Part shown: piece after piece, positions 1 to 58,070 of the stretch
Position numbering within the stretch: the first letter of the stretch is position 1
How the letters are laid out: each line of letters opens with the position of its first letter
Assembly (NCBI GenBank): GCA_027307325.1
Contig: DAHUXE010000057.1
Coordinates: forward strand, 1 to 58,070
DNA from: Gammaproteobacteria bacterium
Lineage (GTDB): Bacteria > Pseudomonadota > Gammaproteobacteria > Steroidobacterales > Steroidobacteraceae
Direction of reading: 5' to 3'
DNA: 58,070 bases
Notes under the pieces: generated by a model
What the model was told of the DNA's origin: nothing
Database searches by the model: none
Seen by the model: the letters and a program-made list of their open reading frames with translations, nothing else
Position numbers and translations under genes: made by a program

Positions 1-200
1 CCCCGCTTCAGGCCCTCGGACGCGCCCATGGCGATGGTGCGCACCACACCGTCGCCGAGCTGCTGCTGCACCTCGAGAGTCAGGTCCGCGTCCTTGAGCT
101 TCAGCGCCTCATAGATGCGCGGAATCGACTCGCGCGGAAACTCGACGTCGATGACGGCGCCGATGATCTGGGTAATCTTTCCCTCGCCGGGAGTGGCCAT
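1..200 (-). CDS. atpD: F1 ATP synthase beta subunit, N-terminal fragment (gene continues past window start)
   Basis: Minus-strand ATG at 200; my translation [35 protein letters not shown]... matches the beta-subunit N-terminus; lies directly downstream of atpG. Confidence 0.85.
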
Positions 201-211
201 GGTGCTTGTCC

Positions 212-1072
212 TCAAACCGCTGCAGCGCCGCCCACGATCTCCGAAAGCTCTTTCGTGATCGCAGCCTGACGGGCCTTGTTGTAGATCAATTGCAATTCGC
301 TGATGAGCTTGCCGGCGTTGTCGGAGGCCGCCTTCATGGCGACCATGCGCGCCGCCATCTCGGAGGCGACGTTCTCGACCGCGGCACGATAGACCTGCGA
401 CTCGATGTAGCGCATGAGGAGCCCGTCGAGGATGCCGGCGGCATCCGGCTCATAGATATAGTCCCAGTGCTCCTGCAGCCCTTCGGTATCGAGCGCCTCG
501 ATCGGCAGCAGCTGCTGCGCCACCGGCTTCTGCGTCATGGTGTTGACGAACTGCGCGTTCACCAGCAGCAGCCGGTCGAGCTCGCCGTTGCGGTAGCCGT
601 CGAGCATCACCTTGACCGTACCGATGAGGTCCTTGACATGCGGCTTGTCGCCGAGGTGCGTGACGTTGGCGAGGATCGGCAGGGAGAGTCGCCTGAAGAA
701 GTTGAGTGCCTTGGTGCCGATCAGGCACAGACTCACCGTCGCGCCCTTCCCCTGCCACTCGCGGATCAGCTTCAGGGTCTCGCGGAACACGTTGGCATTC
801 AGCGCGCCGGCGAGCCCGCGATCGGAGGAGATGACGATGATGCCGACCGCCTTCGCCTCGCGGGTCACGAGGAAGGGATGGCGGTAGTCGGGATTGGCCT
901 CGGTGAGGTGGCCGATCACCTCCAGCATGCGCCGCGCATACGGCCGGGCCAGCTTCATGCGCTCCTGCGCGCGGCGCATCTTGCTGGTCGCCACCATCTG
1001 CATCGCCTTGGTGATCTTCTGAGTGCTCTTGACACTCGCGATCTTGGCGCGGATTTCCTTGGTGCCGGGCAT
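212..1072 (-). CDS. atpG: F1 ATP synthase gamma subunit
   Basis: 286-aa ORF; N-terminus [28 protein letters not shown] and C-terminus [15 protein letters not shown] are typical of gamma; operon position. Confidence 0.95.
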
Positions 1073-1077
1073 TGCGG

Positions 1078-2619
<1,542 letters not shown>

Positions 2620-2628
2620 GTGCGTTCC

Positions 2629-3165
2629 TCAGGCAGTCAGTTCGTAGGCGATGCGCTCGAGGCGCGTACGGAGCGATCCGTCGATCACCAGGTCGCCGCT
2701 CCTCACCACCGCGCCGCCGATCAGGGCGGCATCGGTCGCGCAGTGCAGGCGTACCGTGCGCTTCAGGCGCCGCTCGAGCGCGGCCGACAGCGCCTTGCGC
2801 TGCCCGGCATCGAGCGGAGCCGCGGACGTGACGGTGACGTCCGCGACTCCCTGCTCGGCGTCCTTCAGCGTGTCGAAGAGCGCCGCGATCTCCGGCAGCA
2901 CCTTGAGGCGCCGGTTGGCGGCGAGGGTGCGCACGAAGTTTACGCCCTCATCCCCGAGCTTCGGTCCCGCAATGCCGCTCACGAGCTGCGCGAGCTCCTC
3001 CGGCGTCACGTGCGGATTGCCGAGCAGCGCCGCGACGCGCGCATCGGCGACCACCGCGGCAGCGACGTGCAGCGCCTCCGACCAGGGCTCGAGCCGCTGC
3101 GCCGCGCGTGCCTCCTCGAAGGCCGCGCGGGCGTAGGGCCGGGCGATGGTGGTCTTGTCCGCCAT
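2629..3165 (-). CDS. atpH: F1 ATP synthase delta (OSCP) subunit
   Basis: 178-aa ORF between atpF and atpA; delta-like sequence. Confidence 0.9.
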   Translation of the reverse strand: MADKTTIARPYARAAFEEARAAQRLEPWSEALHVAAAVVADARVAALLGNPHVTPEELAQLVSGIAGPKLGDEGVNFVRTLAANRRLKVLPEIAALFDTLKDAEQGVADVTVTSAAPLDAGQRKALSAALERRLKRTVRLHCATDAALIGGAVVRSGDLVIDGSLRTRLERIAYELTA

Positions 3166-3175
3166 GAGGGTCGCT

Positions 3176-3646
3176 TCAGACCTCGGCGGCGAGCTTGTCG
3201 AGCAGCTCGGCGTGCTTCTTCGCGTCGATCTCGCGCCCGAGGAGCCTGGCGGCGGCGGCGACCGCGATGCCCGCCACCTCGCGGCGCAGAGTCTCGCGCG
3301 CGCGTGTGGCGTCCAGCTGGATCTGCTGCTGCGCGGCGGCGATGAGGCGCCCGCCTTCGGTGCCGGCGGTGCTCCTCGCCTGCTCTACCAGGTCGTTGGC
3401 GCGGTGCTGCGCGTGATCGATGATCTGGTTGGCGCGCTCGCGCGCTTCGCGCACGATAGTCTCGGCCTTGCCACGCGCCGCCGCGAGCTCCTGCTCGCCC
3501 TGCTCGGCGGCCGCGAGACCCTGCGCGATCTTCCTGGCGCGCTCCTCCATGGCTGAGAGGATGTGGGGCCAGATCCATTTCATCGTGCCGAAGATCAGCA
3601 GGGCGAACACGAGCATCTGCACGATGAGCGTGAGATTGATGTTCAC
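3176..3646 (-). CDS. atpF: Fo ATP synthase b subunit
   Basis: 156 aa; N-terminal TM helix followed by a long charged helix; operon position. Confidence 0.9.
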   Translation of the reverse strand: MNINLTLIVQMLVFALLIFGTMKWIWPHILSAMEERARKIAQGLAAAEQGEQELAAARGKAETIVREARERANQIIDHAQHRANDLVEQARSTAGTEGGRLIAAAQQQIQLDATRARETLRREVAGIAVAAAARLLGREIDAKKHAELLDKLAAEV

Positions 3647-3689
3647 GGTGCGTAACTCCCGTCCCGAAGGGTTCGGCTGCCGCTGTCGA

Positions 3690-3959
<270 letters not shown>

Positions 3960-4015
3960 TCAGACTCTCCTCGAAAAAACCAGAAAAAACCTCTGCAGCC
4001 GCCGCCGATGCGCCT

Positions 4016-5330
<1,315 letters not shown>

Positions 5331-5515
5331 CTTATATAAGTCCCGCTCGAGGGGCTCAAAAGAGCCGCTGTTCCTGCGCTTTGAGCACGGCGCAAGCGGC
5401 TTACTTAACCCGGCCGTTCAGTCACTTAGGTGACGTCGGCGAAAAAAGCCGCGGGATTATAGAGAGCGCGTGCACGGCAGTCCACAGCGCTTCTACCTAT
5501 TGTGTCCGCGCCGCG

Positions 5516-6412
5516 CTAATGAATGTGCGCGAGGATCCCGTCGAGCTCGTCCAGGCTGTTGAAGCTCACGACGAGCTTGCCGCGGCCTTTGACCGAGTGC
5601 TGGATCGCAACCTGGGCGCCGAGCTTCTCGGCGAGCTCCTGCTCGAGCCGCTCGACGTTCGGGTCGCGGGGCGGCTCACCGTCGCCGTCGGTGCCGTGCA
5701 CGGTCGGGACGGTGAGGCGCCGCACCAGCGCCTCGGTCTCGCGCACCGAGAGCCCCTTCTTGGCCACGAGCACGGCGACCTCGGTCTGCTGGCGGCGGCC
5801 GCCGAGGGAGAGCAGCGCCCGCGCGTGTCCCATCTCGAGCGAGCGGTGCTCGACCAGGTCGCAGACTTCCCCCGGCAGCTCGAGGAGGCGCAGCAGATTG
5901 CTGACCCCGGCGCGCGAGCGCCCGACGGAGTCGGCCGCCTCCTGGTGCGTGAGCCCGAACTCGGTGATCAGGCGGGTGAGCGCGCGCGCCTCCTCGAGGG
6001 GATTCAGGTTCTCGCGCTGGATGTTCTCGATGAGGGCCACGGCGATCGCGGTCGAGTCCGGGATGCGGCGGATCACGGCGGGGATCTCGGCGAGGCCCGC
6101 CATCTGCGCCGCCCGCCAGCGGCGCTCGCCGGCGATGATTTCGTAGCGCTGCGGGCCGCCGGGCGCACCCCCGGCTGCGGGCTCGAGCGCCCGCACCACG
6201 ATGGGCTGCACCACGCCCTGGGCCTTGATGGAGTCGGCGAGCTCGGTGAGCGTGTCCGTGCGCATGTCGGTACGCGGCTGGTAGCGGCCCCGCTGCAGCA
6301 CATCGAGCGGCAGCTTCGCGAGCTCCTCGCCGGAGCCGGGCGCGACGGTGGGACGCGCGACCGCCGTGCCGAGCAGATCCGCGAGCCCTCTGCCGAGCGT
6401 GGGTTTCCTCAT
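5516..6412 (-). CDS. parB: Chromosome partitioning protein ParB
   Basis: Start at MRKPTLGRGLADLLG; ParB box IIAGERRWRAA; HTH GLTHQEAADSVGRSRAGVSNLLRLL. Confidence 0.9.
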   Translation of the reverse strand: MRKPTLGRGLADLLGTAVARPTVAPGSGEELAKLPLDVLQRGRYQPRTDMRTDTLTELADSIKAQGVVQPIVVRALEPAAGGAPGGPQRYEIIAGERRWRAAQMAGLAEIPAVIRRIPDSTAIAVALIENIQRENLNPLEEARALTRLITEFGLTHQEAADSVGRSRAGVSNLLRLLELPGEVCDLVEHRSLEMGHARALLSLGGRRQQTEVAVLVAKKGLSVRETEALVRRLTVPTVHGTDGDGEPPRDPNVERLEQELAEKLGAQVAIQHSVKGRGKLVVSFNSLDELDGILAHIH

Positions 6413-6437
6413 GCGGGTCCCTCCGGTGACGTCGATC

Positions 6438-7343
6438 TCATGCACCTTTTCCCCCACCGACTGCGGCGTCGGGCGCGGCGGCGGATTCGAGCTTGGGTTC
6501 GGCGCCCTCCGCCGGGCCGCCGGTGCCGTTGCCCGCCGCGCCCGCTGGCCCGGCCGGGTGCGCTGACGAGTTCGTTTCTTCCTCACGCCGGATCATCTCC
6601 CCCGCGAGCGCGAGATATGCCAGTGCGCCGCGCGATTCTTTGTCGTGGAACAGCACCGGCTTGCCGAAGGACGGCGCCTCCGCGAGCCGGATGTTGCGCG
6701 GGATCACGGTGCGGAACACCCGGTCGCCGAAGTGGCCGATCAGCTGGCTGCTCACCTCGTTGGCTAGATTATTGCGCGGGTCGAAGAGCGTCCGCAGCAC
6801 TCCCTCGATGCTGAGGCCGGGGTTCACCGCCGCGCGGATCTGTTCCACCGTCGCGAGCAGCGCCGTCAAGCCCTCGAGCGCGTAGTACTCGCACTGCATC
6901 GGGATGAGGACGCTGTCGGCCGCCACCAGGGCGTTCACGGTGAGCATGTTGAGCGCCGGCGGGCAGTCGACGAAGATGACGTCGAAGAGCTCGCGTTGCG
7001 ATCGCAGCGCGTGCCGCAACTTGGTCTCGCGGCCGATCGGCAGGGTCATCAGGCGCACTTCCGCCGCCGTGAGCTCCTGGTTGGCGGGCAGCAGCATGTA
7101 GCCGCCGTCGGCGACCGGGATCAGCGCCGAGCTCAAGTCCGCCTCCCCGAGCAGCACGTCGCAGACGCTGCGCTCGAGCTGGGCCTTGTCGATGCCACTG
7201 CCCATGGTGGCGTTGCCCTGCGGGTCGAGGTCGATGAGCAGCACGCGCCGGCGGGTGGCGGCGAGCGAGGCGGCGAGATTGACCGCGGTGGTGGTCTTGC
7301 CGACGCCGCCCTTCTGGTTCGCGATGGCGATGACCCGATTCAT
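6438..7343 (-). CDS. parA: Chromosome partitioning ATPase ParA/Soj
   Basis: Start at [18 protein letters not shown] (deviant Walker A); Gly/Ala/Pro-rich C-terminal tail. Confidence 0.9.
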
Positions 7344-7456
7344 GGGGCGACAGTGTACTTCACGCCGCCCGCGCACTGGCCCCGGCAGCGGGTGTTTGCG
7401 CGTCGCGACAGGCGTAGCGGCCGTCACGGACCGTCAGCGGGGGCTCAAGCGCTCCT

Positions 7457-8524
7457 TCAGGCCACGAGCCGGCGGGCCTCGCCCTGAGGGCCGAGGCGCT
7501 CGCGCGCCATCCGGTCGGCAACCTCGTTGGTAGCCCGGCTCTCGCGGCGCGCGCGCTCGAAGATCTCGGTGAGCCTTGCGGGGATGCCGTGGATGTCCTC
7601 GACGACCTGCGCCTCGGTGCCACCGTAGTACTCGCGCGCCACGTTGATGATTCCGCCGGCGGTGATCACGTAATCCGGTGCGTAGAGGATGCCGGCGGCA
7701 CGCAGGGCCTCACCGTCCTCGAGGCTCGCCAGCTGGTTGTTGGCGGCGCCGGCCACCACCGGCACCCGCAGCGTACGGATCGAGCGGGCGTTGAGTACCG
7801 CGCCGAGCGCGCAGGGAGCGAGCACGTCGGCTTCGCTCCCGAGCAGGTCGGCGGCCGCTACCGGCGTCGCCCTGAACTCGTCGCACGCCCGTGCGAGCGC
7901 TTCCGGCAGCACGTCGGCGACCTTGAGCTGTGCGCCGGCAGCGGCCAGCAGGCCGCACAGGTGAGAGCCGACGCCGCCCGCGCCCTGCACGGCGATCGTG
8001 AGTCCGGCGAGATCGGTGCGCCCGAGCCGGAATTTCACCGCCGCCCGGATGCCGAGGAACACGCCGAGCGCGGTCTTCGGGGCCGGGTCGCCGCCGACCT
8101 CGCCGGGTGCGCGGCCGAGCCCGGCTACATACCTGGTGACGCGGGCCACGTGGGCCATGTCGGCGGTGGTGGTGCCGACATCCTCGGCCGTGACGTAGCG
8201 CCCGCGGAGCGAATCGACCATCCGCCCGAAGGCGGCGAAGAGCTCCGGGGTCTTGGCGGTGCGCGCATCGCCGACGATGACGGCCTTGCCGCCGCCGAAG
8301 GGCAGGCCCGCCATGGCGTTCTTGTAGCTCATGCCGCGCGAGAGGCGCAGCACGTCCGCAGCCGCCTCGGTCGCTGTCGGGTAGGGCCACATGCGGCAGC
8401 CCCCGGCGGCGGGCCCGAGGACGGTCGAGTGGATGGCGATGATGGCGCGCAGGCCGGTCGGTGCGTCATGTCCGAAGATCACCAGCTCGTGGCCGTCGAA
8501 CTCAGGCATTTCGAAGATTTCCAT
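7457..8524 (-). CDS. Leu/Phe/Val-type amino-acid dehydrogenase (Glu/Leu/Phe/Val dehydrogenase family)
   Basis: 355 aa; GGCRMWPY and GLPFGGGKAVI motifs; Rossmann GAGGVG. Confidence 0.85.
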   Translation of the reverse strand: MEIFEMPEFDGHELVIFGHDAPTGLRAIIAIHSTVLGPAAGGCRMWPYPTATEAAADVLRLSRGMSYKNAMAGLPFGGGKAVIVGDARTAKTPELFAAFGRMVDSLRGRYVTAEDVGTTTADMAHVARVTRYVAGLGRAPGEVGGDPAPKTALGVFLGIRAAVKFRLGRTDLAGLTIAVQGAGGVGSHLCGLLAAAGAQLKVADVLPEALARACDEFRATPVAAADLLGSEADVLAPCALGAVLNARSIRTLRVPVVAGAANNQLASLEDGEALRAAGILYAPDYVITAGGIINVAREYYGGTEAQVVEDIHGIPARLTEIFERARRESRATNEVADRMARERLGPQGEARRLVA

Positions 8525-8589
8525 GGCTTACGCAGCCTACGCGGGATGGCTGCACCAGGTACCACAAGAGTTGCTACTGAGGCGTTCAT

Positions 8590-8609
8590 GGTGAAATATA
8601 TGTTTCACC
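8590..8609. promoter_or_regulatory. AT-rich palindrome GGTGAAA-N6-TTTCACC in the divergent dehydrogenase/lrp intergenic region (candidate Lrp-type operator or promoter element)
   Basis: Read directly: ggtgaaatatatgtttcacc; the only AT-rich stretch in this GC-rich spacer. Confidence 0.35.
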
Positions 8610-8626
8610 ATTGATGCACAGCCGAT

Positions 8627-9106
8627 ATGAACATTTCACATGATCTGACCCGCAGCGACCTCCGCATCCTCGATCTCATCCAGGAGCACGGGGATCTCTC
8701 GGCCGCCGAGATCGGTGAGCGCCTCGGGATGAGCGCCTCCACCTGCTGGCGGCGCATCTGCCGCCTCACCGAGCTCGGCGTCATCAAGCGCCGCGTGGCC
8801 GTGCTCGAGCGCGAGAAGGTGGGGCTTTCGGTCATGGTGTTCTCGCACGTGAAGCTCATCAGTCACGGGCGCGATGCGCTGCTCAAGTTCGAGCAGGCGG
8901 TGCGCGCGCACCCCGAGATCCTGGAGTGCTACACCCTGATGGGCGAGACGGACTTCCTGCTGCGCATCGTGTGCCGCGACATCAAGGCGTACGAGGCGTT
9001 GTTCCTCGATCACCTGTCGCGCTTCCCCGGCGTGCAGTCGGTCAACTCCTCGATCGCGCTCGCGGTCATCAAGGAGACGACCGCGTTGCCGCTGCATCTC
9101 AGTTAA
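8627..9106 (+). CDS. Lrp/AsnC family transcriptional regulator
   Basis: 159 aa; N-terminal HTH (LDLIQEHGDLSAAEIGERLGMSASTCWRRI) plus C-terminal RAM/AsnC domain; divergent from the dehydrogenase. Confidence 0.9.
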   Translation: MNISHDLTRSDLRILDLIQEHGDLSAAEIGERLGMSASTCWRRICRLTELGVIKRRVAVLEREKVGLSVMVFSHVKLISHGRDALLKFEQAVRAHPEILECYTLMGETDFLLRIVCRDIKAYEALFLDHLSRFPGVQSVNSSIALAVIKETTALPLHLS

Positions 9107-9168
9107 CCACCCGCAACCCGCCCGCTGTTCAGCTGTGCGGTGGGCCTGCTGAAATCGCCGCAGCGATT

Positions 9169-9798
9169 TCAGCCGGTAGACATAGACAGGATCAGTACAC
9201 AGCGCTCGGCGTCCAGGCCGGGGACTTCGATGGTGCGCGAGCCGGTAAGACGCCAGGGCGCCGGCAGCTTCTCGAGCTCATCGCCGGGCCAGCGCCCCTT
9301 CATGGCGAGCACGCGGGTTGCCGGCCCGCACAGCGGCGCAAGCTGCGCGAGGAGCTTTGGCAGCGGCGCCAGCGCGCGCGCCGTGACGGTATCGAACGGC
9401 GGCTGCGGGCGCAGCGCCTCGGCGCGCGCCTTGAGCGCCGTCACGTTGCCGAGCGCGAGCGCCGCCGCCGCGTGCGCGACGAAACGCACCTTCTTGCCGT
9501 TCGAGTCGATGAGCGTGAACTGCCGCGAGGGGTTCGCGATCGCGAGCGGCAGCCCGGGGAAGCCCGCGCCCGTGCCCACATCCGCGATGCGCGCGCCGGC
9601 GAGGTCCGGGCTGATCGACAGGCTGTCGAGCAGGTGATGGGTGATCATCTCCTCGCGGCTGTCGATGGCGGTGAGGTTGTAGCTGCGGTTCCAGCGCTCG
9701 AGCTCATCGAGCAGCGTGAGGAGGCGTGCCGCCTGCGCGGCTGCCAGGGGGACCCCGAGAAGCGCGGCATCGCGCACGAGACGCTCGGCGGGGCTCAA
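9169..9798 (-). CDS. rsmG: 16S rRNA (guanine527-N7)-methyltransferase
   Basis: 209 aa; GidB-like sequence with SAM motif DVGTGAGFPGLPLA. Confidence 0.9.
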   Translation of the reverse strand: MSPAERLVRDAALLGVPLAAAQAARLLTLLDELERWNRSYNLTAIDSREEMITHHLLDSLSISPDLAGARIADVGTGAGFPGLPLAIANPSRQFTLIDSNGKKVRFVAHAAAALALGNVTALKARAEALRPQPPFDTVTARALAPLPKLLAQLAPLCGPATRVLAMKGRWPGDELEKLPAPWRLTGSRTIEVPGLDAERCVLILSMSTG

Positions 9799-9852
9799 CC
9801 TCGAGGCTCCTTGAACGATCCGGGGCGCGATTGATCATACTCGTGGACCGGT

Positions 9853-10515
9853 ATGCGACTGCTCCTGGTAGAAGACGACTCCATGATCGGCGAGGCGATC
9901 CGCGCGGGCCTGAAGCGCCTGGGGCTGGCCGTCGACTGGGTGCGCGACACCGGCGCTGCCGGCCAGGCGCTCGCCACCGAGCCCTTCGAGCTGCTGCTGC
10001 TCGACCTCGGGCTCCCGGGCGGCGACGGCCTCGGGCTCCTCAAGGAGCTGCGGGGGCGGGGCTCGAGCCTGCCGGTCCTCCTCATCACCGCGCGCGATGC
10101 GGTGGCGGACCGGGTGGCGGGACTCGATGCGGGGGCCGACGACTACCTGGTCAAGCCCTTCGATCTCGATGAGCTGGCGGCGCGCATCCGCGCATTGCTG
10201 CGCCGCAAGTCGGGACGCACCGAGCCGCACCTCGGGCACCTGGGCGTGGTGCTCGATCCCGCCACGCACCGCGTGACCCAGGACGGTGACGAAGTGGCGC
10301 TCTCGCCGCGCGAGTTCGCGCTGCTGGAGCTGCTGCTCGAGCGCCCGGGCGCGATCCTCTCGCGCGGCCAGCTCGAGGAGCGGCTCTATGGCTGGGGCGA
10401 GGAAGTGGAGAGCAACGCGGTCGAGGTCCACATCCACGGCCTGCGGCGCAAGCTCGGTGCGCGCTTCATTCTCACGGTGCGCGGAGTCGGCTATCGCCTG
10501 GGACCTGAGCCATGA
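9853..10515 (+). CDS. OmpR/PhoB-family response regulator
   Basis: 220 aa; receiver domain (LLLVEDD...LLLLDLGLPGGDG) plus winged-helix output domain. Confidence 0.9.
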   Translation: MRLLLVEDDSMIGEAIRAGLKRLGLAVDWVRDTGAAGQALATEPFELLLLDLGLPGGDGLGLLKELRGRGSSLPVLLITARDAVADRVAGLDAGADDYLVKPFDLDELAARIRALLRRKSGRTEPHLGHLGVVLDPATHRVTQDGDEVALSPREFALLELLLERPGAILSRGQLEERLYGWGEEVESNAVEVHIHGLRRKLGARFILTVRGVGYRLGPEP

Positions 10516-11828
10516 GCTCGCTGCGCGCGCGGCTGCTCGCGTGGCTGCTTGCGGGAGTGGTATTCGTGGGCGCGGCCGGCGGCTGGATCGTGTACCGCAA
10601 CGCGCTCGCCGAGGCGGACGCCTTCTTCGACTATCACCTGCGCGAGACGGCCCTGATCCTGCGCGACCAGCCGGTCGAGTACATGCTGCCGCAACAGATC
10701 GCGCCGGCGGACGCGGCCTACGACTTCGTCGTGCAGGTGTGGTCGCTCGACGGGGTGCGCGTGTACCTGTCGCGCCCGCACGCCACGCTCCCCGAGATCA
10801 CCACGCTCGGCTTCTCCACCGTGAGCACCGCGGAGGGCCGCTGGCGCGTCTACGGCGCGCAGGCGCTCACCCGCGTGATCCAGGTCGCCCAGCCGATGAG
10901 CGTACGCGAGAAGCGCGCCGCCGAGCTCGCGCTCCGCACGCTCGCGCCCTTCGCGCTGCTGCTGCCGGTGCTCGCGCTGCTGATCTGGCTCGCGGTCGGG
11001 CAGGCGTTGCGGCCGCTCGAGCGGCTCACCGGTCTCGTCAAGGCGCGCCACGTGAACGCCCTCGAGCCGCTGCCCGACGCGCGCCTCCCCGACGAGGTGC
11101 GGCCACTGGTCGGTGCGCTGAACGAGCTGCTGGCGCGGTTGCAGGCCGCGCTCGGGCGCGAGCGCGCCTTCATGGCCGACGCCGCGCACGAGCTGCGTAC
11201 GCCCCTCACGGCGCTGCATCTGCAGATGGACATGCTGGCGCGGGCGAGTGGGGAGGCCGAGCGCAGCGCCGCCATGGAGCGGCTGTCCGCGGGCGTGCAG
11301 CGCGCGATCCGCCTGGTCGAGCAGATGCTCGCGCTCGCGCGCGAGGAGCCGCGCACGCCGCCGCGGCGCGTGCCGGTCGAGCTCGCGGGGCTCGCGCGCG
11401 AGGTCCTCGCCGAGCTGCTGCCGCTCGCCGACGCGCACCACATCGACTTGGGTGTGGGCGCCGTGCAGCCGCTCACCGTGCCGGGCGACCCGGATGCGCT
11501 GCGCACGCTGCTGCGCAACCTCATCGACAACGCGGTGCGCTACGGCGGCGACGGCGGCCGTGTCGACGTCTCGGTCGAGAATGGCGGCAGCGCCGCTGCC
11601 CCGCGCGCCGAGCTCGCCGTAACCGACTCGGGGCCGGGGATCCCGCCCGAGGAGCGCGCGCGGGTAATCGACCGCTTCTACCGGCGCGCCGGCACCGCGC
11701 CCCCGGGGAGCGGCCTCGGGCTCGCGATCGTGAAGGCGATCGCGGATGCGCATGGAGCCACGCTCACGCTCGCGAGCGGTTCCGGCGGGCGGGGGCTCAA
11801 GGTCAGCGTGTCCTTCCCGCCACCCTGA
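10512..11828 (+). CDS. Sensor histidine kinase
   Basis: 438 aa; two TM segments; H-box AAHELRTPLTAL; G1 DSGPGI; G2 GSGLGLAIV; ATGA overlap with the response-regulator stop. Confidence 0.9.
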   Translation: MSSLRARLLAWLLAGVVFVGAAGGWIVYRNALAEADAFFDYHLRETALILRDQPVEYMLPQQIAPADAAYDFVVQVWSLDGVRVYLSRPHATLPEITTLGFSTVSTAEGRWRVYGAQALTRVIQVAQPMSVREKRAAELALRTLAPFALLLPVLALLIWLAVGQALRPLERLTGLVKARHVNALEPLPDARLPDEVRPLVGALNELLARLQAALGRERAFMADAAHELRTPLTALHLQMDMLARASGEAERSAAMERLSAGVQRAIRLVEQMLALAREEPRTPPRRVPVELAGLAREVLAELLPLADAHHIDLGVGAVQPLTVPGDPDALRTLLRNLIDNAVRYGGDGGRVDVSVENGGSAAAPRAELAVTDSGPGIPPEERARVIDRFYRRAGTAPPGSGLGLAIVKAIADAHGATLTLASGSGGRGLKVSVSFPPP

Positions 11829-11929
11829 GGCGCCAGCCGAATCGCCCTCTATTCGCCGGCAAAAGCCGCGCCTTTTGCCGGCGTGCCACGTCCAGTAAGT
11901 CGCGTGGCCTGCCGGGAGGGCCGCAGGCC

Positions 11930-13936
11930 CTACCGGCCAATCCGTACAAGGAAGTTCGCGGCGGTCCCGAGGTAGGCGTCGCGGTTGATCTTTCTGCGAA
12001 AGCCGTGGCCCTCGTCCTTCGCCGTGAGGTACCAGACCTCGCCGCCCGCGGCGCGCACCCGCCACACCAGCTGCTCGGACTCGGAGGCCGGGACACGCGG
12101 ATCGTTCTGCCCCGCGACGACGAGCAGCGGCCTCTTGATCCGGCTCGCGTTGGTGAGCGGGGAAATGCGCTCGAGGAAGGCGCGCAGGTGCGGGTCGCGC
12201 TCATCGCCGTACTCCGCGCGGCGCAGGTCGCGCCGGTAGGCGGGGGTGTGCGTGAGGAAGGTGACGAAATTGCTGATGCCGGCGAAGTCGATGCCGCCGC
12301 GCAGCCGCTCGCCATAGGTCACGAGCGAGGCGAGCGCCAGGTAGCCGCCGTCGGCGGCGCCCATGACTGCGACGCGCCCGCGGTCGAAGGCCGGCTGGTC
12401 GCCGATCCACACCAGGAGCGAGCCGATGTCGCGCACCGGGTCCTCGCGCAGCTCGCCGTTGGCGAGCGCGAGGAAGCTCTTGCCGTAGCCGGGCGAGCCG
12501 CGCACGTTGGGCGCGACCACTGCCATGCCGAGCTCGTTCACGAGGAACTGGATGAACGGGTCCCACCCGGGGCGGAACTGCGATTCCGGTCCCCCGCGGA
12601 GGTAGACGACGACCGGACAGTGCAGCGCCTGGCGCGGCCGGTAGACATAGGCGGTGAGCAGCCGCGGGTGGCCTGCCACCCGGTCCCAGGTGGGGAAGCG
12701 GACCAGCTCGGGTGCCACCAGGGCGCCGGTCTCGAGCGGACCCGGCTCGCTCCTCGTCCAGCGCTCGAGCCGCCCGCGCTCGAGATCGTAGGAGTAGACG
12801 TCGCGCGGCGCCTCGGGGGATTCCACCGACAGGCCGAGGCGGTGTCCGGCACGGTCGAAGGCGACGCGCGTGATGACGCCCTCGGGAAAACCGGCGGGCG
12901 AGACTTGCCCGTGCGTCTGCGTCTCCTCGACCACCAGGTGGCTGCCCCCGTCCTGATTCACGACGTAGGCCAGGTAGCGCCCGTCGGGGCTGGCATCGAA
13001 CGCCTCGACGTCCCAGTTGAGCTCGGGCGTGACGCGGCGCGACTGGTGCGTCACCGGATCGACGAGCCGCAGCGCGGCGAATTCCCCGTCCTCGTCCGAC
13101 AGCACGTAGACCCCGCGGCCGTCGGGCGCGAACTTCGCCTCGCGGATGCCGATCCTGCGGCCGCTGGTATCGAGCGCAGTCAGCGCGCCGCTCGCGGCGT
13201 CCGCGACGTAGAGATAGCTCTCGCCGAGCGAGACGCAGCGCCGCACGAGGAGCTTCGCGTCGTCGGTCGACCAGTCGAGCGGATACCAGCTGTCCTGCCG
13301 GCCGCCGACGAGCAGCTGCGGCGCGGCGCCGCTCGTCACGTCGGCTACATACACGTCGTAGCTGGCGCCGTCGCGGTCGTTACCATAGAAGGCGACGCGC
13401 TTGCCGTCGTGGGCCCACACCGGATCGCCGTGGATAAACGCGCCGTGGGTGAGCTCGCGCACGCTGCCGTCGGGGGCGCGGTAGTAGAGCTGAGCGTTCT
13501 CGTCACCCTCACGGTCCTTGAGGAACACGAAGCCGCCGCCGCTCTGCGCGGCGCGCGCGAAGCTGACCGGGTCGGCGTAGAACGTGAGCTGCTCGCGCGC
13601 GCCCAGGGGCGCGGCGACCCTGTGCACCTGCTCGGTGTCGCCGAAGCGCGTCGCGATGAGAACGGACCCGTCGGGCAGCCAGTCGAGGAGCGACGCCTGG
13701 CGCGACTCGAGGTAGCGGGCGAGGCGCGTCGCGAGCGCGGGATCGGGCGCGGGAATGTTGTCGAACAGGAGCTCGCCGCGCTCGTGCCGCGGCAGCAGCG
13801 GCGCCGGGGTGGCCGGCGGCTGCGCGGAATCCGGCGGGGCACTCTGCCGTCCGGCCACCGCCGCGCACAAGGCCAGACTCAAGGCCGCCGCGTATGCCGT
13901 CCGCGCGCGGCCGCAAGTGCCATTCCCCCGGGTCAT
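11930..13936 (-). CDS. S9 (prolyl oligopeptidase family) peptidase homolog with N-terminal beta-propeller; nucleophile motif reads GAADGG
   Basis: 668 aa; signal peptide; C-terminal alpha/beta fold with GQNDPRVP (Asp) and DEGHG (His); see findings for the Ser-to-Ala position. Confidence 0.8.
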   Translation of the reverse strand: MTRGNGTCGRARTAYAAALSLALCAAVAGRQSAPPDSAQPPATPAPLLPRHERGELLFDNIPAPDPALATRLARYLESRQASLLDWLPDGSVLIATRFGDTEQVHRVAAPLGAREQLTFYADPVSFARAAQSGGGFVFLKDREGDENAQLYYRAPDGSVRELTHGAFIHGDPVWAHDGKRVAFYGNDRDGASYDVYVADVTSGAAPQLLVGGRQDSWYPLDWSTDDAKLLVRRCVSLGESYLYVADAASGALTALDTSGRRIGIREAKFAPDGRGVYVLSDEDGEFAALRLVDPVTHQSRRVTPELNWDVEAFDASPDGRYLAYVVNQDGGSHLVVEETQTHGQVSPAGFPEGVITRVAFDRAGHRLGLSVESPEAPRDVYSYDLERGRLERWTRSEPGPLETGALVAPELVRFPTWDRVAGHPRLLTAYVYRPRQALHCPVVVYLRGGPESQFRPGWDPFIQFLVNELGMAVVAPNVRGSPGYGKSFLALANGELREDPVRDIGSLLVWIGDQPAFDRGRVAVMGAADGGYLALASLVTYGERLRGGIDFAGISNFVTFLTHTPAYRRDLRRAEYGDERDPHLRAFLERISPLTNASRIKRPLLVVAGQNDPRVPASESEQLVWRVRAAGGEVWYLTAKDEGHGFRRKINRDAYLGTAANFLVRIGR

Positions 13937-13962
13937 GTGTCTAAGCTAGCGCACGGGTTACG

Positions 13963-14940
13963 ATGTGTACACGCATGTCAGACGCTTCCGTCAAGCCGAC
14001 GATCTATCGCCACCCGCACGGCGTCAGCGCGATCGACGCCGAGTACCTCTATTCGGGCCACGCCGCGGCGCATCTCATCGAGGACTCGGGTTGCGCCGCC
14101 TTCGTCGACGTCGGCACCAACGACTCGGTGCCGTACCTGCTGGCGGCGCTGGACGAGCTCGGCATCGCGCGCGCGGCGGTCGAGTACGTGCTGCTCACCC
14201 ACGTGCACCTCGACCACGCCGGCGGCGCCGGACGGCTGATGCGCGAGCTCCCCGGCGCGCGAGCCGTGCTGCACCCGCGCGGCGCACCTCACATGATCGA
14301 TCCGTCGCGGCTCATCGCGGGCTCGAAGGCCGTGTACGGCGAGGCGCGCTTCGCGCGGCTCTACGGCGAGCTCGTTCCCATCGCGCGCGAGCGGGTGCAC
14401 GTGGCCGCCGACGGCGAGCGCCTGAGGCTCGGCGGCCGTACGCTCGAGCTCATCCACACGCCGGGCCACGCCATGCATCACTACGCGGTGGTCGACAGCG
14501 CACACCGCAGCATCTTCAGCGGCGACACCTTCGGCATCTCCTACCCTCCGCTCGCCACCGCGCGCGGCAGCTTCATTACCCCCTCGACGGTACCGACGCA
14601 GTTCGACCCGGAGCAGCACCTCGCCTCCATCGACCGCATGCTGAGCTACCGCCCCGAGTCGATCTATCTCATGCACTTCAGCCGCGTGACCGGCGTGCCG
14701 CGGCTCGCCGGGCTCCTCAAGAGCCAGATCGGCGAGCTCGCGACGATCGCGCGCCGGCACGCGCACGCGCAGGATCGCGCCGAGCGCATCCGCGCCGACA
14801 TGCGCGCGCTGTGGATCGCGCTGGCGCGCGGCGAAGGCAGCACGCTCGCGGACGCCGCTCTCGAGCGGGCGCTCGCGGGCGACCTCGAGTTGAATACCCA
14901 GGGACTCATCGCCTGGCTCGATCGCGGCACGGAGAGATGA
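13963..14940 (+). CDS. MBL-fold metallo-hydrolase
   Basis: 325 aa; HVHLDHAGG (HxHxDH) motif; true start may be the Met at 13975. Confidence 0.8.
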   Translation: MCTRMSDASVKPTIYRHPHGVSAIDAEYLYSGHAAAHLIEDSGCAAFVDVGTNDSVPYLLAALDELGIARAAVEYVLLTHVHLDHAGGAGRLMRELPGARAVLHPRGAPHMIDPSRLIAGSKAVYGEARFARLYGELVPIARERVHVAADGERLRLGGRTLELIHTPGHAMHHYAVVDSAHRSIFSGDTFGISYPPLATARGSFITPSTVPTQFDPEQHLASIDRMLSYRPESIYLMHFSRVTGVPRLAGLLKSQIGELATIARRHAHAQDRAERIRADMRALWIALARGEGSTLADAALERALAGDLELNTQGLIAWLDRGTER

Positions 14941-14943
14941 CTC

Positions 14944-15933
14944 ATGAAACCCTTCAAGGCGTTCCGCATTCATTCCGAGGGCGGCCGGATCGCCGCGCGC
15001 TTCGAGGAGCTGACGCTCGATGACCTCGCCGCCGGCGAGGTGGTGATCCGCGTCGCCTGCTCCGACATCAACTACAAGGACGCGCTCGCCGCGACCGGCG
15101 CCGGCAAGATCCTGCGCCGCTACCCGCTGGTGGGCGGCATCGATCTCGCGGGCACCGTCGAGAGCTCGGGCGATGCGCGCTTCAAGCCGGGAGATCCGGT
15201 GCTGGTGACGGGCTGCGGGCTCTCCGAGACGCACGACGGGGGCTATGCGCAGTTCGCGCGGGTGCAAGGCGACTGGGTGATCCCCATTCCCGCCGGGCTC
15301 GACGCCCGCACCGCGATGTCGCTCGGCACCGCGGGCTTCACCGCGGCGCTGGCCATTCACCGCATGGAGCAGAACGGGCAGACCCCTACCGGGGGTCCGA
15401 TCGTGGTCACGGGCGCCACCGGGGGCGTGGGCAGCGTCGCGATCGACATGCTCGCGACGCGCGGCTACCGGGTGATCGCGGTGAGCGGCAAGGCGGACGC
15501 CGCGGAGTACCTCAAGGCCCTCGGCGCCTCCGAGGTGCTCGACCGCAAGAGCCTCGACCTGGGGAGCCGGCCGCTCGAGGCCGCGCGCTTCGCCGGCGCC
15601 ATCGACAACCTCGGCGGCGAGGTGCTCGCCTGGCTCACGCGCACCGTGGACTTATGGGGCAACATCGCCAGCATCGGGCTCGCCAGCTCGCCCGAGCTCA
15701 AGACCACCGTGATGCCGTTCATCCTGCGGGGGGTGGCGCTCCTCGGCATCAACTCCTCGGCGACCCGCCGGGACTGGCGCCTCGCGGTGTGGCAGCGCAT
15801 CGCGACCGACTTGAAGCCCCGGCAACTCGCGCGCATCGTGACGCGCACCATCGACTTCGAGCAGCTGCCGCAGGCCTTTCCCGACTATCTCGCCGGGCGC
15901 GTCACCGGGCGCACCCTGGTGCGCATCGGCTGA
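14944..15933 (+). CDS. YhdH/AcuI-type NADPH:quinone/acrylyl-CoA reductase (MDR family)
   Basis: 329 aa; zinc-free MDR with GATGGVGS Rossmann motif; YhdH-like N-terminus. Confidence 0.8.
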   Translation: MKPFKAFRIHSEGGRIAARFEELTLDDLAAGEVVIRVACSDINYKDALAATGAGKILRRYPLVGGIDLAGTVESSGDARFKPGDPVLVTGCGLSETHDGGYAQFARVQGDWVIPIPAGLDARTAMSLGTAGFTAALAIHRMEQNGQTPTGGPIVVTGATGGVGSVAIDMLATRGYRVIAVSGKADAAEYLKALGASEVLDRKSLDLGSRPLEAARFAGAIDNLGGEVLAWLTRTVDLWGNIASIGLASSPELKTTVMPFILRGVALLGINSSATRRDWRLAVWQRIATDLKPRQLARIVTRTIDFEQLPQAFPDYLAGRVTGRTLVRIG

Positions 15934-16026
15934 AATTCCTACCCGCGAGTAGGATTGCACCCGCAGGGCGCTTGCCCCGGCTGCGCGCGGCGCGTATAGA
16001 ATGACTGTCTCCCTTCGAGGTCGCCC

Positions 16027-16910
16027 ATGTCGGATCGAGCACCCACCGCCGGAGCGCGCCTGCGGGCCGCCGTCGAGGCGGAGCGTCCGCTGCAGGTCGT
16101 CGGCACGATCAACGCCTACGCGGCGCTGCTCGCCGCGCGTGCCGGCTTTCGCGCCATCTACCTCTCGGGCGCCGGGGTCGCCAACGCCTCCTTCGGCCTG
16201 CCGGACTTAGGTGTCACGACCCTCAACGACGTCTGCGAGGATGTGCGGCGCATCACCGGCAAGTGCGAGCTGCCGCTGCTGGTGGACGCCGACACCGGCT
16301 TCGGCAGCGCCTTCAACATCGCCCGCACCTGCCGCGACCTGATCCGCGCCGGGGCCGCCGGCATGCACCTCGAGGACCAGGTGTCGGCCAAGCGCTGCGG
16401 CCATCGCCCCGGCAAGGCGCTGGTGCCGGCCGGCGAGATGGTGGACCGCCTGAAGGCCGCGGTCGATGCGCGCACCGACACGGCCTTCGTCGTGATGGCG
16501 CGCACCGATGCGCTCGCGGTCGAGGGCCTCGACGCCGCGCTCGAGCGCACCGCGGCGTACGTCGCCGCCGGCGCCGACATGATCTTCGCCGAGGCCGTGG
16601 GCAGCCTCGAGGAGTACCGGCGGTTCGCCGCGCGCGCCGGCTGCCCGGTGCTCGCCAACATCACCGAGTTCGGCCAGACGCCGCTCTTCACGCTCACCGA
16701 GCTTGCGGGCGCGGGGGTGCGCCTGGCGCTCTACCCGCTGTCGGCGTTCCGTGCCGCCGCCAAGGCTCACGAGGTGGTGTTCGGGGCCATCCGCCGCGAG
16801 GGAAGTCAAAAGAGCGTCGTGCCCTACATGCAGACGCGCGCCGAGCTATACGAAGTGCTCGGCTATCACGAGTACGAGAGGAAGCTCGACGAGCTGTTCG
16901 GGAAAAGCCC

Positions 16911-16914
<4 letters not shown>
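16027..16914 (+). CDS. prpB: 2-methylisocitrate lyase
   Basis: 295 aa; PEP-mutase/isocitrate-lyase fold with KRCGH motif; followed by prpC and prpD. Confidence 0.9.
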
Positions 16915-18053
<1,139 letters not shown>

Positions 18054-18062
18054 GCCGCGGCC

Positions 18063-19520
18063 ATGTCCGCCCACGATGTGAAGTCCGCCGAGCGCCCGGC
18101 CTTCGACGCCGTGCTCACGACGATTGCCGAGTACGCACGCAATTACTCCGTCGCGAGCGAGGCCGCCTACACGACCGCGCGCTACTGCCTGATGGACACG
18201 CTCGCCTGCGGCTTCCTGGCGCTGAAGTACCCGGCCTGCCGCAGGCTCCTCGGTCCCGTAGTGCCCGGGGCGGTGATGCCGGGCGGGGCGCGCGTGCCCG
18301 GCACTTCCTTCGAGCTCGACCCGGTGCAGGCCGCCTTCAACATCGGCGCCATGATCCGCTGGCTCGACTTCAACGACACCTGGCTCGCCGCCGAATGGGG
18401 ACATCCCTCCGACAACCTCGGCGGCATCCTGGCCGTGGCCGACTACCGCGCACGGCTCGCGGTCATGTCGGGCGAGGCGCCGCCCACGGTGCGCGAGGTG
18501 CTCACCGCGATGATCAAGGCGCACGAGATCCAGGGCGTGCTGGCGCTCGAGAACAGCTTCAATCGCGTCGGCCTCGACCACGTGCTGCTGGTGCGGGTGG
18601 CCTCGGCGGCCGTGGTGGCGGCGATGCTCGGCGGGAGCCTCGAGCAGGTCGTGAACGCGGTCTCGCACGCCTGGATCGACGGCGGCGCGCTGCGCACCTA
18701 CCGTCACGCGCCCAACACCGGCTCGAGGAAGAGCTGGGCGGCGGGCGATGCCACGAGCCGCGCGGTGCGTCTCGCCCTGATCGCGCTCAGCGGCGAGATG
18801 GGCTATCCGTCGGCGCTGTCGGCGAAGACCTGGGGCTTCAGCGACGTGCTGTTCAGGGGCAAGCCGCTCGCTTTGCCGCGGCCCTTCGGCAGCTACGTGA
18901 TGGAGAACGTGCTCTTCAAGATCTCTTACCCGGCGGAGTTCCACGCCCAGACCGCGGTCGAGGCGGCGATGGCGCTGCACCCGGCGGTGCGGGAGCGCAT
19001 CGCCGACGTCGAGCGTATCGTCATCGAGACCCAGGAGCCGGGCGTACGCATCATCGACAAGACCGGTCCGCTCGCGAACCCCGCCGACCGCGATCATTGC
19101 ATCCAGTACATGGTGGCGGTCCCGCTCATCTTCGGCCGGCTGACCGCCGCGGACTATGAGGATGCGGTCGCATCCGACCCGCGCATCGACGCGCTGCGCG
19201 CCAGGATGCAGGTGCGCGAGAACCCGCTGTTCACCGAGGAGTACTACGCTCCCGCCAAGCGCTACATCGGCAACGCCCTGCAGGTCTTCTTCCGCGACGG
19301 CAGCCACACCGAGCGCGTGCAGGTCGATGTCCCGATCGGCCATCGCCAGCGCCGCGCCGAGGGCATGCCGGTACTGGTGCGCAAGTTCGAGGCCGCGGTG
19401 AGCGCGCGCTTCCCGGCGAAGCAGGCCGAGCGCATCAAGGCGATGTTCGCAAGACCGGCCGGGCTCGATGCCCTGCCGGTCAACGAGTTCGTCGCGGCGA
19501 TGGTGACCAACGGCGCCTGA
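18063..19520 (+). CDS. prpD: 2-methylcitrate dehydratase
   Basis: 485 aa MmgE/PrpD-family sequence directly after prpC. Confidence 0.9.
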
Positions 19521-19541
19521 GGGGCGCCGCTAACCCGCCGC

Positions 19542-21056
19542 CTACCCCACGCGCACCGGCACGAAGATGCGCGTGTCGCCGCGCTGGATCAGGAGCGCAA
19601 TGTGTCCCCTGGAGCTCTCCACCGCGCTCTTGAGCGCCGAGGCGCTCGACACCGGGGCGCCATTGGCCGACAAGACGATGTCGCCGGGCTGAATGCCCGC
19701 CTCGGCCGCCGGGCCCGACGACTGCTCGACCAGGAGGCCGCCCGGCACGTTCCCCTGCCGCTGCTCCTCGCTGGTGAGCGGGCGCACCGCGAGGCCGAGC
19801 TTGCCGCCCTCGTGCTGCGGCTCGCTGCTGCGCGCGCTGCTGTGCTCCTCGAGGGTGCCGAGCTTGATGCTCAGGTTTCGCGCGGCGTGGTCTCTCCACA
19901 GCTCGAGATCGGCGCTCGCGCCCGGACCGAGCTCGGCGATCTTCTCCGAGAGCTCGGTCGTGTTGTTGATCGGCTCGCCGTTCAACTTGAGGATCACGTC
20001 GCCCGGCTCGATGCCGGAGCGGGCGGCGGGGCCGCCCTTCTCGACGCTCGACACCAGCGCGCCCTCGGGCTGCGGCAGTCCGAACGAGTCGGACAGGTCC
20101 TGGGTGACGTTCTGGATCACGACGCCGAGCTTGCCGCGGGTGACGTGGCCCGACGTCTCGAGCTGCGTGCCGACCTTCATGGCCACGTCGATCGGGATCG
20201 AGAACGACACGCCCATGTAGCCGCCGCTGCGGCTGTAGATCTGCGAGTTGACGCCCACCACCTCGCCGCGCATGTTGAAGAGCGGCCCGCCGGAGTTGCC
20301 GGGATTGATCGGCACGTCGGTCTGGATGAAGGGCACGTAGTCGCCGTTCAGCGGCCGGTTCTTGGCGCTCACGATGCCGGCGGTGGCGCTGTTATCGAAG
20401 CCGAACGGCGCGCCGATCGCGAGCACCCATTCGCCGACCCTGAGGGTGCGCGAGTCGCCGAGCTTCACGGTGGGAAGGTTGCTGGCCTTGATCCTGATCA
20501 GCGCGATGTCGGAGCGGGTATCGATGCCGATCACCTTGGCCGGGTATTCGCGGCGGTCGGTGAGACGCACCGTCACCTCGCTCGCGCCCTTCACGACGTG
20601 CGCGTTCGTCATGATCAGGCCGTCGGAGCGGATGATGAAGCCCGAGCCCTCGCCGTGCATCGGCTGCGGGCGCGGCGACTGGAAGCCGAAGCCGTGGAAA
20701 AACGGCGCGAACGGACTGTTGGGACCGAAGGGATCCTGGTTGCCGTTGCCGTTGTCGCCGTTGTCCCCGTTCTCATCCCCCTGCCACGCCGCGGACACTT
20801 TGGTCGTGACGGTTATGTTCACCACCGCGGGCCCGTACTTCTGCACCATGCCGCTGAAGTCCGGCAGCGCTGCGACGGGATTGACGGCGGCGCCCGGGGC
20901 GGGCGCGGGCGCCACGGCGGCGGCCTCCTGCGCCACCTTGCTCGGCGCGGCATGCGCGGCTCCCGAGAAATAGAGCGCTGCGATCGGCACGGCGACGGTC
21001 GCCGCCCCGAGCATCGCGATGACGAGCGGTTTGCGGACCAGGGAAACGAGACGCAT
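19542..21056 (-). CDS. Periplasmic serine endoprotease, DegP/DegQ (HtrA) family, two PDZ domains
   Basis: 504 aa; signal peptide; TNAHV, D, GNSGGPL catalytic motifs; two PDZ-like C-terminal repeats. Confidence 0.9.
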   Translation of the reverse strand: MRLVSLVRKPLVIAMLGAATVAVPIAALYFSGAAHAAPSKVAQEAAAVAPAPAPGAAVNPVAALPDFSGMVQKYGPAVVNITVTTKVSAAWQGDENGDNGDNGNGNQDPFGPNSPFAPFFHGFGFQSPRPQPMHGEGSGFIIRSDGLIMTNAHVVKGASEVTVRLTDRREYPAKVIGIDTRSDIALIRIKASNLPTVKLGDSRTLRVGEWVLAIGAPFGFDNSATAGIVSAKNRPLNGDYVPFIQTDVPINPGNSGGPLFNMRGEVVGVNSQIYSRSGGYMGVSFSIPIDVAMKVGTQLETSGHVTRGKLGVVIQNVTQDLSDSFGLPQPEGALVSSVEKGGPAARSGIEPGDVILKLNGEPINNTTELSEKIAELGPGASADLELWRDHAARNLSIKLGTLEEHSSARSSEPQHEGGKLGLAVRPLTSEEQRQGNVPGGLLVEQSSGPAAEAGIQPGDIVLSANGAPVSSASALKSAVESSRGHIALLIQRGDTRIFVPVRVG

Positions 21057-21244
21057 GGATAGCTCCTGGAAAAAGGGAAAATTGCTGCTGCGAGGAACGA
21101 TAGAAGCGCCGCCTTAACGGAGCCTTAAGGCCCTGCGGCGCTCGTGCCGCTCGCGGGCAGCGCGGGCTTTTGAAGCGCGGGGAACGCAGAAAGTTCCCGC
21201 AGAGTACCGGCGGCGCGGGCCCCGCGCGGGGGAGGCGGCCTGGG

Positions 21245-21916
21245 TCAGTCGGTGCCGAAGCGCGTGTAAGGCCGCGGCTCGGTGCCGAGGGAGGGGCTGC
21301 GGCTGGCGAAGTAGGCCGCGATCTGCGCGATGTCCTCGTCCTTGAGGTTGGCCGCGAATCCCTTCATGACCGGGTTCTTGCGCCCGCCGTGCTTGTACTC
21401 GTTGAGCGCGCGCACCAGGTAGTCCTCGTGCTGCCCGGCGAGCGAGGGATAGATCGGCGCCACCGCGATGCCGTCCTGCCCGTGGCAGGAGACGCACAGC
21501 TGCGCGGCCGCCGGCACCGCACCCGGCGCCTTGCCGCTCGCCACCAGGGGCTTGCCGGCGAGGTAGGCGGCGACGTCCGCCATGTCCAGCTCGGAGAGCG
21601 ACTGGGTCTGCGAGTGCATGGTGATGTGCGCGCGGTCGCCGTCGCGATAGCCGTGCAGCGCGATCACCAGGTATTCCGCGTTCTGCCCGCGCAGCTCGGG
21701 CACGCTGTACATGGGATAGGCGTTCTTGTAGCCCTCGATCCCGTGGCAGCCGAGGCAGGTGTAGGAAACCTCCTTGCCGTGGTGCGGGTCGGGGGCCGCA
21801 GGTGCCGGCGCCGTCGCGGCGGGCTGCGCCTCGAGGGTCAGGCCCGCGGTGAGCGCGCCCGCGGCAATCGCCGCGATTGAAACCGCACGCACTGCAACTG
21901 CTCGCCCACGCCCCAT
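21245..21916 (-). CDS. Dihaem cytochrome c4
   Basis: 223 aa; signal peptide; two CxxCH motifs (CLGCH, CVSCH). Confidence 0.85.
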
Positions 21917-22043
21917 TTGCGCTCACTCCCCGCCCGGTAGAACGGGCCAAAAACGGCCCCGAATCTTACGGACTCGCGGCCGCGGCGCGCAAGCGCGCCC
22001 GTGGTGCGCCGCGCGCCGCTCCTGGTGGATGATAGGCGTTCCG

Positions 22044-22490
22044 ATGATCGGTCTCATCCAGCGTGTCGAGAGCGCCGAAGTCCGCGTCGGCGGAGAGGTG
22101 GTCGGCGCCGTCTCCCGCGGCGTGCTCGCCTTCATCGCGGTGCGGCGCGGCGACACGGAGACCGAAGCCCGGCGGCTCCTCGAGCGGCTGCTCTCCTATC
22201 GCATCTTCCCCGACGCCGAGGGGCGCATGAATCTTTCCGTCCGCGAGGTCGAGGGGGGACTCCTCCTGGTGCCGCAGTTCACCCTCGCGGCCGACACGCG
22301 CAAGGGCACGCGCGCGGGCTTCTCGGCTGCGGCGGAACCGCAGGAGGCGCGGCGCCTCTTCGGGTATCTGCTCGGCAAGGCGCAGGAAGCATATCCCCAT
22401 GTTTCCGCTGGCGTATTTGGCGCACACATGCAGGTGTCGCTCATCAATGACGGGCCGGTGACGTTCTGGCTCGAGGCTGCCTCCGCCTGA
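22044..22490 (+). CDS. dtd: D-aminoacyl-tRNA deacylase
   Basis: Start at internal ATG (MIGLIQRVESAEV...); about 148 aa, typical Dtd length and sequence. Confidence 0.9.
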   Translation: MIGLIQRVESAEVRVGGEVVGAVSRGVLAFIAVRRGDTETEARRLLERLLSYRIFPDAEGRMNLSVREVEGGLLLVPQFTLAADTRKGTRAGFSAAAEPQEARRLFGYLLGKAQEAYPHVSAGVFGAHMQVSLINDGPVTFWLEAASA

Positions 22491-22600
22491 GCGTGAAGGG
22501 CTTGGCGGATCTGAGCGAACTTCCGGGCCCCGGGGGTCTCATTTGACCTATGATTCCTGTGTTTGGCCGCGCTTGCGGACCTCAAGTGGAGTGTTGACGT

Positions 22601-22852
22601 ATGGGCATTGGAATGCGCGAGCTGCTGATCATCCTGCTCGTGGTGCTCGTGGTGTTCGGCGCCAAGAAGCTGCGCACCGTGGGCTCCGATCTCGGAGCGG
22701 CGGTCCGCGGGTTCAAGAAGGCGATGAACGAGGGCGAGGACGAGCAGAGCGCGCAACAGAAGCAGATCCGCTCCGATAAGCCGGACGCCGAGTTCGACGA
22801 GGCTCGCAAGAGCGACGCCGCCGCCCCCAGCAAGACCGACCGGAGCGTGTGA
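22601..22852 (+). CDS. tatA: Sec-independent translocase TatA
   Basis: 83 aa; one TM helix followed by FGAKKL amphipathic helix. Confidence 0.9.
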
Positions 22853-22853
22853 C

Positions 22854-23267
22854 CTGTTCGAGGGGCGCTTCTCGGAAGTCCTGATCATCTTCGTTCTGGC
22901 ACTCGTCGTGCTGGGACCCGAAAAACTGCCGCGCGTCGTCTCCGAGCTCGGCCGCTGGGTGGGCCGGGCGCGCGCCATGGCACGGCAGTTCCGCGAGCAG
23001 CTGGAAGAGGAAGTGCAGCTCGAGCAGGCGCGTCGCGCGGAAGGGGCGCGCGCACAGGCGACGCCGCCGCCCGAGAGCCCGGCGACGCCGCCGCCCGCGG
23101 GCGAGGCAGCGGCACAGCCCGAGCCGGCGAGCGCGCCCGCCGCGTCCCCTGAGCCCGAGCAGCCTGCGACCTACTCGCACGCGCACCCCACCGACGCCAC
23201 CGGCGCCCGCACCCCCGCCGCCGGCGAAGCCAGCCAGACTCCGCGCACCGATGAGCGAGGAAACTGA
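22854..23267 (+). CDS. tatB: Sec-independent translocase TatB (probable non-canonical CTG start)
   Basis: The conserved TM/hinge segment (FSEVLIIFVLALVVLGPEKLP) is encoded in frame upstream of the first GTG (22908); no ATG/GTG/TTG lies upstream in frame; CTG at 22854 gives (M)FEGRFSE. Confidence 0.7.
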   Translation: MFEGRFSEVLIIFVLALVVLGPEKLPRVVSELGRWVGRARAMARQFREQLEEEVQLEQARRAEGARAQATPPPESPATPPPAGEAAAQPEPASAPAASPEPEQPATYSHAHPTDATGARTPAAGEASQTPRTDERGN

Positions 23268-24030
23268 GAAGCTCGCCGAAGGCACGCTGATCTCGCATCT
23301 GCTCGAGCTGCGGGACCGGCTGCTGCGCTCGATGATGGCCGTAGGGGTCGCGTTCCTGCCCTGCGTCTACTACTCGAACGACATCTTCAGCTTCGTCGCC
23401 CAGCCGCTGCTCGCCAAGCTCCCGCCCGGCAGCAACCTGATCGCGACCGGCGTGATGTCGCCGTTCACGACTCCCTTCAAGCTGTCGTTCTTCGTCGGCC
23501 TGCTGGCTGCCATGCCGTACGTGATCTACCAGCTGTGGGCGTTCGTCGCTCCCGGCCTGTACCGCAACGAGCGGCGCTTCGCCGTGCCGCTGCTGCTCTC
23601 CGCGATCGGCCTCTTCTACGTCGGCATCGCCTTCGCGTATTACTTCGTCTTTCCGGTGATGTTTCAGTTCTTCGCGGCCACTACCCCGAAGGGCGTCGCG
23701 ATGATGACCGACATCAACCAGTACCTCGACTTCGTGCTGACGATGTTCTTCTGCTTCGGGGTCGCCTTCGAGGTGCCGGTCGCGGTGGTGCTGCTGGTGG
23801 TGATGGGAATCGTGCGCCTCGAGAGCCTCAGGAAGAATCGCGGCTACGTGCTGATCGGCATCTTCATCCTGGCTGCGCTCCTCACCCCGCCGGATGCGAT
23901 CTCGCAGTGCTCGCTCGCGATTCCGATGTACCTGCTGTACGAGGGCGGCATCCTCATGGCGCGCATGCTCGCGCGCGCCCGCAGCGCCGAAGCGGGCGGG
24001 AAAGCCGGCGACAAGGTCGATGACGGCTGA
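23251..24030 (+). CDS. tatC: Sec-independent translocase TatC
   Basis: 259 aa; six-TM TatC sequence. Confidence 0.95.
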   Translation: MSEETEKLAEGTLISHLLELRDRLLRSMMAVGVAFLPCVYYSNDIFSFVAQPLLAKLPPGSNLIATGVMSPFTTPFKLSFFVGLLAAMPYVIYQLWAFVAPGLYRNERRFAVPLLLSAIGLFYVGIAFAYYFVFPVMFQFFAATTPKGVAMMTDINQYLDFVLTMFFCFGVAFEVPVAVVLLVVMGIVRLESLRKNRGYVLIGIFILAALLTPPDAISQCSLAIPMYLLYEGGILMARMLARARSAEAGGKAGDKVDDG

Positions 24031-24061
24031 GGCAAGGGACCTTCAGATAGTCCTCCCGCCG

Positions 24062-24085
24062 ATAGTTAGGTAAGTACTTAACTAT
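24062..24085. promoter_or_regulatory. AT-rich inverted repeat ATAGTTAGG-N6-CTTAACTAT between tatC and the POT transporter gene
   Basis: Read directly; 8 of 9 positions complementary; function unknown (operator or terminator stem). Confidence 0.25.
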
Positions 24086-24182
24086 TGCCCTGGAGACCTG
24101 CGTGCACCGGCCGCCGCCGCCACCGTGCGCGAGCAGCACTCCATTTGCGCGCCTGCACGGCGGTACGTCAGACTCACCGCAC

Positions 24183-25673
24183 ATGAACCATCCCGCCGAC
24201 GCCACCCCGGTCACGGCGGCGCCCGGGCGCACCATCCTCGGCCAGCCGATCGGCCTCGCGACGCTGTTCCTCACCGAGCTGTGGGAGCGCTTCACCTATT
24301 ACGGGATTCAGTCGCTCCTCATTCTCTTCATGGTGGCGCCGGCAGGCAGCGGCGGCCTCGGCCTCGATGACAAGTCCTCGAGCTCGATCTACGGCCTGTA
24401 CGTGGGCAGTACGTATCTCCTCGGGCTCCTCGGTGGCTGGATCGCCGACCGGCTGGCTGGCGCGCAGCGCGCGGTGATCGCCGGCGGCATCCTGATCGCG
24501 GCCGGCAACACCCTGCTCGCCCTCGGCACGACCGCCATCTTCTTCGTCGGCCTGCTGGTCATCGCGATGGGGGTCGGGCTGCTGAAGCCCAACGTGAGCG
24601 CGCTGGTGGCAACCCTGTACCCGGAAGGCGGCGCGCGCCGCGACGCCGGCTTCTCGATCTTCTACATGGGCATCAATACCGGCGGCTTTCTCGGCCCGGT
24701 GGTCGTGCCGCTCATCGCCGTGGCCTTCGGCTGGCGCTTCGGCTTCGCGCTGACCGCCCTCGGCATGGTGCTCGGGATCGGCCAGTTCCTGTGGACGCGG
24801 CGCTTCCTCGGCGGCGCGGGGCTCGCGATCGCAGCGGCGCAGCGCGGCTCGTGGACGCCGGTCGTGGTGATCTTCGCGCTGCTGGCTGCCGCCGCGCTGC
24901 TCGCCTTGCGCGGCGCCGTGCACATCGACGGGGCGCTGCTCGCCTCGGGCGCGTCCTGGGCGGTGTCGCTGCTCGCGGTGGCGTACTTCGTGTACCTGCT
25001 TGCCTTCGCCGGGCTCACCGGCACGGAGCGCAAGCGCGTGCTGGTGATGGTGGCGCTGTTCGCCGCCTCGGTTACCTTCTGGGCCGGGTACTTCCAGCAG
25101 GGCGGCTCCTTCAACCTGTTCGCCGCGCGCTACACGGACATGCACATCCTCGGCTGGAATGCGCCGCCGGGGATGCTGCAGGCGGCGGACTCGCTGTTCG
25201 TCATCATCCTCGCCGGGGTGTTCGCCGCGCTGTGGCTGGCGCTCGGCAGGCGCGACCGCGATCCGCCCGCCGCTGCCAAGTTCGGCGTGGCGATCGTGCT
25301 CCTCGGCGCCGGGTTCCTCGTCATGTACTTCGCCGCCGGGCGCGTACTGGGCGGCCACCGGGTGCTGTCCACCTGGCTCATCAGCGCCTACTTCCTGCAC
25401 GTCTGCGGGGAGATGTGCATCTCCCCGGTGGGGCTCTCCAACATGAGCAAGCTCGTGCCGCCGCGCTTCGTCGGGCAGGCGATGGGCATGTGGTTCCTGT
25501 CGCTCGCGCTCGGCGGCATCCTCGCCGGCCGGCTGACGGGCCAGTACGACGCGAGCCACCTGGAATCGCTCCCGGCGCTGTTCCTGAAGATCTTCTGGTA
25601 CGGCGTCATCGCCGGGGCGGTGATGCTCGCCGTCACGCCGCTCGCGAAGCGCCTGCTGGCGGGGGTGAAGTAG
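24183..25673 (+). CDS. POT/PTR2-family di-/tripeptide:proton symporter
   Basis: Start at MNHPADATP; ELWERFTYYG (ExxERFxYY) signature; polytopic. Confidence 0.9.
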   Translation: MNHPADATPVTAAPGRTILGQPIGLATLFLTELWERFTYYGIQSLLILFMVAPAGSGGLGLDDKSSSSIYGLYVGSTYLLGLLGGWIADRLAGAQRAVIAGGILIAAGNTLLALGTTAIFFVGLLVIAMGVGLLKPNVSALVATLYPEGGARRDAGFSIFYMGINTGGFLGPVVVPLIAVAFGWRFGFALTALGMVLGIGQFLWTRRFLGGAGLAIAAAQRGSWTPVVVIFALLAAAALLALRGAVHIDGALLASGASWAVSLLAVAYFVYLLAFAGLTGTERKRVLVMVALFAASVTFWAGYFQQGGSFNLFAARYTDMHILGWNAPPGMLQAADSLFVIILAGVFAALWLALGRRDRDPPAAAKFGVAIVLLGAGFLVMYFAAGRVLGGHRVLSTWLISAYFLHVCGEMCISPVGLSNMSKLVPPRFVGQAMGMWFLSLALGGILAGRLTGQYDASHLESLPALFLKIFWYGVIAGAVMLAVTPLAKRLLAGVK

Positions 25674-25701
25674 CCGCGGCGCGTGTGCCGCCGCACCGCG
25701 C

Positions 25702-26052
25702 TCACTCCATGACGCGCACCTCGGTCACGAAGTACTCGGTCTCGCCGAAGCACGAGTTCGGAATCCACTTGTGCTGCTGGTAATGCAGCGCCATGCGCTT
25801 GCCGACGTTGGCGTTGAGCCGGGCGGCGAGCGCATCGCTCGGCACGGTGAACAGGAATTTCTCCGCCACCGTCCCCGGCATGGTCACCATGGCCATCTCG
25901 CCCTCCCAGGTCTTGCAGATGAAGCCCTTCTTCGAGAGCTTCTGCACGTAGCCGGCGCGCTCGCCCTCGGAGTACGACCAGTGGAGCGTCACCCAGGTGA
26001 AGCCCGCGAGGCCGAGCACCGCGATCACGAACAATCCGACGAGCATCTTCAT
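25702..26052 (-). CDS. Hypothetical membrane-anchored protein
   Basis: Start at MKMLVGLFVIAVLGLAG (N-terminal TM helix); 116 aa; no recognised family. Confidence 0.5.
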   Translation of the reverse strand: MKMLVGLFVIAVLGLAGFTWVTLHWSYSEGERAGYVQKLSKKGFICKTWEGEMAMVTMPGTVAEKFLFTVPSDALAARLNANVGKRMALHYQQHKWIPNSCFGETEYFVTEVRVME

Positions 26053-26162
26053 GCCTGAAACCCCCGCCTGACGCGGCGCGCACCCAAGCATAGCGCGCGC
26101 GTGGACGGCGAGGCTAAGATGGCCGCTTTCAAAAGAGCAACAAACCTCCGGGGGTTCCCGCC

Positions 26163-28139
26163 ATGATCACCGAATCGCGCCGCGAGCTGACGCTGCGCGG
26201 ACTTGTCCTTGGCGTGCTGCTCACGGTGGTGTTCACCGCCGCCAACGTGTACTTCGGGCTCAAGGCCGGGCTCACGTTCTCGACCTCGATCCCGGCGGTG
26301 GTGCTCTCCATGGCGCTGCTGCGCTGGCTCGGCAACACCACCGCCCAGGAGAACAACATCGTGCAGACGGTGGCCTCCACCGCCGGTACGCTCTCCTCCA
26401 TCATTTTCGTGCTGCCGGGCTTCATCATGATCGGGTGGTGGACCGGCTTTCCCTATTGGCAGTCGGTAGCCATCTGCGCCGCGGGCGGAATCCTCGGAGT
26501 CATGTATTCCATCCCGCTGCGCCGCGCGCTGGTGACGGACTCGGATCTGCCGTATCCCGAAGGCACCGCCTGCGCCGAAGTCATCAAGGTCGGTTCCGGC
26601 GACGCCGCCGATAAGGATTCGGTGGAATCGGGCGGCAAGGGCCTGAAGGCGGTACTGGTCGGATCGCTGCTCTCGGCGCTGTTCCTGGTGATGGTGCAGA
26701 CGCGGCTGTTCCTCGGCGACGTGGCACACAGCTTCCGCCTGAGCGGTGACTCGCGTGCGCCGGTCAGCGGCTTCGATTTCCAGCTGTCGCTCGCGCTGTT
26801 CGGCATCGGCCACCTGGTGGGCATGAGCTGCGGCATCGCGATGTTCGTGGGCGCCGTCATCGGCTGGGGCTGGGGGGTGCCGCACTTCAGCGCGCTGCAC
26901 GCGGCGGCGGGCGATGCGGGAGAGTTCGCGCACGCCACCTGGAGCCACTATGTGCGCTACGTGGGCGCGGGCGCCATCGCCGTATCCGCCATCTGGACGC
27001 TCATCAAGCTGGTCAAGCCGGTGATCGGCGGTTTGCAGGGCGCCATCGCTTCCTCCCGGGCACGCAAGGCCGGCAGAGGCGACACGCTAGCGCGCACCGA
27101 GCACGACATCCCGGTGGATCAGGTGGGCCTGGTGTCGCTGATCTGCATCCTGCCCATCTGCTGGCTGCTATGGAACTTCGCGACCAGCGCCGGCCTCGGC
27201 GAGCATGCGCTGCTGCTCACCGTCGGCGGCATCATCATCGTGGTGGTGATCGGCTTCCTGGTCTCGACGGTGTGCGGCTACATGGCGGGGCTCATCGGCG
27301 CCTCCAACAGCCCGCTCTCGGGTATCGGCATCCTGGTGGTGGCGACGACCGCGCTGTTCCTCGTGGTCACCGTCAAGTCCTCGCTCCCCCCCGAGATGGG
27401 CAAGGCGCTCGTGGCCTACTCGCTGTTCGTCACCGCCGTCGTATTCAACGTGGCGGCCATTGCCAACAACAACCTGCAGGATCTGAAGACCGGCCAGCTG
27501 GTGGAATCGACGCCCTCTAAACAGCAGTGGGCGCTGGTGATCGGCGTGATCGCGAGCGCCCTCGTCATCCCGCCGGTGCTCGACCTGGTCAACAAGGCCT
27601 ACGGCTTCGCGGGCGCTCCCGGTGCGGGAGCCCACGCGCTGCCCGCACCCCAGGCGGGCCTCATCTCGGCGCTGGGCCAGGCGGTGATCCAGAACGACCC
27701 GGAGAAATGGCAGCTGATGGGCTTCGGCGCCGTCATCGGCGCCGGCATCATCGTCGTCGACTGGCTGCTCTCGAAGACCACCCGCTCGATGCGTCTGCCG
27801 CCGCTCGCCGTCGGCCTCGGGATCTACCTTCCCACTGCATCGACGCTGATGGTGACGGTGGGCGCCGTAGTCGGCTGGTGGTTCGACCGGCGCGCCGGCC
27901 GCAGCGCGAAGCCCGAACCCACCAAGCAGCTCGGGGTACTGCTCGCCTCCGGCCTCATCGTCGGCGAGAGCGTGCTGGCGGTGGTCTTCACGGCCCTGGT
28001 GGCCTTCACCAACAACCCATTTCCCATCGGCGTCGTGGCAGATGGCTTCGCCACCGCCTCGGAGTGGCTCGGCGGCGGCGCCTTCGTACTGCTGATCTGG
28101 TGGGTCTACCGCTGGCTGGGCCGGCTGCTGGCGCGCTGA
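26163..28139 (+). CDS. OPT-family oligopeptide transporter
   Basis: 658 aa; highly polytopic; OPT-like N-terminus (RELTLRGLVLGVLLTVVFTAANVYFGLKAGLTF). Confidence 0.9.
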   Translation: MITESRRELTLRGLVLGVLLTVVFTAANVYFGLKAGLTFSTSIPAVVLSMALLRWLGNTTAQENNIVQTVASTAGTLSSIIFVLPGFIMIGWWTGFPYWQSVAICAAGGILGVMYSIPLRRALVTDSDLPYPEGTACAEVIKVGSGDAADKDSVESGGKGLKAVLVGSLLSALFLVMVQTRLFLGDVAHSFRLSGDSRAPVSGFDFQLSLALFGIGHLVGMSCGIAMFVGAVIGWGWGVPHFSALHAAAGDAGEFAHATWSHYVRYVGAGAIAVSAIWTLIKLVKPVIGGLQGAIASSRARKAGRGDTLARTEHDIPVDQVGLVSLICILPICWLLWNFATSAGLGEHALLLTVGGIIIVVVIGFLVSTVCGYMAGLIGASNSPLSGIGILVVATTALFLVVTVKSSLPPEMGKALVAYSLFVTAVVFNVAAIANNNLQDLKTGQLVESTPSKQQWALVIGVIASALVIPPVLDLVNKAYGFAGAPGAGAHALPAPQAGLISALGQAVIQNDPEKWQLMGFGAVIGAGIIVVDWLLSKTTRSMRLPPLAVGLGIYLPTASTLMVTVGAVVGWWFDRRAGRSAKPEPTKQLGVLLASGLIVGESVLAVVFTALVAFTNNPFPIGVVADGFATASEWLGGGAFVLLIWWVYRWLGRLLAR

Positions 28140-28149
28140 AGGACCGGCT

Positions 28150-28533
28150 CTACAGCGGGCTGCGGCGGCGGTCGTAGCGCTCGAAACCGCGATGGCCGAT
28201 GAGGGCCGAGCCGAGCCAGCCCGTCAGCCACACGATGATCCAGGTGAGGAGCGCGGCGCGGAAGCCCCCGTAGAGGTGAAAGCCCGGCAGGATCCAGGCG
28301 ACGAGCGCGACCATCGCGGCGTTCAGCACCAGGAGGAACAGCCCGAGCGTAACGATGGTGAGCGGCAGGGTAAGGATGAAGGCGATCGGCCGTACGACGG
28401 CGTTCACCACCCCGAGCAGGAGGCCGGCGATCAGCAGCGTCGCCCCACCATCGATGCGCACGCCGTGAACCCAGCGGCTCGCGAGCCACAGTCCGCAGGC
28501 GGCGAGCAGCGCCCGCAGCAGAAACCCGGTCAT
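28150..28533 (-). CDS. Phage-holin-family-IV-like (DUF360) small membrane protein
   Basis: Start at MTGFLLRALL; 127 aa; 4 TM segments; ATGA overlap with the upstream gene. Confidence 0.65.
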   Translation of the reverse strand: MTGFLLRALLAACGLWLASRWVHGVRIDGGATLLIAGLLLGVVNAVVRPIAFILTLPLTIVTLGLFLLVLNAAMVALVAWILPGFHLYGGFRAALLTWIIVWLTGWLGSALIGHRGFERYDRRRSPL

Positions 28534-28988
28534 CCGGCTGCTCCCGCCGCTCCGGCCCCGCGCCGCGCCTCGACCAGCACCTTCAGCCGGTTGAGCGCCG
28601 CCAGCCACGAGGTGCGCAGCCGCCAGTACTGCGTATCCCATGCCGCATCTCCCGGAACTCCCGAGCCGAGGAGACGCACCACAGTGCCCCCCGGCACGGC
28701 CTCGACGATGAGATCGTCGGTGAGCACCGACCCGGCGCGCGGCAGCGCGGGGTTGGGGAGATAGATGAGCCGCAGGCGGCGGCCCTTCTCGAATATGTCG
28801 ATGTGCGCCTCGAGCTCCGTCAGGCGGTCCACCCGGGCGCGGAACAGCCCGCCCTGGCGCGGCTGCAGCTCCGCCTCGGGCGAGCACCAGCGCGTCAGAC
28901 TCTCGGGCTCGGTGATCGCGCGCCACACCTTGTCGGCGTCGGCGGCGATATCGACCCGGTGCGCGTAGCCGCGGACTCTTTCAGTCAT
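28530..28988 (-). CDS. SRPBCC (AHSA1/START-like) domain protein
   Basis: Start at MTERVRGYAHRVDIAADADKVWRAITEPESLTRW; 152 aa. Confidence 0.7.
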   Translation of the reverse strand: MTERVRGYAHRVDIAADADKVWRAITEPESLTRWCSPEAELQPRQGGLFRARVDRLTELEAHIDIFEKGRRLRLIYLPNPALPRAGSVLTDDLIVEAVPGGTVVRLLGSGVPGDAAWDTQYWRLRTSWLAALNRLKVLVEARRGAGAAGAAG

Positions 28989-29016
28989 GATCACATTGTG
29001 CCATCCAGGGGGATCC

Positions 29017-29406
29017 ATGCCATACGTCCATATCGTGCTCGGGCTAGCGCTCGTCGAGTTCTTCCTGTTCGGCCTCGCGGTCGCCCGCGCGCGGGCCACC
29101 TATAACGTGCCGGCGCCCGCCACCAGCGGCCACGAGGTGTTCGAGCGCTACTTCCGCGCGCAGATGAACACGCTCGAGCAGCTCGTGATCTTCGTGCCTT
29201 CGATTCTCATGTTCGGCGCCTACGTGAATGCCTGGCTCGCGGCCGCGCTCGGGCTCGCGTTCATCATCGGCCGGGCGGTCTATTTCACCGGCTACGTGCG
29301 TGCTCCCGAGGACCGCCATCTCGGCTTCATGCTGAGCGTCATTCCGAACCTGCTGCTCCTCGGCGGCGGGCTCGCCGGCGCGGCGTGGCGGCTATTTTCG
29401 CCCTAA
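29017..29406 (+). CDS. MAPEG-family membrane protein
   Basis: Start at MPYVHIVLG; 129 aa; 4 TM segments; QMNTLEQLVIFVP motif. Confidence 0.75.
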   Translation: MPYVHIVLGLALVEFFLFGLAVARARATYNVPAPATSGHEVFERYFRAQMNTLEQLVIFVPSILMFGAYVNAWLAAALGLAFIIGRAVYFTGYVRAPEDRHLGFMLSVIPNLLLLGGGLAGAAWRLFSP

Positions 29407-30053
29407 GGCGGCGCTCGCCTGGCATGCTCGCGCCGCCACAGGCCGACGGCGAGCGGCGCGAGCGATGCGACGATGATCGCGATCGTGACCACGCCGAAGT
29501 GCTGCTTCACCAGGGGTATGTTGCCGAAGAGATACCCGCCCCAGATGAAGAGCAGCACCCAGGCGCAGCCCCCGGCGAGGTTCCAGGCAAGGAACCGCGC
29601 GTAGGGCATGCGACCCACGCCGGCGACGAACGGCGCGCAGGTTCGGATGATGGGCATGAAGCGCGAGAGGAAGATCGCGAGCCCGCCATGGCGGATAAAG
29701 AACGCTTCGGTGCGCCTCAGGTACTCGATCTTCAGCAGGCGGTAGCGGCCCGAGAAGGCGGGCGGGCCGATCGCGCGTCCGATGCCGTAATTCACGGTGT
29801 TGCCGAGCACCGCCGCCACCGCGAGCGCGGCGCTCGCGCGCGGCGCGGTGAGCGTGCCGCTGGTGTCCACCGCGGCGAGGGCGCCGACGGCGAACAGCAG
29901 CGAGTCCCCCGGAAGGAATGGAGTCACGACGAGCCCGGTCTCGGCGAATATCACGGCGAACAGGAGCGGGTAGATCCACAGGTGGTATGCGGCGAGGATC
30001 TCGACCAGATGACGGTCGAGATGCAGGACGAAATCGACGAGCCAGGCGAGCAT
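29403..30053 (-). CDS. DedA/SNARE-associated family membrane protein
   Basis: Start at MLAWLVDFVLHLDRH; FAETGLVVTPFLPGDSLLF motif. Confidence 0.85.
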   Translation of the reverse strand: MLAWLVDFVLHLDRHLVEILAAYHLWIYPLLFAVIFAETGLVVTPFLPGDSLLFAVGALAAVDTSGTLTAPRASAALAVAAVLGNTVNYGIGRAIGPPAFSGRYRLLKIEYLRRTEAFFIRHGGLAIFLSRFMPIIRTCAPFVAGVGRMPYARFLAWNLAGGCAWVLLFIWGGYLFGNIPLVKQHFGVVTIAIIVASLAPLAVGLWRREHARRAPP

Positions 30054-30282
30054 GGTGCGACAGGATAGCGGGAAGCGCGGCGCACCGGCTTGCCTCGCGG
30101 GCGAAAACGACGTTTTTCGCCCGCCGTTTGTGCGAAGTGATGAGGTAATTCCGCTGAAATTGCCGCCGAGGTTCGGCATTGCGCAGCCGGCAAAAACCCC
30201 TGCGCCGACCTTGCTACGGAGTGCTTGGCTGCTGAGGTGAGCGGGACTGACGCGTATTCAGCCCCGCTTTTTGCCGAATAAA

Positions 30283-31554
30283 CTACGGCACCAGGTCGCG
30301 TGAGCCGTGCGGCTCACCCGCGGCGCGCGCGGCGAGCGCGCCCCGGGTCTTCAGGGTCGCGAGCCCGGTGTGCACCTCGTCGTCGCGCAGGGCGAGCGGC
30401 GCAGTGCCGGGTGAATCCACGGCGGCCGACTTCTGGGGTCCCGCCTCGACGATGTCCGGAATGATGCCCTTGCCCTGGATCGAGGCTCCGGAGGGCGTGA
30501 AATAGCGCGACGTCGTGAGCTTCAGGGCCCCGCCGTGCGCGAGCGGCATGACGGTCTGCACCGAGCCCTTGCCGTAGGTCGTGCGCCCGACGAGAAGCGC
30601 CCGGCCGTGGTCCTTGAGCGCGCCCGCGACGATCTCGGAGGCGGACGCCGTGCCGCCGTTCACCAGCACGACGAGCGGGGCGCCGTTCAGGAGATCGCCG
30701 TGGTGGGTCGCGTCCATCCTGAAGCGCGCCTCGGGAGTGCGTCCGTCGGCGCTGACGATCACGCCCTGCTCGAGGAAGTCATCGGCCACGGCGACGCCCG
30801 CTTCGAGCACGCCGCCCGGATTGTCTCTCAGGTCCAGTACCAGTCCCCTGAGGGCACCCTTGTTGTCTCTCTTGAGACGCAACAGCGCATGGCTCACGTC
30901 CTCCGCGGTGGTCTCCGTGAAGCTCGTGACGCGCAGGTACCCGTAGCCGGGCTCGAGGATCTCCGCCCGGACGCTCGACACTTCGACCTGCGCCCGCCGC
31001 AGCGTGAACTCGAGCGGCGCAGCGCTCCCCGCCCGGCGGATGGTGAGCCTCACGGTGCTGCCGGAGGCGCCGCGCATGTGCGCGGTGGCGGCGGCGAGAT
31101 CGCCGCCGATCTCGACGCCGTCGATCTTCACGATCTCATCACCGGCCTTGAGGCCCGCGCGTTGTGCGGGCGAGCCGTCGATCGGATGGCGCACCTTGAC
31201 CACCCCGTCCTGCGGCACCACCTCGATGCCGACCCCGGGATAGGAGCCCATGGTGCTGAGGCGTATCTCCTCGAACTCCTGGCTGTCGAGGTAGGCGGAG
31301 TGCGGATCGAGCGCGGCGACCATGCCGCGCACCGCGCGCTCCATGAGGAGGTGGTCGTCGACCTCCTCGACGTAGTCGCGCTTGATGCGCTCGTAGACCT
31401 CGGCGAACAGGCTCGCCTCCTGCCAGGGGAGGACGGCGGGCGCGGCGGGGGCGCCGGGCTCGATCGAGTGCTCGGCGAGGACGCCGCTCGTGAGCGCGCC
31501 GCAGAAGCCGAAGATGGCTCCGGCGATGAGCAGGATCACTGAACGGATGGACAT
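30283..31554 (-). CDS. ctpA: Carboxy-terminal processing (S41) peptidase
   Basis: Start at MSIRSVILLIAG; PDZ domain plus LDLRDNPGG and ASASEI motifs. Confidence 0.9.
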   Translation of the reverse strand: MSIRSVILLIAGAIFGFCGALTSGVLAEHSIEPGAPAAPAVLPWQEASLFAEVYERIKRDYVEEVDDHLLMERAVRGMVAALDPHSAYLDSQEFEEIRLSTMGSYPGVGIEVVPQDGVVKVRHPIDGSPAQRAGLKAGDEIVKIDGVEIGGDLAAATAHMRGASGSTVRLTIRRAGSAAPLEFTLRRAQVEVSSVRAEILEPGYGYLRVTSFTETTAEDVSHALLRLKRDNKGALRGLVLDLRDNPGGVLEAGVAVADDFLEQGVIVSADGRTPEARFRMDATHHGDLLNGAPLVVLVNGGTASASEIVAGALKDHGRALLVGRTTYGKGSVQTVMPLAHGGALKLTTSRYFTPSGASIQGKGIIPDIVEAGPQKSAAVDSPGTAPLALRDDEVHTGLATLKTRGALAARAAGEPHGSRDLVP

Positions 31555-31570
31555 GTGCTCGAAACTCCCT

Positions 31571-33850
31571 TCACGGTGTCGCTCCTGCGTACCACATGAT
31601 GTCGTTCTGTCCCGGCTCGTTACCGGGCGCCGCGCTCGGCAGCGGCAGCTCGTTGAGAAGCTCCGCGAGCGCGATCGGCCGGCCGATCGCAAAGCCCTTG
31701 CCAGAGTAGACGCCGAGCCCGGCCACGTGCTCGCTGATGGCCTCGGTCTCGATGTATTCGGCCACCGTGATGATCGACATGCTGCGGGCGAGCTCGGCGA
31801 TGGCGCGCACCATGGACGCGGCGCGCTTGTCCCTGGTGACGTCGCGGATGAAGCTGCCGTCGATCTTCAGCATGGTGATCGGCAGCTGCCGCAGGCACGC
31901 GAGCGAGGAGAGGCCGGTGCCGAAGTCATCGAGCGCGACGCCGCAGCCGAGCTTGCGCAGGCGGCGCATCAGCTCCTCGGCGCGCGGCAGGTGCGCGACG
32001 GTGGCATTCTCGGTGAGCTCGAAGCAGAACAGGTCGGGATCGAGACCGCTCTCGGCGATCGCCTGGATGAGGAAGTCGGCGAAGGTGTCGTCATCGAGCG
32101 ATTGGCCGGAGAAATTGATGGTGAAGCCGAGCGCCTTGCCCTCGAGCACGCCGGCGCGCGGCTTCAGCGCCTCGATCACGTGGTTGACCACCCAGCGGTC
32201 GATGGCCGGCATCAGCTGGTAGCGCGCGGCCGCCGCCAGGAAGCTGTCCGGGCCCATCGTGAGACCGTCGTCGCTCAACATGCGCAGCAGCAGCTCGTAG
32301 TGCGGCCGGGCGTTGTCGGCGACGGAGAACGGCAGGATGAGCTGCGCGTCGAGCCGCAGGCGATTGTTCTCGATGGCATCGCGCAGCTGCGCGGCGACGC
32401 TGATGTCGGCGAAGCGGCGCACGATGCTGGTGTCGCTCGCCTGGTAGACCTCGACGCGGTTGCGCCCGCGGTCCTTGGCGGCCTTGCAGGCGCTCTCGGC
32501 GGCCGCCAGCACGTGCCCGAGCTCGCCGCCTTCGGGGTCGAGGAGCGCCACCCCGATGCAGATCGAGACCGGCGGATATGATTCGCCCGGGCCCGGCCCG
32601 ATGTGCTCCGCGCCGGCGCGCAGCGCCTGGGCGAACTTCGCCGCATCCTCGACCTGCGCCGGCAGCAGCACCGCGAAGCGGTCGCCCGAGATGCGCGCCC
32701 CGAAGGCGCCCGGTGGCAGGCTCTTGCGAAACAGCTCCCCGAGCTGCCCGAGCACCGAGTCGCCGATGTGCATGCCGGCCTTCTCGTTGATGGCGTGCAG
32801 CTGATCGACGTCGATGTAGAGCGCGCTCCACGGCTGGCTGCTCCGGGTGTCGGTCACGACCGCGGCGAGACGCCGCTCGAAGGCGGGGCGGGTATAGAGA
32901 CCGCTCAGGGCGTCGTAGCTCGACTCGACGACGTCGAGCGCCTTGCGGGCGATGATCTGGGCGATGTGCGCATCGCGCAGGCTGAAGTGCTCGCCCGTCT
33001 CGTCGCGCAGCAGCGCCAGCATGCCGATGCAGCGGCCGGCGCGCGAGCGCAGCGCGCAGGCGAGCACGCGGTACGGGTAGGTGTCGGCGAGTCCGACCTC
33101 TACGTCGTTGACGATGAGCGGCTCGGCCCGCGCCTGGGCACGCGTCATCAGCTTGCGGTGCGCCCGCGTCATGAAGCGCGCATCCGGCTGGGCGCCGTTG
33201 CTCGCGCGCAGCAGCGTCAGGTTCTTCTCGGGAACGAGCAGCGCCCCGGTGGTGGCGCGCAGATGCTCGATGGTGTGCTGCAGCAGCTGCTGCAGATCGT
33301 TGCCCCCGTCCGGCGCCAGCGTGTCCGCCGTGCCATGCGAGAGCACCAGCTCGAGATCGCGGTTGAGCTCGGCGAGCGCGCCGTGCAGCTCGTCGATGTT
33401 GGCGCCGGCGATGAACTCGCGCCGCAGGCACTCGAGCGCCGGCGCGAGCAGCGAATGCGCAAAAGAGGAGTCCTGCTGCTTACGCTCGCCGTGGTCGCTC
33501 GGGCGGCAGACGACCGCGACGATCGCCAGCAGGCCGCCGGCATCGTCGCGCAGCGAGCACAGGTAGACCGGCAGGTCGCCCTCGAGGGTGCGCAGCTGCC
33601 AGGCGTCGTCGCCCTCGCTCGAGCGCGCCGCTATCAGCGCATCCTCCACCACGTTCATGAGATCGGGCCCCGTCATGGTGTCCGAGGACCAGAGGAGCTC
33701 GCCGCCCCCCGCGCCGAAGATCGCCAGACTCGAGGCGCGCGGCAGCAGCGAGCGCACGAGGCGGAAGAAGGGCTCGAACCGGGCAGCGGACTGCTCGGCC
33801 GGCGAATCGCTGATTGGAGGCGTGCTCACGGGTCGCCGTCGGATTTCCAC
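31571..33850 (-). CDS. Multidomain c-di-GMP protein: N-terminal sensor (GAF-like) region, degenerate GGDEF (SGDRF), intact-looking EAL (ELL...DDFGTG...KIDGSF)
   Basis: 759-aa ORF; motifs read from the translation. Confidence 0.9.
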   Translation of the reverse strand: MEIRRRPVSTPPISDSPAEQSAARFEPFFRLVRSLLPRASSLAIFGAGGGELLWSSDTMTGPDLMNVVEDALIAARSSEGDDAWQLRTLEGDLPVYLCSLRDDAGGLLAIVAVVCRPSDHGERKQQDSSFAHSLLAPALECLRREFIAGANIDELHGALAELNRDLELVLSHGTADTLAPDGGNDLQQLLQHTIEHLRATTGALLVPEKNLTLLRASNGAQPDARFMTRAHRKLMTRAQARAEPLIVNDVEVGLADTYPYRVLACALRSRAGRCIGMLALLRDETGEHFSLRDAHIAQIIARKALDVVESSYDALSGLYTRPAFERRLAAVVTDTRSSQPWSALYIDVDQLHAINEKAGMHIGDSVLGQLGELFRKSLPPGAFGARISGDRFAVLLPAQVEDAAKFAQALRAGAEHIGPGPGESYPPVSICIGVALLDPEGGELGHVLAAAESACKAAKDRGRNRVEVYQASDTSIVRRFADISVAAQLRDAIENNRLRLDAQLILPFSVADNARPHYELLLRMLSDDGLTMGPDSFLAAAARYQLMPAIDRWVVNHVIEALKPRAGVLEGKALGFTINFSGQSLDDDTFADFLIQAIAESGLDPDLFCFELTENATVAHLPRAEELMRRLRKLGCGVALDDFGTGLSSLACLRQLPITMLKIDGSFIRDVTRDKRAASMVRAIAELARSMSIITVAEYIETEAISEHVAGLGVYSGKGFAIGRPIALAELLNELPLPSAAPGNEPGQNDIMWYAGATP

Positions 33851-34020
33851 GAAGCCTTGTGTCGAACCTGAGCGACACCATTGCTCTTATGTCGTCGGCG
33901 ATCCTTGCGCGAGTTGGCGAATCAAGCGCTCGAGGGGCGATGCAGAGCGCAAAAGATTGACGGTGGTCACACCCCTCGAGGCAACGGCGCGCAGCCCCCG
34001 GGGTAGGGCGCAGCCGCGCT

Positions 34021-35244
34021 TCAGGGGTCGGCGGCCCTGAACCAGGGGCGGGGGTCGACGGGCTTGCCGCCCTTGCGGATCTCGAAATAGAGCTCGGTGC
34101 GCCCGGTACCGCCGCTGTCGCCGGCGGCGGCGAGTGTCTCCCCGGCGGCGACGCGCTCGCCCGCCGCCTTGTAGAGCCGCTCATTATGTCCGTAGAGGCT
34201 CAGGTACCCGTCGCCGTGGTCGACGATCGCCAGCAGCCCCAGGCCCGGGAGCCAGTCCGCATAGATCACGCGGCCCCCGCACACCGCCTTCACCGGCGAG
34301 CCCCGCTCGGTTGCGACCAGCACCCCGTCCCAGCGCACGCCGCCGGCGCGCGCATCGCCGAAGCGCGCTACCAGGTGGCCGCTCACCGGCCACGCGAGCT
34401 TGCCGCGCAGCCGTGCGAACGCCTCGTTGGTCTCGAGCGGGAAGCGTTCCATCGCCGCACGCAGCTCCTTCAGCAGCTGCTCGAGCCCGGCCTGCTGAGT
34501 GCGCAGCCGCTCGAGGTTCTGGGCGCGGGTGCGCGTCTCGGCCTCGAGCCCGGCGAGCACCTGCGAGCGCTGCGCGCGGGCACGCTCGAGCGCGCTCAGC
34601 TCGGCGCGCCGCTGCTGCTCGAGCCGCCCGAGCGCGGCGTCCTCGGCGTCGAGCTCGGCGGTGAGGTCGGCGAGGCGCTGCACGTCGTCCTGGATGATCC
34701 GGATCTCGCCGGCGCGCGCGCGGCCGAAATAGCCGTAGTAGACGAACATGCGCCCGGCGAGCGCCGGGTCCTCCTGGTTGAGGAGCAGCTTGAGCGGCTC
34801 CTGGCGGCCGATGGTGTAGGCGGCGCGCATCTCGCCGGCGAGATCGCCGCGGTTCTTCCCGAGCTGCGCCTCGCGCTCGTGCTGCTCGGCGGCAAGCGCG
34901 GTGCGGCGTGCGGCGTGCGCCGCCCGCTGGCGCTTGAGGTCGCTCAGGCTCTCGCGCGCGTGGCCCACCGAGAGCTCGGCAGTCCTCAGGTCCCTGGTCA
35001 GCCGGTCGCGCTCGACCTGGGCTTCGCTCACCTCCCGGGTGACGCGCTCGATCTCGGACTTGACGGCCTGCAGCTCCGCTTCGGCCTTCCTGGCGTCCGC
35101 CTGGGGCTTCGAGGCCTCGGGTTTCGCGGCGCCCCCGGCCATTCCCGCCGCGGCGAGGAGCAAGACCGCGGCAAACCCCCGGATACGGGCCCGGAGGCTA
35201 TAATGCGCGGCCTTTTTGGCCGTAACTCCGCGTCTTTGCCCCAT
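34021..35244 (-). CDS. EnvC-like murein hydrolase activator (coiled coil plus M23/LytM domain)
   Basis: 407 aa; long Q/E/R/L-rich coiled coil; C-terminal M23 domain (VDHGDGYLSLYGHN). Confidence 0.85.
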   Translation of the reverse strand: MGQRRGVTAKKAAHYSLRARIRGFAAVLLLAAAGMAGGAAKPEASKPQADARKAEAELQAVKSEIERVTREVSEAQVERDRLTRDLRTAELSVGHARESLSDLKRQRAAHAARRTALAAEQHEREAQLGKNRGDLAGEMRAAYTIGRQEPLKLLLNQEDPALAGRMFVYYGYFGRARAGEIRIIQDDVQRLADLTAELDAEDAALGRLEQQRRAELSALERARAQRSQVLAGLEAETRTRAQNLERLRTQQAGLEQLLKELRAAMERFPLETNEAFARLRGKLAWPVSGHLVARFGDARAGGVRWDGVLVATERGSPVKAVCGGRVIYADWLPGLGLLAIVDHGDGYLSLYGHNERLYKAAGERVAAGETLAAAGDSGGTGRTELYFEIRKGGKPVDPRPWFRAADP

Positions 35245-35662
35245 GGATCGTCTGCTCGAATTCCTCAGCCATCACCCCTGGTTAGGCACCGGCACCGCCG
35301 TCGCGGTGGCGCTGATAGTTGTATACGAGATGCGCGCGCGCGCGGAAGGCCAATTTTCGGTCTCGCCCCAGGAGCTCATCCGCCTCATGAACCAGGGGGC
35401 GCTGCTCCTCGACCTGAGGCCCGCGGATCGGTACCAGGAGGGGCACCTGGCCGGCGCCCGGCAGATGAGCGGCGAGGCGCTGCTCAGCGCCGGCGACACG
35501 CTGAAGAAGCACAAGGAAAAGACCGTCGTGGTCTACGACGACACCGGCTCGCTCAGCGCCCCCGCGGTCCGCCAGCTCCTCGCCCAGGGCTTCACCCGGG
35601 CCTTCACGCTGCGTGGCGGACTTACCGCCTGGCGCGCGGACAACCTGCCGCTCACCCGATGA
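35243..35662 (+). CDS. Rhodanese-domain inner-membrane protein (YibN-like)
   Basis: Start at MDRLLEFLSHHPWLG; TM helix plus rhodanese domain; followed by grxC-secB-gpsA as in enterobacteria. Confidence 0.8.
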   Translation: MDRLLEFLSHHPWLGTGTAVAVALIVVYEMRARAEGQFSVSPQELIRLMNQGALLLDLRPADRYQEGHLAGARQMSGEALLSAGDTLKKHKEKTVVVYDDTGSLSAPAVRQLLAQGFTRAFTLRGGLTAWRADNLPLTR

Positions 35663-35925
35663 ATACCGCGCCGGTCGAGATGTACGCAGCCGACTGGTGC
35701 CCGTACTGCGCGCGGGCACGGGCGCTGCTTCAGTCGAAGGGAGTCGCGTTCACCGAGATCGACGTGGAGGCAGTTCCCGGAGCGCGCAGCGAGATGGCGG
35801 CGCGCGGCGGCGGCGACACCGTCCCGCAGATCTTCATCGGCGGCACGGCGGTGGGCGGATGCGATGAGCTGCAGGCGCTCGATGCCGTCGGACGCCTCGA
35901 TCCCTTATTGAAAAACGGAGCTTGA
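35659..35925 (+). CDS. grxC: Glutaredoxin 3
   Basis: ATGA overlap with the rhodanese stop; MNTAPVEMYAADWCPYCARARALL with CPYC active site; 88 aa. Confidence 0.9.
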   Translation: MNTAPVEMYAADWCPYCARARALLQSKGVAFTEIDVEAVPGARSEMAARGGGDTVPQIFIGGTAVGGCDELQALDAVGRLDPLLKNGA

Positions 35926-35928
35926 GAA

Positions 35929-36414
35929 ATGGTGAATGAGACTGCCGGCGCGGCGCCGGCCAATGAACCGCCCGCCGACGCCCCGGTGCTCGCGCTGCAG
36001 AGCGTGTACCTCAAGGACTGCTCCTACGAGGCGCCCAACGGCCCGCGGGTCGACGGTGCCTGGAATCCGCAGGTGAACCTCGATCTGCAGACCGGCTCGT
36101 CGCTCCTGTCGCCGGAGCTGCGCGAGGTAGTGCTGACGGTGACCGTGTCCGCCAAGCAGAACGACGTCACGGTGTTCCTGGTCGAGGTGAAGCAGGCGGG
36201 CCTGTTCCTGATCCGAAACCTGAACGAGTCGGACCTGAAGCGCGCGGTGAGCACCGTGTGTCCCTCGGTGCTCTTCCCCTATGCGCGCAGCGCCGTGTCG
36301 CAGCTCGTGAGCTCGGGTGGCTTCCCGCAGTTCCTGCTGCCCCCGGTGAACTTCGATGCCCTGTATGCGGCGAACCAGGGACAGCCGCAGCCGCCCGCGG
36401 CGCAGGCCAACTGA
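35929..36414 (+). CDS. secB: Protein-export chaperone SecB
   Basis: 161 aa; SecB-like (CPSVLFPYARSAVSQLVSSGGFPQFLLPPVNFDALY). Confidence 0.9.
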   Translation: MVNETAGAAPANEPPADAPVLALQSVYLKDCSYEAPNGPRVDGAWNPQVNLDLQTGSSLLSPELREVVLTVTVSAKQNDVTVFLVEVKQAGLFLIRNLNESDLKRAVSTVCPSVLFPYARSAVSQLVSSGGFPQFLLPPVNFDALYAANQGQPQPPAAQAN

Positions 36415-36440
36415 GGGCGGCGCGCTCCGCCCTTAAGATT
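36415..36440 (+). terminator. Weak hairpin GGGCGG-cgcgct-CCGCCC followed by TTAAGATT after secB
   Basis: Read directly; short stem and poor U-tract, so this may only attenuate read-through into gpsA. Confidence 0.3.
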
Positions 36441-36456
36441 CGCCCGGGCTCCCCGC

Positions 36457-37473
36457 ATGACGGCACGCGCACTCGAGCACCCGGTCGCGGTGCTCGGCGC
36501 GGGCTCGTGGGGCACGGCGCTCGCGATCCAGCTCGCGCGCGGCGGGCGCGCGGTGCGCCTGTGGGGACGCGACCGGGAGCGTCTCGCCGCCATGGCGCGC
36601 GAGCGGCGCAACGAGCGCTACCTGCCGAGCGCGCCGTTTCCGGACTCCCTCGAGGTCGAAGCCGGCCTGCCGGCGGCGCTCGCCGCGGCCCGCGATGTCC
36701 TCGTCGTGGTGCCGAGCCCCGCGTTTCGCGGCGTGCTCGGCGCCCTCGCGCCGCACCTCGAGCCCGGGATGCACGTGGCCTGGGCCACCAAGGGATTCGA
36801 GCTCGCGAGCGGCCTGCTGCCCCACCAGGTAGCACGCGAGGTCTTGGGTCCCGAGCGGCGCATCGCGGTGCTCTCGGGTCCGACCTTCGCGCGTGAGGTC
36901 GGGGCGGGACTCCCGACCGCGATGACCGTCGCCTCGCCCGATGCGGCTTACGCCGAAGCGCTCGCCGCCGAGCTCAGCTCCGCGAATTTCCGCGCCTATA
37001 CCTCGACTGACATCATCGGCGTCGAGATCGGCGGCGCGGTGAAGAACGCGCTCGCCGTGGGAGCGGGGCTCTCCGACGGGCTCGGCTTCGGCGCCAACAC
37101 GCGCGTCGCGCTCATCACGCGCGGGCTGAAGGAGATGACGCGCCTCGGCGTGGCGCTCGGCGCCGACGCGCATACCTTCATGGGGCTCGCGGGGCTCGGC
37201 GACCTGGTGCTCACCTGCACCGACGACCAGTCCCGCAACCGCCGCTTCGGCCTGGCGATCGCAGCGGGCGCCACACCCGAGAAAGCGCTCGCCGGGATCG
37301 GCCAGTCGGTCGAGGGCTACGCCGCGGCGCGCGCCATCCGCGCGGTCGCCGCCCGCACCGCCGTCGAGATGCCGCTCTGCGACGTGGTGTACCGGGTGCT
37401 CTACGAGGCTTTGCCGGCGCGCGCTGCGGTGCGCGAGCTCATGAGCCGCCCTCTCAAGGCCGAAGTCGCCTAG
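36457..37473 (+). CDS. gpsA: NAD(P)H-dependent glycerol-3-phosphate dehydrogenase
   Basis: 338 aa; GAGSWGTALA Rossmann motif; GpsA sequence throughout. Confidence 0.95.
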   Translation: MTARALEHPVAVLGAGSWGTALAIQLARGGRAVRLWGRDRERLAAMARERRNERYLPSAPFPDSLEVEAGLPAALAAARDVLVVVPSPAFRGVLGALAPHLEPGMHVAWATKGFELASGLLPHQVAREVLGPERRIAVLSGPTFAREVGAGLPTAMTVASPDAAYAEALAAELSSANFRAYTSTDIIGVEIGGAVKNALAVGAGLSDGLGFGANTRVALITRGLKEMTRLGVALGADAHTFMGLAGLGDLVLTCTDDQSRNRRFGLAIAAGATPEKALAGIGQSVEGYAAARAIRAVAARTAVEMPLCDVVYRVLYEALPARAAVRELMSRPLKAEVA

Positions 37474-37514
37474 ACGCGCAAGTTGCGAAACGAGCGCAAG
37501 CTGCGAAGCTCCCC

Positions 37515-38126
37515 GTGATGCCGCCCGGCGGGTCGTGCGTACTCGGCTTCGCGCCGCACTCGGGGTGGGCGGCGGTGGTCGTCATCGGCGGCACGCCGGC
37601 CAATCCTCTGGTGCTGGCGCGCGAGCGGCTCGAGCTCAGCGATGCGAGCCTCCCGGGAGCGAAGCAGCCTTACCACGCAATCGAGGGGTTGCCGCTCGCT
37701 CAGGCCGCCGCGCGGCTCACAGCGTTCCGCGCCTCGGCGGCGCTGCGTGCCGTGTCGGGGGTGCGCACCCTGCTCGAGACCGCGCGCACCGCGGGCATCG
37801 AGCCGATCGGCGCCGGCATCCTCGACTCCTCGGGGCGCGATGGCGGGTCGCTCGAGGCAATCCTCGCCTCGCACGCGCTGATTCATAGCGCCGACGGCAA
37901 CCACTTCCGCGAGGCGCTCGGGTCCGCCTGCAGCGCCGAGCGGCTTCCCTGCACGCGCATCCGGCAGCGCGATCTGCCTGGCGAGGCCGCGCGGGCGCTG
38001 CGGCGCCCGCCCGAGGCGCTCATGGCGGCGGTGGCGCAGCTCGCGCGCGACGTCGGCTCGCCGTGGGGCGCGGACCAGAAGGGCGCCGCGCTCATCGCCT
38101 GGCTGCTGCTCGCGCGTAGCGCCTGA
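37515..38126 (+). CDS. Hypothetical protein
   Basis: 203-aa ORF with plausible composition; no recognised motif. Confidence 0.45.
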   Translation: MMPPGGSCVLGFAPHSGWAAVVVIGGTPANPLVLARERLELSDASLPGAKQPYHAIEGLPLAQAAARLTAFRASAALRAVSGVRTLLETARTAGIEPIGAGILDSSGRDGGSLEAILASHALIHSADGNHFREALGSACSAERLPCTRIRQRDLPGEAARALRRPPEALMAAVAQLARDVGSPWGADQKGAALIAWLLLARSA

Positions 38127-38147
38127 GGCGCCGGACGAGAGTGCACT

Positions 38148-38510
38148 TCAGGGAGTGGGCTTGGGCGCGCCGGCGACCGTGCGGAATACCCTCGCCGGGA
38201 TTGCGCGATTGACCGCGACATCCTCGGCGAAGCGCATCACCCCGCCCTCGGCATTGAGGTCGACGAACGCGAGCGCTTTCAGCAGGCCGTGAAACTGCTT
38301 GGCTCCCGCGTTCACCAGCGCGTAGACCTCCATGGTGCCGAGGCGCGGCCCCTCGAGGTTCTCCTCGATCAGCACCCGCTGGCAGCGCCGCGCCGTGCAC
38401 TCCTGCATGACCTCACGCATGTAGCGCACCACGGTGTCCGCGCTGTTACGCCCCGTGACCGTGGCATGCAGGTATCCCGGCTTCTGCTCGATCTTGAGCG
38501 TGTATGCCAC
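38148..38510 (-). CDS. Hypothetical protein
   Basis: 120-aa ORF (MAYTLKIEQKPGYLHATVTG...); no recognised family. Confidence 0.5.
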   Translation of the reverse strand: MAYTLKIEQKPGYLHATVTGRNSADTVVRYMREVMQECTARRCQRVLIEENLEGPRLGTMEVYALVNAGAKQFHGLLKALAFVDLNAEGGVMRFAEDVAVNRAIPARVFRTVAGAPKPTP

Positions 38511-38529
38511 CCGCGCAACCCTGCTGCGC

Positions 38530-38913
38530 TCAGGCGACGCCGGGGTAGATCTCGTCCGCCACCCAGTAGCAGGTGAGCGCGGCGGCCAGGATCGCGCCGG
38601 CGAGCCACAGCAGCCGGCGCCGCCCGCGCCACGCGGCGCGCAGCGGCGAGTATTGCAGTGGAATGTCGACGAGATACGCGGCGCAATAGCAGGCGTTCGC
38701 GAGCAGCGCGAGCACCGTGAGCGCGCCGAGGGCGCTCAGGGTGAAGGCGCCGCGGAAATGCGGCCAGGTGAACACGACCCAGCCGAGGAAGATCGCGCCG
38801 AGCAGCGCGTTGTAGCCGAGGCGCCGGGGTTCCCAGTAGCGCGCCGCGTCGGCCAGGATTTCCCGCAAGCGCGGCGCTGCCGCCTGTGTCGATGCCGAGC
38901 CGTGAGTCGCCAT
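38530..38913 (-). CDS. Hypothetical membrane protein
   Basis: Start at MATHGSAS; 127 aa; about 4 TM segments. Confidence 0.5.
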   Translation of the reverse strand: MATHGSASTQAAAPRLREILADAARYWEPRRLGYNALLGAIFLGWVVFTWPHFRGAFTLSALGALTVLALLANACYCAAYLVDIPLQYSPLRAAWRGRRRLLWLAGAILAAALTCYWVADEIYPGVA

Positions 38914-38986
38914 GGGCGGACCTCCCGTGTCCACGCTCGAGCACGATGATCCGCCGGTCCGCCGCCGCAACGCGGCGGCGCGATGC

Positions 38987-39715
38987 TCAAAGTCGCCCGA
39001 GGAACGTTGCCGCGAGGCGCAGCACCTCCTCGCGGCGCTCGCGGTGCGGAACGTGGCCGCAGCCCTCGAGGATCGCGGGCTCGCAGGGACCGCCGACACC
39101 CCGCGCAATGCGGCGCGGAAATGCCACCGATCCATACGCGTCGCGGTCGCCGTGGATCACCAGCACCGGGCAGATCACCGCCGGGAGTTGCTCATCGAGG
39201 CTCCACGAGCGAAACCCGGGCGACAGCCACACCTCGGCCCACGCATCGAGCACCCAGCGCGCCTTCGCGCCGTGCCAGCGGCTGAGCCTGGCGAAGTGCT
39301 CGGGACGGTCGAACTCCGCCCGCGCGGCGCGGATCCCCTCGAGGGTCCGTTCCTCCACGTACGCCTGCGCGGCCTCGGTGACGACCGCGACGCACCCGGC
39401 GTGCTCGGCGGCTGCGATCGCGAGCGCCATCGCGCCGCCCACGCTGTGGCCGAGCAGCGCGAAGCGCGTGAGGCCGAGGGCACCCTTCAGGGCGGGGAAG
39501 AATCGCCGCGCCTCGTCCGTCACGAAATCGACGGGCGGCCGCTCCGGGCGCGGCGTGGATCTGCCGAAGCCGAGCCGGTCGTAGGCGATGACTTCCATGC
39601 CCGTCGCGCCCGCGAGCGCCTCCGGGAAGTCCCGCCACTGCTCGACCGACCCGAGCGAGTCATGCAGCAGAACGATCGGCGGGCGCGGGTTGCCGCCGGG
39701 GTTCCAGCGGCGCAC
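38987..39715 (-). CDS. Alpha/beta-fold hydrolase
   Basis: 242 aa; HDSLGS oxyanion region; nucleophile elbow GHSVGG; C-terminal His. Confidence 0.8.
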   Translation of the reverse strand: MRRWNPGGNPRPPIVLLHDSLGSVEQWRDFPEALAGATGMEVIAYDRLGFGRSTPRPERPPVDFVTDEARRFFPALKGALGLTRFALLGHSVGGAMALAIAAAEHAGCVAVVTEAAQAYVEERTLEGIRAARAEFDRPEHFARLSRWHGAKARWVLDAWAEVWLSPGFRSWSLDEQLPAVICPVLVIHGDRDAYGSVAFPRRIARGVGGPCEPAILEGCGHVPHRERREEVLRLAATFLGRL

Positions 39716-39765
39716 GAAAATGCTTCCGCCGGCAAGGCCGACGAGCGCGTCGCGTGCCTCGATGC

Positions 39766-40056
39766 TCAGGCGCCTTCCACGATGCGCAGGTCGCGCTCGA
39801 CGGCGTCCCCGAGGGCGCGCAGCGCTTCCTGGTACGCCGGGCTATCGTGCGCGGCGAGGGCCTGCGCGAGGCTCTCGAACTCGATGAGGACGGTGCGCTG
39901 CGCGAGTCCGCCCTCGTAGACGCGCGCCGGCAGGCCGCGCGCCAGGAAGCGGCCGCCGGCCGCCTCGAGCGCGGGGAGCGCGAGCTTGGCGTACGCAGCC
40001 AGCGCCTGCGGGTCGCGTACCGAGCGGTACGCGGCGATCCAGTATGCTTTAGCCAT
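39766..40056 (-). CDS. DUF1330-family protein
   Basis: 96 aa; MAKAYWIAAYRSVRDPQALAAYAKLA... is typical of DUF1330. Confidence 0.75.
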   Translation of the reverse strand: MAKAYWIAAYRSVRDPQALAAYAKLALPALEAAGGRFLARGLPARVYEGGLAQRTVLIEFESLAQALAAHDSPAYQEALRALGDAVERDLRIVEGA

Positions 40057-40067
40057 GGTGGTAACCC

Positions 40068-40391
40068 TCAGCCCGTCTCGCCTTCGAGTTGCGCAGTCGT
40101 GACCGTCATCAGCGCGAACACGAACAGCCCGACGCTGAGGCCGAGCATCACGACGATGAGCTGGCGCATGCGGTAATCCCAGTCGCGGTTGTCGAGGTAC
40201 ACGGAGACGGCACCCAGCAGGTAGACGTAGCCGATGACGGCGAGCGGCGGCAGGGCCAGCCGCGGACGCGCCCTGAAGGCGGGCCCGACTTCGTGGCGCA
40301 ACAGCAGGAACCAGCCGATTTCCGCGACGATGAGCGCTCCGACCCAGAGATTCCAGCGGCGCAGCGCCGAGCTTTGTGAAGTGACTCGCAT
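40068..40391 (-). CDS. Hypothetical small membrane protein
   Basis: Start at MRVTSQSS; 107 aa; 3 TM segments. Confidence 0.5.
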   Translation of the reverse strand: MRVTSQSSALRRWNLWVGALIVAEIGWFLLLRHEVGPAFRARPRLALPPLAVIGYVYLLGAVSVYLDNRDWDYRMRQLIVVMLGLSVGLFVFALMTVTTAQLEGETG

Positions 40392-40414
40392 GGGTTGATC
40401 CCGCCTTCCGGTCC

Positions 40415-41242
40415 TCACTCGAGAGTTATTCGGCGTGCAGCGCTGCCGCTCGCCAGCCATGGGACGCCGCGCCAGGTCCCGGCGACCAGCCAGGCGCCGC
40501 CGGCGATCGCCGCCGATATGAGGAGCTCCGACCAATTCCCCTCATCGTGGGGGCGCGAGACGACGCGCGGCACCCACACGAGCAGGGTGAAGGTCCAGAG
40601 CATCGCGGCCTCGAGGCTCGCCGCGAGACGCGGCACGACGCCGAGCAGCATGCCGGCCGCGGCCGCGAGACTCGCAGCTCCCGTCAGGTAAGTCCAGCCG
40701 AGCGGAAAGCCCAGCCACTTCGGCACCAGACTCGCGGTGAGGTCGTGGTAGGCGAAGTGGCTGACGCCGATCATCGGCAATGCCGCGATCAGCAGCGCGC
40801 GCGCCGCGCGCACCCCGCTCTCGCCCACGGCGAAAGCGAGGTGGCGTCGCTCCCAGGCGCCCGCGTGGGCCGCGAACAGGCACCAGCCTCCGGCCGACAG
40901 GGCGGCCGTCTCGGCGAACGACTCCCAGCCCACCACGACCTGCGGAGCGAGCAGCAGCGGGGGGAGCTTGAGCAACACCAGCCACAGCAGCAGGAAGGGA
41001 AGCACGATCCGGCAGGCGAGCACGGTGAGCGGGCGCACCGCGAGCGCGAGGCCGCCCGCGAGCGCCACGAGCGAGCACGAGTACATGACGAGCGACCGGC
41101 CCGGCAGGCTCTTGGGGAGCGGCTCCCAGATCCCGGAGGAATTGCCGTAGATCAGGCCGGCGATGCCGAGGCCGGCGAGCGCGGCGGCGAAGGCGGCCCG
41201 GCTCGGCCGGATGGGACTGGCGATGGCTGAGACCACGCCCAA
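40415..41242 (-). CDS. Hypothetical polytopic membrane protein
   Basis: 275-aa hydrophobic ORF with about 8 TM segments. Confidence 0.55.
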   Translation of the reverse strand: MGVVSAIASPIRPSRAAFAAALAGLGIAGLIYGNSSGIWEPLPKSLPGRSLVMYSCSLVALAGGLALAVRPLTVLACRIVLPFLLLWLVLLKLPPLLLAPQVVVGWESFAETAALSAGGWCLFAAHAGAWERRHLAFAVGESGVRAARALLIAALPMIGVSHFAYHDLTASLVPKWLGFPLGWTYLTGAASLAAAAGMLLGVVPRLAASLEAAMLWTFTLLVWVPRVVSRPHDEGNWSELLISAAIAGGAWLVAGTWRGVPWLASGSAARRITLE

Positions 41243-41266
41243 TCATGAACAGCGCCGCGCAGATGA

Positions 41267-41605
41267 TCAATGCGCGCGGGCGGTACGCGGCCTGCGGGAA
41301 TCGCCGGACGGCACCTGGACGCCGTCCTCCGAGAAGAAGATATAACCCCGCGGAGCGCCGAGTAGCCGGTGCCACCAGCGCAGCAGGCCGATGCGGCTGA
41401 TCGTGAGACAGGGGGCGGCGCCGAGATTGCGGACGGCCTCGGCGCTCGCAGCCCAGTCGCAGCGGACCAGCTCCACGGCGCGAGTCTCGGCTTCGACGGG
41501 ATCGCGGGCGCGAAGCTGCACGAGCCGCAGGAAGCCGATGGCCACGTCGCCGGCGAGCGGCAGCGCGATGCCGCGCCCCTGAACTGTTACCTCGTATCTC
41601 GGCAC
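41267..41605 (-). CDS. Hypothetical protein
   Basis: 112-aa ORF with GTG start; no recognised family. Confidence 0.4.
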   Translation of the reverse strand: MPRYEVTVQGRGIALPLAGDVAIGFLRLVQLRARDPVEAETRAVELVRCDWAASAEAVRNLGAAPCLTISRIGLLRWWHRLLGAPRGYIFFSEDGVQVPSGDSRRPRTARAH

Positions 41606-41654
41606 GTTTCAGTTGCCTGGAGCGCAGCGCCGGCGACCTGCGCCGCGGCGCGCC

Positions 41655-42005
41655 TCACCACCGGCTGTTGGTGAGCCGCATGAGCTTCCAGCGCAATTCG
41701 CGGGGCGGCGCCTGCAGGTCCACCGCGACCACCCGCCCAAAGTTATCGAGCTGCATGGACGCGTAGCGCGCATCGCCGAACGCGATCACCTGGCCGGGCT
41801 TCTGCCCTACGACATTGCGCTCCACGGCGTTCAGCACCCGCTGCGCCTCCAGGGCGACCAGGCCCGCGTCGGTCTCCGGGTCGTAACTGACGGCCTTCAC
41901 CGTGCTGCCTTCCAGCTCGCGGGCGAGATCGGCACGGCCCGTCGCGCGCAGCTCCCACGCCAGATCGAAAGCGAGCTCGGGAAAGGCGCCGGCGAAGGAC
42001 CACAT
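41655..42005 (-). CDS. Hypothetical protein
   Basis: Start at MWSFAGAFPELAFDL, preceded by a GGGAGGGAAC Shine-Dalgarno sequence; 116 aa. Confidence 0.5.
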   Translation of the reverse strand: MWSFAGAFPELAFDLAWELRATGRADLARELEGSTVKAVSYDPETDAGLVALEAQRVLNAVERNVVGQKPGQVIAFGDARYASMQLDNFGRVVAVDLQAPPRELRWKLMRLTNSRW

Positions 42006-42026
42006 GGTGAGTTCCCTCCCTGAAAC

Positions 42027-42189
42027 CTGCAACGTAGGACAAGGGTCGAATCTTCCCGCTTCCTGTCCGCCCGAAGGGCACGGGGCAATGATGAGCGGTG
42101 CCCGCGGTGCCACGCAACCCGCTCGCTGCACCGCGGCGCTGCGGGGCCGAAGGGACGCGTGCCCGACCTCACCGATAGTGGCGTTGCAG
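42027..42189 (-). repeat. Candidate divergent or decayed attC (R boxes CTGCAAC / GTTGCAG)
   Basis: 8-bp perfect inverted repeat CTGCAACG...CGTTGCAG; arms weakly resemble the array consensus; lies between two minus-strand ORFs. Confidence 0.3.
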
Positions 42190-42205
42190 ATCGACCGAGC
42201 GGCAG

Positions 42206-42484
42206 TCAGGTCTCGCCACCGGCGCGCCGGCGGTACGTGTCGGCGTCGGCACTGCGGCCGAGCAGCGTCGCGGCCTCGGCCGCCGCGCGCCAGAACGAAG
42301 GCTGGCAGCCGAACAATTCGGCCGCCGTCACCAGCTCAGTGAGGGCGCAGTGGAGCTCGGCCGCCGCGGATCCGGCGCCGACGCTCAGGGCCGGGCGCGC
42401 GCATGCGGCGAGCAGGGACGCCGCCCGCTGCAGATGCGAGGCGGCATCGCCGCACAGGATCTCGTCCCGGTGCACGGGGCTCAT
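42206..42484 (-). CDS. Hypothetical small helical protein
   Basis: Start at MSPVHRDEILCG; ATGA overlap with the upstream ORF's stop suggests translational coupling; 92 aa. Confidence 0.4.
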   Translation of the reverse strand: MSPVHRDEILCGDAASHLQRAASLLAACARPALSVGAGSAAAELHCALTELVTAAELFGCQPSFWRAAAEAATLLGRSADADTYRRRAGGET

Positions 42485-42888
42485 CGGATGCGGGCCCTGG
42501 TGGCGGAGCTCTTCGCAGACTCCTCGCCGTCCCCGAGAGCCGGCGCAATGGCGAGCAATGCACTCAGCCAGGCGAGCAGTGGCACGCTGCATACCACACT
42601 CGCCAGGATGATGACGATCGGGTCCGTAATATGGAGTGCCATCGAGTAGGAATATGGCTCGAGCGGTGCAACGTATGTCCAGAAAATGTACCGGGTCAGA
42701 CGGGCGAGGAATGCCTGCAGCCCGAAACAACCGAGAACGCCCGCCACCAGGAAGCCCGCCCGGAAGCGTAGCTGCTTCCAGCGCAGCGCCGTTGCGCACA
42801 GGGTGAAGGCGAAAGGCCACACGAGGCCGGCCACGGCCAGGATGTGCTCCGTCCTCACGTGTGAGAGCAGCGTTGCGTCTATTCCCAT
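42481..42888 (-). CDS. Hypothetical membrane protein
   Basis: Start at MGIDATLLSHV; 135 aa; 4 TM segments. Confidence 0.5.
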   Translation of the reverse strand: MGIDATLLSHVRTEHILAVAGLVWPFAFTLCATALRWKQLRFRAGFLVAGVLGCFGLQAFLARLTRYIFWTYVAPLEPYSYSMALHITDPIVIILASVVCSVPLLAWLSALLAIAPALGDGEESAKSSATRARIR

Positions 42889-43259
42889 CGATTGGCGTTC
42901 TTCGGAAAGCCGGGCCGCTGGATCCGTACGACGCAGAAGCGCTGGCCGGTAGGCGCCTGCATCACGACCCAACGCTCGAGGCGACTCACCACCGTGGCGC
43001 CCAGCTTCTCGAGGCGCGCCACCTCGGCAGGGATGTCATCGGTCTCGATGTCCAGGTGCACGCGACTGTCGTGGGTCACGCGCTGAATCTGCACGATCGG
43101 CTCGTCCGGTGGGGTCTCGAGCATGCGGTAGTTGCCGCGCGTCCCCGGGTGCGTGGGGTCCATTGCGCGACCCAGTGCCTTTGCCCAGAACCGGGCGGCG
43201 GCGTCCACGTCCGATGTATTGCAATCGATGAGCACTGCGCAAAGACGGGAGTGGTGCAT
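42879..43259 (-). CDS. VOC/glyoxalase-family protein
   Basis: Start at MHHSRLCAVLIDC; 126 aa; VOC-like (VHLDIETDDIPAEVARLEKLGA). Confidence 0.75.
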   Translation of the reverse strand: MHHSRLCAVLIDCNTSDVDAAARFWAKALGRAMDPTHPGTRGNYRMLETPPDEPIVQIQRVTHDSRVHLDIETDDIPAEVARLEKLGATVVSRLERWVVMQAPTGQRFCVVRIQRPGFPKNANRWE

Positions 43260-43504
43260 ATCCGTACCTTCGTGGTGTCCCGGAAATCGGCGCCATGCCG
43301 CGCTGCTCGCCCGTGCGCCGTCCGGATCGCCGCGGGCGGTGGAGAGTACCACCGTAACGAGTGCTTCGAGCCCGCGATGACCGGCGCCCCGCCCGGGAGC
43401 GCCGCTGCGCGGGGGTGCGTGATCCGTAGATTCCCCGACTACCCGGCAGATGTCGGCCTGTGGAGGATAGGACCCAACTGGATCAGCGGTGACGGCTTGC
43501 CAGA

Positions 43505-43723
43505 ATGACCCGGCGGATACCGGCGCGACCCGCACATCCCGAGCGAATCTGCTGGGGCTGCGAGCTCTATTGCGCGGCCGACGACCTGCGCTGCGGCAAC
43601 GGTAAAGAGCGCACTCAGCATCCCATCGAGACCTTCGGGCGGGACTGGATGGAATTCGTTCTCCCCGGAGACGAATACCCGCTAGTCCCCGGGACTCGGG
43701 AGCGGAAAAGCGGCCTGCCGTGA
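43505..43723 (+). CDS. DUF3079-family small Cys-rich protein
   Basis: 72 aa; PAHPERICWGCELYCAADDLRCGNGKERTQHP matches my recollection of DUF3079; the only plus-strand gene in 38-58 kb. Confidence 0.6.
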   Translation: MTRRIPARPAHPERICWGCELYCAADDLRCGNGKERTQHPIETFGRDWMEFVLPGDEYPLVPGTRERKSGLP

Positions 43724-44143
43724 ATCGAGGTAAGACCTCAGTGTGTCCGCATAGGCGTCGCGCGTCGCCTGGTCGGGCTGCGGCGCAAGGCTCGGATACA
43801 CGCGCAGCAGGCCGTCGCCAGGCCTCCGGGGGTGCACGTGGATATGGAGATGCGGCACCTCCTGGCCGGCCCCCGCGCCTATCGAGTGCCACACGCTCAG
43901 CCCCTGATTCGGAAAAGCTGCGCCGACCGCGCGCGTAATGTGCGCGACCGCTGCCATGAGAGCGGCGCCGGTCGCGTGGTCGAGCTCGCGCACGTCGAGG
44001 AGATGCCGCCGGGGAACGACGAGCGTGTGGCCGGCGTGAAACTGGCGCTGGTCCATGAATGCCATGGTGAGGTCGTCTTCCCACACGATGCTGGCGCGCT
44101 GCTCTGCGCGCACGATCCGGCAGAAGACGCATTCCTCGCTCAT
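43682..44143 (-). CDS. HIT-family hydrolase
   Basis: 153 aa; CVFCRI N-terminus and histidine triad HLHIHVH. Confidence 0.85.
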   Translation of the reverse strand: MSEECVFCRIVRAEQRASIVWEDDLTMAFMDQRQFHAGHTLVVPRRHLLDVRELDHATGAALMAAVAHITRAVGAAFPNQGLSVWHSIGAGAGQEVPHLHIHVHPRRPGDGLLRVYPSLAPQPDQATRDAYADTLRSYLDSRQAAFPLPSPGD

Positions 44144-44529
44144 GGGCTGCTCCGCAACCGTGTCTTGATGTCGAGATAGGCCGCGGTGATGAGCGCCTGC
44201 AACGCGGAGGCGTCCACGGTTGTGCCGGGCCGCAGCTTCACGTGGCGCATGTACTTACCATCCCCCTCGAGCAATCCCGCCGGGTCCGGCAGCGTTGCGC
44301 CATGGAAGAACCCGACGTTGACGTGAGCCGTGAAGGCATTGGCGTACGCGAACGCCGCGTCACCCACGCACGCAGTGGGATGGCCGTCATGCAGCAGCTC
44401 CCGCACGTCGGCGCCGCAATCGCGCATTCGAAGGAACCACTCGCGGGCGATCGCAGCGAGCTCGGGCCGCCGGCTCGCGAGCCACGCATCGACCGCGGGA
44501 TCCCGCGCAATGGCGCCCGGGAATCGCAT
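44140..44529 (-). CDS. DUF1801-like protein
   Basis: Start at MRFPGAIARDPAVDAWL; 129 aa. Confidence 0.6.
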   Translation of the reverse strand: MRFPGAIARDPAVDAWLASRRPELAAIAREWFLRMRDCGADVRELLHDGHPTACVGDAAFAYANAFTAHVNVGFFHGATLPDPAGLLEGDGKYMRHVKLRPGTTVDASALQALITAAYLDIKTRLRSSP

Positions 44530-44590
44530 CAGCCTGCTCACGACGACGGCCCCCGGACCATGCGCGGTACGCTCGAGCGCAGGCCGGGCA

Positions 44591-44890
44591 TCACAGCCAC
44601 CGTGAGCTCGCGAATACCAACGCCTGGACGACGAGAGCGGCAGCCGCGCATGCAAGTGCGAGCAGGTTCACCAGCACCCTGGGCTGCCGCACCAGCGCAG
44701 CGGCCGCGAGGCCCGCGGCCACGATCGGGGCCAGGAAGGAGATCACGAGCGCACCGAGCAAAATGCGCCCCGCGCCCGGAATGTACCGGACGTCGAGGGA
44801 CGAGAAGCGGAGCAGAAGAAACAGCAGCCAGACCGCCGCCCAGACCGCGAGGCAGGATAGTGCCGCCGACCGTAACGGTGTCCTGGCCAT
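44591..44890 (-). CDS. Hypothetical small membrane protein
   Basis: 99 aa; 3 TM segments. Confidence 0.5.
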   Translation of the reverse strand: MARTPLRSAALSCLAVWAAVWLLFLLLRFSSLDVRYIPGAGRILLGALVISFLAPIVAAGLAAAALVRQPRVLVNLLALACAAAALVVQALVFASSRWL

Positions 44891-44994
44891 TACGCCACCG
44901 CGACCTCGTGGGAGCCGCGTCTATTCTTCACGCAAAGGCAGATGTGCACGATCGGACTCCAGGACGCGCATCGAGCGCCATACCATTCTCAGGC
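44891..44994 (-). repeat. Candidate decayed attC
   Basis: The right end gcgcatcgagcgccataccattCTCAGGC aligns to the consensus gcgcatcacggccccctccaacgattGTTAGGC; the left end is weak; the next ORF's stop lies in the core-like heptamer. Confidence 0.3.
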
Positions 44995-45720
44995 GGCACC
45001 GAGGACATAGAGCGTCCACGGCGGGATCCGGGTCTCGCTCACCCATTGAACCGGCTCCGCGCCGGTCGCCAGTGGCCTGACGGCGTCGACGACGCGCAGC
45101 CCGGCGGCCTCGAAGAGCTCCCGGTAGCGCGTATCGCTGCACAGGACATCGATCACCGGACGACGGTCCGGCACGTCCAGCATGACGATCCGAACCGCGT
45201 CACCGTCGCGGGCAGCGCGGTTGTCAGGGTAATCACGGGTGCTGAAGGACGCCCACTCGTGGCAGTAGATGGCGGGTGAGGACACTACGGCGAGGAGGCG
45301 ACCGCCTGGAGTGACGAGGAGACGCCGAAGCTCCCGCAGCGCGGAGGTCTTTTCCCGGTCGGTCGGGATGTTGTCGAAAGTAAACGCTGCAAGGACCAGA
45401 TCGAGCGTGCCGGTGCCGAATGGAGCGAGGGTACCGTCGGCAACCAGGCGATAGTCCCCCTGCGGGTCGCGGCCACGGGCCTGCTCGAGCATGAGCTCCG
45501 AGACGTCCACGCCGACCGCTTCGAAGGCCAGGTCCCGCAGGAACCTGGTCGAGCGCCCCGTGCCGCAGCCAAAGTCCAGGGCTCGCGTGCCGCGCACGTG
45601 CTTGCGCAGGAGCGCGGGAATATCGCGAAACGCCAGGTAATACGTGCCCGGGAATTCGAGCTCCGCGTAGGCCCGCGCGCGATCGGCATCGTCGTAGACG
45701 TTGCTGAAGGTCTCTGTCAT
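44989..45720 (-). CDS. Class I SAM-dependent methyltransferase
   Basis: Start at MTETFSNVYDD; motif I LDFGCGTGRST. Confidence 0.8.
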   Translation of the reverse strand: MTETFSNVYDDADRARAYAELEFPGTYYLAFRDIPALLRKHVRGTRALDFGCGTGRSTRFLRDLAFEAVGVDVSELMLEQARGRDPQGDYRLVADGTLAPFGTGTLDLVLAAFTFDNIPTDREKTSALRELRRLLVTPGGRLLAVVSSPAIYCHEWASFSTRDYPDNRAARDGDAVRIVMLDVPDRRPVIDVLCSDTRYRELFEAAGLRVVDAVRPLATGAEPVQWVSETRIPPWTLYVLGAA

Positions 45721-45744
45721 CCGCAGTGCCCCCGCCAACACTTC

Positions 45745-46215
45745 TCAGACCGCCTGCTCGAGCGGCGTCCACCGTTGTTCGCGTCTCCCGAGGCGCTCGC
45801 CCAGGCCTTCGGCATCGTAATCCGCCAGTACCGCCGCGGGGAGCTCCGTCGGGCGCGGCGTCATCGCCCGCGTATTGATGATGCCAAAGGCGCCGCGAGG
45901 AATCTCAATTTGCGCGCCGATGTAGACACCGCAAGCGCTGCATACCAGGAAGTCCGCAGTCTTCAGGCCGAAACGATATCGCCGCAGTGACTCCCCACGC
46001 TCGACGCGAAACGTCAGCCGCCCACCCGGATCGGAGGTGGTGACCGCGCCGTGGGCGCGACAGAACCGACACTGACAGGCGCGGACACTCCACTGCGCTA
46101 CCGGCAGCTTCGTGTGAAAGGCAAAGCCCAGTGCGCCGCAGTGACAGCTGCCGGCAAAGGTATGCGGGGCTGCTAGATGATCCACCGTGGCACCTTGGCT
46201 CGGTATGCTTCCCAT
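45745..46215 (-). CDS. GFA (glutathione-dependent formaldehyde-activating/CENP-V) family protein
   Basis: Cys clusters CHCG, CQCRFC, CSACG; start uncertain because it overlaps the upstream gene's end. Confidence 0.65.
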   Translation of the reverse strand: MGSIPSQGATVDHLAAPHTFAGSCHCGALGFAFHTKLPVAQWSVRACQCRFCRAHGAVTTSDPGGRLTFRVERGESLRRYRFGLKTADFLVCSACGVYIGAQIEIPRGAFGIINTRAMTPRPTELPAAVLADYDAEGLGERLGRREQRWTPLEQAV

Positions 46216-46622
46216 TCCGCTCCGAACTTGCCGGCCGCCCAGGGCTCTTCTGCCACCAGAACCCTTAGGTGAACCGCAGCCATCACCACCAGCGTATAGA
46301 TGAGCAGGGCGCGCGAGCCCCAAAGCACACTCCAGCCGATCAGAATCGTAACCACGGCCACGTACATCGGGTTGCGAGAGAGCCGATAGGGTCCGGTGGT
46401 CACCAGTTGTCTGGGCGGAGCCCACGGCGCCAGCGTCCCGCGCCCCGCCACGTAGAATTCGCGCACGCACCACAGCAGCAGCAGCGTTCCCAGGCAAACG
46501 ATCGCGATGCCGCTGGCCCCATGTTGCACGGGGCGACCCGCTGAAGTCCCGATCGCGATCGGCGCTGCGAAAGCGACCACGCCTGGCAGTGCGACAAACG
46601 CGGCGATGGCACGGATCAGCAT
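46173..46622 (-). CDS. Isoprenylcysteine carboxyl / phospholipid methyltransferase-family membrane protein
   Basis: Start at MLIRAIAAFVAL; LVTTGPYRLSRNPMYVAV motif. Confidence 0.7.
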   Translation of the reverse strand: MLIRAIAAFVALPGVVAFAAPIAIGTSAGRPVQHGASGIAIVCLGTLLLLWCVREFYVAGRGTLAPWAPPRQLVTTGPYRLSRNPMYVAVVTILIGWSVLWGSRALLIYTLVVMAAVHLRVLVAEEPWAAGKFGAEWEAYRAKVPRWII

Positions 46623-46645
46623 TCGAATTTCAGGACGACCGAGCG

Positions 46646-46924
46646 CTACCTCGCGGGCATGACGTGTCCCGCCGCTTCGGGCTCCAGGCGTACCCACTTA
46701 CCCTTGCGTCGGGCCATCAGGTAGCCCGTGACGGTCGGCTGCGCACCGAGTCTGGTCAGTTGCGAGTTGGCTCCCGTCACGACGAAGCCCGCCTCTGCCG
46801 TCAGCGGAATCCACGCATCGGCGGCGACACCTTCGGGCCGTGCGCCATCGGGATGTGCAGACGCGAGAGACAACGCGAGCGCCAGCACTAAGCCAGCCAC
46901 GGCAAAACCTGCTGTCCGCTTCAT
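46646..46924 (-). CDS. Hypothetical secreted protein
   Basis: Start at MKRTAGFAVAGLVLALALSLASA (signal peptide); 92 aa. Confidence 0.45.
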   Translation of the reverse strand: MKRTAGFAVAGLVLALALSLASAHPDGARPEGVAADAWIPLTAEAGFVVTGANSQLTRLGAQPTVTGYLMARRKGKWVRLEPEAAGHVMPAR

Positions 46925-46994
46925 GTGCGAAGCTCCATGGGGGTGATCAGCACAACGACCTTGTCTCGCGTGAGAGAGCACGGGGCCACCGCTA

Positions 46995-47255
46995 CTACAC
47001 CTGATCATCCGGGGGTTCTTTCGTGGCCAGGTACGTCAGCTCAGCGTCCGACACCTGCGCTTCTGAGAGCAACCGTCGCGCTCGGTGCAGCAGCTCCGAC
47101 GGCACGACAACCGAAAAGAACAAGCCCAGGCCGGGCAGATGCTCGTCAGAGACGATCCGAGCCGGCACATCACCCTGCGCGAGAAGGCCGAGTACGGCCT
47201 CCGCCGAAATGCGGTCGGGGTGCGTGACAACTTCGCTCCAATCGTCAACCGGCAC
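46995..47255 (-). CDS. DUF2007-like (putative signal-transducing) small protein
   Basis: 86 aa; resemblance is from memory only. Confidence 0.5.
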   Translation of the reverse strand: MPVDDWSEVVTHPDRISAEAVLGLLAQGDVPARIVSDEHLPGLGLFFSVVVPSELLHRARRLLSEAQVSDAELTYLATKEPPDDQV

Positions 47256-47290
47256 TGAACTGCTCCCCTGCTCTCTGACGACGAGGTCGG

Positions 47291-47671
47291 CTAGCGCGGT
47301 GCGTCTTTGAGCTCAACCGCATAGTAGTGCGCCTCGGTCTTGCCAACGTTCTCCCCCGAATGGGTAACGGCATCGCGCCATAGCACATCCCCGGCGTGCG
47401 ACGGGTACGCAACGACGGCGCCGCTCGGCAGAGTTGTCCTTACGATCGCGTCAGCGAGCGCGAAAACGACCCCCGGCGGGTGCGAATGCATGGGCTCTTT
47501 CCCACCTGGCTTCAGGCGGTACTCCAGCACTCTGACACGATCATTTTCGAAGCGCACCGAGTAAAGCTGCGGAGACAGGGCGACCGGATCAAGCGTCGGT
47601 GCCGACTCGGCAACTGCAGCCACTATCGCGGCGCAAGCAGCGCCGAGCGTGAAGTCTCTCAAGCGAACCAT
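47291..47671 (-). CDS. Secreted cupin-domain protein
   Basis: Start at MVRLRDFTLGAACAAIVA; cupin motif PMHSHPPGVVF...H. Confidence 0.7.
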   Translation of the reverse strand: MVRLRDFTLGAACAAIVAAVAESAPTLDPVALSPQLYSVRFENDRVRVLEYRLKPGGKEPMHSHPPGVVFALADAIVRTTLPSGAVVAYPSHAGDVLWRDAVTHSGENVGKTEAHYYAVELKDAPR

Positions 47672-47716
47672 GAAATGTGCCCTCCCGCAAAGATGCACGA
47701 GCTACATCGAGCAGAC

Positions 47717-47822
47717 GCCTGACGGTGGAGCCGTCTCATTGATCCGACGGCGTACGCACCGTCCCCCGGTATGGCCCTGCTGCCCAATCACGCATCACGG
47801 CCCTCTCCAGCGATCATCAGGC
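47717..47822 (-). repeat. Decayed attC of the array family (cores mutated: GCCTGAC ... ATCAGGC)
   Basis: Left arm gcctgacggtggag matches gcctaacggtgaag at 12 of 14 positions; right arm cgcatcacggccctctccagcgatcatcaggc matches the consensus at about 28 of 32; the DUF1272 gene's stop lies in the core. Confidence 0.7.
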
Positions 47823-48065
47823 AGCATCCGCACAGCCTGCGGGCTTCACGACGCGTTCAGTCGACGCGGGATATCGCGAGAGCTTGTCGGCAGGACGGCG
47901 CGGCCGAGCCATGAGCTCCCCGCCACAGTTCGGGCATACACCCTTCAGGACCTGTTCCGCACAGGACCGGCAAAAGGTGCACTCAAGAGAGCAAATGAAC
48001 GCGTCCGAAGACTGCGGCGGAAGGTCTCGATCGCAACATTCGCAGTTTGGTCTAAGTTGAAGCAT
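47817..48065 (-). CDS. DUF1272-family zinc-ribbon protein
   Basis: Start at MLQLRPNCECCDRDLPP; multiple CxxC pairs. Confidence 0.75.
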   Translation of the reverse strand: MLQLRPNCECCDRDLPPQSSDAFICSLECTFCRSCAEQVLKGVCPNCGGELMARPRRPADKLSRYPASTERVVKPAGCADAA

Positions 48066-48121
48066 TGCGTTTACTCCAGATGCAGGTGGCACCACGGCCA
48101 ATTTCCCAATGGCCTGTAGAG

Positions 48122-48937
48122 CTAATGGATGCGCTGCGCAAGCTGCGTAAAGTGCGCCGAGAGCTCCGCGATGTTCGATGGAATGGCATGCTTATGAGGC
48201 GTGTACCCGGGCAGCATCGTGCGCGCACGCATGCCAAGACGGCTGGTCGCAATCAGTGCCCTCTGCCTCACGGTGATGCGGCAACGCACGCCGTGTCGGG
48301 CCACGTCGGCCGACGACATGAGCCCCGCGCAATCGGCGATGAACCGGAACATGTGATGTTGGGAAACCCAGCACATGCGTGCCCGATAGAGATAGTCACC
48401 ATACAGGTGCTCATAGACATCGAAAGCGACGTTGCGATGCTCGACCTCCTCAAGCATGTGCCACTTGAACAGATCACCAACCGCGCGCACGGTATGGCGA
48501 TGGTCATACAGGCCGCTCGCGAGGGTGCGCAGCGCGAACTGGGTAGTGAAGGACTCAAAGCCCTCGATATAGCCGATCCGGAACCGATCGCTCCTGTTGC
48601 CCAGGAACCCCTCGAAGTCCCGCCTTAGCATCTCGACGCGCTGTTCCAGCCCAGGATAGCCGTGCCTGAAGACGGCCTTGTTGAAATCCATATGGCGCCT
48701 GTAGTGCTGGGCCTCCTGACGTGAGAAGCGATCGGCGTCCTCACGGAGCGCCTCATCGCGGATCTGGTCCATCACTCGGCGTAATGACTTGACGAAGAAC
48801 GGCTCCAAGTACGCTACGTACAACCCGGTCGCCAGCAGGGTGTAGGACAGTACCGAGCTTCCTGCGACGCACAGTGGGTGAAATTCGTCCGCACTGGGCA
48901 CGGCGAACTTCATCTCTCGCACGGTGATCGGGTGCAT
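48122..48937 (-). CDS. Predicted metal-dependent hydrolase (DUF2236/PF10118-like)
   Basis: Start taken at the second Met (MHPITVREMKF); EAQHYRRH and EEVEHRNVAFDVYEH motifs; the longer ORF to 49021 would run into a degenerate attC. Confidence 0.65.
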   Translation of the reverse strand: MHPITVREMKFAVPSADEFHPLCVAGSSVLSYTLLATGLYVAYLEPFFVKSLRRVMDQIRDEALREDADRFSRQEAQHYRRHMDFNKAVFRHGYPGLEQRVEMLRRDFEGFLGNRSDRFRIGYIEGFESFTTQFALRTLASGLYDHRHTVRAVGDLFKWHMLEEVEHRNVAFDVYEHLYGDYLYRARMCWVSQHHMFRFIADCAGLMSSADVARHGVRCRITVRQRALIATSRLGMRARTMLPGYTPHKHAIPSNIAELSAHFTQLAQRIH

Positions 48938-49007
48938 GGCGCTCCCGGGATTTCCCGACGCGGCACTACACAGGGGAGTAAGAGTAGTGGCAGCGAAGTC
49001 TGCGCGT

Positions 49008-49120
49008 GCGGTAGCGGTCATGCAAGCGGGCCCCTTGAGCCGAGTCAGATCCCGCTCACACGCTGGGGACCCGAGGCGCCCGCCCGCAGAGGCGTCACGC
49101 GCCCAAAACGATTGTTGGCG
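49008..49120 (-). repeat. Degenerate attC (terminal or decayed)
   Basis: The right half cccgaggcgcccgcccgcagaggcgtcacgcgcccaaaacgattGTTGGCG aligns well with attCs 55056-55177 and 57362-57555; the left half (ggtagcggtcatgcaagcgggcccc) matches only weakly. Confidence 0.45.
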
Positions 49121-49132
49121 CGCATGGGTTCC

Positions 49133-49250
49133 GCCTAACGGTGACGGGCCGGCCGACCACGTGTCATAGGGCCGTGGGCCCGCAATATCGACCGGATCTT
49201 ACTGCGCCCAACCACCGGCGCATCAGGTCCCCTCCAATTGACTGTCAGAG
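49133..49250 (-). repeat. attC site (118 bp)
   Basis: GCCTAAC-ggtga...ccaattgact-GTCAGAG; the centre matches the 'cccgcaatatcgac' subfamily. Confidence 0.85.
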
Positions 49251-49394
49251 CGTATTGCCCTTCCGACGTTGGCGCCAGCGGTAGATCGCATAACCAACAA
49301 TTGAAGCCGGCACGCCGTAGCTGGACCAAACCATCGTTGCCACGAGATCCCATCCCAGGGGTGCCTCGGCGCTGGGGTGAAGAAGTGGTGACAT
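49245..49394 (-). CDS. Possible 49-aa membrane peptide (cassette ORF below the ORF-track size cutoff)
   Basis: My translation: MSPLLHPSAEAPLGWDLVATMVWSSYGVPASIVGYAIYRWRQRRKGNTL; the TGA stop lies in the attC core. Confidence 0.25.
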   Translation of the reverse strand: MSPLLHPSAEAPLGWDLVATMVWSSYGVPASIVGYAIYRWRQRRKGNTL

Positions 49395-49400
49395 GAGTGC

Positions 49401-49538
49401 CTACGCCAGAATGTACGAGACCAAGACAGGGGCGACTAACGCCAGGCACAGTCCCAAAGGCATTAACCGAAGCCGACCGCAGAGGTAGCCCGCGAGGATT
49501 GAAGCTGCACAGACGATGGCGATGCCAGCTGGGAACAT
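49401..49538 (-). CDS. Possible 45-aa two-TM peptide (cassette ORF below the ORF-track size cutoff)
   Basis: My translation: MFPAGIAIVCAASILAGYLCGRLRLMPLGLCLALVAPVLVSYILA; the ATG is 5 nt from the attC core. Confidence 0.3.
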   Translation of the reverse strand: MFPAGIAIVCAASILAGYLCGRLRLMPLGLCLALVAPVLVSYILA

Positions 49539-49543
49539 AGGCG

Positions 49544-49668
49544 CTCTAACGGTGAGGCTGAGGGGCCGGCCGACCACGCCAAACAGGGGCCGCGGGCCCG
49601 CAATCTCGACTGGGTCCCGCCGCGTCCAACCAACAGCACATCACGGCCCCCTCCAATGCCCGTTAGGC
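49544..49668 (-). repeat. attC site (125 bp)
   Basis: CTCTAAC-ggtgaggctgaggggccg...catcacggccccctccaatgccc-GTTAGGC. Confidence 0.9.
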
Positions 49669-49685
49669 GTTCGACCCACTCAGCT

Positions 49686-49973
49686 TCACCTTATTCCCGG
49701 GCGATGCGCCAGAAACACGGCCAAAGCGAAGAGCAGAAGGAAGAGCCAGCCCATCGCAGCAATGGCGATACCCGGAGTATGGGAGTCGATCTGATACCCC
49801 CGGTACCAGGCACCGAACGTTAGGTCATCAATCTGCTGAGGAAACCAAATCAGAGTGAGCAGCGGACCACAAACCAGCGTCACGATCCAAAATCCGTTGG
49901 GGATCGACCACGCACGTACGTACGCCACCGCGACGACGATGAGAGACAGTACGCGCGAAAGGCTGATCGTCAT
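49686..49973 (-). CDS. Cassette: hypothetical 3-TM membrane protein
   Basis: 95-aa ORF filling the interval between two attCs; ATG 5 nt from the core. Confidence 0.6.
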   Translation of the reverse strand: MTISLSRVLSLIVVAVAYVRAWSIPNGFWIVTLVCGPLLTLIWFPQQIDDLTFGAWYRGYQIDSHTPGIAIAAMGWLFLLLFALAVFLAHRPGIR

Positions 49974-49978
49974 CGAGC

Positions 49979-50066
49979 GTCCAACGGTGAAGTTGCGGGG
50001 CCGGACGACGGTCCCGCGGCCCCAAACAGACCACGCCTCACGGCCCCCTCCTCACTAGTGTCGCCT
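49979..50066 (-). repeat. attC site, short variant (~88 bp) with a degenerate distal core
   Basis: GTCCAAC-ggtgaagttgcggggccg...cctcacggccccctcctcactaGTGTCGC. Confidence 0.7.
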
Positions 50067-50390
50067 CTCTGCGCGTTTATGCGCCTCGGTCAGTGCGGCA
50101 ATTACCTGAGAGAGCGTCAGAATGTCGCGTTGAACCTCGCGCTCCGTGTGAGGAAAGACTGCGGCCTCAACCTCAGGATGCTTCGAGTCATGCGCCGCGT
50201 CTGTTACAGGGCCACGCCACGAATGCGAAATCGTGTCCTGAAAGTAGTAGACGACCGATGCCGGATCATCATCGGGAAAGATATTCGTGCCGACGTAGAT
50301 CATTGGCTGTACGCCCGGAATAGTGAGGCCCTCATCCGCGAAGGTAAGGCGGTAGTAAGCAGTGCCCTCTTTAAGTTGTGCAGGCGCCAT
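50055..50390 (-). CDS. Cassette: hypothetical soluble protein
   Basis: 111-aa ORF between attCs; no recognised family. Confidence 0.6.
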   Translation of the reverse strand: MAPAQLKEGTAYYRLTFADEGLTIPGVQPMIYVGTNIFPDDDPASVVYYFQDTISHSWRGPVTDAAHDSKHPEVEAAVFPHTEREVQRDILTLSQVIAALTEAHKRAERRH

Positions 50391-50397
50391 GAGTGCG

Positions 50398-50522
50398 TTC
50401 TAACGGTGAAGTTGAGGGGCCGGCCGACCACGTGTCACAGGCGCGGCGGGCCGGCAATATCGGCTGGGACCCACCGCGCCTGACCACTTACGCATCACGG
50501 CTCCCCTCGACGATGGTCAGGT
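50398..50522 (-). repeat. attC site (125 bp)
   Basis: TTCTAAC-ggtgaagttgaggggccg...gcatcacggctcccctcgacgatg-GTCAGGT. Confidence 0.9.
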
Positions 50523-50834
50523 GACGCGCCCAAGCTGGCGCTCCCGTAGATACAGAAACAGCGGAAAGCCGCAGCTGACGCCAATCAAGCAAGTAGCCGC
50601 TACAGGCAGCCAGAGCATACCGATCTTACGCCGCCTCCCTTCACTGAAGATGAAAACGAGCAGGACCAGAGCGGAAACGATTGCGTCCAATCCAAAGAAT
50701 GCGCTGACGTGGCCGAGAAACAATTGCGTGAAGAGCAAGCGAACGTTCAGGCCGTGCTCGACGAGCCATGGGACGAACTGGGAGTACGGCAGAAGGGTGC
50801 CAAGAACAGCGAGCAAGAGGTACAGCCAGCGCAT
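50517..50834 (-). CDS. Cassette: DUF2834-like small membrane protein
   Basis: Start at MRWLYLLLAVLGTLLPYSQFVPWLVEHGL, with its own GAGGTG Shine-Dalgarno sequence; 105 aa. Confidence 0.65.
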   Translation of the reverse strand: MRWLYLLLAVLGTLLPYSQFVPWLVEHGLNVRLLFTQLFLGHVSAFFGLDAIVSALVLLVFIFSEGRRRKIGMLWLPVAATCLIGVSCGFPLFLYLRERQLGRVT

Positions 50835-50885
50835 GGGAAACACCTCAGCGACAAATTGAACGGCGGCTTCACCGCAAAGCGCGGC

Positions 50886-50991
50886 ACCTGACGGTGAAGT
50901 TGACAGGCGGCACGAGCACGTGTCCAGGGCTGCGCGGGCCCGCGGCCCCAAACAGACCACGCATTACGCCCCACCGCAACGATTGTCAGCG
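50886..50991 (-). repeat. attC site (106 bp)
   Basis: ACCTGAC-ggtgaagttgacaggcgg...gcattacgccccaccgcaacgatt-GTCAGCG. Confidence 0.8.
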
Positions 50992-51345
50992 CCCACGGCA
51001 CCCGCTTGCTGTCTGCTTCCTAAGGAGCGCTTGGGTGAGATAGCAAACGCCATACTGCGCCAGGGTAGTGAAGGTGAGCGCCACGGCAAGTCGCATGCGT
51101 AGCAAATGCACAACGCGAGCGCTGGCAGCGGTGGTTGCTGGTGAAGGCTGTGCAATGCCAATCCCAATCAGAACTTGCGAGAACCAGAAGATTGCAGCCG
51201 CCGCGACGATCAACGCAACTGTGAGGCTGACCATAAAGAAGCGGGACGAGCGCGCAACACCACCTGGCCATAGAAAGTGATAGATAAACGGAACCGCCAG
51301 TGTGCACACGAGGATGACGAGCGGACCCTTGACGACGAAGAACAC
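50986..51345 (-). CDS. Cassette: hypothetical 4-TM membrane protein
   Basis: 119-aa ORF with GTG start, between attCs. Confidence 0.55.
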   Translation of the reverse strand: MFFVVKGPLVILVCTLAVPFIYHFLWPGGVARSSRFFMVSLTVALIVAAAAIFWFSQVLIGIGIAQPSPATTAASARVVHLLRMRLAVALTFTTLAQYGVCYLTQALLRKQTASGCRGR

Positions 51346-51358
51346 CAGGATTCGTGGG

Positions 51359-51483
51359 CTCTAACGGTGAACTTGAGGGACCGCGCGACCACGTGTCACA
51401 GGCGCGGCGGGTCCGCAATATCCACCGGGTCCCGCCGCACCCAACCACCAGCGCATCACGGCCCCCTCCAACGACTGTTAGAC
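51359..51483 (-). repeat. attC site (125 bp)
   Basis: CTCTAAC-ggtgaacttgagggaccg...gcatcacggccccctccaacgact-GTTAGAC. Confidence 0.9.
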
Positions 51484-51498
51484 AGCATGTGCATATCG

Positions 51499-51801
51499 CT
51501 AGTGATTCCCGAACGCGTACAAGAACCACCAGGAGTAGACAAAGCCGGCGATGGCAGCGCAACAGCCACTAAGTATGAGCTTCCAAGTGCGGGCGGCGAG
51601 AATCACATAAAGGAGACCAAAGCAGCCGCCGATAAGAGCAATGCGTCCGCTCCAGAACATCAAGAGCTCAATCGTGCGCACGGTGACCACGGTGAATAGA
51701 TACAGCGAAAAAGTCGACCAAAGCGTTGCACCCCAAGCGATCCAAAGCATCACGGCGGCGTAGCGTCGGCTACTAGCGTGAATCGCGAAGAGGGTGGTCA
51801 T
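51499..51801 (-). CDS. Cassette: hypothetical 3-TM membrane protein
   Basis: Start at MTTLFAIHASS, 3 nt from the attC core; 100 aa. Confidence 0.6.
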   Translation of the reverse strand: MTTLFAIHASSRRYAAVMLWIAWGATLWSTFSLYLFTVVTVRTIELLMFWSGRIALIGGCFGLLYVILAARTWKLILSGCCAAIAGFVYSWWFLYAFGNH

Positions 51802-51804
51802 GCT

Positions 51805-51910
51805 GTCTAACGGTGAAGTTGAGGGGCCGCACGCAGGCCGACGGCGCACTGAGCAAGTGAGCGCCGCCCCTCGTGCTGCCTCTCACGGACTGCTCCAACG
51901 ATTGTTAGAG
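51805..51910 (-). repeat. attC site (106 bp)
   Basis: GTCTAAC-ggtgaagttgaggggccg...ctcacggactgctccaacgatt-GTTAGAG. Confidence 0.85.
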
Positions 51911-51911
51911 G

Positions 51912-52337
51912 CTACGCCCCAGAGACAATCGCGATTCCAAACCACGTCCATAGCGCAAATAGCAGCACCGTACTTGCTACGTAAACGATGAAACGGTGCA
52001 TCACATTATTGTAAGTGCAGTGAATCGCGCTGTGTACCGCGCGGAGCGCCACAAAGAGCCAACACCCCCCAAGAACGAGCGCGCCCTGCCGCTGAGTCGC
52101 GTACAAAGCCAGACAAAACGCATAAAACAGCACCGGAACTTCGAACAAGTTGCGAAAATTGTCAGCCGCGGTCACGTCCTGCAGTACGCCCGCCGCCTGT
52201 CGTGAGGTGGCAAGGTCGCCAGGCGGAATCCGACGACGTCGCATCTCGCCTATGCGCTGAATATAGAGCCGGCCCCAAACCACTGCGGTGATCGCAATCA
52301 TGCCGACGACGGGAAGCAGCGGGTGTCCGAGGAACAT
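51912..52337 (-). CDS. Cassette: MAPEG-family membrane protein
   Basis: Start at MFLGHPLLPVVG; 141 aa; NLFEVPVLFYAF motif; second MAPEG gene in the window. Confidence 0.7.
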   Translation of the reverse strand: MFLGHPLLPVVGMIAITAVVWGRLYIQRIGEMRRRRIPPGDLATSRQAAGVLQDVTAADNFRNLFEVPVLFYAFCLALYATQRQGALVLGGCWLFVALRAVHSAIHCTYNNVMHRFIVYVASTVLLFALWTWFGIAIVSGA

Positions 52338-52357
52338 AGGAAGTGCTCTCGCGTAGC

Positions 52358-52477
52358 CTCTAACGGTGAAGGTGAGGGGCCGGGCCCCCGCGCCAGCCGG
52401 GCGACGCGGGCGGAAACTGTCCCCAGGCGTCCGCGGCAATCAGACCGCGCCTCACGGCCCCCGAACGATTGTCAGGC
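52358..52477 (-). repeat. attC site (120 bp)
   Basis: CTCTAAC-ggtgaaggtgaggggccg...cctcacggcccccgaacgatt-GTCAGGC. Confidence 0.85.
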
Positions 52478-53011
52478 CCCGCGCACACGGATGCGCAAGA
52501 CCCAGCGATCGTGATCTGCCTCGTGTTCGTTGACGTACTCACCGCTCTCAATGATCCAGGATGCGTGATCGTGCGCCAAGTGCGCGTGCGACGAATGGCT
52601 GTAGACCTCGTAACGAAACGCTCCCCTCTCAAAACCCATCAAGTACACCTCGTCGGGAGTGGCTGAAAACGCTACGGTGAAAAATGGTGTCGGCGGATGA
52701 CGAGGAAAGGGTCCCAACGGCGGTAGCAGCCAGAAAGCAATGTGGTACACGATCGGTTGAAACTCGTAGGAGAACTGCCCACCTACGATGCGTACGATTA
52801 CCGTACGGTCGCTGTTGCCAAATTCTTCAGGCTTATTCATCACGAGGTCGAGCCCCCCCAAGCCGTAGGATTTGGGAAGCGTGACCTGGATTGAGTCGAG
52901 CGGCTTGCCGGAAACGATTGCGCCAGAAATACCGATTCGCCCAAGGGAGCTTCCCGGGACCGCGCAGCTAGCCAGAAGCATTGAGCCAAGTAACGCGACA
53001 AGGTGTTTCAT
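52472..53011 (-). CDS. Cassette: hypothetical lipoprotein
   Basis: Start at MKHLVALLGSMLLASC (lipobox LLASC); 179 aa; His-rich C-terminal third. Confidence 0.65.
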   Translation of the reverse strand: MKHLVALLGSMLLASCAVPGSSLGRIGISGAIVSGKPLDSIQVTLPKSYGLGGLDLVMNKPEEFGNSDRTVIVRIVGGQFSYEFQPIVYHIAFWLLPPLGPFPRHPPTPFFTVAFSATPDEVYLMGFERGAFRYEVYSHSSHAHLAHDHASWIIESGEYVNEHEADHDRWVLRIRVRGA

Positions 53012-53015
53012 CGGG

Positions 53016-53139
53016 GCCCAACGGTGAGGCTGGGGGCGGGCCGGCCACGTGTCAGGGGCGCGACGGGCCCGCAATTTCGACTGGGGCCCGCCGCGCCTAA
53101 CCACCCACGCATCACGGACCCTTCCAACGATTGTTAGGC
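53016..53139 (-). repeat. attC site (124 bp)
   Basis: GCCCAAC-ggtgaggctgggggcggg...gcatcacggacccttccaacgatt-GTTAGGC. Confidence 0.9.
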
Positions 53140-53580
53140 ATCATGCAGCCCGCGACGAAAGTAGACCACGCGCTCGGTTTCCTCAAACCCCAGCGCTCGG
53201 TGAGCGGCGTGTGCCACAGAATTGTCAAGCAGCGAGTCGGATGCAAGTTCACTGCAGCCCTCCGCCAAAGCCCATTGCACGACAGATTGGACGAGGGCGC
53301 GCGCTACGCCCTGGCGCCGGGACGCCGGCACGACGTAAAGACCCTCGAGAAAAGCCACCGGAGAGCTGCTTGTGCCGTTGACGTAGTCCACCCGCTTCGA
53401 AGCCTCAATTAAGCCTACAGCCGCTCCGCGGGCGGTCACCGCGAGGCGCACGTAATGACCACGCGCGAGTGCGTCAGCCATTCCTGATAGTTGTTCCGCT
53501 ATCGGTGCGTCCGGCCACAAGGCAGATCGCAGCGCCAGCCACGCACCGTCACTACTGCCTTGGGGCGCCCTGAGCTGCAT
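53134..53580 (-). CDS. Cassette: GNAT acetyltransferase resembling aminoglycoside 6'-N-acetyltransferase type I
   Basis: Start at MQLRAPQG; 148 aa. WLALRSALWPD, VDYVNGTSSSPVAFLEGLYVVP..RRQGVA and ALGFEETERVVYFR align with my recollection of AAC(6')-Iaa/Iy. Confidence 0.7.
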   Translation of the reverse strand: MQLRAPQGSSDGAWLALRSALWPDAPIAEQLSGMADALARGHYVRLAVTARGAAVGLIEASKRVDYVNGTSSSPVAFLEGLYVVPASRRQGVARALVQSVVQWALAEGCSELASDSLLDNSVAHAAHRALGFEETERVVYFRRGLHDA

Positions 53581-53583
53581 GAT

Positions 53584-53708
53584 GCCTAACGGTGAAGCTG
53601 AGGGACCGGCCGACCACCCCGGCCAGGCGACGCGGGCGCACACTGTCTTCTAGCGCCCGCGGAGCCAAGCAGACCACGCCTCACGGACCCCGCCTACGAT
53701 TGTTAGAG
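53584..53708 (-). repeat. attC site (125 bp)
   Basis: GCCTAAC-ggtgaagctgagggaccg...cctcacggaccccgcctacgatt-GTTAGAG; the centre is near-identical to that of attC 56944-57064. Confidence 0.9.
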
Positions 53709-53758
53709 GTCAGCCCCGGCAGCGGAGTCACCTTTAGATCTCCATCTTGCGGATCACG

Positions 53759-54265
53759 TTAGTCGGCGGGCCGGGCAAATAGGAACCGAGCCACCAATAC
53801 GGTCGAAATTCCCAACAGAACGACCAGACCAAGGAAAAACACGCCTGATCCTGGGCCGACGATACCGAATGCTGCAAGTAGTTCAACTGCAGCCATAGCG
53901 CACAGTATGGCTGTAACTGTGGACACCACCACAGCGTTCAAAACGGCGCGTTCGGGACGCGACAGTCGATAGACACCGCTTAGCACCAGCAGTACGCCTC
54001 CCAAAGTCGCTATCGCGAGTATTAGAAGCGAAACTTGCCAAACCTTTGATTCTGGCAACGAGAAAAACGCTAGCACAAAGGGCATAAGCGACAGAAATAC
54101 CGATTGGAAGGTGAACGCGAGGATGTTCCGGATTCGGAACGCATCGACAGGTGTCCACTGATGGGGTTTACCGCTTAAGGCAACCAAGATTGCAGAGAAG
54201 CCAGCGAGACCGATGGCAAGCTGCGCAAAAATCAGCAGAGCACTTGCAACGTCGATGACAAACAC
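53759..54265 (-). CDS. Cassette: hypothetical 5-TM membrane protein
   Basis: 168-aa ORF with GTG start; hydrophobic throughout. Confidence 0.6.
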   Translation of the reverse strand: MFVIDVASALLIFAQLAIGLAGFSAILVALSGKPHQWTPVDAFRIRNILAFTFQSVFLSLMPFVLAFFSLPESKVWQVSLLILAIATLGGVLLVLSGVYRLSRPERAVLNAVVVSTVTAILCAMAAVELLAAFGIVGPGSGVFFLGLVVLLGISTVLVARFLFARPAD

Positions 54266-54338
54266 GCCCGTCGACTAAAAGTAGCTCATGTTCGTCGCCG
54301 AAGCCAAACCGGAGCGCCGGAGTCGAGCAACGGCTGAC

Positions 54339-54513
54339 CTCTAACGGTGAGGCGCTGGCCGACCATCTGTCCGGCCCCCCCCGAGCCCGCAATCTCCACT
54401 GGGTCCCGCGGCGCCCCAGTGCCGCCGATCAGCCGCCGAGGGTGCACAATCCCTTCCCGCGCCCGAGGCGCCGCGCCGCAGTCGCATCACGGCCCCCTCC
54501 AACGATTGTTAGA
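54339..54513 (-). repeat. attC site, long composite variant (175 bp)
   Basis: CTCTAAC-ggtgaggcg...; the centre contains both the 'cccgcaatctccactgggtcccgc' module and the 'cgcccgaggcgcc' module; ends gcatcacggccccctccaacgatt-GTTAGAC. Confidence 0.85.
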
Positions 54514-55050
54514 CGGCACTTGGATGCGCGCATACACAGCCGTGTCGCGCGGTGGTCCACCGATGTTGGGTCGTACGGTTGCCATTCGCATCACGCCCTC
54601 GAGTTGCAGCCCAAGTCGCTCAAGTAGACGTCTCGATCTGATGTTGTCAGCGTCGACAGTGGCCCAGATCCGAACGATTTCAGGTTGGGTAGCAAGCCAG
54701 CTTAGAACCGCGGAGGCCGCCTCACGAGCCATTCCCTTGCCCCAGTAATCGCGAGCCAGGAAGTAACCGAAGTCAACTGCGTGGCCCTTAGGTCGGCATG
54801 AAATGCTCCCGGCACACTTTCCACTGTGGCGCTCCAGGATGATCCACTGATATTCGGAACCTGTCTCCCAAGCGCCAGACAACTTCTCGAGATGCGCTTC
54901 CGTGTCTCTTGGGTCAGTTGGCATCGGCCAGTCCATGAAGCGCATCACTTCCGGATCGCGCGCCGCCAGATAAAGCGCTTGAGCGTCGGTCGGCCTTGCG
55001 CGTCGAAGCTTAATGAGGTCTCCGTCAATTGTGTCAGGCGGTGGTTGCAT
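54487..55050 (-). CDS. Cassette: GNAT N-acetyltransferase (RimJ/RimL-like)
   Basis: Start at MQPPPDTIDGDLIKLRRARPTDAQAL; 187 aa; the last ~7 codons (NNRWRGP) are encoded by the attC. Confidence 0.8.
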   Translation of the reverse strand: MQPPPDTIDGDLIKLRRARPTDAQALYLAARDPEVMRFMDWPMPTDPRDTEAHLEKLSGAWETGSEYQWIILERHSGKCAGSISCRPKGHAVDFGYFLARDYWGKGMAREAASAVLSWLATQPEIVRIWATVDADNIRSRRLLERLGLQLEGVMRMATVRPNIGGPPRDTAVYARIQVPSNNRWRGP

Positions 55051-55055
55051 GTGCC

Positions 55056-55177
55056 GTCTAACGGTGAAGTTGAGCGGCCGCGCAGAAGCGCCCGATGGCG
55101 CCGAGTGCGCGCGCTGTCTCAGCGCTCGAGGCGCCAAGCCCCAAGCACATCACAGATCTCTCCAACGATTGTTGGAC
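55056..55177 (-). repeat. attC site (122 bp)
   Basis: GTCTAAC-ggtgaagttgagcggccg...cacatcacagatctctccaacgatt-GTTGGAC; carries two copies of the 9-mer that is expanded in attC 57362-57555. Confidence 0.9.
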
Positions 55178-55183
55178 AACACG

Positions 55184-55603
55184 TTAACCACCGCGGCTAG
55201 CATCATAAGTTTTAACCAGCGTTTTCGTAGCAACCAATCGCCATGCACGCTCTATGAGGCTCGGCAACTCACGCGCTTCAACGGCAGAGAACCGCATCAA
55301 GACCCAAGGATAGTCTCGGTAATGATCCGTAATGAAGAACGCGCTAGGTGCGGCCTGCATCAGAATCTGGCGATCGAGAAAGTCCGCTCGAAGCACGAGG
55401 CAGTCAATGCTTTGATGTAGCCGGGCGAGCAGCTTGCCGCGAACTTTAAGGGCCGGCGTCCCGTATGAAGTGCCATCCTCGACTCCAGGGAATCTGAAAG
55501 CAATCGTGCGTACCTGTTCGAAAGTTACGCCAGCTGATGCTGGCCGATAGCGCGGCGTTATGCGCTTCGGGGAGGGAGCCAGCCGCTTGCGCCGAGGTTT
55601 CAC
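55184..55603 (-). CDS. Cassette: MmcQ/YjbR-like protein
   Basis: GTG start 5 nt from the core; FPGVEDGTSYGTPALKVRGKLLARL and HYRDYPWVLMRF resemble the YjbR family (from memory). Confidence 0.5.
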   Translation of the reverse strand: MKPRRKRLAPSPKRITPRYRPASAGVTFEQVRTIAFRFPGVEDGTSYGTPALKVRGKLLARLHQSIDCLVLRADFLDRQILMQAAPSAFFITDHYRDYPWVLMRFSAVEARELPSLIERAWRLVATKTLVKTYDASRGG

Positions 55604-55608
55604 GTGTT

Positions 55609-55660
55609 GTCTAACGGTGAAGGTGAGGGGCGGCGCGACCACGCGTCGCGCGATTAAGCA
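55609..55660 (-). repeat. Short or truncated attC (~52 bp)
   Basis: GTCTAAC-ggtgaaggtgaggggcgg-cgcgaccacgcgtcgcgcgat-TAAGCAG; good left arm, abbreviated right arm. Confidence 0.5.
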
Positions 55661-56187
55661 GGAACGTACGTCACCCGAATCAAGTCATCGGCGATCAAAT
55701 CGCTGGCCACCAGGTGCAGCGGCGGCCGGGGGCCGGCGAAAAATGGCTTGCCACCACCCAGCACGACGGGGCGGAGGTAGAGTCGATACTCATCGATAAG
55801 ACCGGCTTCGCTCAGGCTTTGCGCCAGGACTGGTCCAGCAACTTGAATCTCGCCAGCCAGCTCGGCCTTCAGCCTGCGTATCACCTTCTCGACGTCATCC
55901 GCGACAAGCGTCGAGTTGGGGCCAACTGACTTGAGGGAACGCGACATGACCCACTTCGGCTGGCTCCGCCACACCACCGCGAACTCGCGATCCTCCGCGT
56001 CCCAATCAGGAAGATCTTCGTCCCAATAACGCATGATCTCGTACGTGCGGCGACCGTAAATGAGGCCCGTCGCGCCGCGCACCAGCCTGATGAAGTGACG
56101 GAAGGCCGCGGGTGCAGGCGGCCCAAGCTTCATGTGGTCGACGTAGCCATCAAGGGACTGGCTCAATCCGTAGACAAGTCTTGCCAC
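55654..56187 (-). CDS. Cassette: dihydrofolate-reductase-family (RibD C-terminal domain) protein
   Basis: 177 aa; GTG start preceded by GGGAGGGAG; LSQSLDGYV...GRRTYE...YRLYLRPVVLGGGKPFF is typical of the RibD_C/YyaP-like family. Confidence 0.75.
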   Translation of the reverse strand: MARLVYGLSQSLDGYVDHMKLGPPAPAAFRHFIRLVRGATGLIYGRRTYEIMRYWDEDLPDWDAEDREFAVVWRSQPKWVMSRSLKSVGPNSTLVADDVEKVIRRLKAELAGEIQVAGPVLAQSLSEAGLIDEYRLYLRPVVLGGGKPFFAGPRPPLHLVASDLIADDLIRVTYVPA

Positions 56188-56443
56188 GCTGTAAGTCTCC
56201 CTCCCACACTCTTCAGAATAGCGTGAGCCGACGTCACGCTGAGGTAAGGTTGAACACTACCTGTGCGGCGCATTGTCGATGTGACCAATAACCACAGTTC
56301 CACTTCCCAATCCCGAGATTCAAACTGAGACACTACGCGCAATTCGGACCTTGAGTTTAGGCGAGATGGCTGAGCTCGCATATTGCCCTCGCGTTTGTGC
56401 GAACACGAGCGCTCTACGAAGAGTTGGGGCCGACAACCATGAC

Positions 56444-56568
56444 ATCTAACGGTGAAGTTGAGGCGCCGGTCGATCACGTGTCACAGGCGCGGCGGGCCCG
56501 CAATTTCGACTGGGTCCCGCCGCGCCCAACCACCAGCGCATCACGGCCCCCTCCAACGATTGTTAGGC
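56444..56568 (-). repeat. attC site (125 bp)
   Basis: ATCTAAC-ggtgaagttgaggcgccg...gcatcacggccccctccaacgatt-GTTAGGC. Confidence 0.9.
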
Positions 56569-56572
56569 CGCA

Positions 56573-56938
56573 CTAGCGAACTCTGAGCAAAGAGACGAGA
56601 AGCGGACCAGCACTGCCATTAACAACTACCTCTTTCGAAGCATAGCCGTCGGCGGAAACAACTACGGTGCCGCGAGGAGGAAGTGATCTGTAAGGGGCGA
56701 GCCAGAAGATATGTGTCGTGCGCGTAGTGGGCGCTAAGGAGAATCGTCCGTCGGAGTTCGTTTGCGCGAATAACCCTGGCTGGTCGTCCACCGAGATTGT
56801 AGCTCCCTGAATGGGCTTTTTAGTGGCGGCGTCAACCACCGTGCCCGACGCAGAGGGCGAAACATACGTGGTTATCTCGATGCAGCCGCTGAGCGACATA
56901 AGAAACGAGAGAGATAGCGTGTAGCGCCATTTGCTCAT
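56573..56938 (-). CDS. Cassette: lipoprotein with carboxypeptidase-regulatory-like domain
   Basis: Start at MSKWRYTLSLSFLMSLSGC (lipobox); GTVVDAATKKPIQGATISVD...TNSDGRFSL. Confidence 0.65.
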   Translation of the reverse strand: MSKWRYTLSLSFLMSLSGCIEITTYVSPSASGTVVDAATKKPIQGATISVDDQPGLFAQTNSDGRFSLAPTTRTTHIFWLAPYRSLPPRGTVVVSADGYASKEVVVNGSAGPLLVSLLRVR

Positions 56939-56943
56939 GTGCG

Positions 56944-57064
56944 GCCTAAGGGTGAAGCTGAGGGGCCGCACGACCACGCCGGCTAGGCGACGCGGGCGCA
57001 CACTGTCTTCCAGCGCCCGCGGCGACACTACTGAGCATCACGGACTCTCCAGCGATTGTTAGGC
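56944..57064 (-). repeat. attC site (121 bp)
   Basis: GCCTAAG-ggtgaagctgaggggccg...gcatcacggactctccagcgatt-GTTAGGC. Confidence 0.85.
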
Positions 57065-57355
57065 GGCAGCGGCATCGCCGAGCTCAACAACAGTCCCCGG
57101 AGGACAGAGTTCGGCGTAGAGCGTTGCCTCCCTTGGATCGCGCTCGTCGCACAGCAGTCCAACTAGTGACTCCGAGAACATTCGGTCGACAACCTCGACC
57201 GAAGCGATTTTGGCGGACCACGAGAGACCATCGGGTAGCTTGAAGTTGATGGTCTGCCCGGCGCGGGCGATGCCATCAAGGACGTGCCCGGCCAGGGCAA
57301 CCTTACGCCGTGCGGTGAAGCGAAGTACCTCGCGAACCTCAAATCGTGCGCCCAC
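57059..57355 (-). CDS. Cassette: hypothetical soluble protein
   Basis: 98-aa ORF with GTG start, between attCs. Confidence 0.5.
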   Translation of the reverse strand: MGARFEVREVLRFTARRKVALAGHVLDGIARAGQTINFKLPDGLSWSAKIASVEVVDRMFSESLVGLLCDERDPREATLYAELCPPGTVVELGDAAAA

Positions 57356-57361
57356 GCTGCC

Positions 57362-57555
57362 GCCTAACGGTGAAGTTGAGGGGCCGCACAGAAGCGCCCG
57401 ATGGCGCCGATGGCGCCGAGGGCGCCGATGGCGCCGAGGGCGCCGAGGGCGCCGATGGCGCCGAGGGCGCCGAGGGCGCCGAGGGCGCGCAATCTCTCAG
57501 CGCCCGAGGCGCCAATCCGCAAGCGCATCACGGAGCCCTCCAACGATTGTTAGGC
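57362..57555 (-). repeat. attC site, expanded variant (194 bp) containing a 9-bp tandem repeat
   Basis: GCCTAAC-ggtgaagttgaggggccg...[GAKGGCGCC]x10...gcatcacggagccctccaacgatt-GTTAGGC. Confidence 0.9.
57400..57489. repeat. Tandem 9-bp repeat GA(T/G)GGCGCC, 10 copies
   Basis: Counted directly; the T/G variant order is T,T,G,T,G,G,T,G,G,G and the last copy ends GCG; a degenerate copy gaagcgccc precedes it. Confidence 0.95.
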
Positions 57556-57974
57556 GGCATCGAAACCGAGGCGACGCGGCTCAGCATCACTACGTTCGCC
57601 AAGAGTAACGCGCCTGCCACAGCTTCAGTCCAAATCGTTAGATTCATCATCGCCGAGTGGTGCGTCATGGGCGCTCGAGTGTAGTGAAGAAGGCCCCCAA
57701 AACCGAGAGTCGCGTAGAAGCCCAAAACCGTCAGCCCGATAGTGCGCTGCCTGAGGCTATACAGCACGTAGCCGAGCAGGCCGATCGCCATCACACAGCA
57801 CCAAGCGGCGTAAACATCGGCTCGTGACCAGGACGGTGGCAGATGCGGATACTCAGCTAGGTACTCGGCATTGTGAGCGAAGTGCAGGAGAGTCGCCGCG
57901 GCGTACAAGACGAAGAGCCAAGGCAGTGTCTGGCTTTCGCGGTTGGTCTTGCGACCGAGGCTCACCAAAAACAC
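57528..57974 (-). CDS. Cassette: hypothetical 4-TM membrane protein
   Basis: 148-aa ORF; the exact start (GTG/TTG cluster at 57965-57974) is uncertain; the C-terminal NNRWRAP is encoded by the attC. Confidence 0.55.
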   Translation of the reverse strand: MFLVSLGRKTNRESQTLPWLFVLYAAATLLHFAHNAEYLAEYPHLPPSWSRADVYAAWCCVMAIGLLGYVLYSLRQRTIGLTVLGFYATLGFGGLLHYTRAPMTHHSAMMNLTIWTEAVAGALLLANVVMLSRVASVSMPPNNRWRAP

Positions 57975-57975
57975 C

Positions 57976-58070
57976 GCCTAACGGTGAAGTTGAGGGGCCG
58001 CACGATCACGCAAGACAGGCGCCGCCGGCCCACAATCTCTCGGCGCCCGAGGCGCCTAACCGCAAACGCT
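57976..58070 (-). repeat. attC site, partial (cut by window end)
   Basis: GCCTAAC-ggtgaagttgaggggccgcacg...cggcgcccgaggcgcctaaccgcaaacgct; same subfamily as 57362-57555. Confidence 0.8.

Follow-up and report, generated by a model that had tools for sequence, protein, structure and literature searches.

A probable eroded distal end of a sedentary chromosomal integron downstream of gpsA in the Steroidobacteraceae

Genes of the locus and the adjoining array

The window, meaning the whole stretch of 58,070 nucleotides analysed (Gammaproteobacteria bacterium, GCA_027307325.1 DAHUXE010000057.1:1-58070), carries an uninterrupted run of 22 to 23 ORFs from 38148 to 49021 between the genes around gpsA and an array of integron cassettes (Table 1). 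The ORFs belong to unrelated families and all lie on the minus strand, which is the top strand of the attC sites and the strand of the array cassettes; an earlier note on this DNA had placed 22 of 23 genes on it. That note had also called the genes short, and their mean size of 143 aa (median 127 aa) compares with a genome-wide median of 323 aa. In 264 backbone windows with 22 genes apiece the mean was never below 262 aa, and the longest co-oriented stretch elsewhere in the genome comprises 17 genes. The ORFs are small, tightly bounded and oriented with the array, as live cassettes are. Pfam searches recovered DUF1330, Glyoxalase_6/VOC, HIT, DUF1801, a SAM methyltransferase, GFA, PEMT/ICMT and DUF1272, all of them named before, and additionally an alpha/beta hydrolase, a DoxX-like protein, DUF2007 and PF10118; a cupin named with them stayed below the threshold (E 0.019). 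The VOC and HIT genes are separated by 419 nt that contain a doubtful ORF of 60 aa.

The run had been described as starting immediately after the gpsA block. Pfam identified the M23 peptidase, rhodanese, SecB and GpsA of this block, and a plus-strand gene intervenes between it and the run. The initial observation as a whole was confirmed in part. No tRNA gene was found within 30-58 kb, and no recombinase or transposase domain occurred among the Pfam matches. A genomic island bounded by a tRNA, an integrase or an IS element is not indicated, as none of these was seen at the border.

Table 1 Features of the locus from the gpsA side to the array, in window positions
Feature	Position	Strand	Evidence
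Fixed backbone flank: M23 peptidase, rhodanese (yibN-like), SecB, GpsA	34021-37473		Pfam; collinear in 12 genomes
203-aa gene between gpsA and the run	37515-38126	+	No Pfam family
g01, g02, g03 (alpha/beta hydrolase)	38148-39715	-	GC3, synteny in relatives
DUF1330, g05, g06 (DoxX-like), g07, g08; probable former cassettes, fully ameliorated	39766-42006	-	
Non-coding spacer, 199 nt; putative attC or deletion scar	42007-42205	-	Alignment to L021 attC
g09A, g09B, VOC (Glyoxalase_6), HIT, DUF1801, g13, SAM methyltransferase; putative intermediate tier	42206-45718	-	
Half-attC, only the R''-L'' arm surviving, abuts the GFA stop codon	45721-45750	-	Right-arm matrix
GFA, PEMT/ICMT-like, g17, DUF2007, g19; probably recently fixed, still cassette-like	45745-47698	-	
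Decayed full-length attC, both cores mutated	47718-47822	-	R1, R2, right arm
DUF1272 and PF10118 metal-dependent hydrolase	47817-49021	-	Pfam
Degenerate attC, abuts the first good attC	48990-49120	-	R2, R1
Live cassette array, 17 attC sites, runs off the contig	49134-58070	-	Repeat families, structure, R1

The attC sites were searched with two covariance models, the array-specific R1 and the genus-wide R2 (filters off), and with arm matrices, for which 2011 backbone genes served as null. When the attC structure was imposed on the array, 83% of the cells were paired, against about 40% with slid partners, and R1 matched the array sites with E values of 1e-36 to 1e-7. A predicted IntI on contig C62 scored 435 bits to TIGR02249, above the cut-off. 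Its reading frame of 414 aa is open, without internal stop, and four attCs lie beside it; two further attCs are on contig C194. The contigs of this genome (G000) are unjoined, and we infer that C62 connects to the window. In the near-complete assembly G001, gpsA, an attC-less block, an attC array and intI follow one another on one contig, with intI 22 kb from gpsA. Arrays downstream of gpsA are also present in G004, G010, G011, L021, L022 and L027. A TIGR02249 integrase next to an array at the same locus across the genus, as seen here, is the arrangement of a sedentary integron. The earlier estimate of at least 20 kb for the integron is upheld: the array takes up about 9 kb of the window, the block contributes another 8-9.5 kb, and C62 and C194 bear additional attCs.

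Remnants of attC sites in the block

The relaxed covariance-model scan proposed in the earlier note was largely negative, the block performing no better than the backbone. Within 38148-47700, matches to R1 and R2 at E<=10 had the density of the backbone, about one per kb, and the top scores reached 11-18 bits in the block against 17-25 bits in the backbone, where an ORF at 33404 scored 25 bits, as high as the relic at 47718. No foldable attC of the kind that marks a live cassette was found above background 3' of an ORF in this interval with R1 or R2. Taken alone, the attC scan would make the cassette idea fail beyond 45.7 kb.

The relic that had been proposed at 47717 is real. It scored 25.6 bits with R1 (E 8e-5), 25.0 bits with R2, which had been trained without this site, and 31 bits with the right-arm matrix; it folds poorly (z -1.1). 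The degenerate site at 48990 scored 15.1 bits with R2 (E 0.075) and 9.1 bits with R1, and retains the right-arm remnant CCCAAAACGATTGTTGG. DUF1272 and the PF10118 gene together form the last unit, with a degraded attC on either side. The half-site at 45721, absent from the earlier note, scored 9.6 bits with the right-arm matrix, the best value in the window outside the array, while the null maximum among the 2011 genes was 3.5; a matching relic at the GFA stop occurs in G005 and in L021 (16.6 bits). A remnant in the expected register is clear for GFA (45721) and DUF1272 (47718).

The left end of the 42007-42205 spacer aligns with the left arm of an L021 attC, and G005 retains TTCTAAC there; neither R1 nor R2 gave a significant match in the spacer. 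The remnant at g08 is seen solely through this alignment, and the arm matrices revealed none for the remaining block genes. Two further relics tentatively placed at 44891 and 42027 were backed neither by the covariance models nor by the arm matrices. As to the ORF stops reported to sit in core-like heptamers, those at 39765 and 44988 are ordinary by comparison with the 2011 backbone genes (p 0.17-0.20), while the one at 42205, in the arm at 42182-42211, is mildly unusual (p = 0.0065). Spacers in the block are mostly shorter than 60 nt and leave no attC-sized remnants, suggesting that the sites were physically deleted and not just mutated. We assume from these lengths, rather than from an observed deletion, that attC loss in the block proceeded largely in this way and not by mutation alone.

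Variation among relatives and base composition

In all 12 same-genus genomes the flank DNA (34012-37479, GC3 0.85-0.92) is conserved and collinear, and in each of them the order and content of the block vary, as the earlier note had expected of old cassettes. All genomes compared are MAGs, and some contigs break off inside the block. Among the relatives, the plus-strand gene next to gpsA is confined to the closest ones, G005, G004 and L021, with 65-79% aa identity. Between species the block differs by single-gene steps, so that single genes vary in presence and position between fixed flanks, as former cassettes would. The methyltransferase gene and its 98-nt 3' spacer (44891-45718) are missing as a single unit in G005, where the position of the 42007-42205 spacer is taken by an additional gene of about 140 aa; the same methyltransferase gene is placed elsewhere in the blocks of G004 and G003. 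PEMT is relocated in G004 and has a GC3 of 0.87 there, the distance of DUF1330 to gpsA varies between 0.5 and 6.5 kb, and gene order is wholly different in G003 and L021. That attC-less blocks differ in gene order calls for fixation to have occurred independently in each lineage, or for some other mechanism of rearrangement.

Six block genes (g05, g07, g08 and the VOC, GFA and DUF2007 genes) have homologues in the integrons of relatives with attCs or attC arms at their sides, as is expected of former cassettes. The g08 protein shares 80% aa identity with an L021 cassette bounded on its two sides by attCs (31 and 59 bits), with which the flanks of g08 in the window align. The VOC gene is 82% identical at the nucleotide level to a G012 cassette with an attC on each side, and the homology ends at the ORF ends. 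In G003, two relic left arms (20.2 and 12.6 bits) enclose g05; in G010, DUF1330 and g07 stand between weak attCs and have GC3 values of 0.58 and 0.54. In G010 and L021 an attC arm borders GFA on each side, and DUF2007 adjoins its own attC in a second array of G001. Compared with G010 and L021, the window has g05 and g06 as insertions between DUF1330 and g07. At the loci examined, no attC-flanked homologue was found for at least 11 block genes (g01-g04, g06, g09, HIT, DUF1801, g13, the methyltransferase and PEMT), and DUF1330 was directly flanked by attCs in none of 10 genomes. Conversely, the live cassettes c53134, c49686, c57528, c55184 and c56573 of the window have attC-less homologues in the blocks of relatives. 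G001 additionally contains an integrase-less cluster of 15 attCs, 280 kb from its integron and gpsA, that is flanked by PEMT and DUF1330.

The composition of the genes follows a monotonic gradient, cassette-like on the array side and backbone-like on the gpsA side. GC3 is 0.88-0.91 close to gpsA and declines to 0.67-0.74 close to the array (rho -0.85 with position, p 4e-7), the mean being 0.64 in cassettes and about 0.88 in the host. Values are 0.88-0.89 for g01-g03 (42nd-59th backbone percentile), 0.83-0.91 in 39766-42006 and 0.76-0.82 in 42206-45718 (2nd-12th percentile), where g09A (0.89) and the doubtful 60-aa ORF (0.69) fall outside the range. The genes in 45745-47698 lie at 0.67-0.74, below the 1.2nd percentile, and four of five end in TAG; DUF1272 and the PF10118 gene have 0.59 and 0.75. 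GC3 also increases with distance from an attC in nine relatives, being 0.66 at less than 0.6 kb and 0.86 at more than 5 kb (rho 0.72). The trend holds within gene families (r 0.66, permutation p 2e-4), with DUF1330 at 0.58 inside the G010 array versus 0.93 beside gpsA in L027. The dN/dS ratios of 0.07-0.37 indicate that the block genes are maintained, and block dS against G005 is comparable to backbone dS.

These data bear on whether the block ever belonged to an array. An ordinary variable region or gene-transfer hot spot, cassette-like through coincidental sharing of small-gene families, would fit the negative attC scans across 9.5 kb, the tight packing without attC-sized gaps and the wide distribution of GNAT, VOC, DUF1330 and methyltransferase families. 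We consider it quite improbable, given relics in the exact register expected (45721, 47718 and the flanks of g08), the high identities of g08 and VOC to cassettes of relatives, the strict co-orientation with the array, gene sizes unlike those of the backbone, a composition gradient anchored on the array in ten genomes and the absence of a tRNA, integrase or IS boundary.

An unlikely though more serious alternative is that a cassette origin is confined to the half nearer the array (about 42.2-47.7 kb) and that 38.1-42.2 kb is accessory backbone merely adjoining the integron. In GC3, codon score and stop-codon usage, 38.1-42.5 kb is indistinguishable from the backbone; neither covariance models nor arm matrices found an attC relic in 38.1-42.2 kb, and dS against G005 from DUF1330 to g07 equals that of the backbone. 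Against this stand the L021 attCs that flank g08 and align with its flanks in the window, the relic arms on both sides of g05 in G003, the low GC3 (0.54-0.58) of DUF1330 and g07 inside the G010 array domain, the insertion of g05 and g06 between these two genes, and DUF1330 and PEMT travelling with the distant attC cluster of G001. The alternative is also favoured by g01, which is next to the backbone in five genomes (G004, G003, G008, L024 and G012). In none of the relatives examined does an attC arm flank g01-g03; homologues of g03 vary in position and have a GC3 of 0.66-0.70 in G003 and L024, and G005 has a GNAT gene in place of the g01-g03 region. These three genes may be the oldest fixed tier or true backbone. 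Because g01 is syntenic with the backbone and g01-g03 are backbone-like and without evidence of a cassette origin, the left edge of the block may be nearer 39.7 than 38.1 kb.

Proposed fixation of cassettes at the distal end

Overall, the block probably represents the eroded, domesticated distal end of an old, genus-wide sedentary chromosomal integron downstream of gpsA in the Steroidobacteraceae. The proposal of old cassettes with decayed attCs and a gradient from mobile to fixed is supported by the relatives and by composition, the covariance scan being largely negative. The run of 9-10 kb would consist mostly of former cassettes that lost their attCs, were kept by selection and drifted in composition towards the host. 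From the known working of integrons, IntI would insert new cassettes at attI, the far end of the array, and older cassettes would thus lie towards gpsA. Once an attC had mutated or, more often, been partly or wholly deleted, IntI could no longer excise the cassette and the gene would be fixed in the chromosome; remnants of this step are seen in the decayed site (47718), in the half-site (45721) and in the scar between g08 and g09A (42007-42205). Useful fixed genes would be retained by purifying selection, to which the dN/dS values testify, and their synonymous sites would drift from the cassette GC3 of about 0.64 to the host value of about 0.88. Reading the observed gradient as elapsed time, three tiers may be distinguished: recently fixed genes (45.7-47.7 kb), an intermediate group (42.5-45.7 kb) and fully ameliorated genes (39.8-42.5 kb). 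The gradient could instead be an effect of position.

The opposite direction, in which attC-less genes next to the array are the raw material of new cassettes, a nursery rather than a graveyard, appears very improbable. The same families do occur in both states, and homologues of c57528 are adjacent to the backbone in two genomes without an array at that locus, G007 and G009, of which G007 also lacks an intI match above the family cut-off. However, the cassette copies have GC3 values of 0.54-0.75, far under the host, whereas new cassettes derived from the host should begin near 0.88. What remains of the attCs corresponds to the array consensus in truncated and mutated form, which fits decay rather than construction, and the half-site at the GFA stop is common to G000, G005 and L021. 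Traffic in both directions, cassettes becoming host genes while array-adjacent host genes gain attCs and join the pool, is very improbable as well; families found in both states are not all polarised. If true, the distal end of sedentary integrons would be the long-sought site of cassette genesis.

The inferred distal erosion has parallels in known systems. Like the Vibrio superintegron and the Xanthomonas integron downstream of ilvD, the integron described here keeps a fixed genus-wide position by a housekeeping gene, has a long array with homogeneous, lineage-specific attCs and small, promoterless, co-oriented cassettes of mostly unknown function, and its IntI matches TIGR02249 above the cut-off; unlike them, it resides in an uncultured high-GC lineage of the Steroidobacteraceae. 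In Xanthomonas, cassette fixation was reportedly put down by Gillings et al. in 2005 to the inactivation of intI, which froze whole arrays. Here the intI frame is open, and fixation would proceed gene by gene, distal end first, via loss of attCs. The amelioration model of Lawrence and Ochman is said to let foreign genes drift to the host base composition with residence time. GC3 would likewise act as a clock in the block; unlike the usual case, the genes are spatially ordered along one locus, and the trend recurs in ten genomes and within families. Clusters of attCs without an integrase (CALINs; Cury et al. 2016, PMC4889954) are likewise products of integron decay or rearrangement, and G001 carries one. 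In a CALIN the attCs persist and the integrase is missing, whereas the block is the converse, its genes being kept and its attCs lost in contiguity with a complete integron. Tools of the IntegronFinder type would miss such a block, and attC-based tools would undercount the share of a genome acquired via the integron.

Integrons are usually seen as stores of mobile genes, and the route by which these become permanent has been assumed rather than documented. To our knowledge, one route of fixation is well described, the freezing of a whole array at the death of intI. The locus and its counterparts in about ten congeners would present gene-by-gene fixation in ordered stages, from the live cassette through a damaged attC, a half-site and an attC-less gene of cassette composition to a host-like gene under purifying selection, and they point to DUF1330, GFA, VOC, PEMT-like and GNAT as repeatedly retained families. 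This is no new class of mechanism; its value is an unusually clear natural series from an uncultured soil and sediment lineage, which offers a testable means to estimate the rates of cassette fixation and amelioration.

The gene block and the adjoining cassette array

The block between gpsA and the cassette array holds 22-23 ORFs, all on the minus strand, and the plus strand has no convincing gene, in agreement with the co-oriented run described in the earlier note. The longest co-oriented run elsewhere in this genome, a MAG of 2.98 Mb split over 199 contigs and with a GC content of about 70%, comprises 17 genes. The block genes are as short as claimed, averaging 143 aa. By comparison, each of the 264 backbone windows containing 22 genes averaged at least 262 aa. 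Among the families named previously, Pfam supported DUF1330, Glyoxalase_6, HIT, DUF1801, SAM methyltransferase, GFA, PEMT/ICMT and DUF1272, whereas the cupin remained sub-threshold. An alpha/beta hydrolase, a DoxX-like protein, DUF2007 and PF10118 were further families detected. The left flank encodes an M23 peptidase, a rhodanese, SecB and GpsA. The run does not start straight after this conserved gpsA block, as had been stated, since a plus-strand gene intervenes.

Beyond the block, a true attC array extends to the contig end, with repeat families of about 105-190 nt spaced 300-1600 nt apart. A covariance model (R1) was built from 12 complete attCs of the window, with the R-box, L-box and inner-stem structure imposed by hand; RNAalifold did not recover the attC fold from these 12 sites. 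The imposed structure paired 83% of cells, compared with about 40% when the partners were slid (12 sites). With filters off, R1 recovered all array sites (E 1e-36 to 1e-7). The extra bases lie in the minus-strand 5' arm, so that the minus strand is the attC top strand and also carries the cassette ORFs, which bears out the orientation proposed before. The integron integrase is encoded on a separate contig, C62 (TIGR02249, 435 bits), adjoining four further attCs, and contig C194 carries two more. The start codon was located 1-8 nt past the GTTAGRC core in all ten cassettes checked, none of which had a Shine-Dalgarno motif. One attC carries a 9-nt tandem repeat in its centre (CCGAGGGCG / CCGATGGCG, ~12 copies) and is stretched to 193 nt. 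Another site in the live array is a half attC with a perfect left arm (36 bits) and no right arm, indicating that arm loss occurs in the active part of the array too.

Positions of the features under discussion, in window coordinates
Feature	Position	Strand	GC3
attC-like match in backbone ORF	33404-33531		
Collinear left flank	34012-37479		
Intervening gene	37515-38126	plus	
Gene block	38148-49021	minus	
GC3 tier, gpsA side	38.1-42.5 kb		0.83-0.91
Spacer next to g08	42007-42205		
Candidate attC	42027-42189		
GC3 tier, middle	42.5-45.7 kb		0.76-0.82
VOC gene	42879-43262	minus	
GC3 tier, array side	45.7-47.7 kb		0.67-0.74
Right attC arm at GFA stop	45721-45750		
attC relic	47718-47822		
Degenerate attC site	48990-49120		
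Live attC array	49134 to contig end		
Cassettes checked for start codons	49686-57974		
Half attC	55610-55700		
Tandem repeat in attC	57380-57505		

Remnants of attC sites

A relaxed R1 scan with filters off did not reveal the decayed attCs expected in the block: between 38148 and 47700 the best match reached 11.4 bits, and matches at E<=10 occurred about once per kb, the same as in 38 kb of backbone. A genus-wide model (R2), constructed from 89 aligned attCs of the window and nine related loci, likewise gave no convincing relic from 38.1 to 47.7 kb with filters off. Its weak matches in the block, 11 on the minus and 2 on the plus strand, were set aside as probably an effect of coding-strand composition. 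The relic proposed at 47717 held with both models, scoring 25.6 bits with R1 and 25.0 bits with R2, for which the site was outside the training set. A degenerate site next to the live array reached 15 bits with R2.

With R2, an attC-like match within a backbone ORF of 759 aa also reached 25 bits, equal to the relic. A false positive is the likeliest explanation, and the match calls for caution on thresholds, so that E-values near 1e-4 are not trustworthy alone when they come from such briefly calibrated models.

Position matrices for the two conserved attC arms were applied in the expected register, with 2011 backbone genes serving as the null. A single new relic was clear, a right arm adjoining the stop codon of the GFA gene, which scored 9.6 bits versus a null maximum of 3.5. 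The relic suggested at 44891 performed no better than the backbone genes. Of the stop codons reported to sit in core-like heptamers, those at 39765 and 44988 were ordinary (p 0.17-0.20), whereas that at 42205 was mildly unusual (p 0.0065). The candidate in the spacer next to block gene g08 had zero covariance-model support, and its homology to a genuine attC is confined to the left end. Most spacers between block genes are shorter than 60 nt, suggesting that the attCs are mostly gone rather than just mutated. Single arm matches of at least 12 bits were scattered outside the integron contigs (on C3, C42, C132, C137, C149, C161 and C192); they could be either isolated remnants of attCs or chance matches.

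The locus in related genomes

The DNA was searched against 20 related genomes, 12 of which belong to the same genus. The predicted pattern of fixed flanks and variable content was found: the left flank was collinear in 12 of 12 same-genus genomes, and matches to the block were patchy, with a different order in each. In G001, a single contig contains gpsA, about 11-14 kb devoid of attCs, an attC array and, 22 kb from gpsA, intI. Arrays downstream of gpsA were also present in G004, G010 and G011 and at the related loci L021, L022 and L027, which argues that the integron at this locus predates the genus. Several independent MAGs share this layout, among them ones with contigs 0.6-4.3 Mb long, ruling out a chimeric contig.

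The closest relative, G005 (backbone dS ~0.2-0.3), is collinear with the window from DUF1330 to GFA, bar three differences. The methyltransferase and its 98-nt 3' spacer are missing as one unit; an additional gene of about 140 aa is situated within what is, in the window, the 199-nt spacer next to g08; and a GNAT gene homologous to the live cassette c53134 replaces g01-g03. In G004, PEMT is placed between g06 and g07, and homologues of three window cassettes, without attCs, lie just past the last attC. The attC-less block of G003 spans at least 18 kb and combines block genes with cassette homologues in another order again.

Several block genes occur as cassettes elsewhere. The L021 homologue of g08 (80% aa identity) sits between attCs scoring 31 and 59 bits, and in a four-genome alignment the homology extends beyond the ORF into decayed forms of the L021 attC arms. 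TTCTAAC is retained upstream of the start codon in G005. Where L021 and G005 keep a GTTAGAA core, g08 has a clear GGAGG, with GGAGGG at the former core position 9 nt before the ATG. Across the block genes, such a Shine-Dalgarno gain, considered as a possible sign of domestication, was clear only in g08, start codons being uncertain. The VOC gene shares 82% nt identity with a G012 cassette between attCs of 102 and 101 bits, and the homology ends exactly at the ORF ends. In G010 and L021, GFA has an attC arm at either end. DUF2007 lies beside its own attC in a second, integrase-less array of G001, relic left arms scoring 20.2 and 12.6 bits border g05 in G003, and weak attCs enclose g07 plus DUF1330 in G010. 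For the remaining block genes, an attC-flanked homologue was not found in the related loci examined.

Further integron traces were observed in the relatives. The integrase-less cluster of G001 (L013:7814-16459; G001:C2, ~2.596-2.604 Mb) comprises 15 attCs, 280 kb from the only intI of that genome, and is bordered by homologues of PEMT and DUF1330 at one end and by DUF2007 at the opposite end; the cluster probably represents a piece of the array that was translocated along with its eroded end. G004 carries a second integron platform with four attCs (G004:C120:217-4288), in which a frameshift divides intI into two parts (2911-3564, 3566-3841); just downstream of intI lies a VOC homologue (81% nt). 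G007 (L028/L017) and G009 (L016), array-less at this locus, have GFA-like and c57528-like genes right after gpsA. G007 showed no intI match above the family cut-off and one lone attC-like site of 28 bits 6.7 kb downstream. These genes and the lone site may be the remains of an integron since lost.

Composition, selection and origin of the block

Backbone GC3 was 0.876 +/- 0.045 (n = 2086) and the array cassettes averaged 0.643. The composition check proposed earlier revealed a steady drop of block GC3 toward the array (Spearman -0.85, p 4e-7), and TAG stop codons split along the same lines. Across nine related loci, the GC3 of homologues climbed with distance from the nearest attC, from 0.66 (<0.6 kb) through 0.74 and 0.84 to 0.86 (>5 kb; rho 0.72). 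Within families the trend persisted, at 0.11 GC3 per tenfold distance (r 0.66, permutation p 2e-4). DUF1330 has a GC3 of 0.58 inside the G010 array versus 0.93 adjoining gpsA in L027, and GNAT 0.65 as a window cassette versus 0.91 when fixed in G005. Composition is set by position, not by gene family. Compared with G005 and G004, dN/dS was 0.07-0.37 for block genes and 0.13-0.31 for the backbone, and the gpsA-proximal genes had the dS of the backbone. The block genes are maintained and have been inherited vertically since the split from G005 and G004.

Sedentary integrons are known systems, and in Xanthomonas arrays freeze through intI loss. CALINs have also been described (PMC4889954). Distal, graded attC loss with amelioration was not found described in the full-text literature searched.

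The central proposal of the earlier note, an eroded distal integron with domesticated cassettes, is backed by what was observed here: attC remnants, a shared pool of genes, variation by single genes, the GC3 gradient and selection. Cassettes at the old, distal end would lose their attC, mostly through deletion, possibly by a palindrome-mediated route. Without attC they would no longer be excisable; useful ones would be retained and would then ameliorate. That cassette copies are low in GC3 and the relics truncated suggests a flow from cassette to fixed gene, with GC3 presumably reflecting time. The simplest reading is that the block, with g01-g03 as a possible exception, consists of former cassettes at the distal end of the integron.

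Follow-up and report, generated by a model that had tools for sequence, protein, structure and literature searches.

The question raised by this locus is what a series of imperfect palindromes, recurring at the right-hand end of the 58,070-nt stretch of DNA analysed here (the window), represents. The repeats form one family, with 17 same-strand copies between 49133 and 58070, a number far above chance, as the initial annotation had noticed, and they bound 16 intervals that harbor small minus-strand genes. On all the features that can be tested at the level of sequence, these repeats are integron attC sites. The region 49133-58070 is very probably the portion of a sedentary chromosomal integron that bears attC sites and is distal to the integrase, its linkage to an integrase gene (intI) being drawn by analogy. 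Integron gene-cassette arrays are a kind of element already known, of which this is a genuine but ordinary new instance. The host is an uncultured soil gammaproteobacterium of high GC content (about 70%), related to Steroidobacteraceae MAGs, and the array, as had been remarked, is less GC-rich (0.58-0.63) than the backbone (0.65-0.74).

The left-arm motif YYNARSGGTGANGNNG, searched for with one mismatch allowed, is found 21 times in the whole window against 4.1 expected, a count reached by none of 100 shuffles, and 17 of these matches lie on the plus strand between 49134 and 57992. The right-arm motif repeats in the same manner. A profile HMM trained on 344 sites, all from other genomes, retrieves the full set of 17, with E values from 1e-27 to 7e-5; in the rest of the window it gives nothing convincing, only two array-adjoining remnants and chance-level matches (E >0.4). 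Site starts are given at N1 of the R' box. The spacing is 411-756 nt, roughly the 300-650 first proposed, if slightly wider.

The plus strand is the bottom strand of attC. Along it, from 5' to 3', are found R' (YCTAA|C), GGTGAA, L' (GTTGAGGGGCCG), a variable stem-loop, L'' (CGG[A/C]CCCCT[C]CAAC), GATT and R'' (GTTAGRC), and the repeat family contains both the RYYYAAC and the GTTRRRY boxes. In the unpaired spacer 6 nt face 4 nt, and the L stem has two bulged bases on the 3' arm of the plus (bottom) strand with 6 pairs between them, a geometry that agrees with the canonical description (PMC5027507). The share of paired cells is 87% under this structure but 36-43% after the partners are slid; 11 pairs have changed on both sides, and the covariation score is reached by 0 of 500 shuffles. 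The bulged bases are A/C and C instead of the usual T and G; among 397 sites of the family the first is A in 258 and C in 104. In this respect the sites resemble the dfrA1 attC and the A-N6-C mutants made from it by Larouche and Roy 2011 (PMC3053210), who found that IntI2*179E and SonIntIA excise the A-N6-C form well and that IntI1 does so less well. However, the dfrA1 site is short and belongs to mobile integrons (PMC3053210), whereas A/C-N6-C is here the consensus of a whole chromosomal family.

Seventeen clear attC sites had been claimed, and 17 are indeed present, but both arms are retained in only 14 (106-194 nt); sites 3 and 13 are truncated, and the window end interrupts site 17. All are on the plus strand. 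The complete sites are attC 2 (49544-49668, 125 nt, 70.7 bits), attC 4 (50398-50522), attC 6 (51359-51483, 125 nt, 80.3 bits), attC 7 (51805-51910, 106 nt, with a distinct centre, 54.8 bits), attC 8 (52358-52477, 120 nt, 66.6 bits), attC 9 (53016-53139, 124 nt, 66.0 bits), attC 10 (53584-53708, 125 nt, 92.5 bits), attC 12 (55056-55177, 122 nt, 92.8 bits), attC 14 (56444-56568, 125 nt, 92.1 bits) and attC 15 (56944-57064, 121 nt, R' GCCTAAG, 92.0 bits). Two sites exceed the quoted attC range of 57-141 nt. One is attC 11 (54339-54514, 176 nt, 59.4 + 6.4 bits), a double-centre subtype with two stem-loops in its variable region and an eroded left L box, which has relatives of 181-182 nt in loci L050 and L082. 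The other is attC 16 (57362-57555, 194 nt, 82.4 bits), the centre of which is enlarged by 10.1 copies of a 9-nt tandem repeat (57398-57488). Degenerate sites are attC 1 (49133-49250, R' GCCTAAC, R'' GTCAGAG, 39.5 bits, E 2.8e-11) and attC 5 (50886-50991, 106 nt, core GTCAGCG, 33.3 bits). The truncated attC 3 (49979-50051, 22.6 bits, HMM positions 2-111) consists of the left arm, a short centre and CACGGCCCCCTCC; it lacks the spacer and R'' core and is therefore probably inactive. The half site attC 13 (55609-55646, 18.9 bits, HMM positions 2-37) has kept only R', the spacer, L' and the beginning of the centre, and attC 17 runs from 57976 to the window end at 58070 (61.1 bits, HMM positions 2-96).

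Each unit of the array is a promoterless minus-strand gene followed by its own attC site. As originally described, every interval holds one minus-strand ORF, except for one with two tiny ORFs, and the stops fall within the R'' core or at most 51 nt away. The claim that nearly all cassettes are orphan or poorly characterized holds roughly: 10 of the 17 ORFs have no Pfam family that exceeds the curated cut-off and none of these 10 matches a known defence family, but the other seven do have one. These seven are c4 (50517-50834), a DUF2834 membrane protein (PF11196, 6.3e-31); c7 (51912-52337), a MAPEG family protein (PF01124, 1.1e-14); two GNAT acetyltransferases, c9 (53134-53580; PF00583, 6.4e-16), with a 90% cassette homologue in L087, and c11 (54487-55050; Acetyltransf_3, PF13302, 4.6e-32), which extends into its own attC and ends ...NNRWRGP* at the TGA of that site; c12 (55184-55603), of the YjbR family (PF04237, 9.7e-09) and a cassette also in L075, L087 and L030; c13; and c14 (56573-56938), a CarboxypepD_reg-like lipoprotein. 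Cassette c13 (55654-56444) is an atypical unit without its own attC, comprising a RibD_C/dihydrofolate-reductase-family gene (55654-56187; PF01872, 3.3e-13) and a 257-nt upstream region. It is carried on foreign DNA whose junction with attC 13 maps to 55646/55647, and 55647-56305 has 77% nucleotide identity to Rhizobiales chromid DNA.

Among the remaining cassettes, c1 (49245-49538) contains two tiny hydrophobic ORFs without a family, of 49 aa (49245-49394) and 45 aa (49401-49538). The orphans are c2 (49686-49973, 95 aa, membrane-like), c3 (50055-50390, 111 aa), whose homologues are attC-flanked cassettes in L016 and L069, and c15 (57059-57355, 98 aa), a cassette also in L074. Membrane orphans are c5 (50986-51345, 119 aa), c6 (51499-51801, 100 aa), c10 (53759-54265, 168 aa) and c16 (57528-57974, 148 aa), the last ending ...NNRWRAP* within its own attC. 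Homologues of c10 are attC-flanked cassettes in L087 and L067, and in L105 an attC lies close on the only scorable side. Finally, c8 (52472-53011) encodes a putative lipoprotein of 179 aa without a family.

The ends of the cassettes record how they may have moved. In 71% of 297 cassettes the two outermost bases of R' are complementary to the R'' on the far side of the ORF, compared with 22% for the R'' of the same site and 17% for random partners; in the window the figures are 12 of 14 across the gene and 4 of 14 within the site. The R'' of attC 4 (GTCAGGT) and the R' of attC 5 (ACCTGAC), for instance, are complementary at 7/7 positions across c4. Such pairing is the mark expected of crossover at G|TT, and the cassette boundaries lie within R'. 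The same cassette as c14 occurs in seven other arrays. Its amino acid identity is 93-97% in L072, L037, L058, L047 and L055, and its homology ends at the flanking attCs: within the ORF, identity is 94-100% in four of five other arrays and 78-92% in L093, and past the attCs it is random. Cassette order varies among genomes, the cassettes having been shuffled. By extension from the established integron mechanism, the single-stranded bottom strand of attC would fold into a hairpin, which the tyrosine recombinase IntI would read via the two bulged bases and cut in R' between A and C. Cassettes would then leave as circles (attC x attC) and re-enter at attI beside intI, under the promoter there.

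Neither an integrase nor attI is present in the 58-kb window, the absence of the former having been recorded from the outset. The repeat family is, however, present in 49 soil Steroidobacteraceae-like assemblies, and in 27 of these exactly one IntI (TIGR02249) lies beside it in the fetched tiles. The absence of IntI from the tiles of the other 22 is a weak negative, because fetching was restricted to tiles containing an exact match to the pattern. The integrases of the relatives are intact; that of L059 reaches 430 bits against a TIGR02249 cut-off of 265, with its catalytic residues and IntI-specific domain retained. In each of the 26 integrase loci with detected sites, intI lies downstream relative to the pattern strand and is oriented divergently from the cassettes, which matches the side and strand initially predicted; for the window itself, intI (plus strand) and attI would by analogy lie to the right of 58070.

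The main alternative is a CALIN, in which attC sites are clustered at a locus that has no integron integrase, having been split off by rearrangement or left after loss of intI; the cassettes would then be mobilisable in trans only, if at all. We consider this unlikely, though it deserves weighing. The window holds no IntI, in several relatives attC clusters occupy more than one contig or position (three places in CAWJIS) or the fetched tiles contain no IntI, the eroded distal sites show that parts of the array are already decaying, and such clusters are common in genomes (PMC4889954). Against this, the window breaks off within an attC, and the sites closest to it are the best preserved (82-93 bits), so that the array is still running toward the predicted intI side; attC score drops with distance from intI in seven of eight relatives, and in the window scores climb rightwards. 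The closest genome (CAWDJK010000003.1) shares the gpsA-side distal end and has a complete integron, an array of ~40 kb with 72 detected attC sites that stretches from intI to ~2 kb from a gpsA homologue, itself an 82% match to window positions 34024-37473. The single IntI adjoining such arrays in 27 assemblies points the same way. By itself the window resembles a CALIN as described by Cury et al. 2016 (PMC4889954) in having at least two attC and no intI within reach, and in cassettes unrelated to resistance genes. In contrast, 83% of CALINs carry <6 attC sites (PMC4889954), whereas here there are 17, the array is cut by the window edge and the relatives are complete integrons.

That the repeats are REP/BIME- or MITE-like palindromes or terminators, spread genome-wide independently of integrase, we reject as wholly improbable: they are GC-rich, imperfect, intergenic palindromes at gene 3' ends, but the other 49 kb of the window holds none except the array-adjoining remnants, exact-pattern matches on contigs of 1.5-3.5 Mb are confined to one or two clusters and not scattered as the initial annotation had thought worth checking, at 105 of 107 loci all copies have the same orientation, which always runs counter to that of the genes, an integron integrase adjoins them in the 27 assemblies, no terminator-like T tract is seen and a terminator scan is at chance level, and such spread cannot yield cassette-end complementarity. 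The integron reading is thus favored by the attC features, the outside-genome profile match, the integrase of the relatives and the G|TT signature, and the array would leave the window at 58070 toward an integrase beyond it, as part of a complete integron rather than a CALIN.

As such, it is comparable to the sedentary chromosomal integrons of Vibrio, including the V. cholerae superintegron with its VCR sites. Shared features are long arrays (at least 72 detected attC and ~40 kb in relatives here), highly homogeneous attC, some 120-125 nt in length, whose variable region is long and structured, same-strand promoterless small genes that are mostly uncharacterized, a single intI divergent from the array, and cassette GC below that of the host. 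Unlike in Vibrio, the attC sequence family is unrelated to VCR, the bulges are A/C-N6-C and not T...G, the R''-arm spacer is 4 nt and not 5, the host belongs to a soil lineage of 70% GC that is represented by MAGs only, 13 of 27 relatives have an nfeD-SPFH gene pair separating intI from the first cassette, and the array ends in a long attC-less tail. The chromosomal integrons of Xanthomonas, which Gillings et al. 2005 reportedly described, are likewise said to be arrays that include decayed elements, in a soil- or plant-associated gammaproteobacterial host, at a fixed site by a housekeeping gene, reportedly ilvD, where here gpsA is at the distal end. The integrases in the relatives here are intact, and the comparison serves as a lead only.

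The attC-less tail is what is new at this locus. The array had been placed from 49008 to the window end; its sites do reach that end, but 49008-49132 contains only a right-arm remnant, and the element itself goes on leftwards for a further ~11 kb, to ~38.1 kb. Sites 1, 3 and 5 are decayed, and beyond them come two plus-strand right-arm remnants: 49065-49117 (nhmmer E 0.04; arm HMM match AACGATTGTTG), 16 nt from attC 1 and upstream of a PF10118 gene, and 47784-47820 (CGCATCACGGCCCTCTCCA; E 0.003 with the profile, E 0.029 with the arm HMM), between a cupin-like and a DUF1272 gene. The zone 38148-49021 contains ~20 small minus-strand genes without attC, which we interpret as former cassettes. Pfam supports the identity of the PF10118 hydrolase (48122-49021) and DUF1272 (47817-48101) genes; labels for the others come from inspection of translations and include cupin-like (47291-47698), ICMT-like (46173-46697), GFA-like (45745-46212), methyltransferase (44989-45741), HIT (43682-44143), VOC-like (42879-43259), DUF1330-like (39773-40061) and alpha/beta-hydrolase (38987-39715). 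At least 13 tail genes have homologues that are attC-flanked cassettes in other genomes, L031 retains an attC at a position where the window has none, and GC and GC3 rise leftward through the tail toward backbone (host) values. The reverse direction, in which backbone genes are becoming cassettes, is less parsimonious. The array would thus continue into ~20 attC-less former cassettes, a pattern suggesting that mobile gene cassettes have been turned into fixed chromosomal genes next to gpsA.

By every criterion that could be tested, the array at 49133-58070 is the cassette array of a sedentary chromosomal integron. A degenerate pattern for the left arm of the repeat matched 21 times in the window against 4.1 expected, 17 of these matches lying on the plus strand between 49134 and 57992, and a right-arm pattern behaved in the same way. 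The resulting attC sites, numbered 1 to 17 and all on the plus strand, start at 49133, 49544, 49979, 50398, 50886, 51359, 51805, 52358, 53016, 53584, 54339, 55056, 55609, 56444, 56944, 57362 and 57976. Each is described here by the boxes of its left arm (R' and L') and of its right arm (L'' and R''). The initial annotation had counted 17 clear sites; the number stands, but three of them are less than clear, since attC 3 is without spacer and R'' core, attC 13 is a half site only, and attC 17 is interrupted by the window end. The first two of these are predicted to be inactive. Both arms are present in 14 of the 17, with lengths of 106-194 nt. The regular recurrence of the repeats was also borne out, the actual spacing of 411-756 nt being slightly wider than the 300-650 bp first proposed. 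All 16 intervals contain a minus-strand ORF, which in one case is a pair of tiny ORFs, and these cassettes (c1-c16) have their stop codons inside the right-hand core or at most 51 nt from it and their starts a few bases from the next left-hand core. The ORF positions thus confirm the arrangement of one minus-strand cassette per interval that had been read from the sequence, and the GC content of the array (0.58-0.63, against 0.65-0.74 in the backbone) confirms the lower GC noted for the region.

The repeat belongs to a family that is found in other genomes. Species-representative genomes were scanned with a 23-nt arm pattern, which gave 107 tiles of 8 kb (L-numbered below) from 49 assemblies, with a best backbone identity to the window of 82%. 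An HMM trained on 344 sites, taken from other genomes only, recovers all 17 sites of the window on the plus strand with E-values from 1e-27 to 7e-5. It also detects two partial remnants, at 47784-47820 and 49065-49116, and nothing better than E 0.4 in the rest of the window.

Twelve of the 14 complete sites measure 106-125 nt. The other two, attC 11 (176 nt) and attC 16 (194 nt), are longer than the 57-141 nt quoted for attC; a second stem-loop accounts for the excess in the former and the expansion of a 9-nt repeat in the latter. The variable region of attC 16 contains 10.1 tandem copies of CCGAGGGCG at 57398-57488, an expansion that was seen at no other site of the family. AttC 11 (54339-54514) represents a recurrent subtype of 176-182 nt with two different tandem stem-loops in the variable region, relatives of which are found at L050:197-378 and at three sites in L082; the copy in the window has an eroded left L box. 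Separately, a conserved insert of some 50 nt (GGCCGC...GGTCGAACGAAGCTC...GCGGCC) recurs in the variable region of ten or more attC sites in different genomes, all 159-190 nt long, as at L017:6445-6617 and in L027, L037, L039, L053, L057, L079, L082 and L104. An Rfam scan of the whole window returned no family, Rfam having no attC model, and a tRNA scan found none. Promoter and terminator scans of the array gave predictions at or below shuffle expectation, a chance level that is expected of promoterless cassettes.

The anatomy of the family was derived from 397 complete copies, drawn from the window and other genomes, of which 357 are 120-129 nt long with near-invariant arms. The plus strand consensus is gtCTAAC GGTGAA GTTGAGGGGCCG ... 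TCACGG[a/c]CCCCT[C]CAAC GATT GTTAGac. The ends of the repeat, gtCTAAC and GTTAGac, conform to the RYYYAAC inverse core and the GTTRRRY core, and their AAC and GTT triplets are essentially invariant across the 397 sites. Both core boxes occur in 14 window sites, with GTCAG variants in four of the 14. The unpaired spacer is formed by GGTGAA (6 nt) opposite GATT (4 nt), and CGG[A/C]CCCCT[C]CAAC opposes GTTGAGGGGCCG in such a way that both L-stem bulges are on the 3' arm of the plus strand. The first bulge is A in 258 and C in 104 of the 397 sites, the second is C, and the two are separated by N6, or six pairs, provided that the ambiguous C is placed beside AAC.

On an attC bottom strand, the bulges are located on the R''-L'' arm, a 6-bp stem separates the first of them from the last, and the spacer measures about 5-6 nt (PMC5027507). 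The extrahelical bases of the repeat family are found on this same side and at this same spacing, although they are not the usual T and G. A bulge pair of the A...C type is known from attC-dfrA1, and IntI2*179E and SonIntIA excise A-N6-C sites efficiently (PMC3053210). Because the bulges are on the 3' arm of the plus strand, in keeping with bottom-strand geometry, the plus strand is assigned as the bottom strand and the minus strand as the top, and the minus-strand genes agree with this assignment. A parallel geometry is illustrated by the attC site of aadA1. GC skew over the 58 kb is too flat to assign a replication-strand orientation to the bottom strands.

Strand assignment was made by arm-by-arm comparison in place of minimum-free-energy folds, which for each site and on both strands were messy, offered alternative structures and were of no help. 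RNAalifold, applied to an alignment of 45 sites, likewise returned only a spurious 3-pair helix. A structure consisting of the R box, the L box with its two bulges and a 13-bp central stem was therefore named by hand and tested on the same alignment. In this structure 87.3% of cells are paired, against 36-43% with slid partners; 11 pairs change on both sides, and the covariation score was reached by none of 500 shuffles. Compensatory changes are found both in the L box (pair 20-115 is GC in 28 sites and CG in 6) and in the central stem. The sites are thus imperfect palindromes with paired R and L boxes, an unpaired spacer and a variable terminal structure, as is characteristic of attC.

Integron recombination involves a crossover between the G and the TT of R', such that the last six R' bases belong to the next cassette. 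Recombination at this point causes the outer R' bases to travel with the downstream gene and that gene's attC. Among 297 cassettes, the outermost two R' bases form Watson-Crick matches with the R'' on the far side of the ORF in 71%, compared to 22% for the R'' of their own site and 17% for random partners. Within the window the match is 12 of 14 across the ORF versus 4 of 14 within the site, and eight cassettes have ends that are complementary at seven of seven positions, including a variant pair, GTCAGGT/ACCTGAC, around c4. The pattern is that of a crossover at G|TT.

The cassettes also appear in other arrays. Within the ORF, c14 shares 94-100% identity with its counterparts in four of five other arrays and 78-92% with that in L093; the identity falls to moderate in the flanking attC sites and to random beyond. 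For c3, c9, c12, c14 and c15, the homologues in all arrays that could be scored to the left and to the right are bounded on each side by an attC no more than about 30 nt away. For most homologues of c4, c10 and c16 the corresponding distance is about 80 nt at most, and cassette order varies among genomes. This shuffling of identical cassettes between arrays points, indirectly, to sites that an integron integrase would recombine in folded single-stranded form.

As the initial annotation had stated, the integrase is absent from the window: tblastn over the 58 kb with IntI1 and with the IntI of a relative gave no match. The IntI1 query did identify full-length homologues of 51-55% identity in loci of other genomes. 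One of these loci, L059, encodes a protein whose TIGR02249 ('integron integrase') score of 430 bits exceeds the cut-off of 265 and that keeps the equivalents of R146, K171, H277, R280, H303 and Y312 together with the IntI-specific insertion. The tiles of 27 assemblies contain exactly one IntI gene each, and in all 26 loci where both elements are seen, intI is located downstream of the pattern strand, on the same strand, and divergent from the cassettes. From this arrangement, intI should lie to the right of 58070 on the plus strand, where the initial annotation had predicted it. Judging from relatives, its distance could reach roughly 30 kb, and the attI site and Pc promoter would also be beyond the window. 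In 13 of the 27 integrase loci (e.g., L059:2679-4207), nfeD-like and SPFH/HflK-like genes, with 92-100% amino acid identity between genomes, separate intI from the first cassette and are in cassette orientation; L063 has its SPFH gene on the opposite side of intI. The first cassette of L059 begins with GTTAGAC (4361-4367), an apparent attI junction that the intervening nfeD/SPFH genes place about 1.7 kb from intI.

A complete example of such an integron is found in the closest genome, CAWDJK010000003.1 (tiles L059-L040-L106-L023-L047-L030). It has intI at one end, followed by an array of about 40 kb with a GC content of 0.60 and 72 detected attC sites, then about 2 kb of attC-less DNA with a DUF1330 gene, and finally a gpsA homologue that matches 34024-37473 of the window. 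The array has its distal end beside gpsA in both genomes, and this common gpsA-side end indicates a conserved chromosomal site, of which the window represents the distal end. Conserved position, many cassettes (relatives have 72-89 detected attC sites) and similar attC sites, which together distinguish a sedentary chromosomal integron, are all found. By analogy, the window array is very probably part of a complete integron. It could instead be a CALIN, a cluster of attC sites on a replicon that has no integron integrase, a reading that accommodates the absence of intI from the 49 kb to the left of the array and that we consider quite unlikely, given the single intI that accompanies the arrays of relatives.

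The 49 assemblies that have the repeat family are, with few exceptions, MAGs from soil that carry the label Steroidobacteraceae or uncultured Gammaproteobacteria. In metagenome contigs the family is likewise abundant, with at least 120 matches. Contigs bearing it are found, in addition, in MAGs labelled Clostridia, Terriglobia, Verrucomicrobiia, Thermoanaerobaculia, Alphaproteobacteria and Acidobacteria (L002, L071, L079, L092, L101 and L103). Five of these contigs are only 2-4 kb long and the sixth, L092, is 26.5 kb; they are probably mis-binned cassette arrays, with transfer across phyla the less likely account. The HMM finds 833 sites in the loci, on a single strand in 105 of 107, and on contigs of 1.5-3.5 Mb the pattern is confined to one or two clusters. 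There is no trace of the family in 72,556 plasmids, in which only the c13 gene was matched. Clustering, restriction to one strand and absence from plasmids point to a chromosomal, lineage-wide element. The initial annotation had proposed genome-wide scatter regardless of orientation as the mark of a dispersed repeat, and with no such scatter and the copies clustered on a single strand beside intI, elements of the REP, BIME or MITE type are ruled out. We found no paper describing integrons in a Steroidobacteraceae-like lineage, and the repeats, present in 49 species-level assemblies from soil, apparently define a large and hitherto undescribed family of chromosomal integrons.

The cargo of the window array is mostly obscure. 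Pfam families above the curated cut-off are found in seven of 17 ORFs: two GNAT acetyltransferases, a DUF2834 protein, a MAPEG protein, a YjbR protein, a RibD_C/DHFR-family protein and a CarboxypepD_reg lipoprotein. ORFs without a Pfam family are small orphans, mostly hydrophobic, and a PADLOC search with the ten family-less cassette ORFs gave no match. The ORFs of two cassettes, c11 and c16, contain no stop codon before the attC and run on into it (at 54487-54514 and 57528-57555, respectively), where they add NNRWRGP and NNRWRAP and end on the TGA of the attC. The two tiny hydrophobic ORFs of c1 (49245-49538; 49 and 45 amino acids) belong to no family and have no relatives in the other arrays examined. 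The roughly ten small orphan proteins of the array, mostly of membrane type and none recognizable as a defense or resistance gene, are candidates for functional screens.

In architecture, the closest known system to the window array is the Vibrio superintegron, from which it differs in the sequence family of its sites, in the bulged bases, in the 4-nt spacer on one arm and in the host lineage. The array is real and well preserved, and is of the textbook kind that standard software such as IntegronFinder would report. Only two features go beyond the textbook integron, a gradient of attC erosion and base-composition amelioration and the junction at c13.

The gradient is seen to the left of the array, where a tail of about 20 genes, all small, on the minus strand and functionally unrelated, extends from 38148, in the gpsA neighborhood, to 49021. 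A whole-site HMM, arm HMMs and an inverted-repeat scan of 37.4-49.1 kb found two right-arm remnants only, and the inverted-repeat scan detected no other attC-like palindromes in the tail. Elsewhere in the window, an 11-nt left-arm-like match at 26739 was rejected as chance. For at least 13 of the tail genes, other genomes have homologues that occur as attC-flanked cassettes, in each case in cassette orientation. L031 keeps the order of the tail genes g3-g4-g5 and, in the g4-g5 gap, a weak attC; the corresponding gap in the window is 87 nt long and has no attC. In L105 an attC-less cluster is colinear with the window tail and has the same GC gradient. Leftwards through the tail, GC climbs stepwise from 0.60 (48122-48940) to 0.72-0.73 (38.5-41 kb), compared with 0.53-0.63 in active cassettes and 0.70-0.74 in the backbone. 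Among the tail genes compared, GC is above that of the attC-flanked homologues with the sole exception of a tie between g14 and one of its four homologues, and GC3 (0.71-0.88, against 0.60-0.74) is higher in every gene; the GC3 of gpsA is 0.91. A plus strand ORF of 203 amino acids (37515-38126) sits between gpsA and the first tail gene and has no counterpart there in L030.

The attC score declines away from intI in seven of eight relatives, and the scores of the window sites rise rightwards (rho 0.49, p 0.055). On the most economical reading, attC sites would erode at the distal end of the array, and the attC-less cassettes stranded there would ameliorate into ordinary chromosomal genes, leaving a tail of fixed former cassettes. 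The same homologies could be read in reverse, as backbone genes that have turned into cassettes, which is less parsimonious. The passage from intact attC sites to eroded sites, to remnants and then to attC-less genes of climbing GC and GC3 is consistent with cassettes in the process of becoming chromosomal genes.

The second feature concerns the DHFR-family gene c13 (unit 55609-56444). The gene and no less than 118 nt of the sequence upstream of it are 77% identical at the nucleotide level to Rhizobiales chromid DNA. The homology starts at 55647, exactly 7 nt past the stop codon, so that the junction is at 55646/55647 and c13 abuts the middle of attC 13, whose R'-L' half is kept and whose R''-L'' half is gone. 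The distal 139 nt of the 257 nt upstream of c13 have no relatives among the loci examined. As the join is inside the variable region and not in an R box, it points to illegitimate recombination and not to the integrase. From their position between two predicted functional attC sites, c13 and c12 would be expected to move together as a two-gene unit, if they still move.

How cassettes originate has long been an open question. It is doubtful, though conceivable, that c13 records the entry of a new gene into the pool of integron cassettes. If illegitimate joins within cassettes were a regular route, new genes could be recruited by swapping the cargo of a resident cassette. Were this true of c13, the attC-less tail would represent the other end of a cassette life cycle, at which cassettes leave the pool and become fixed in the chromosome.
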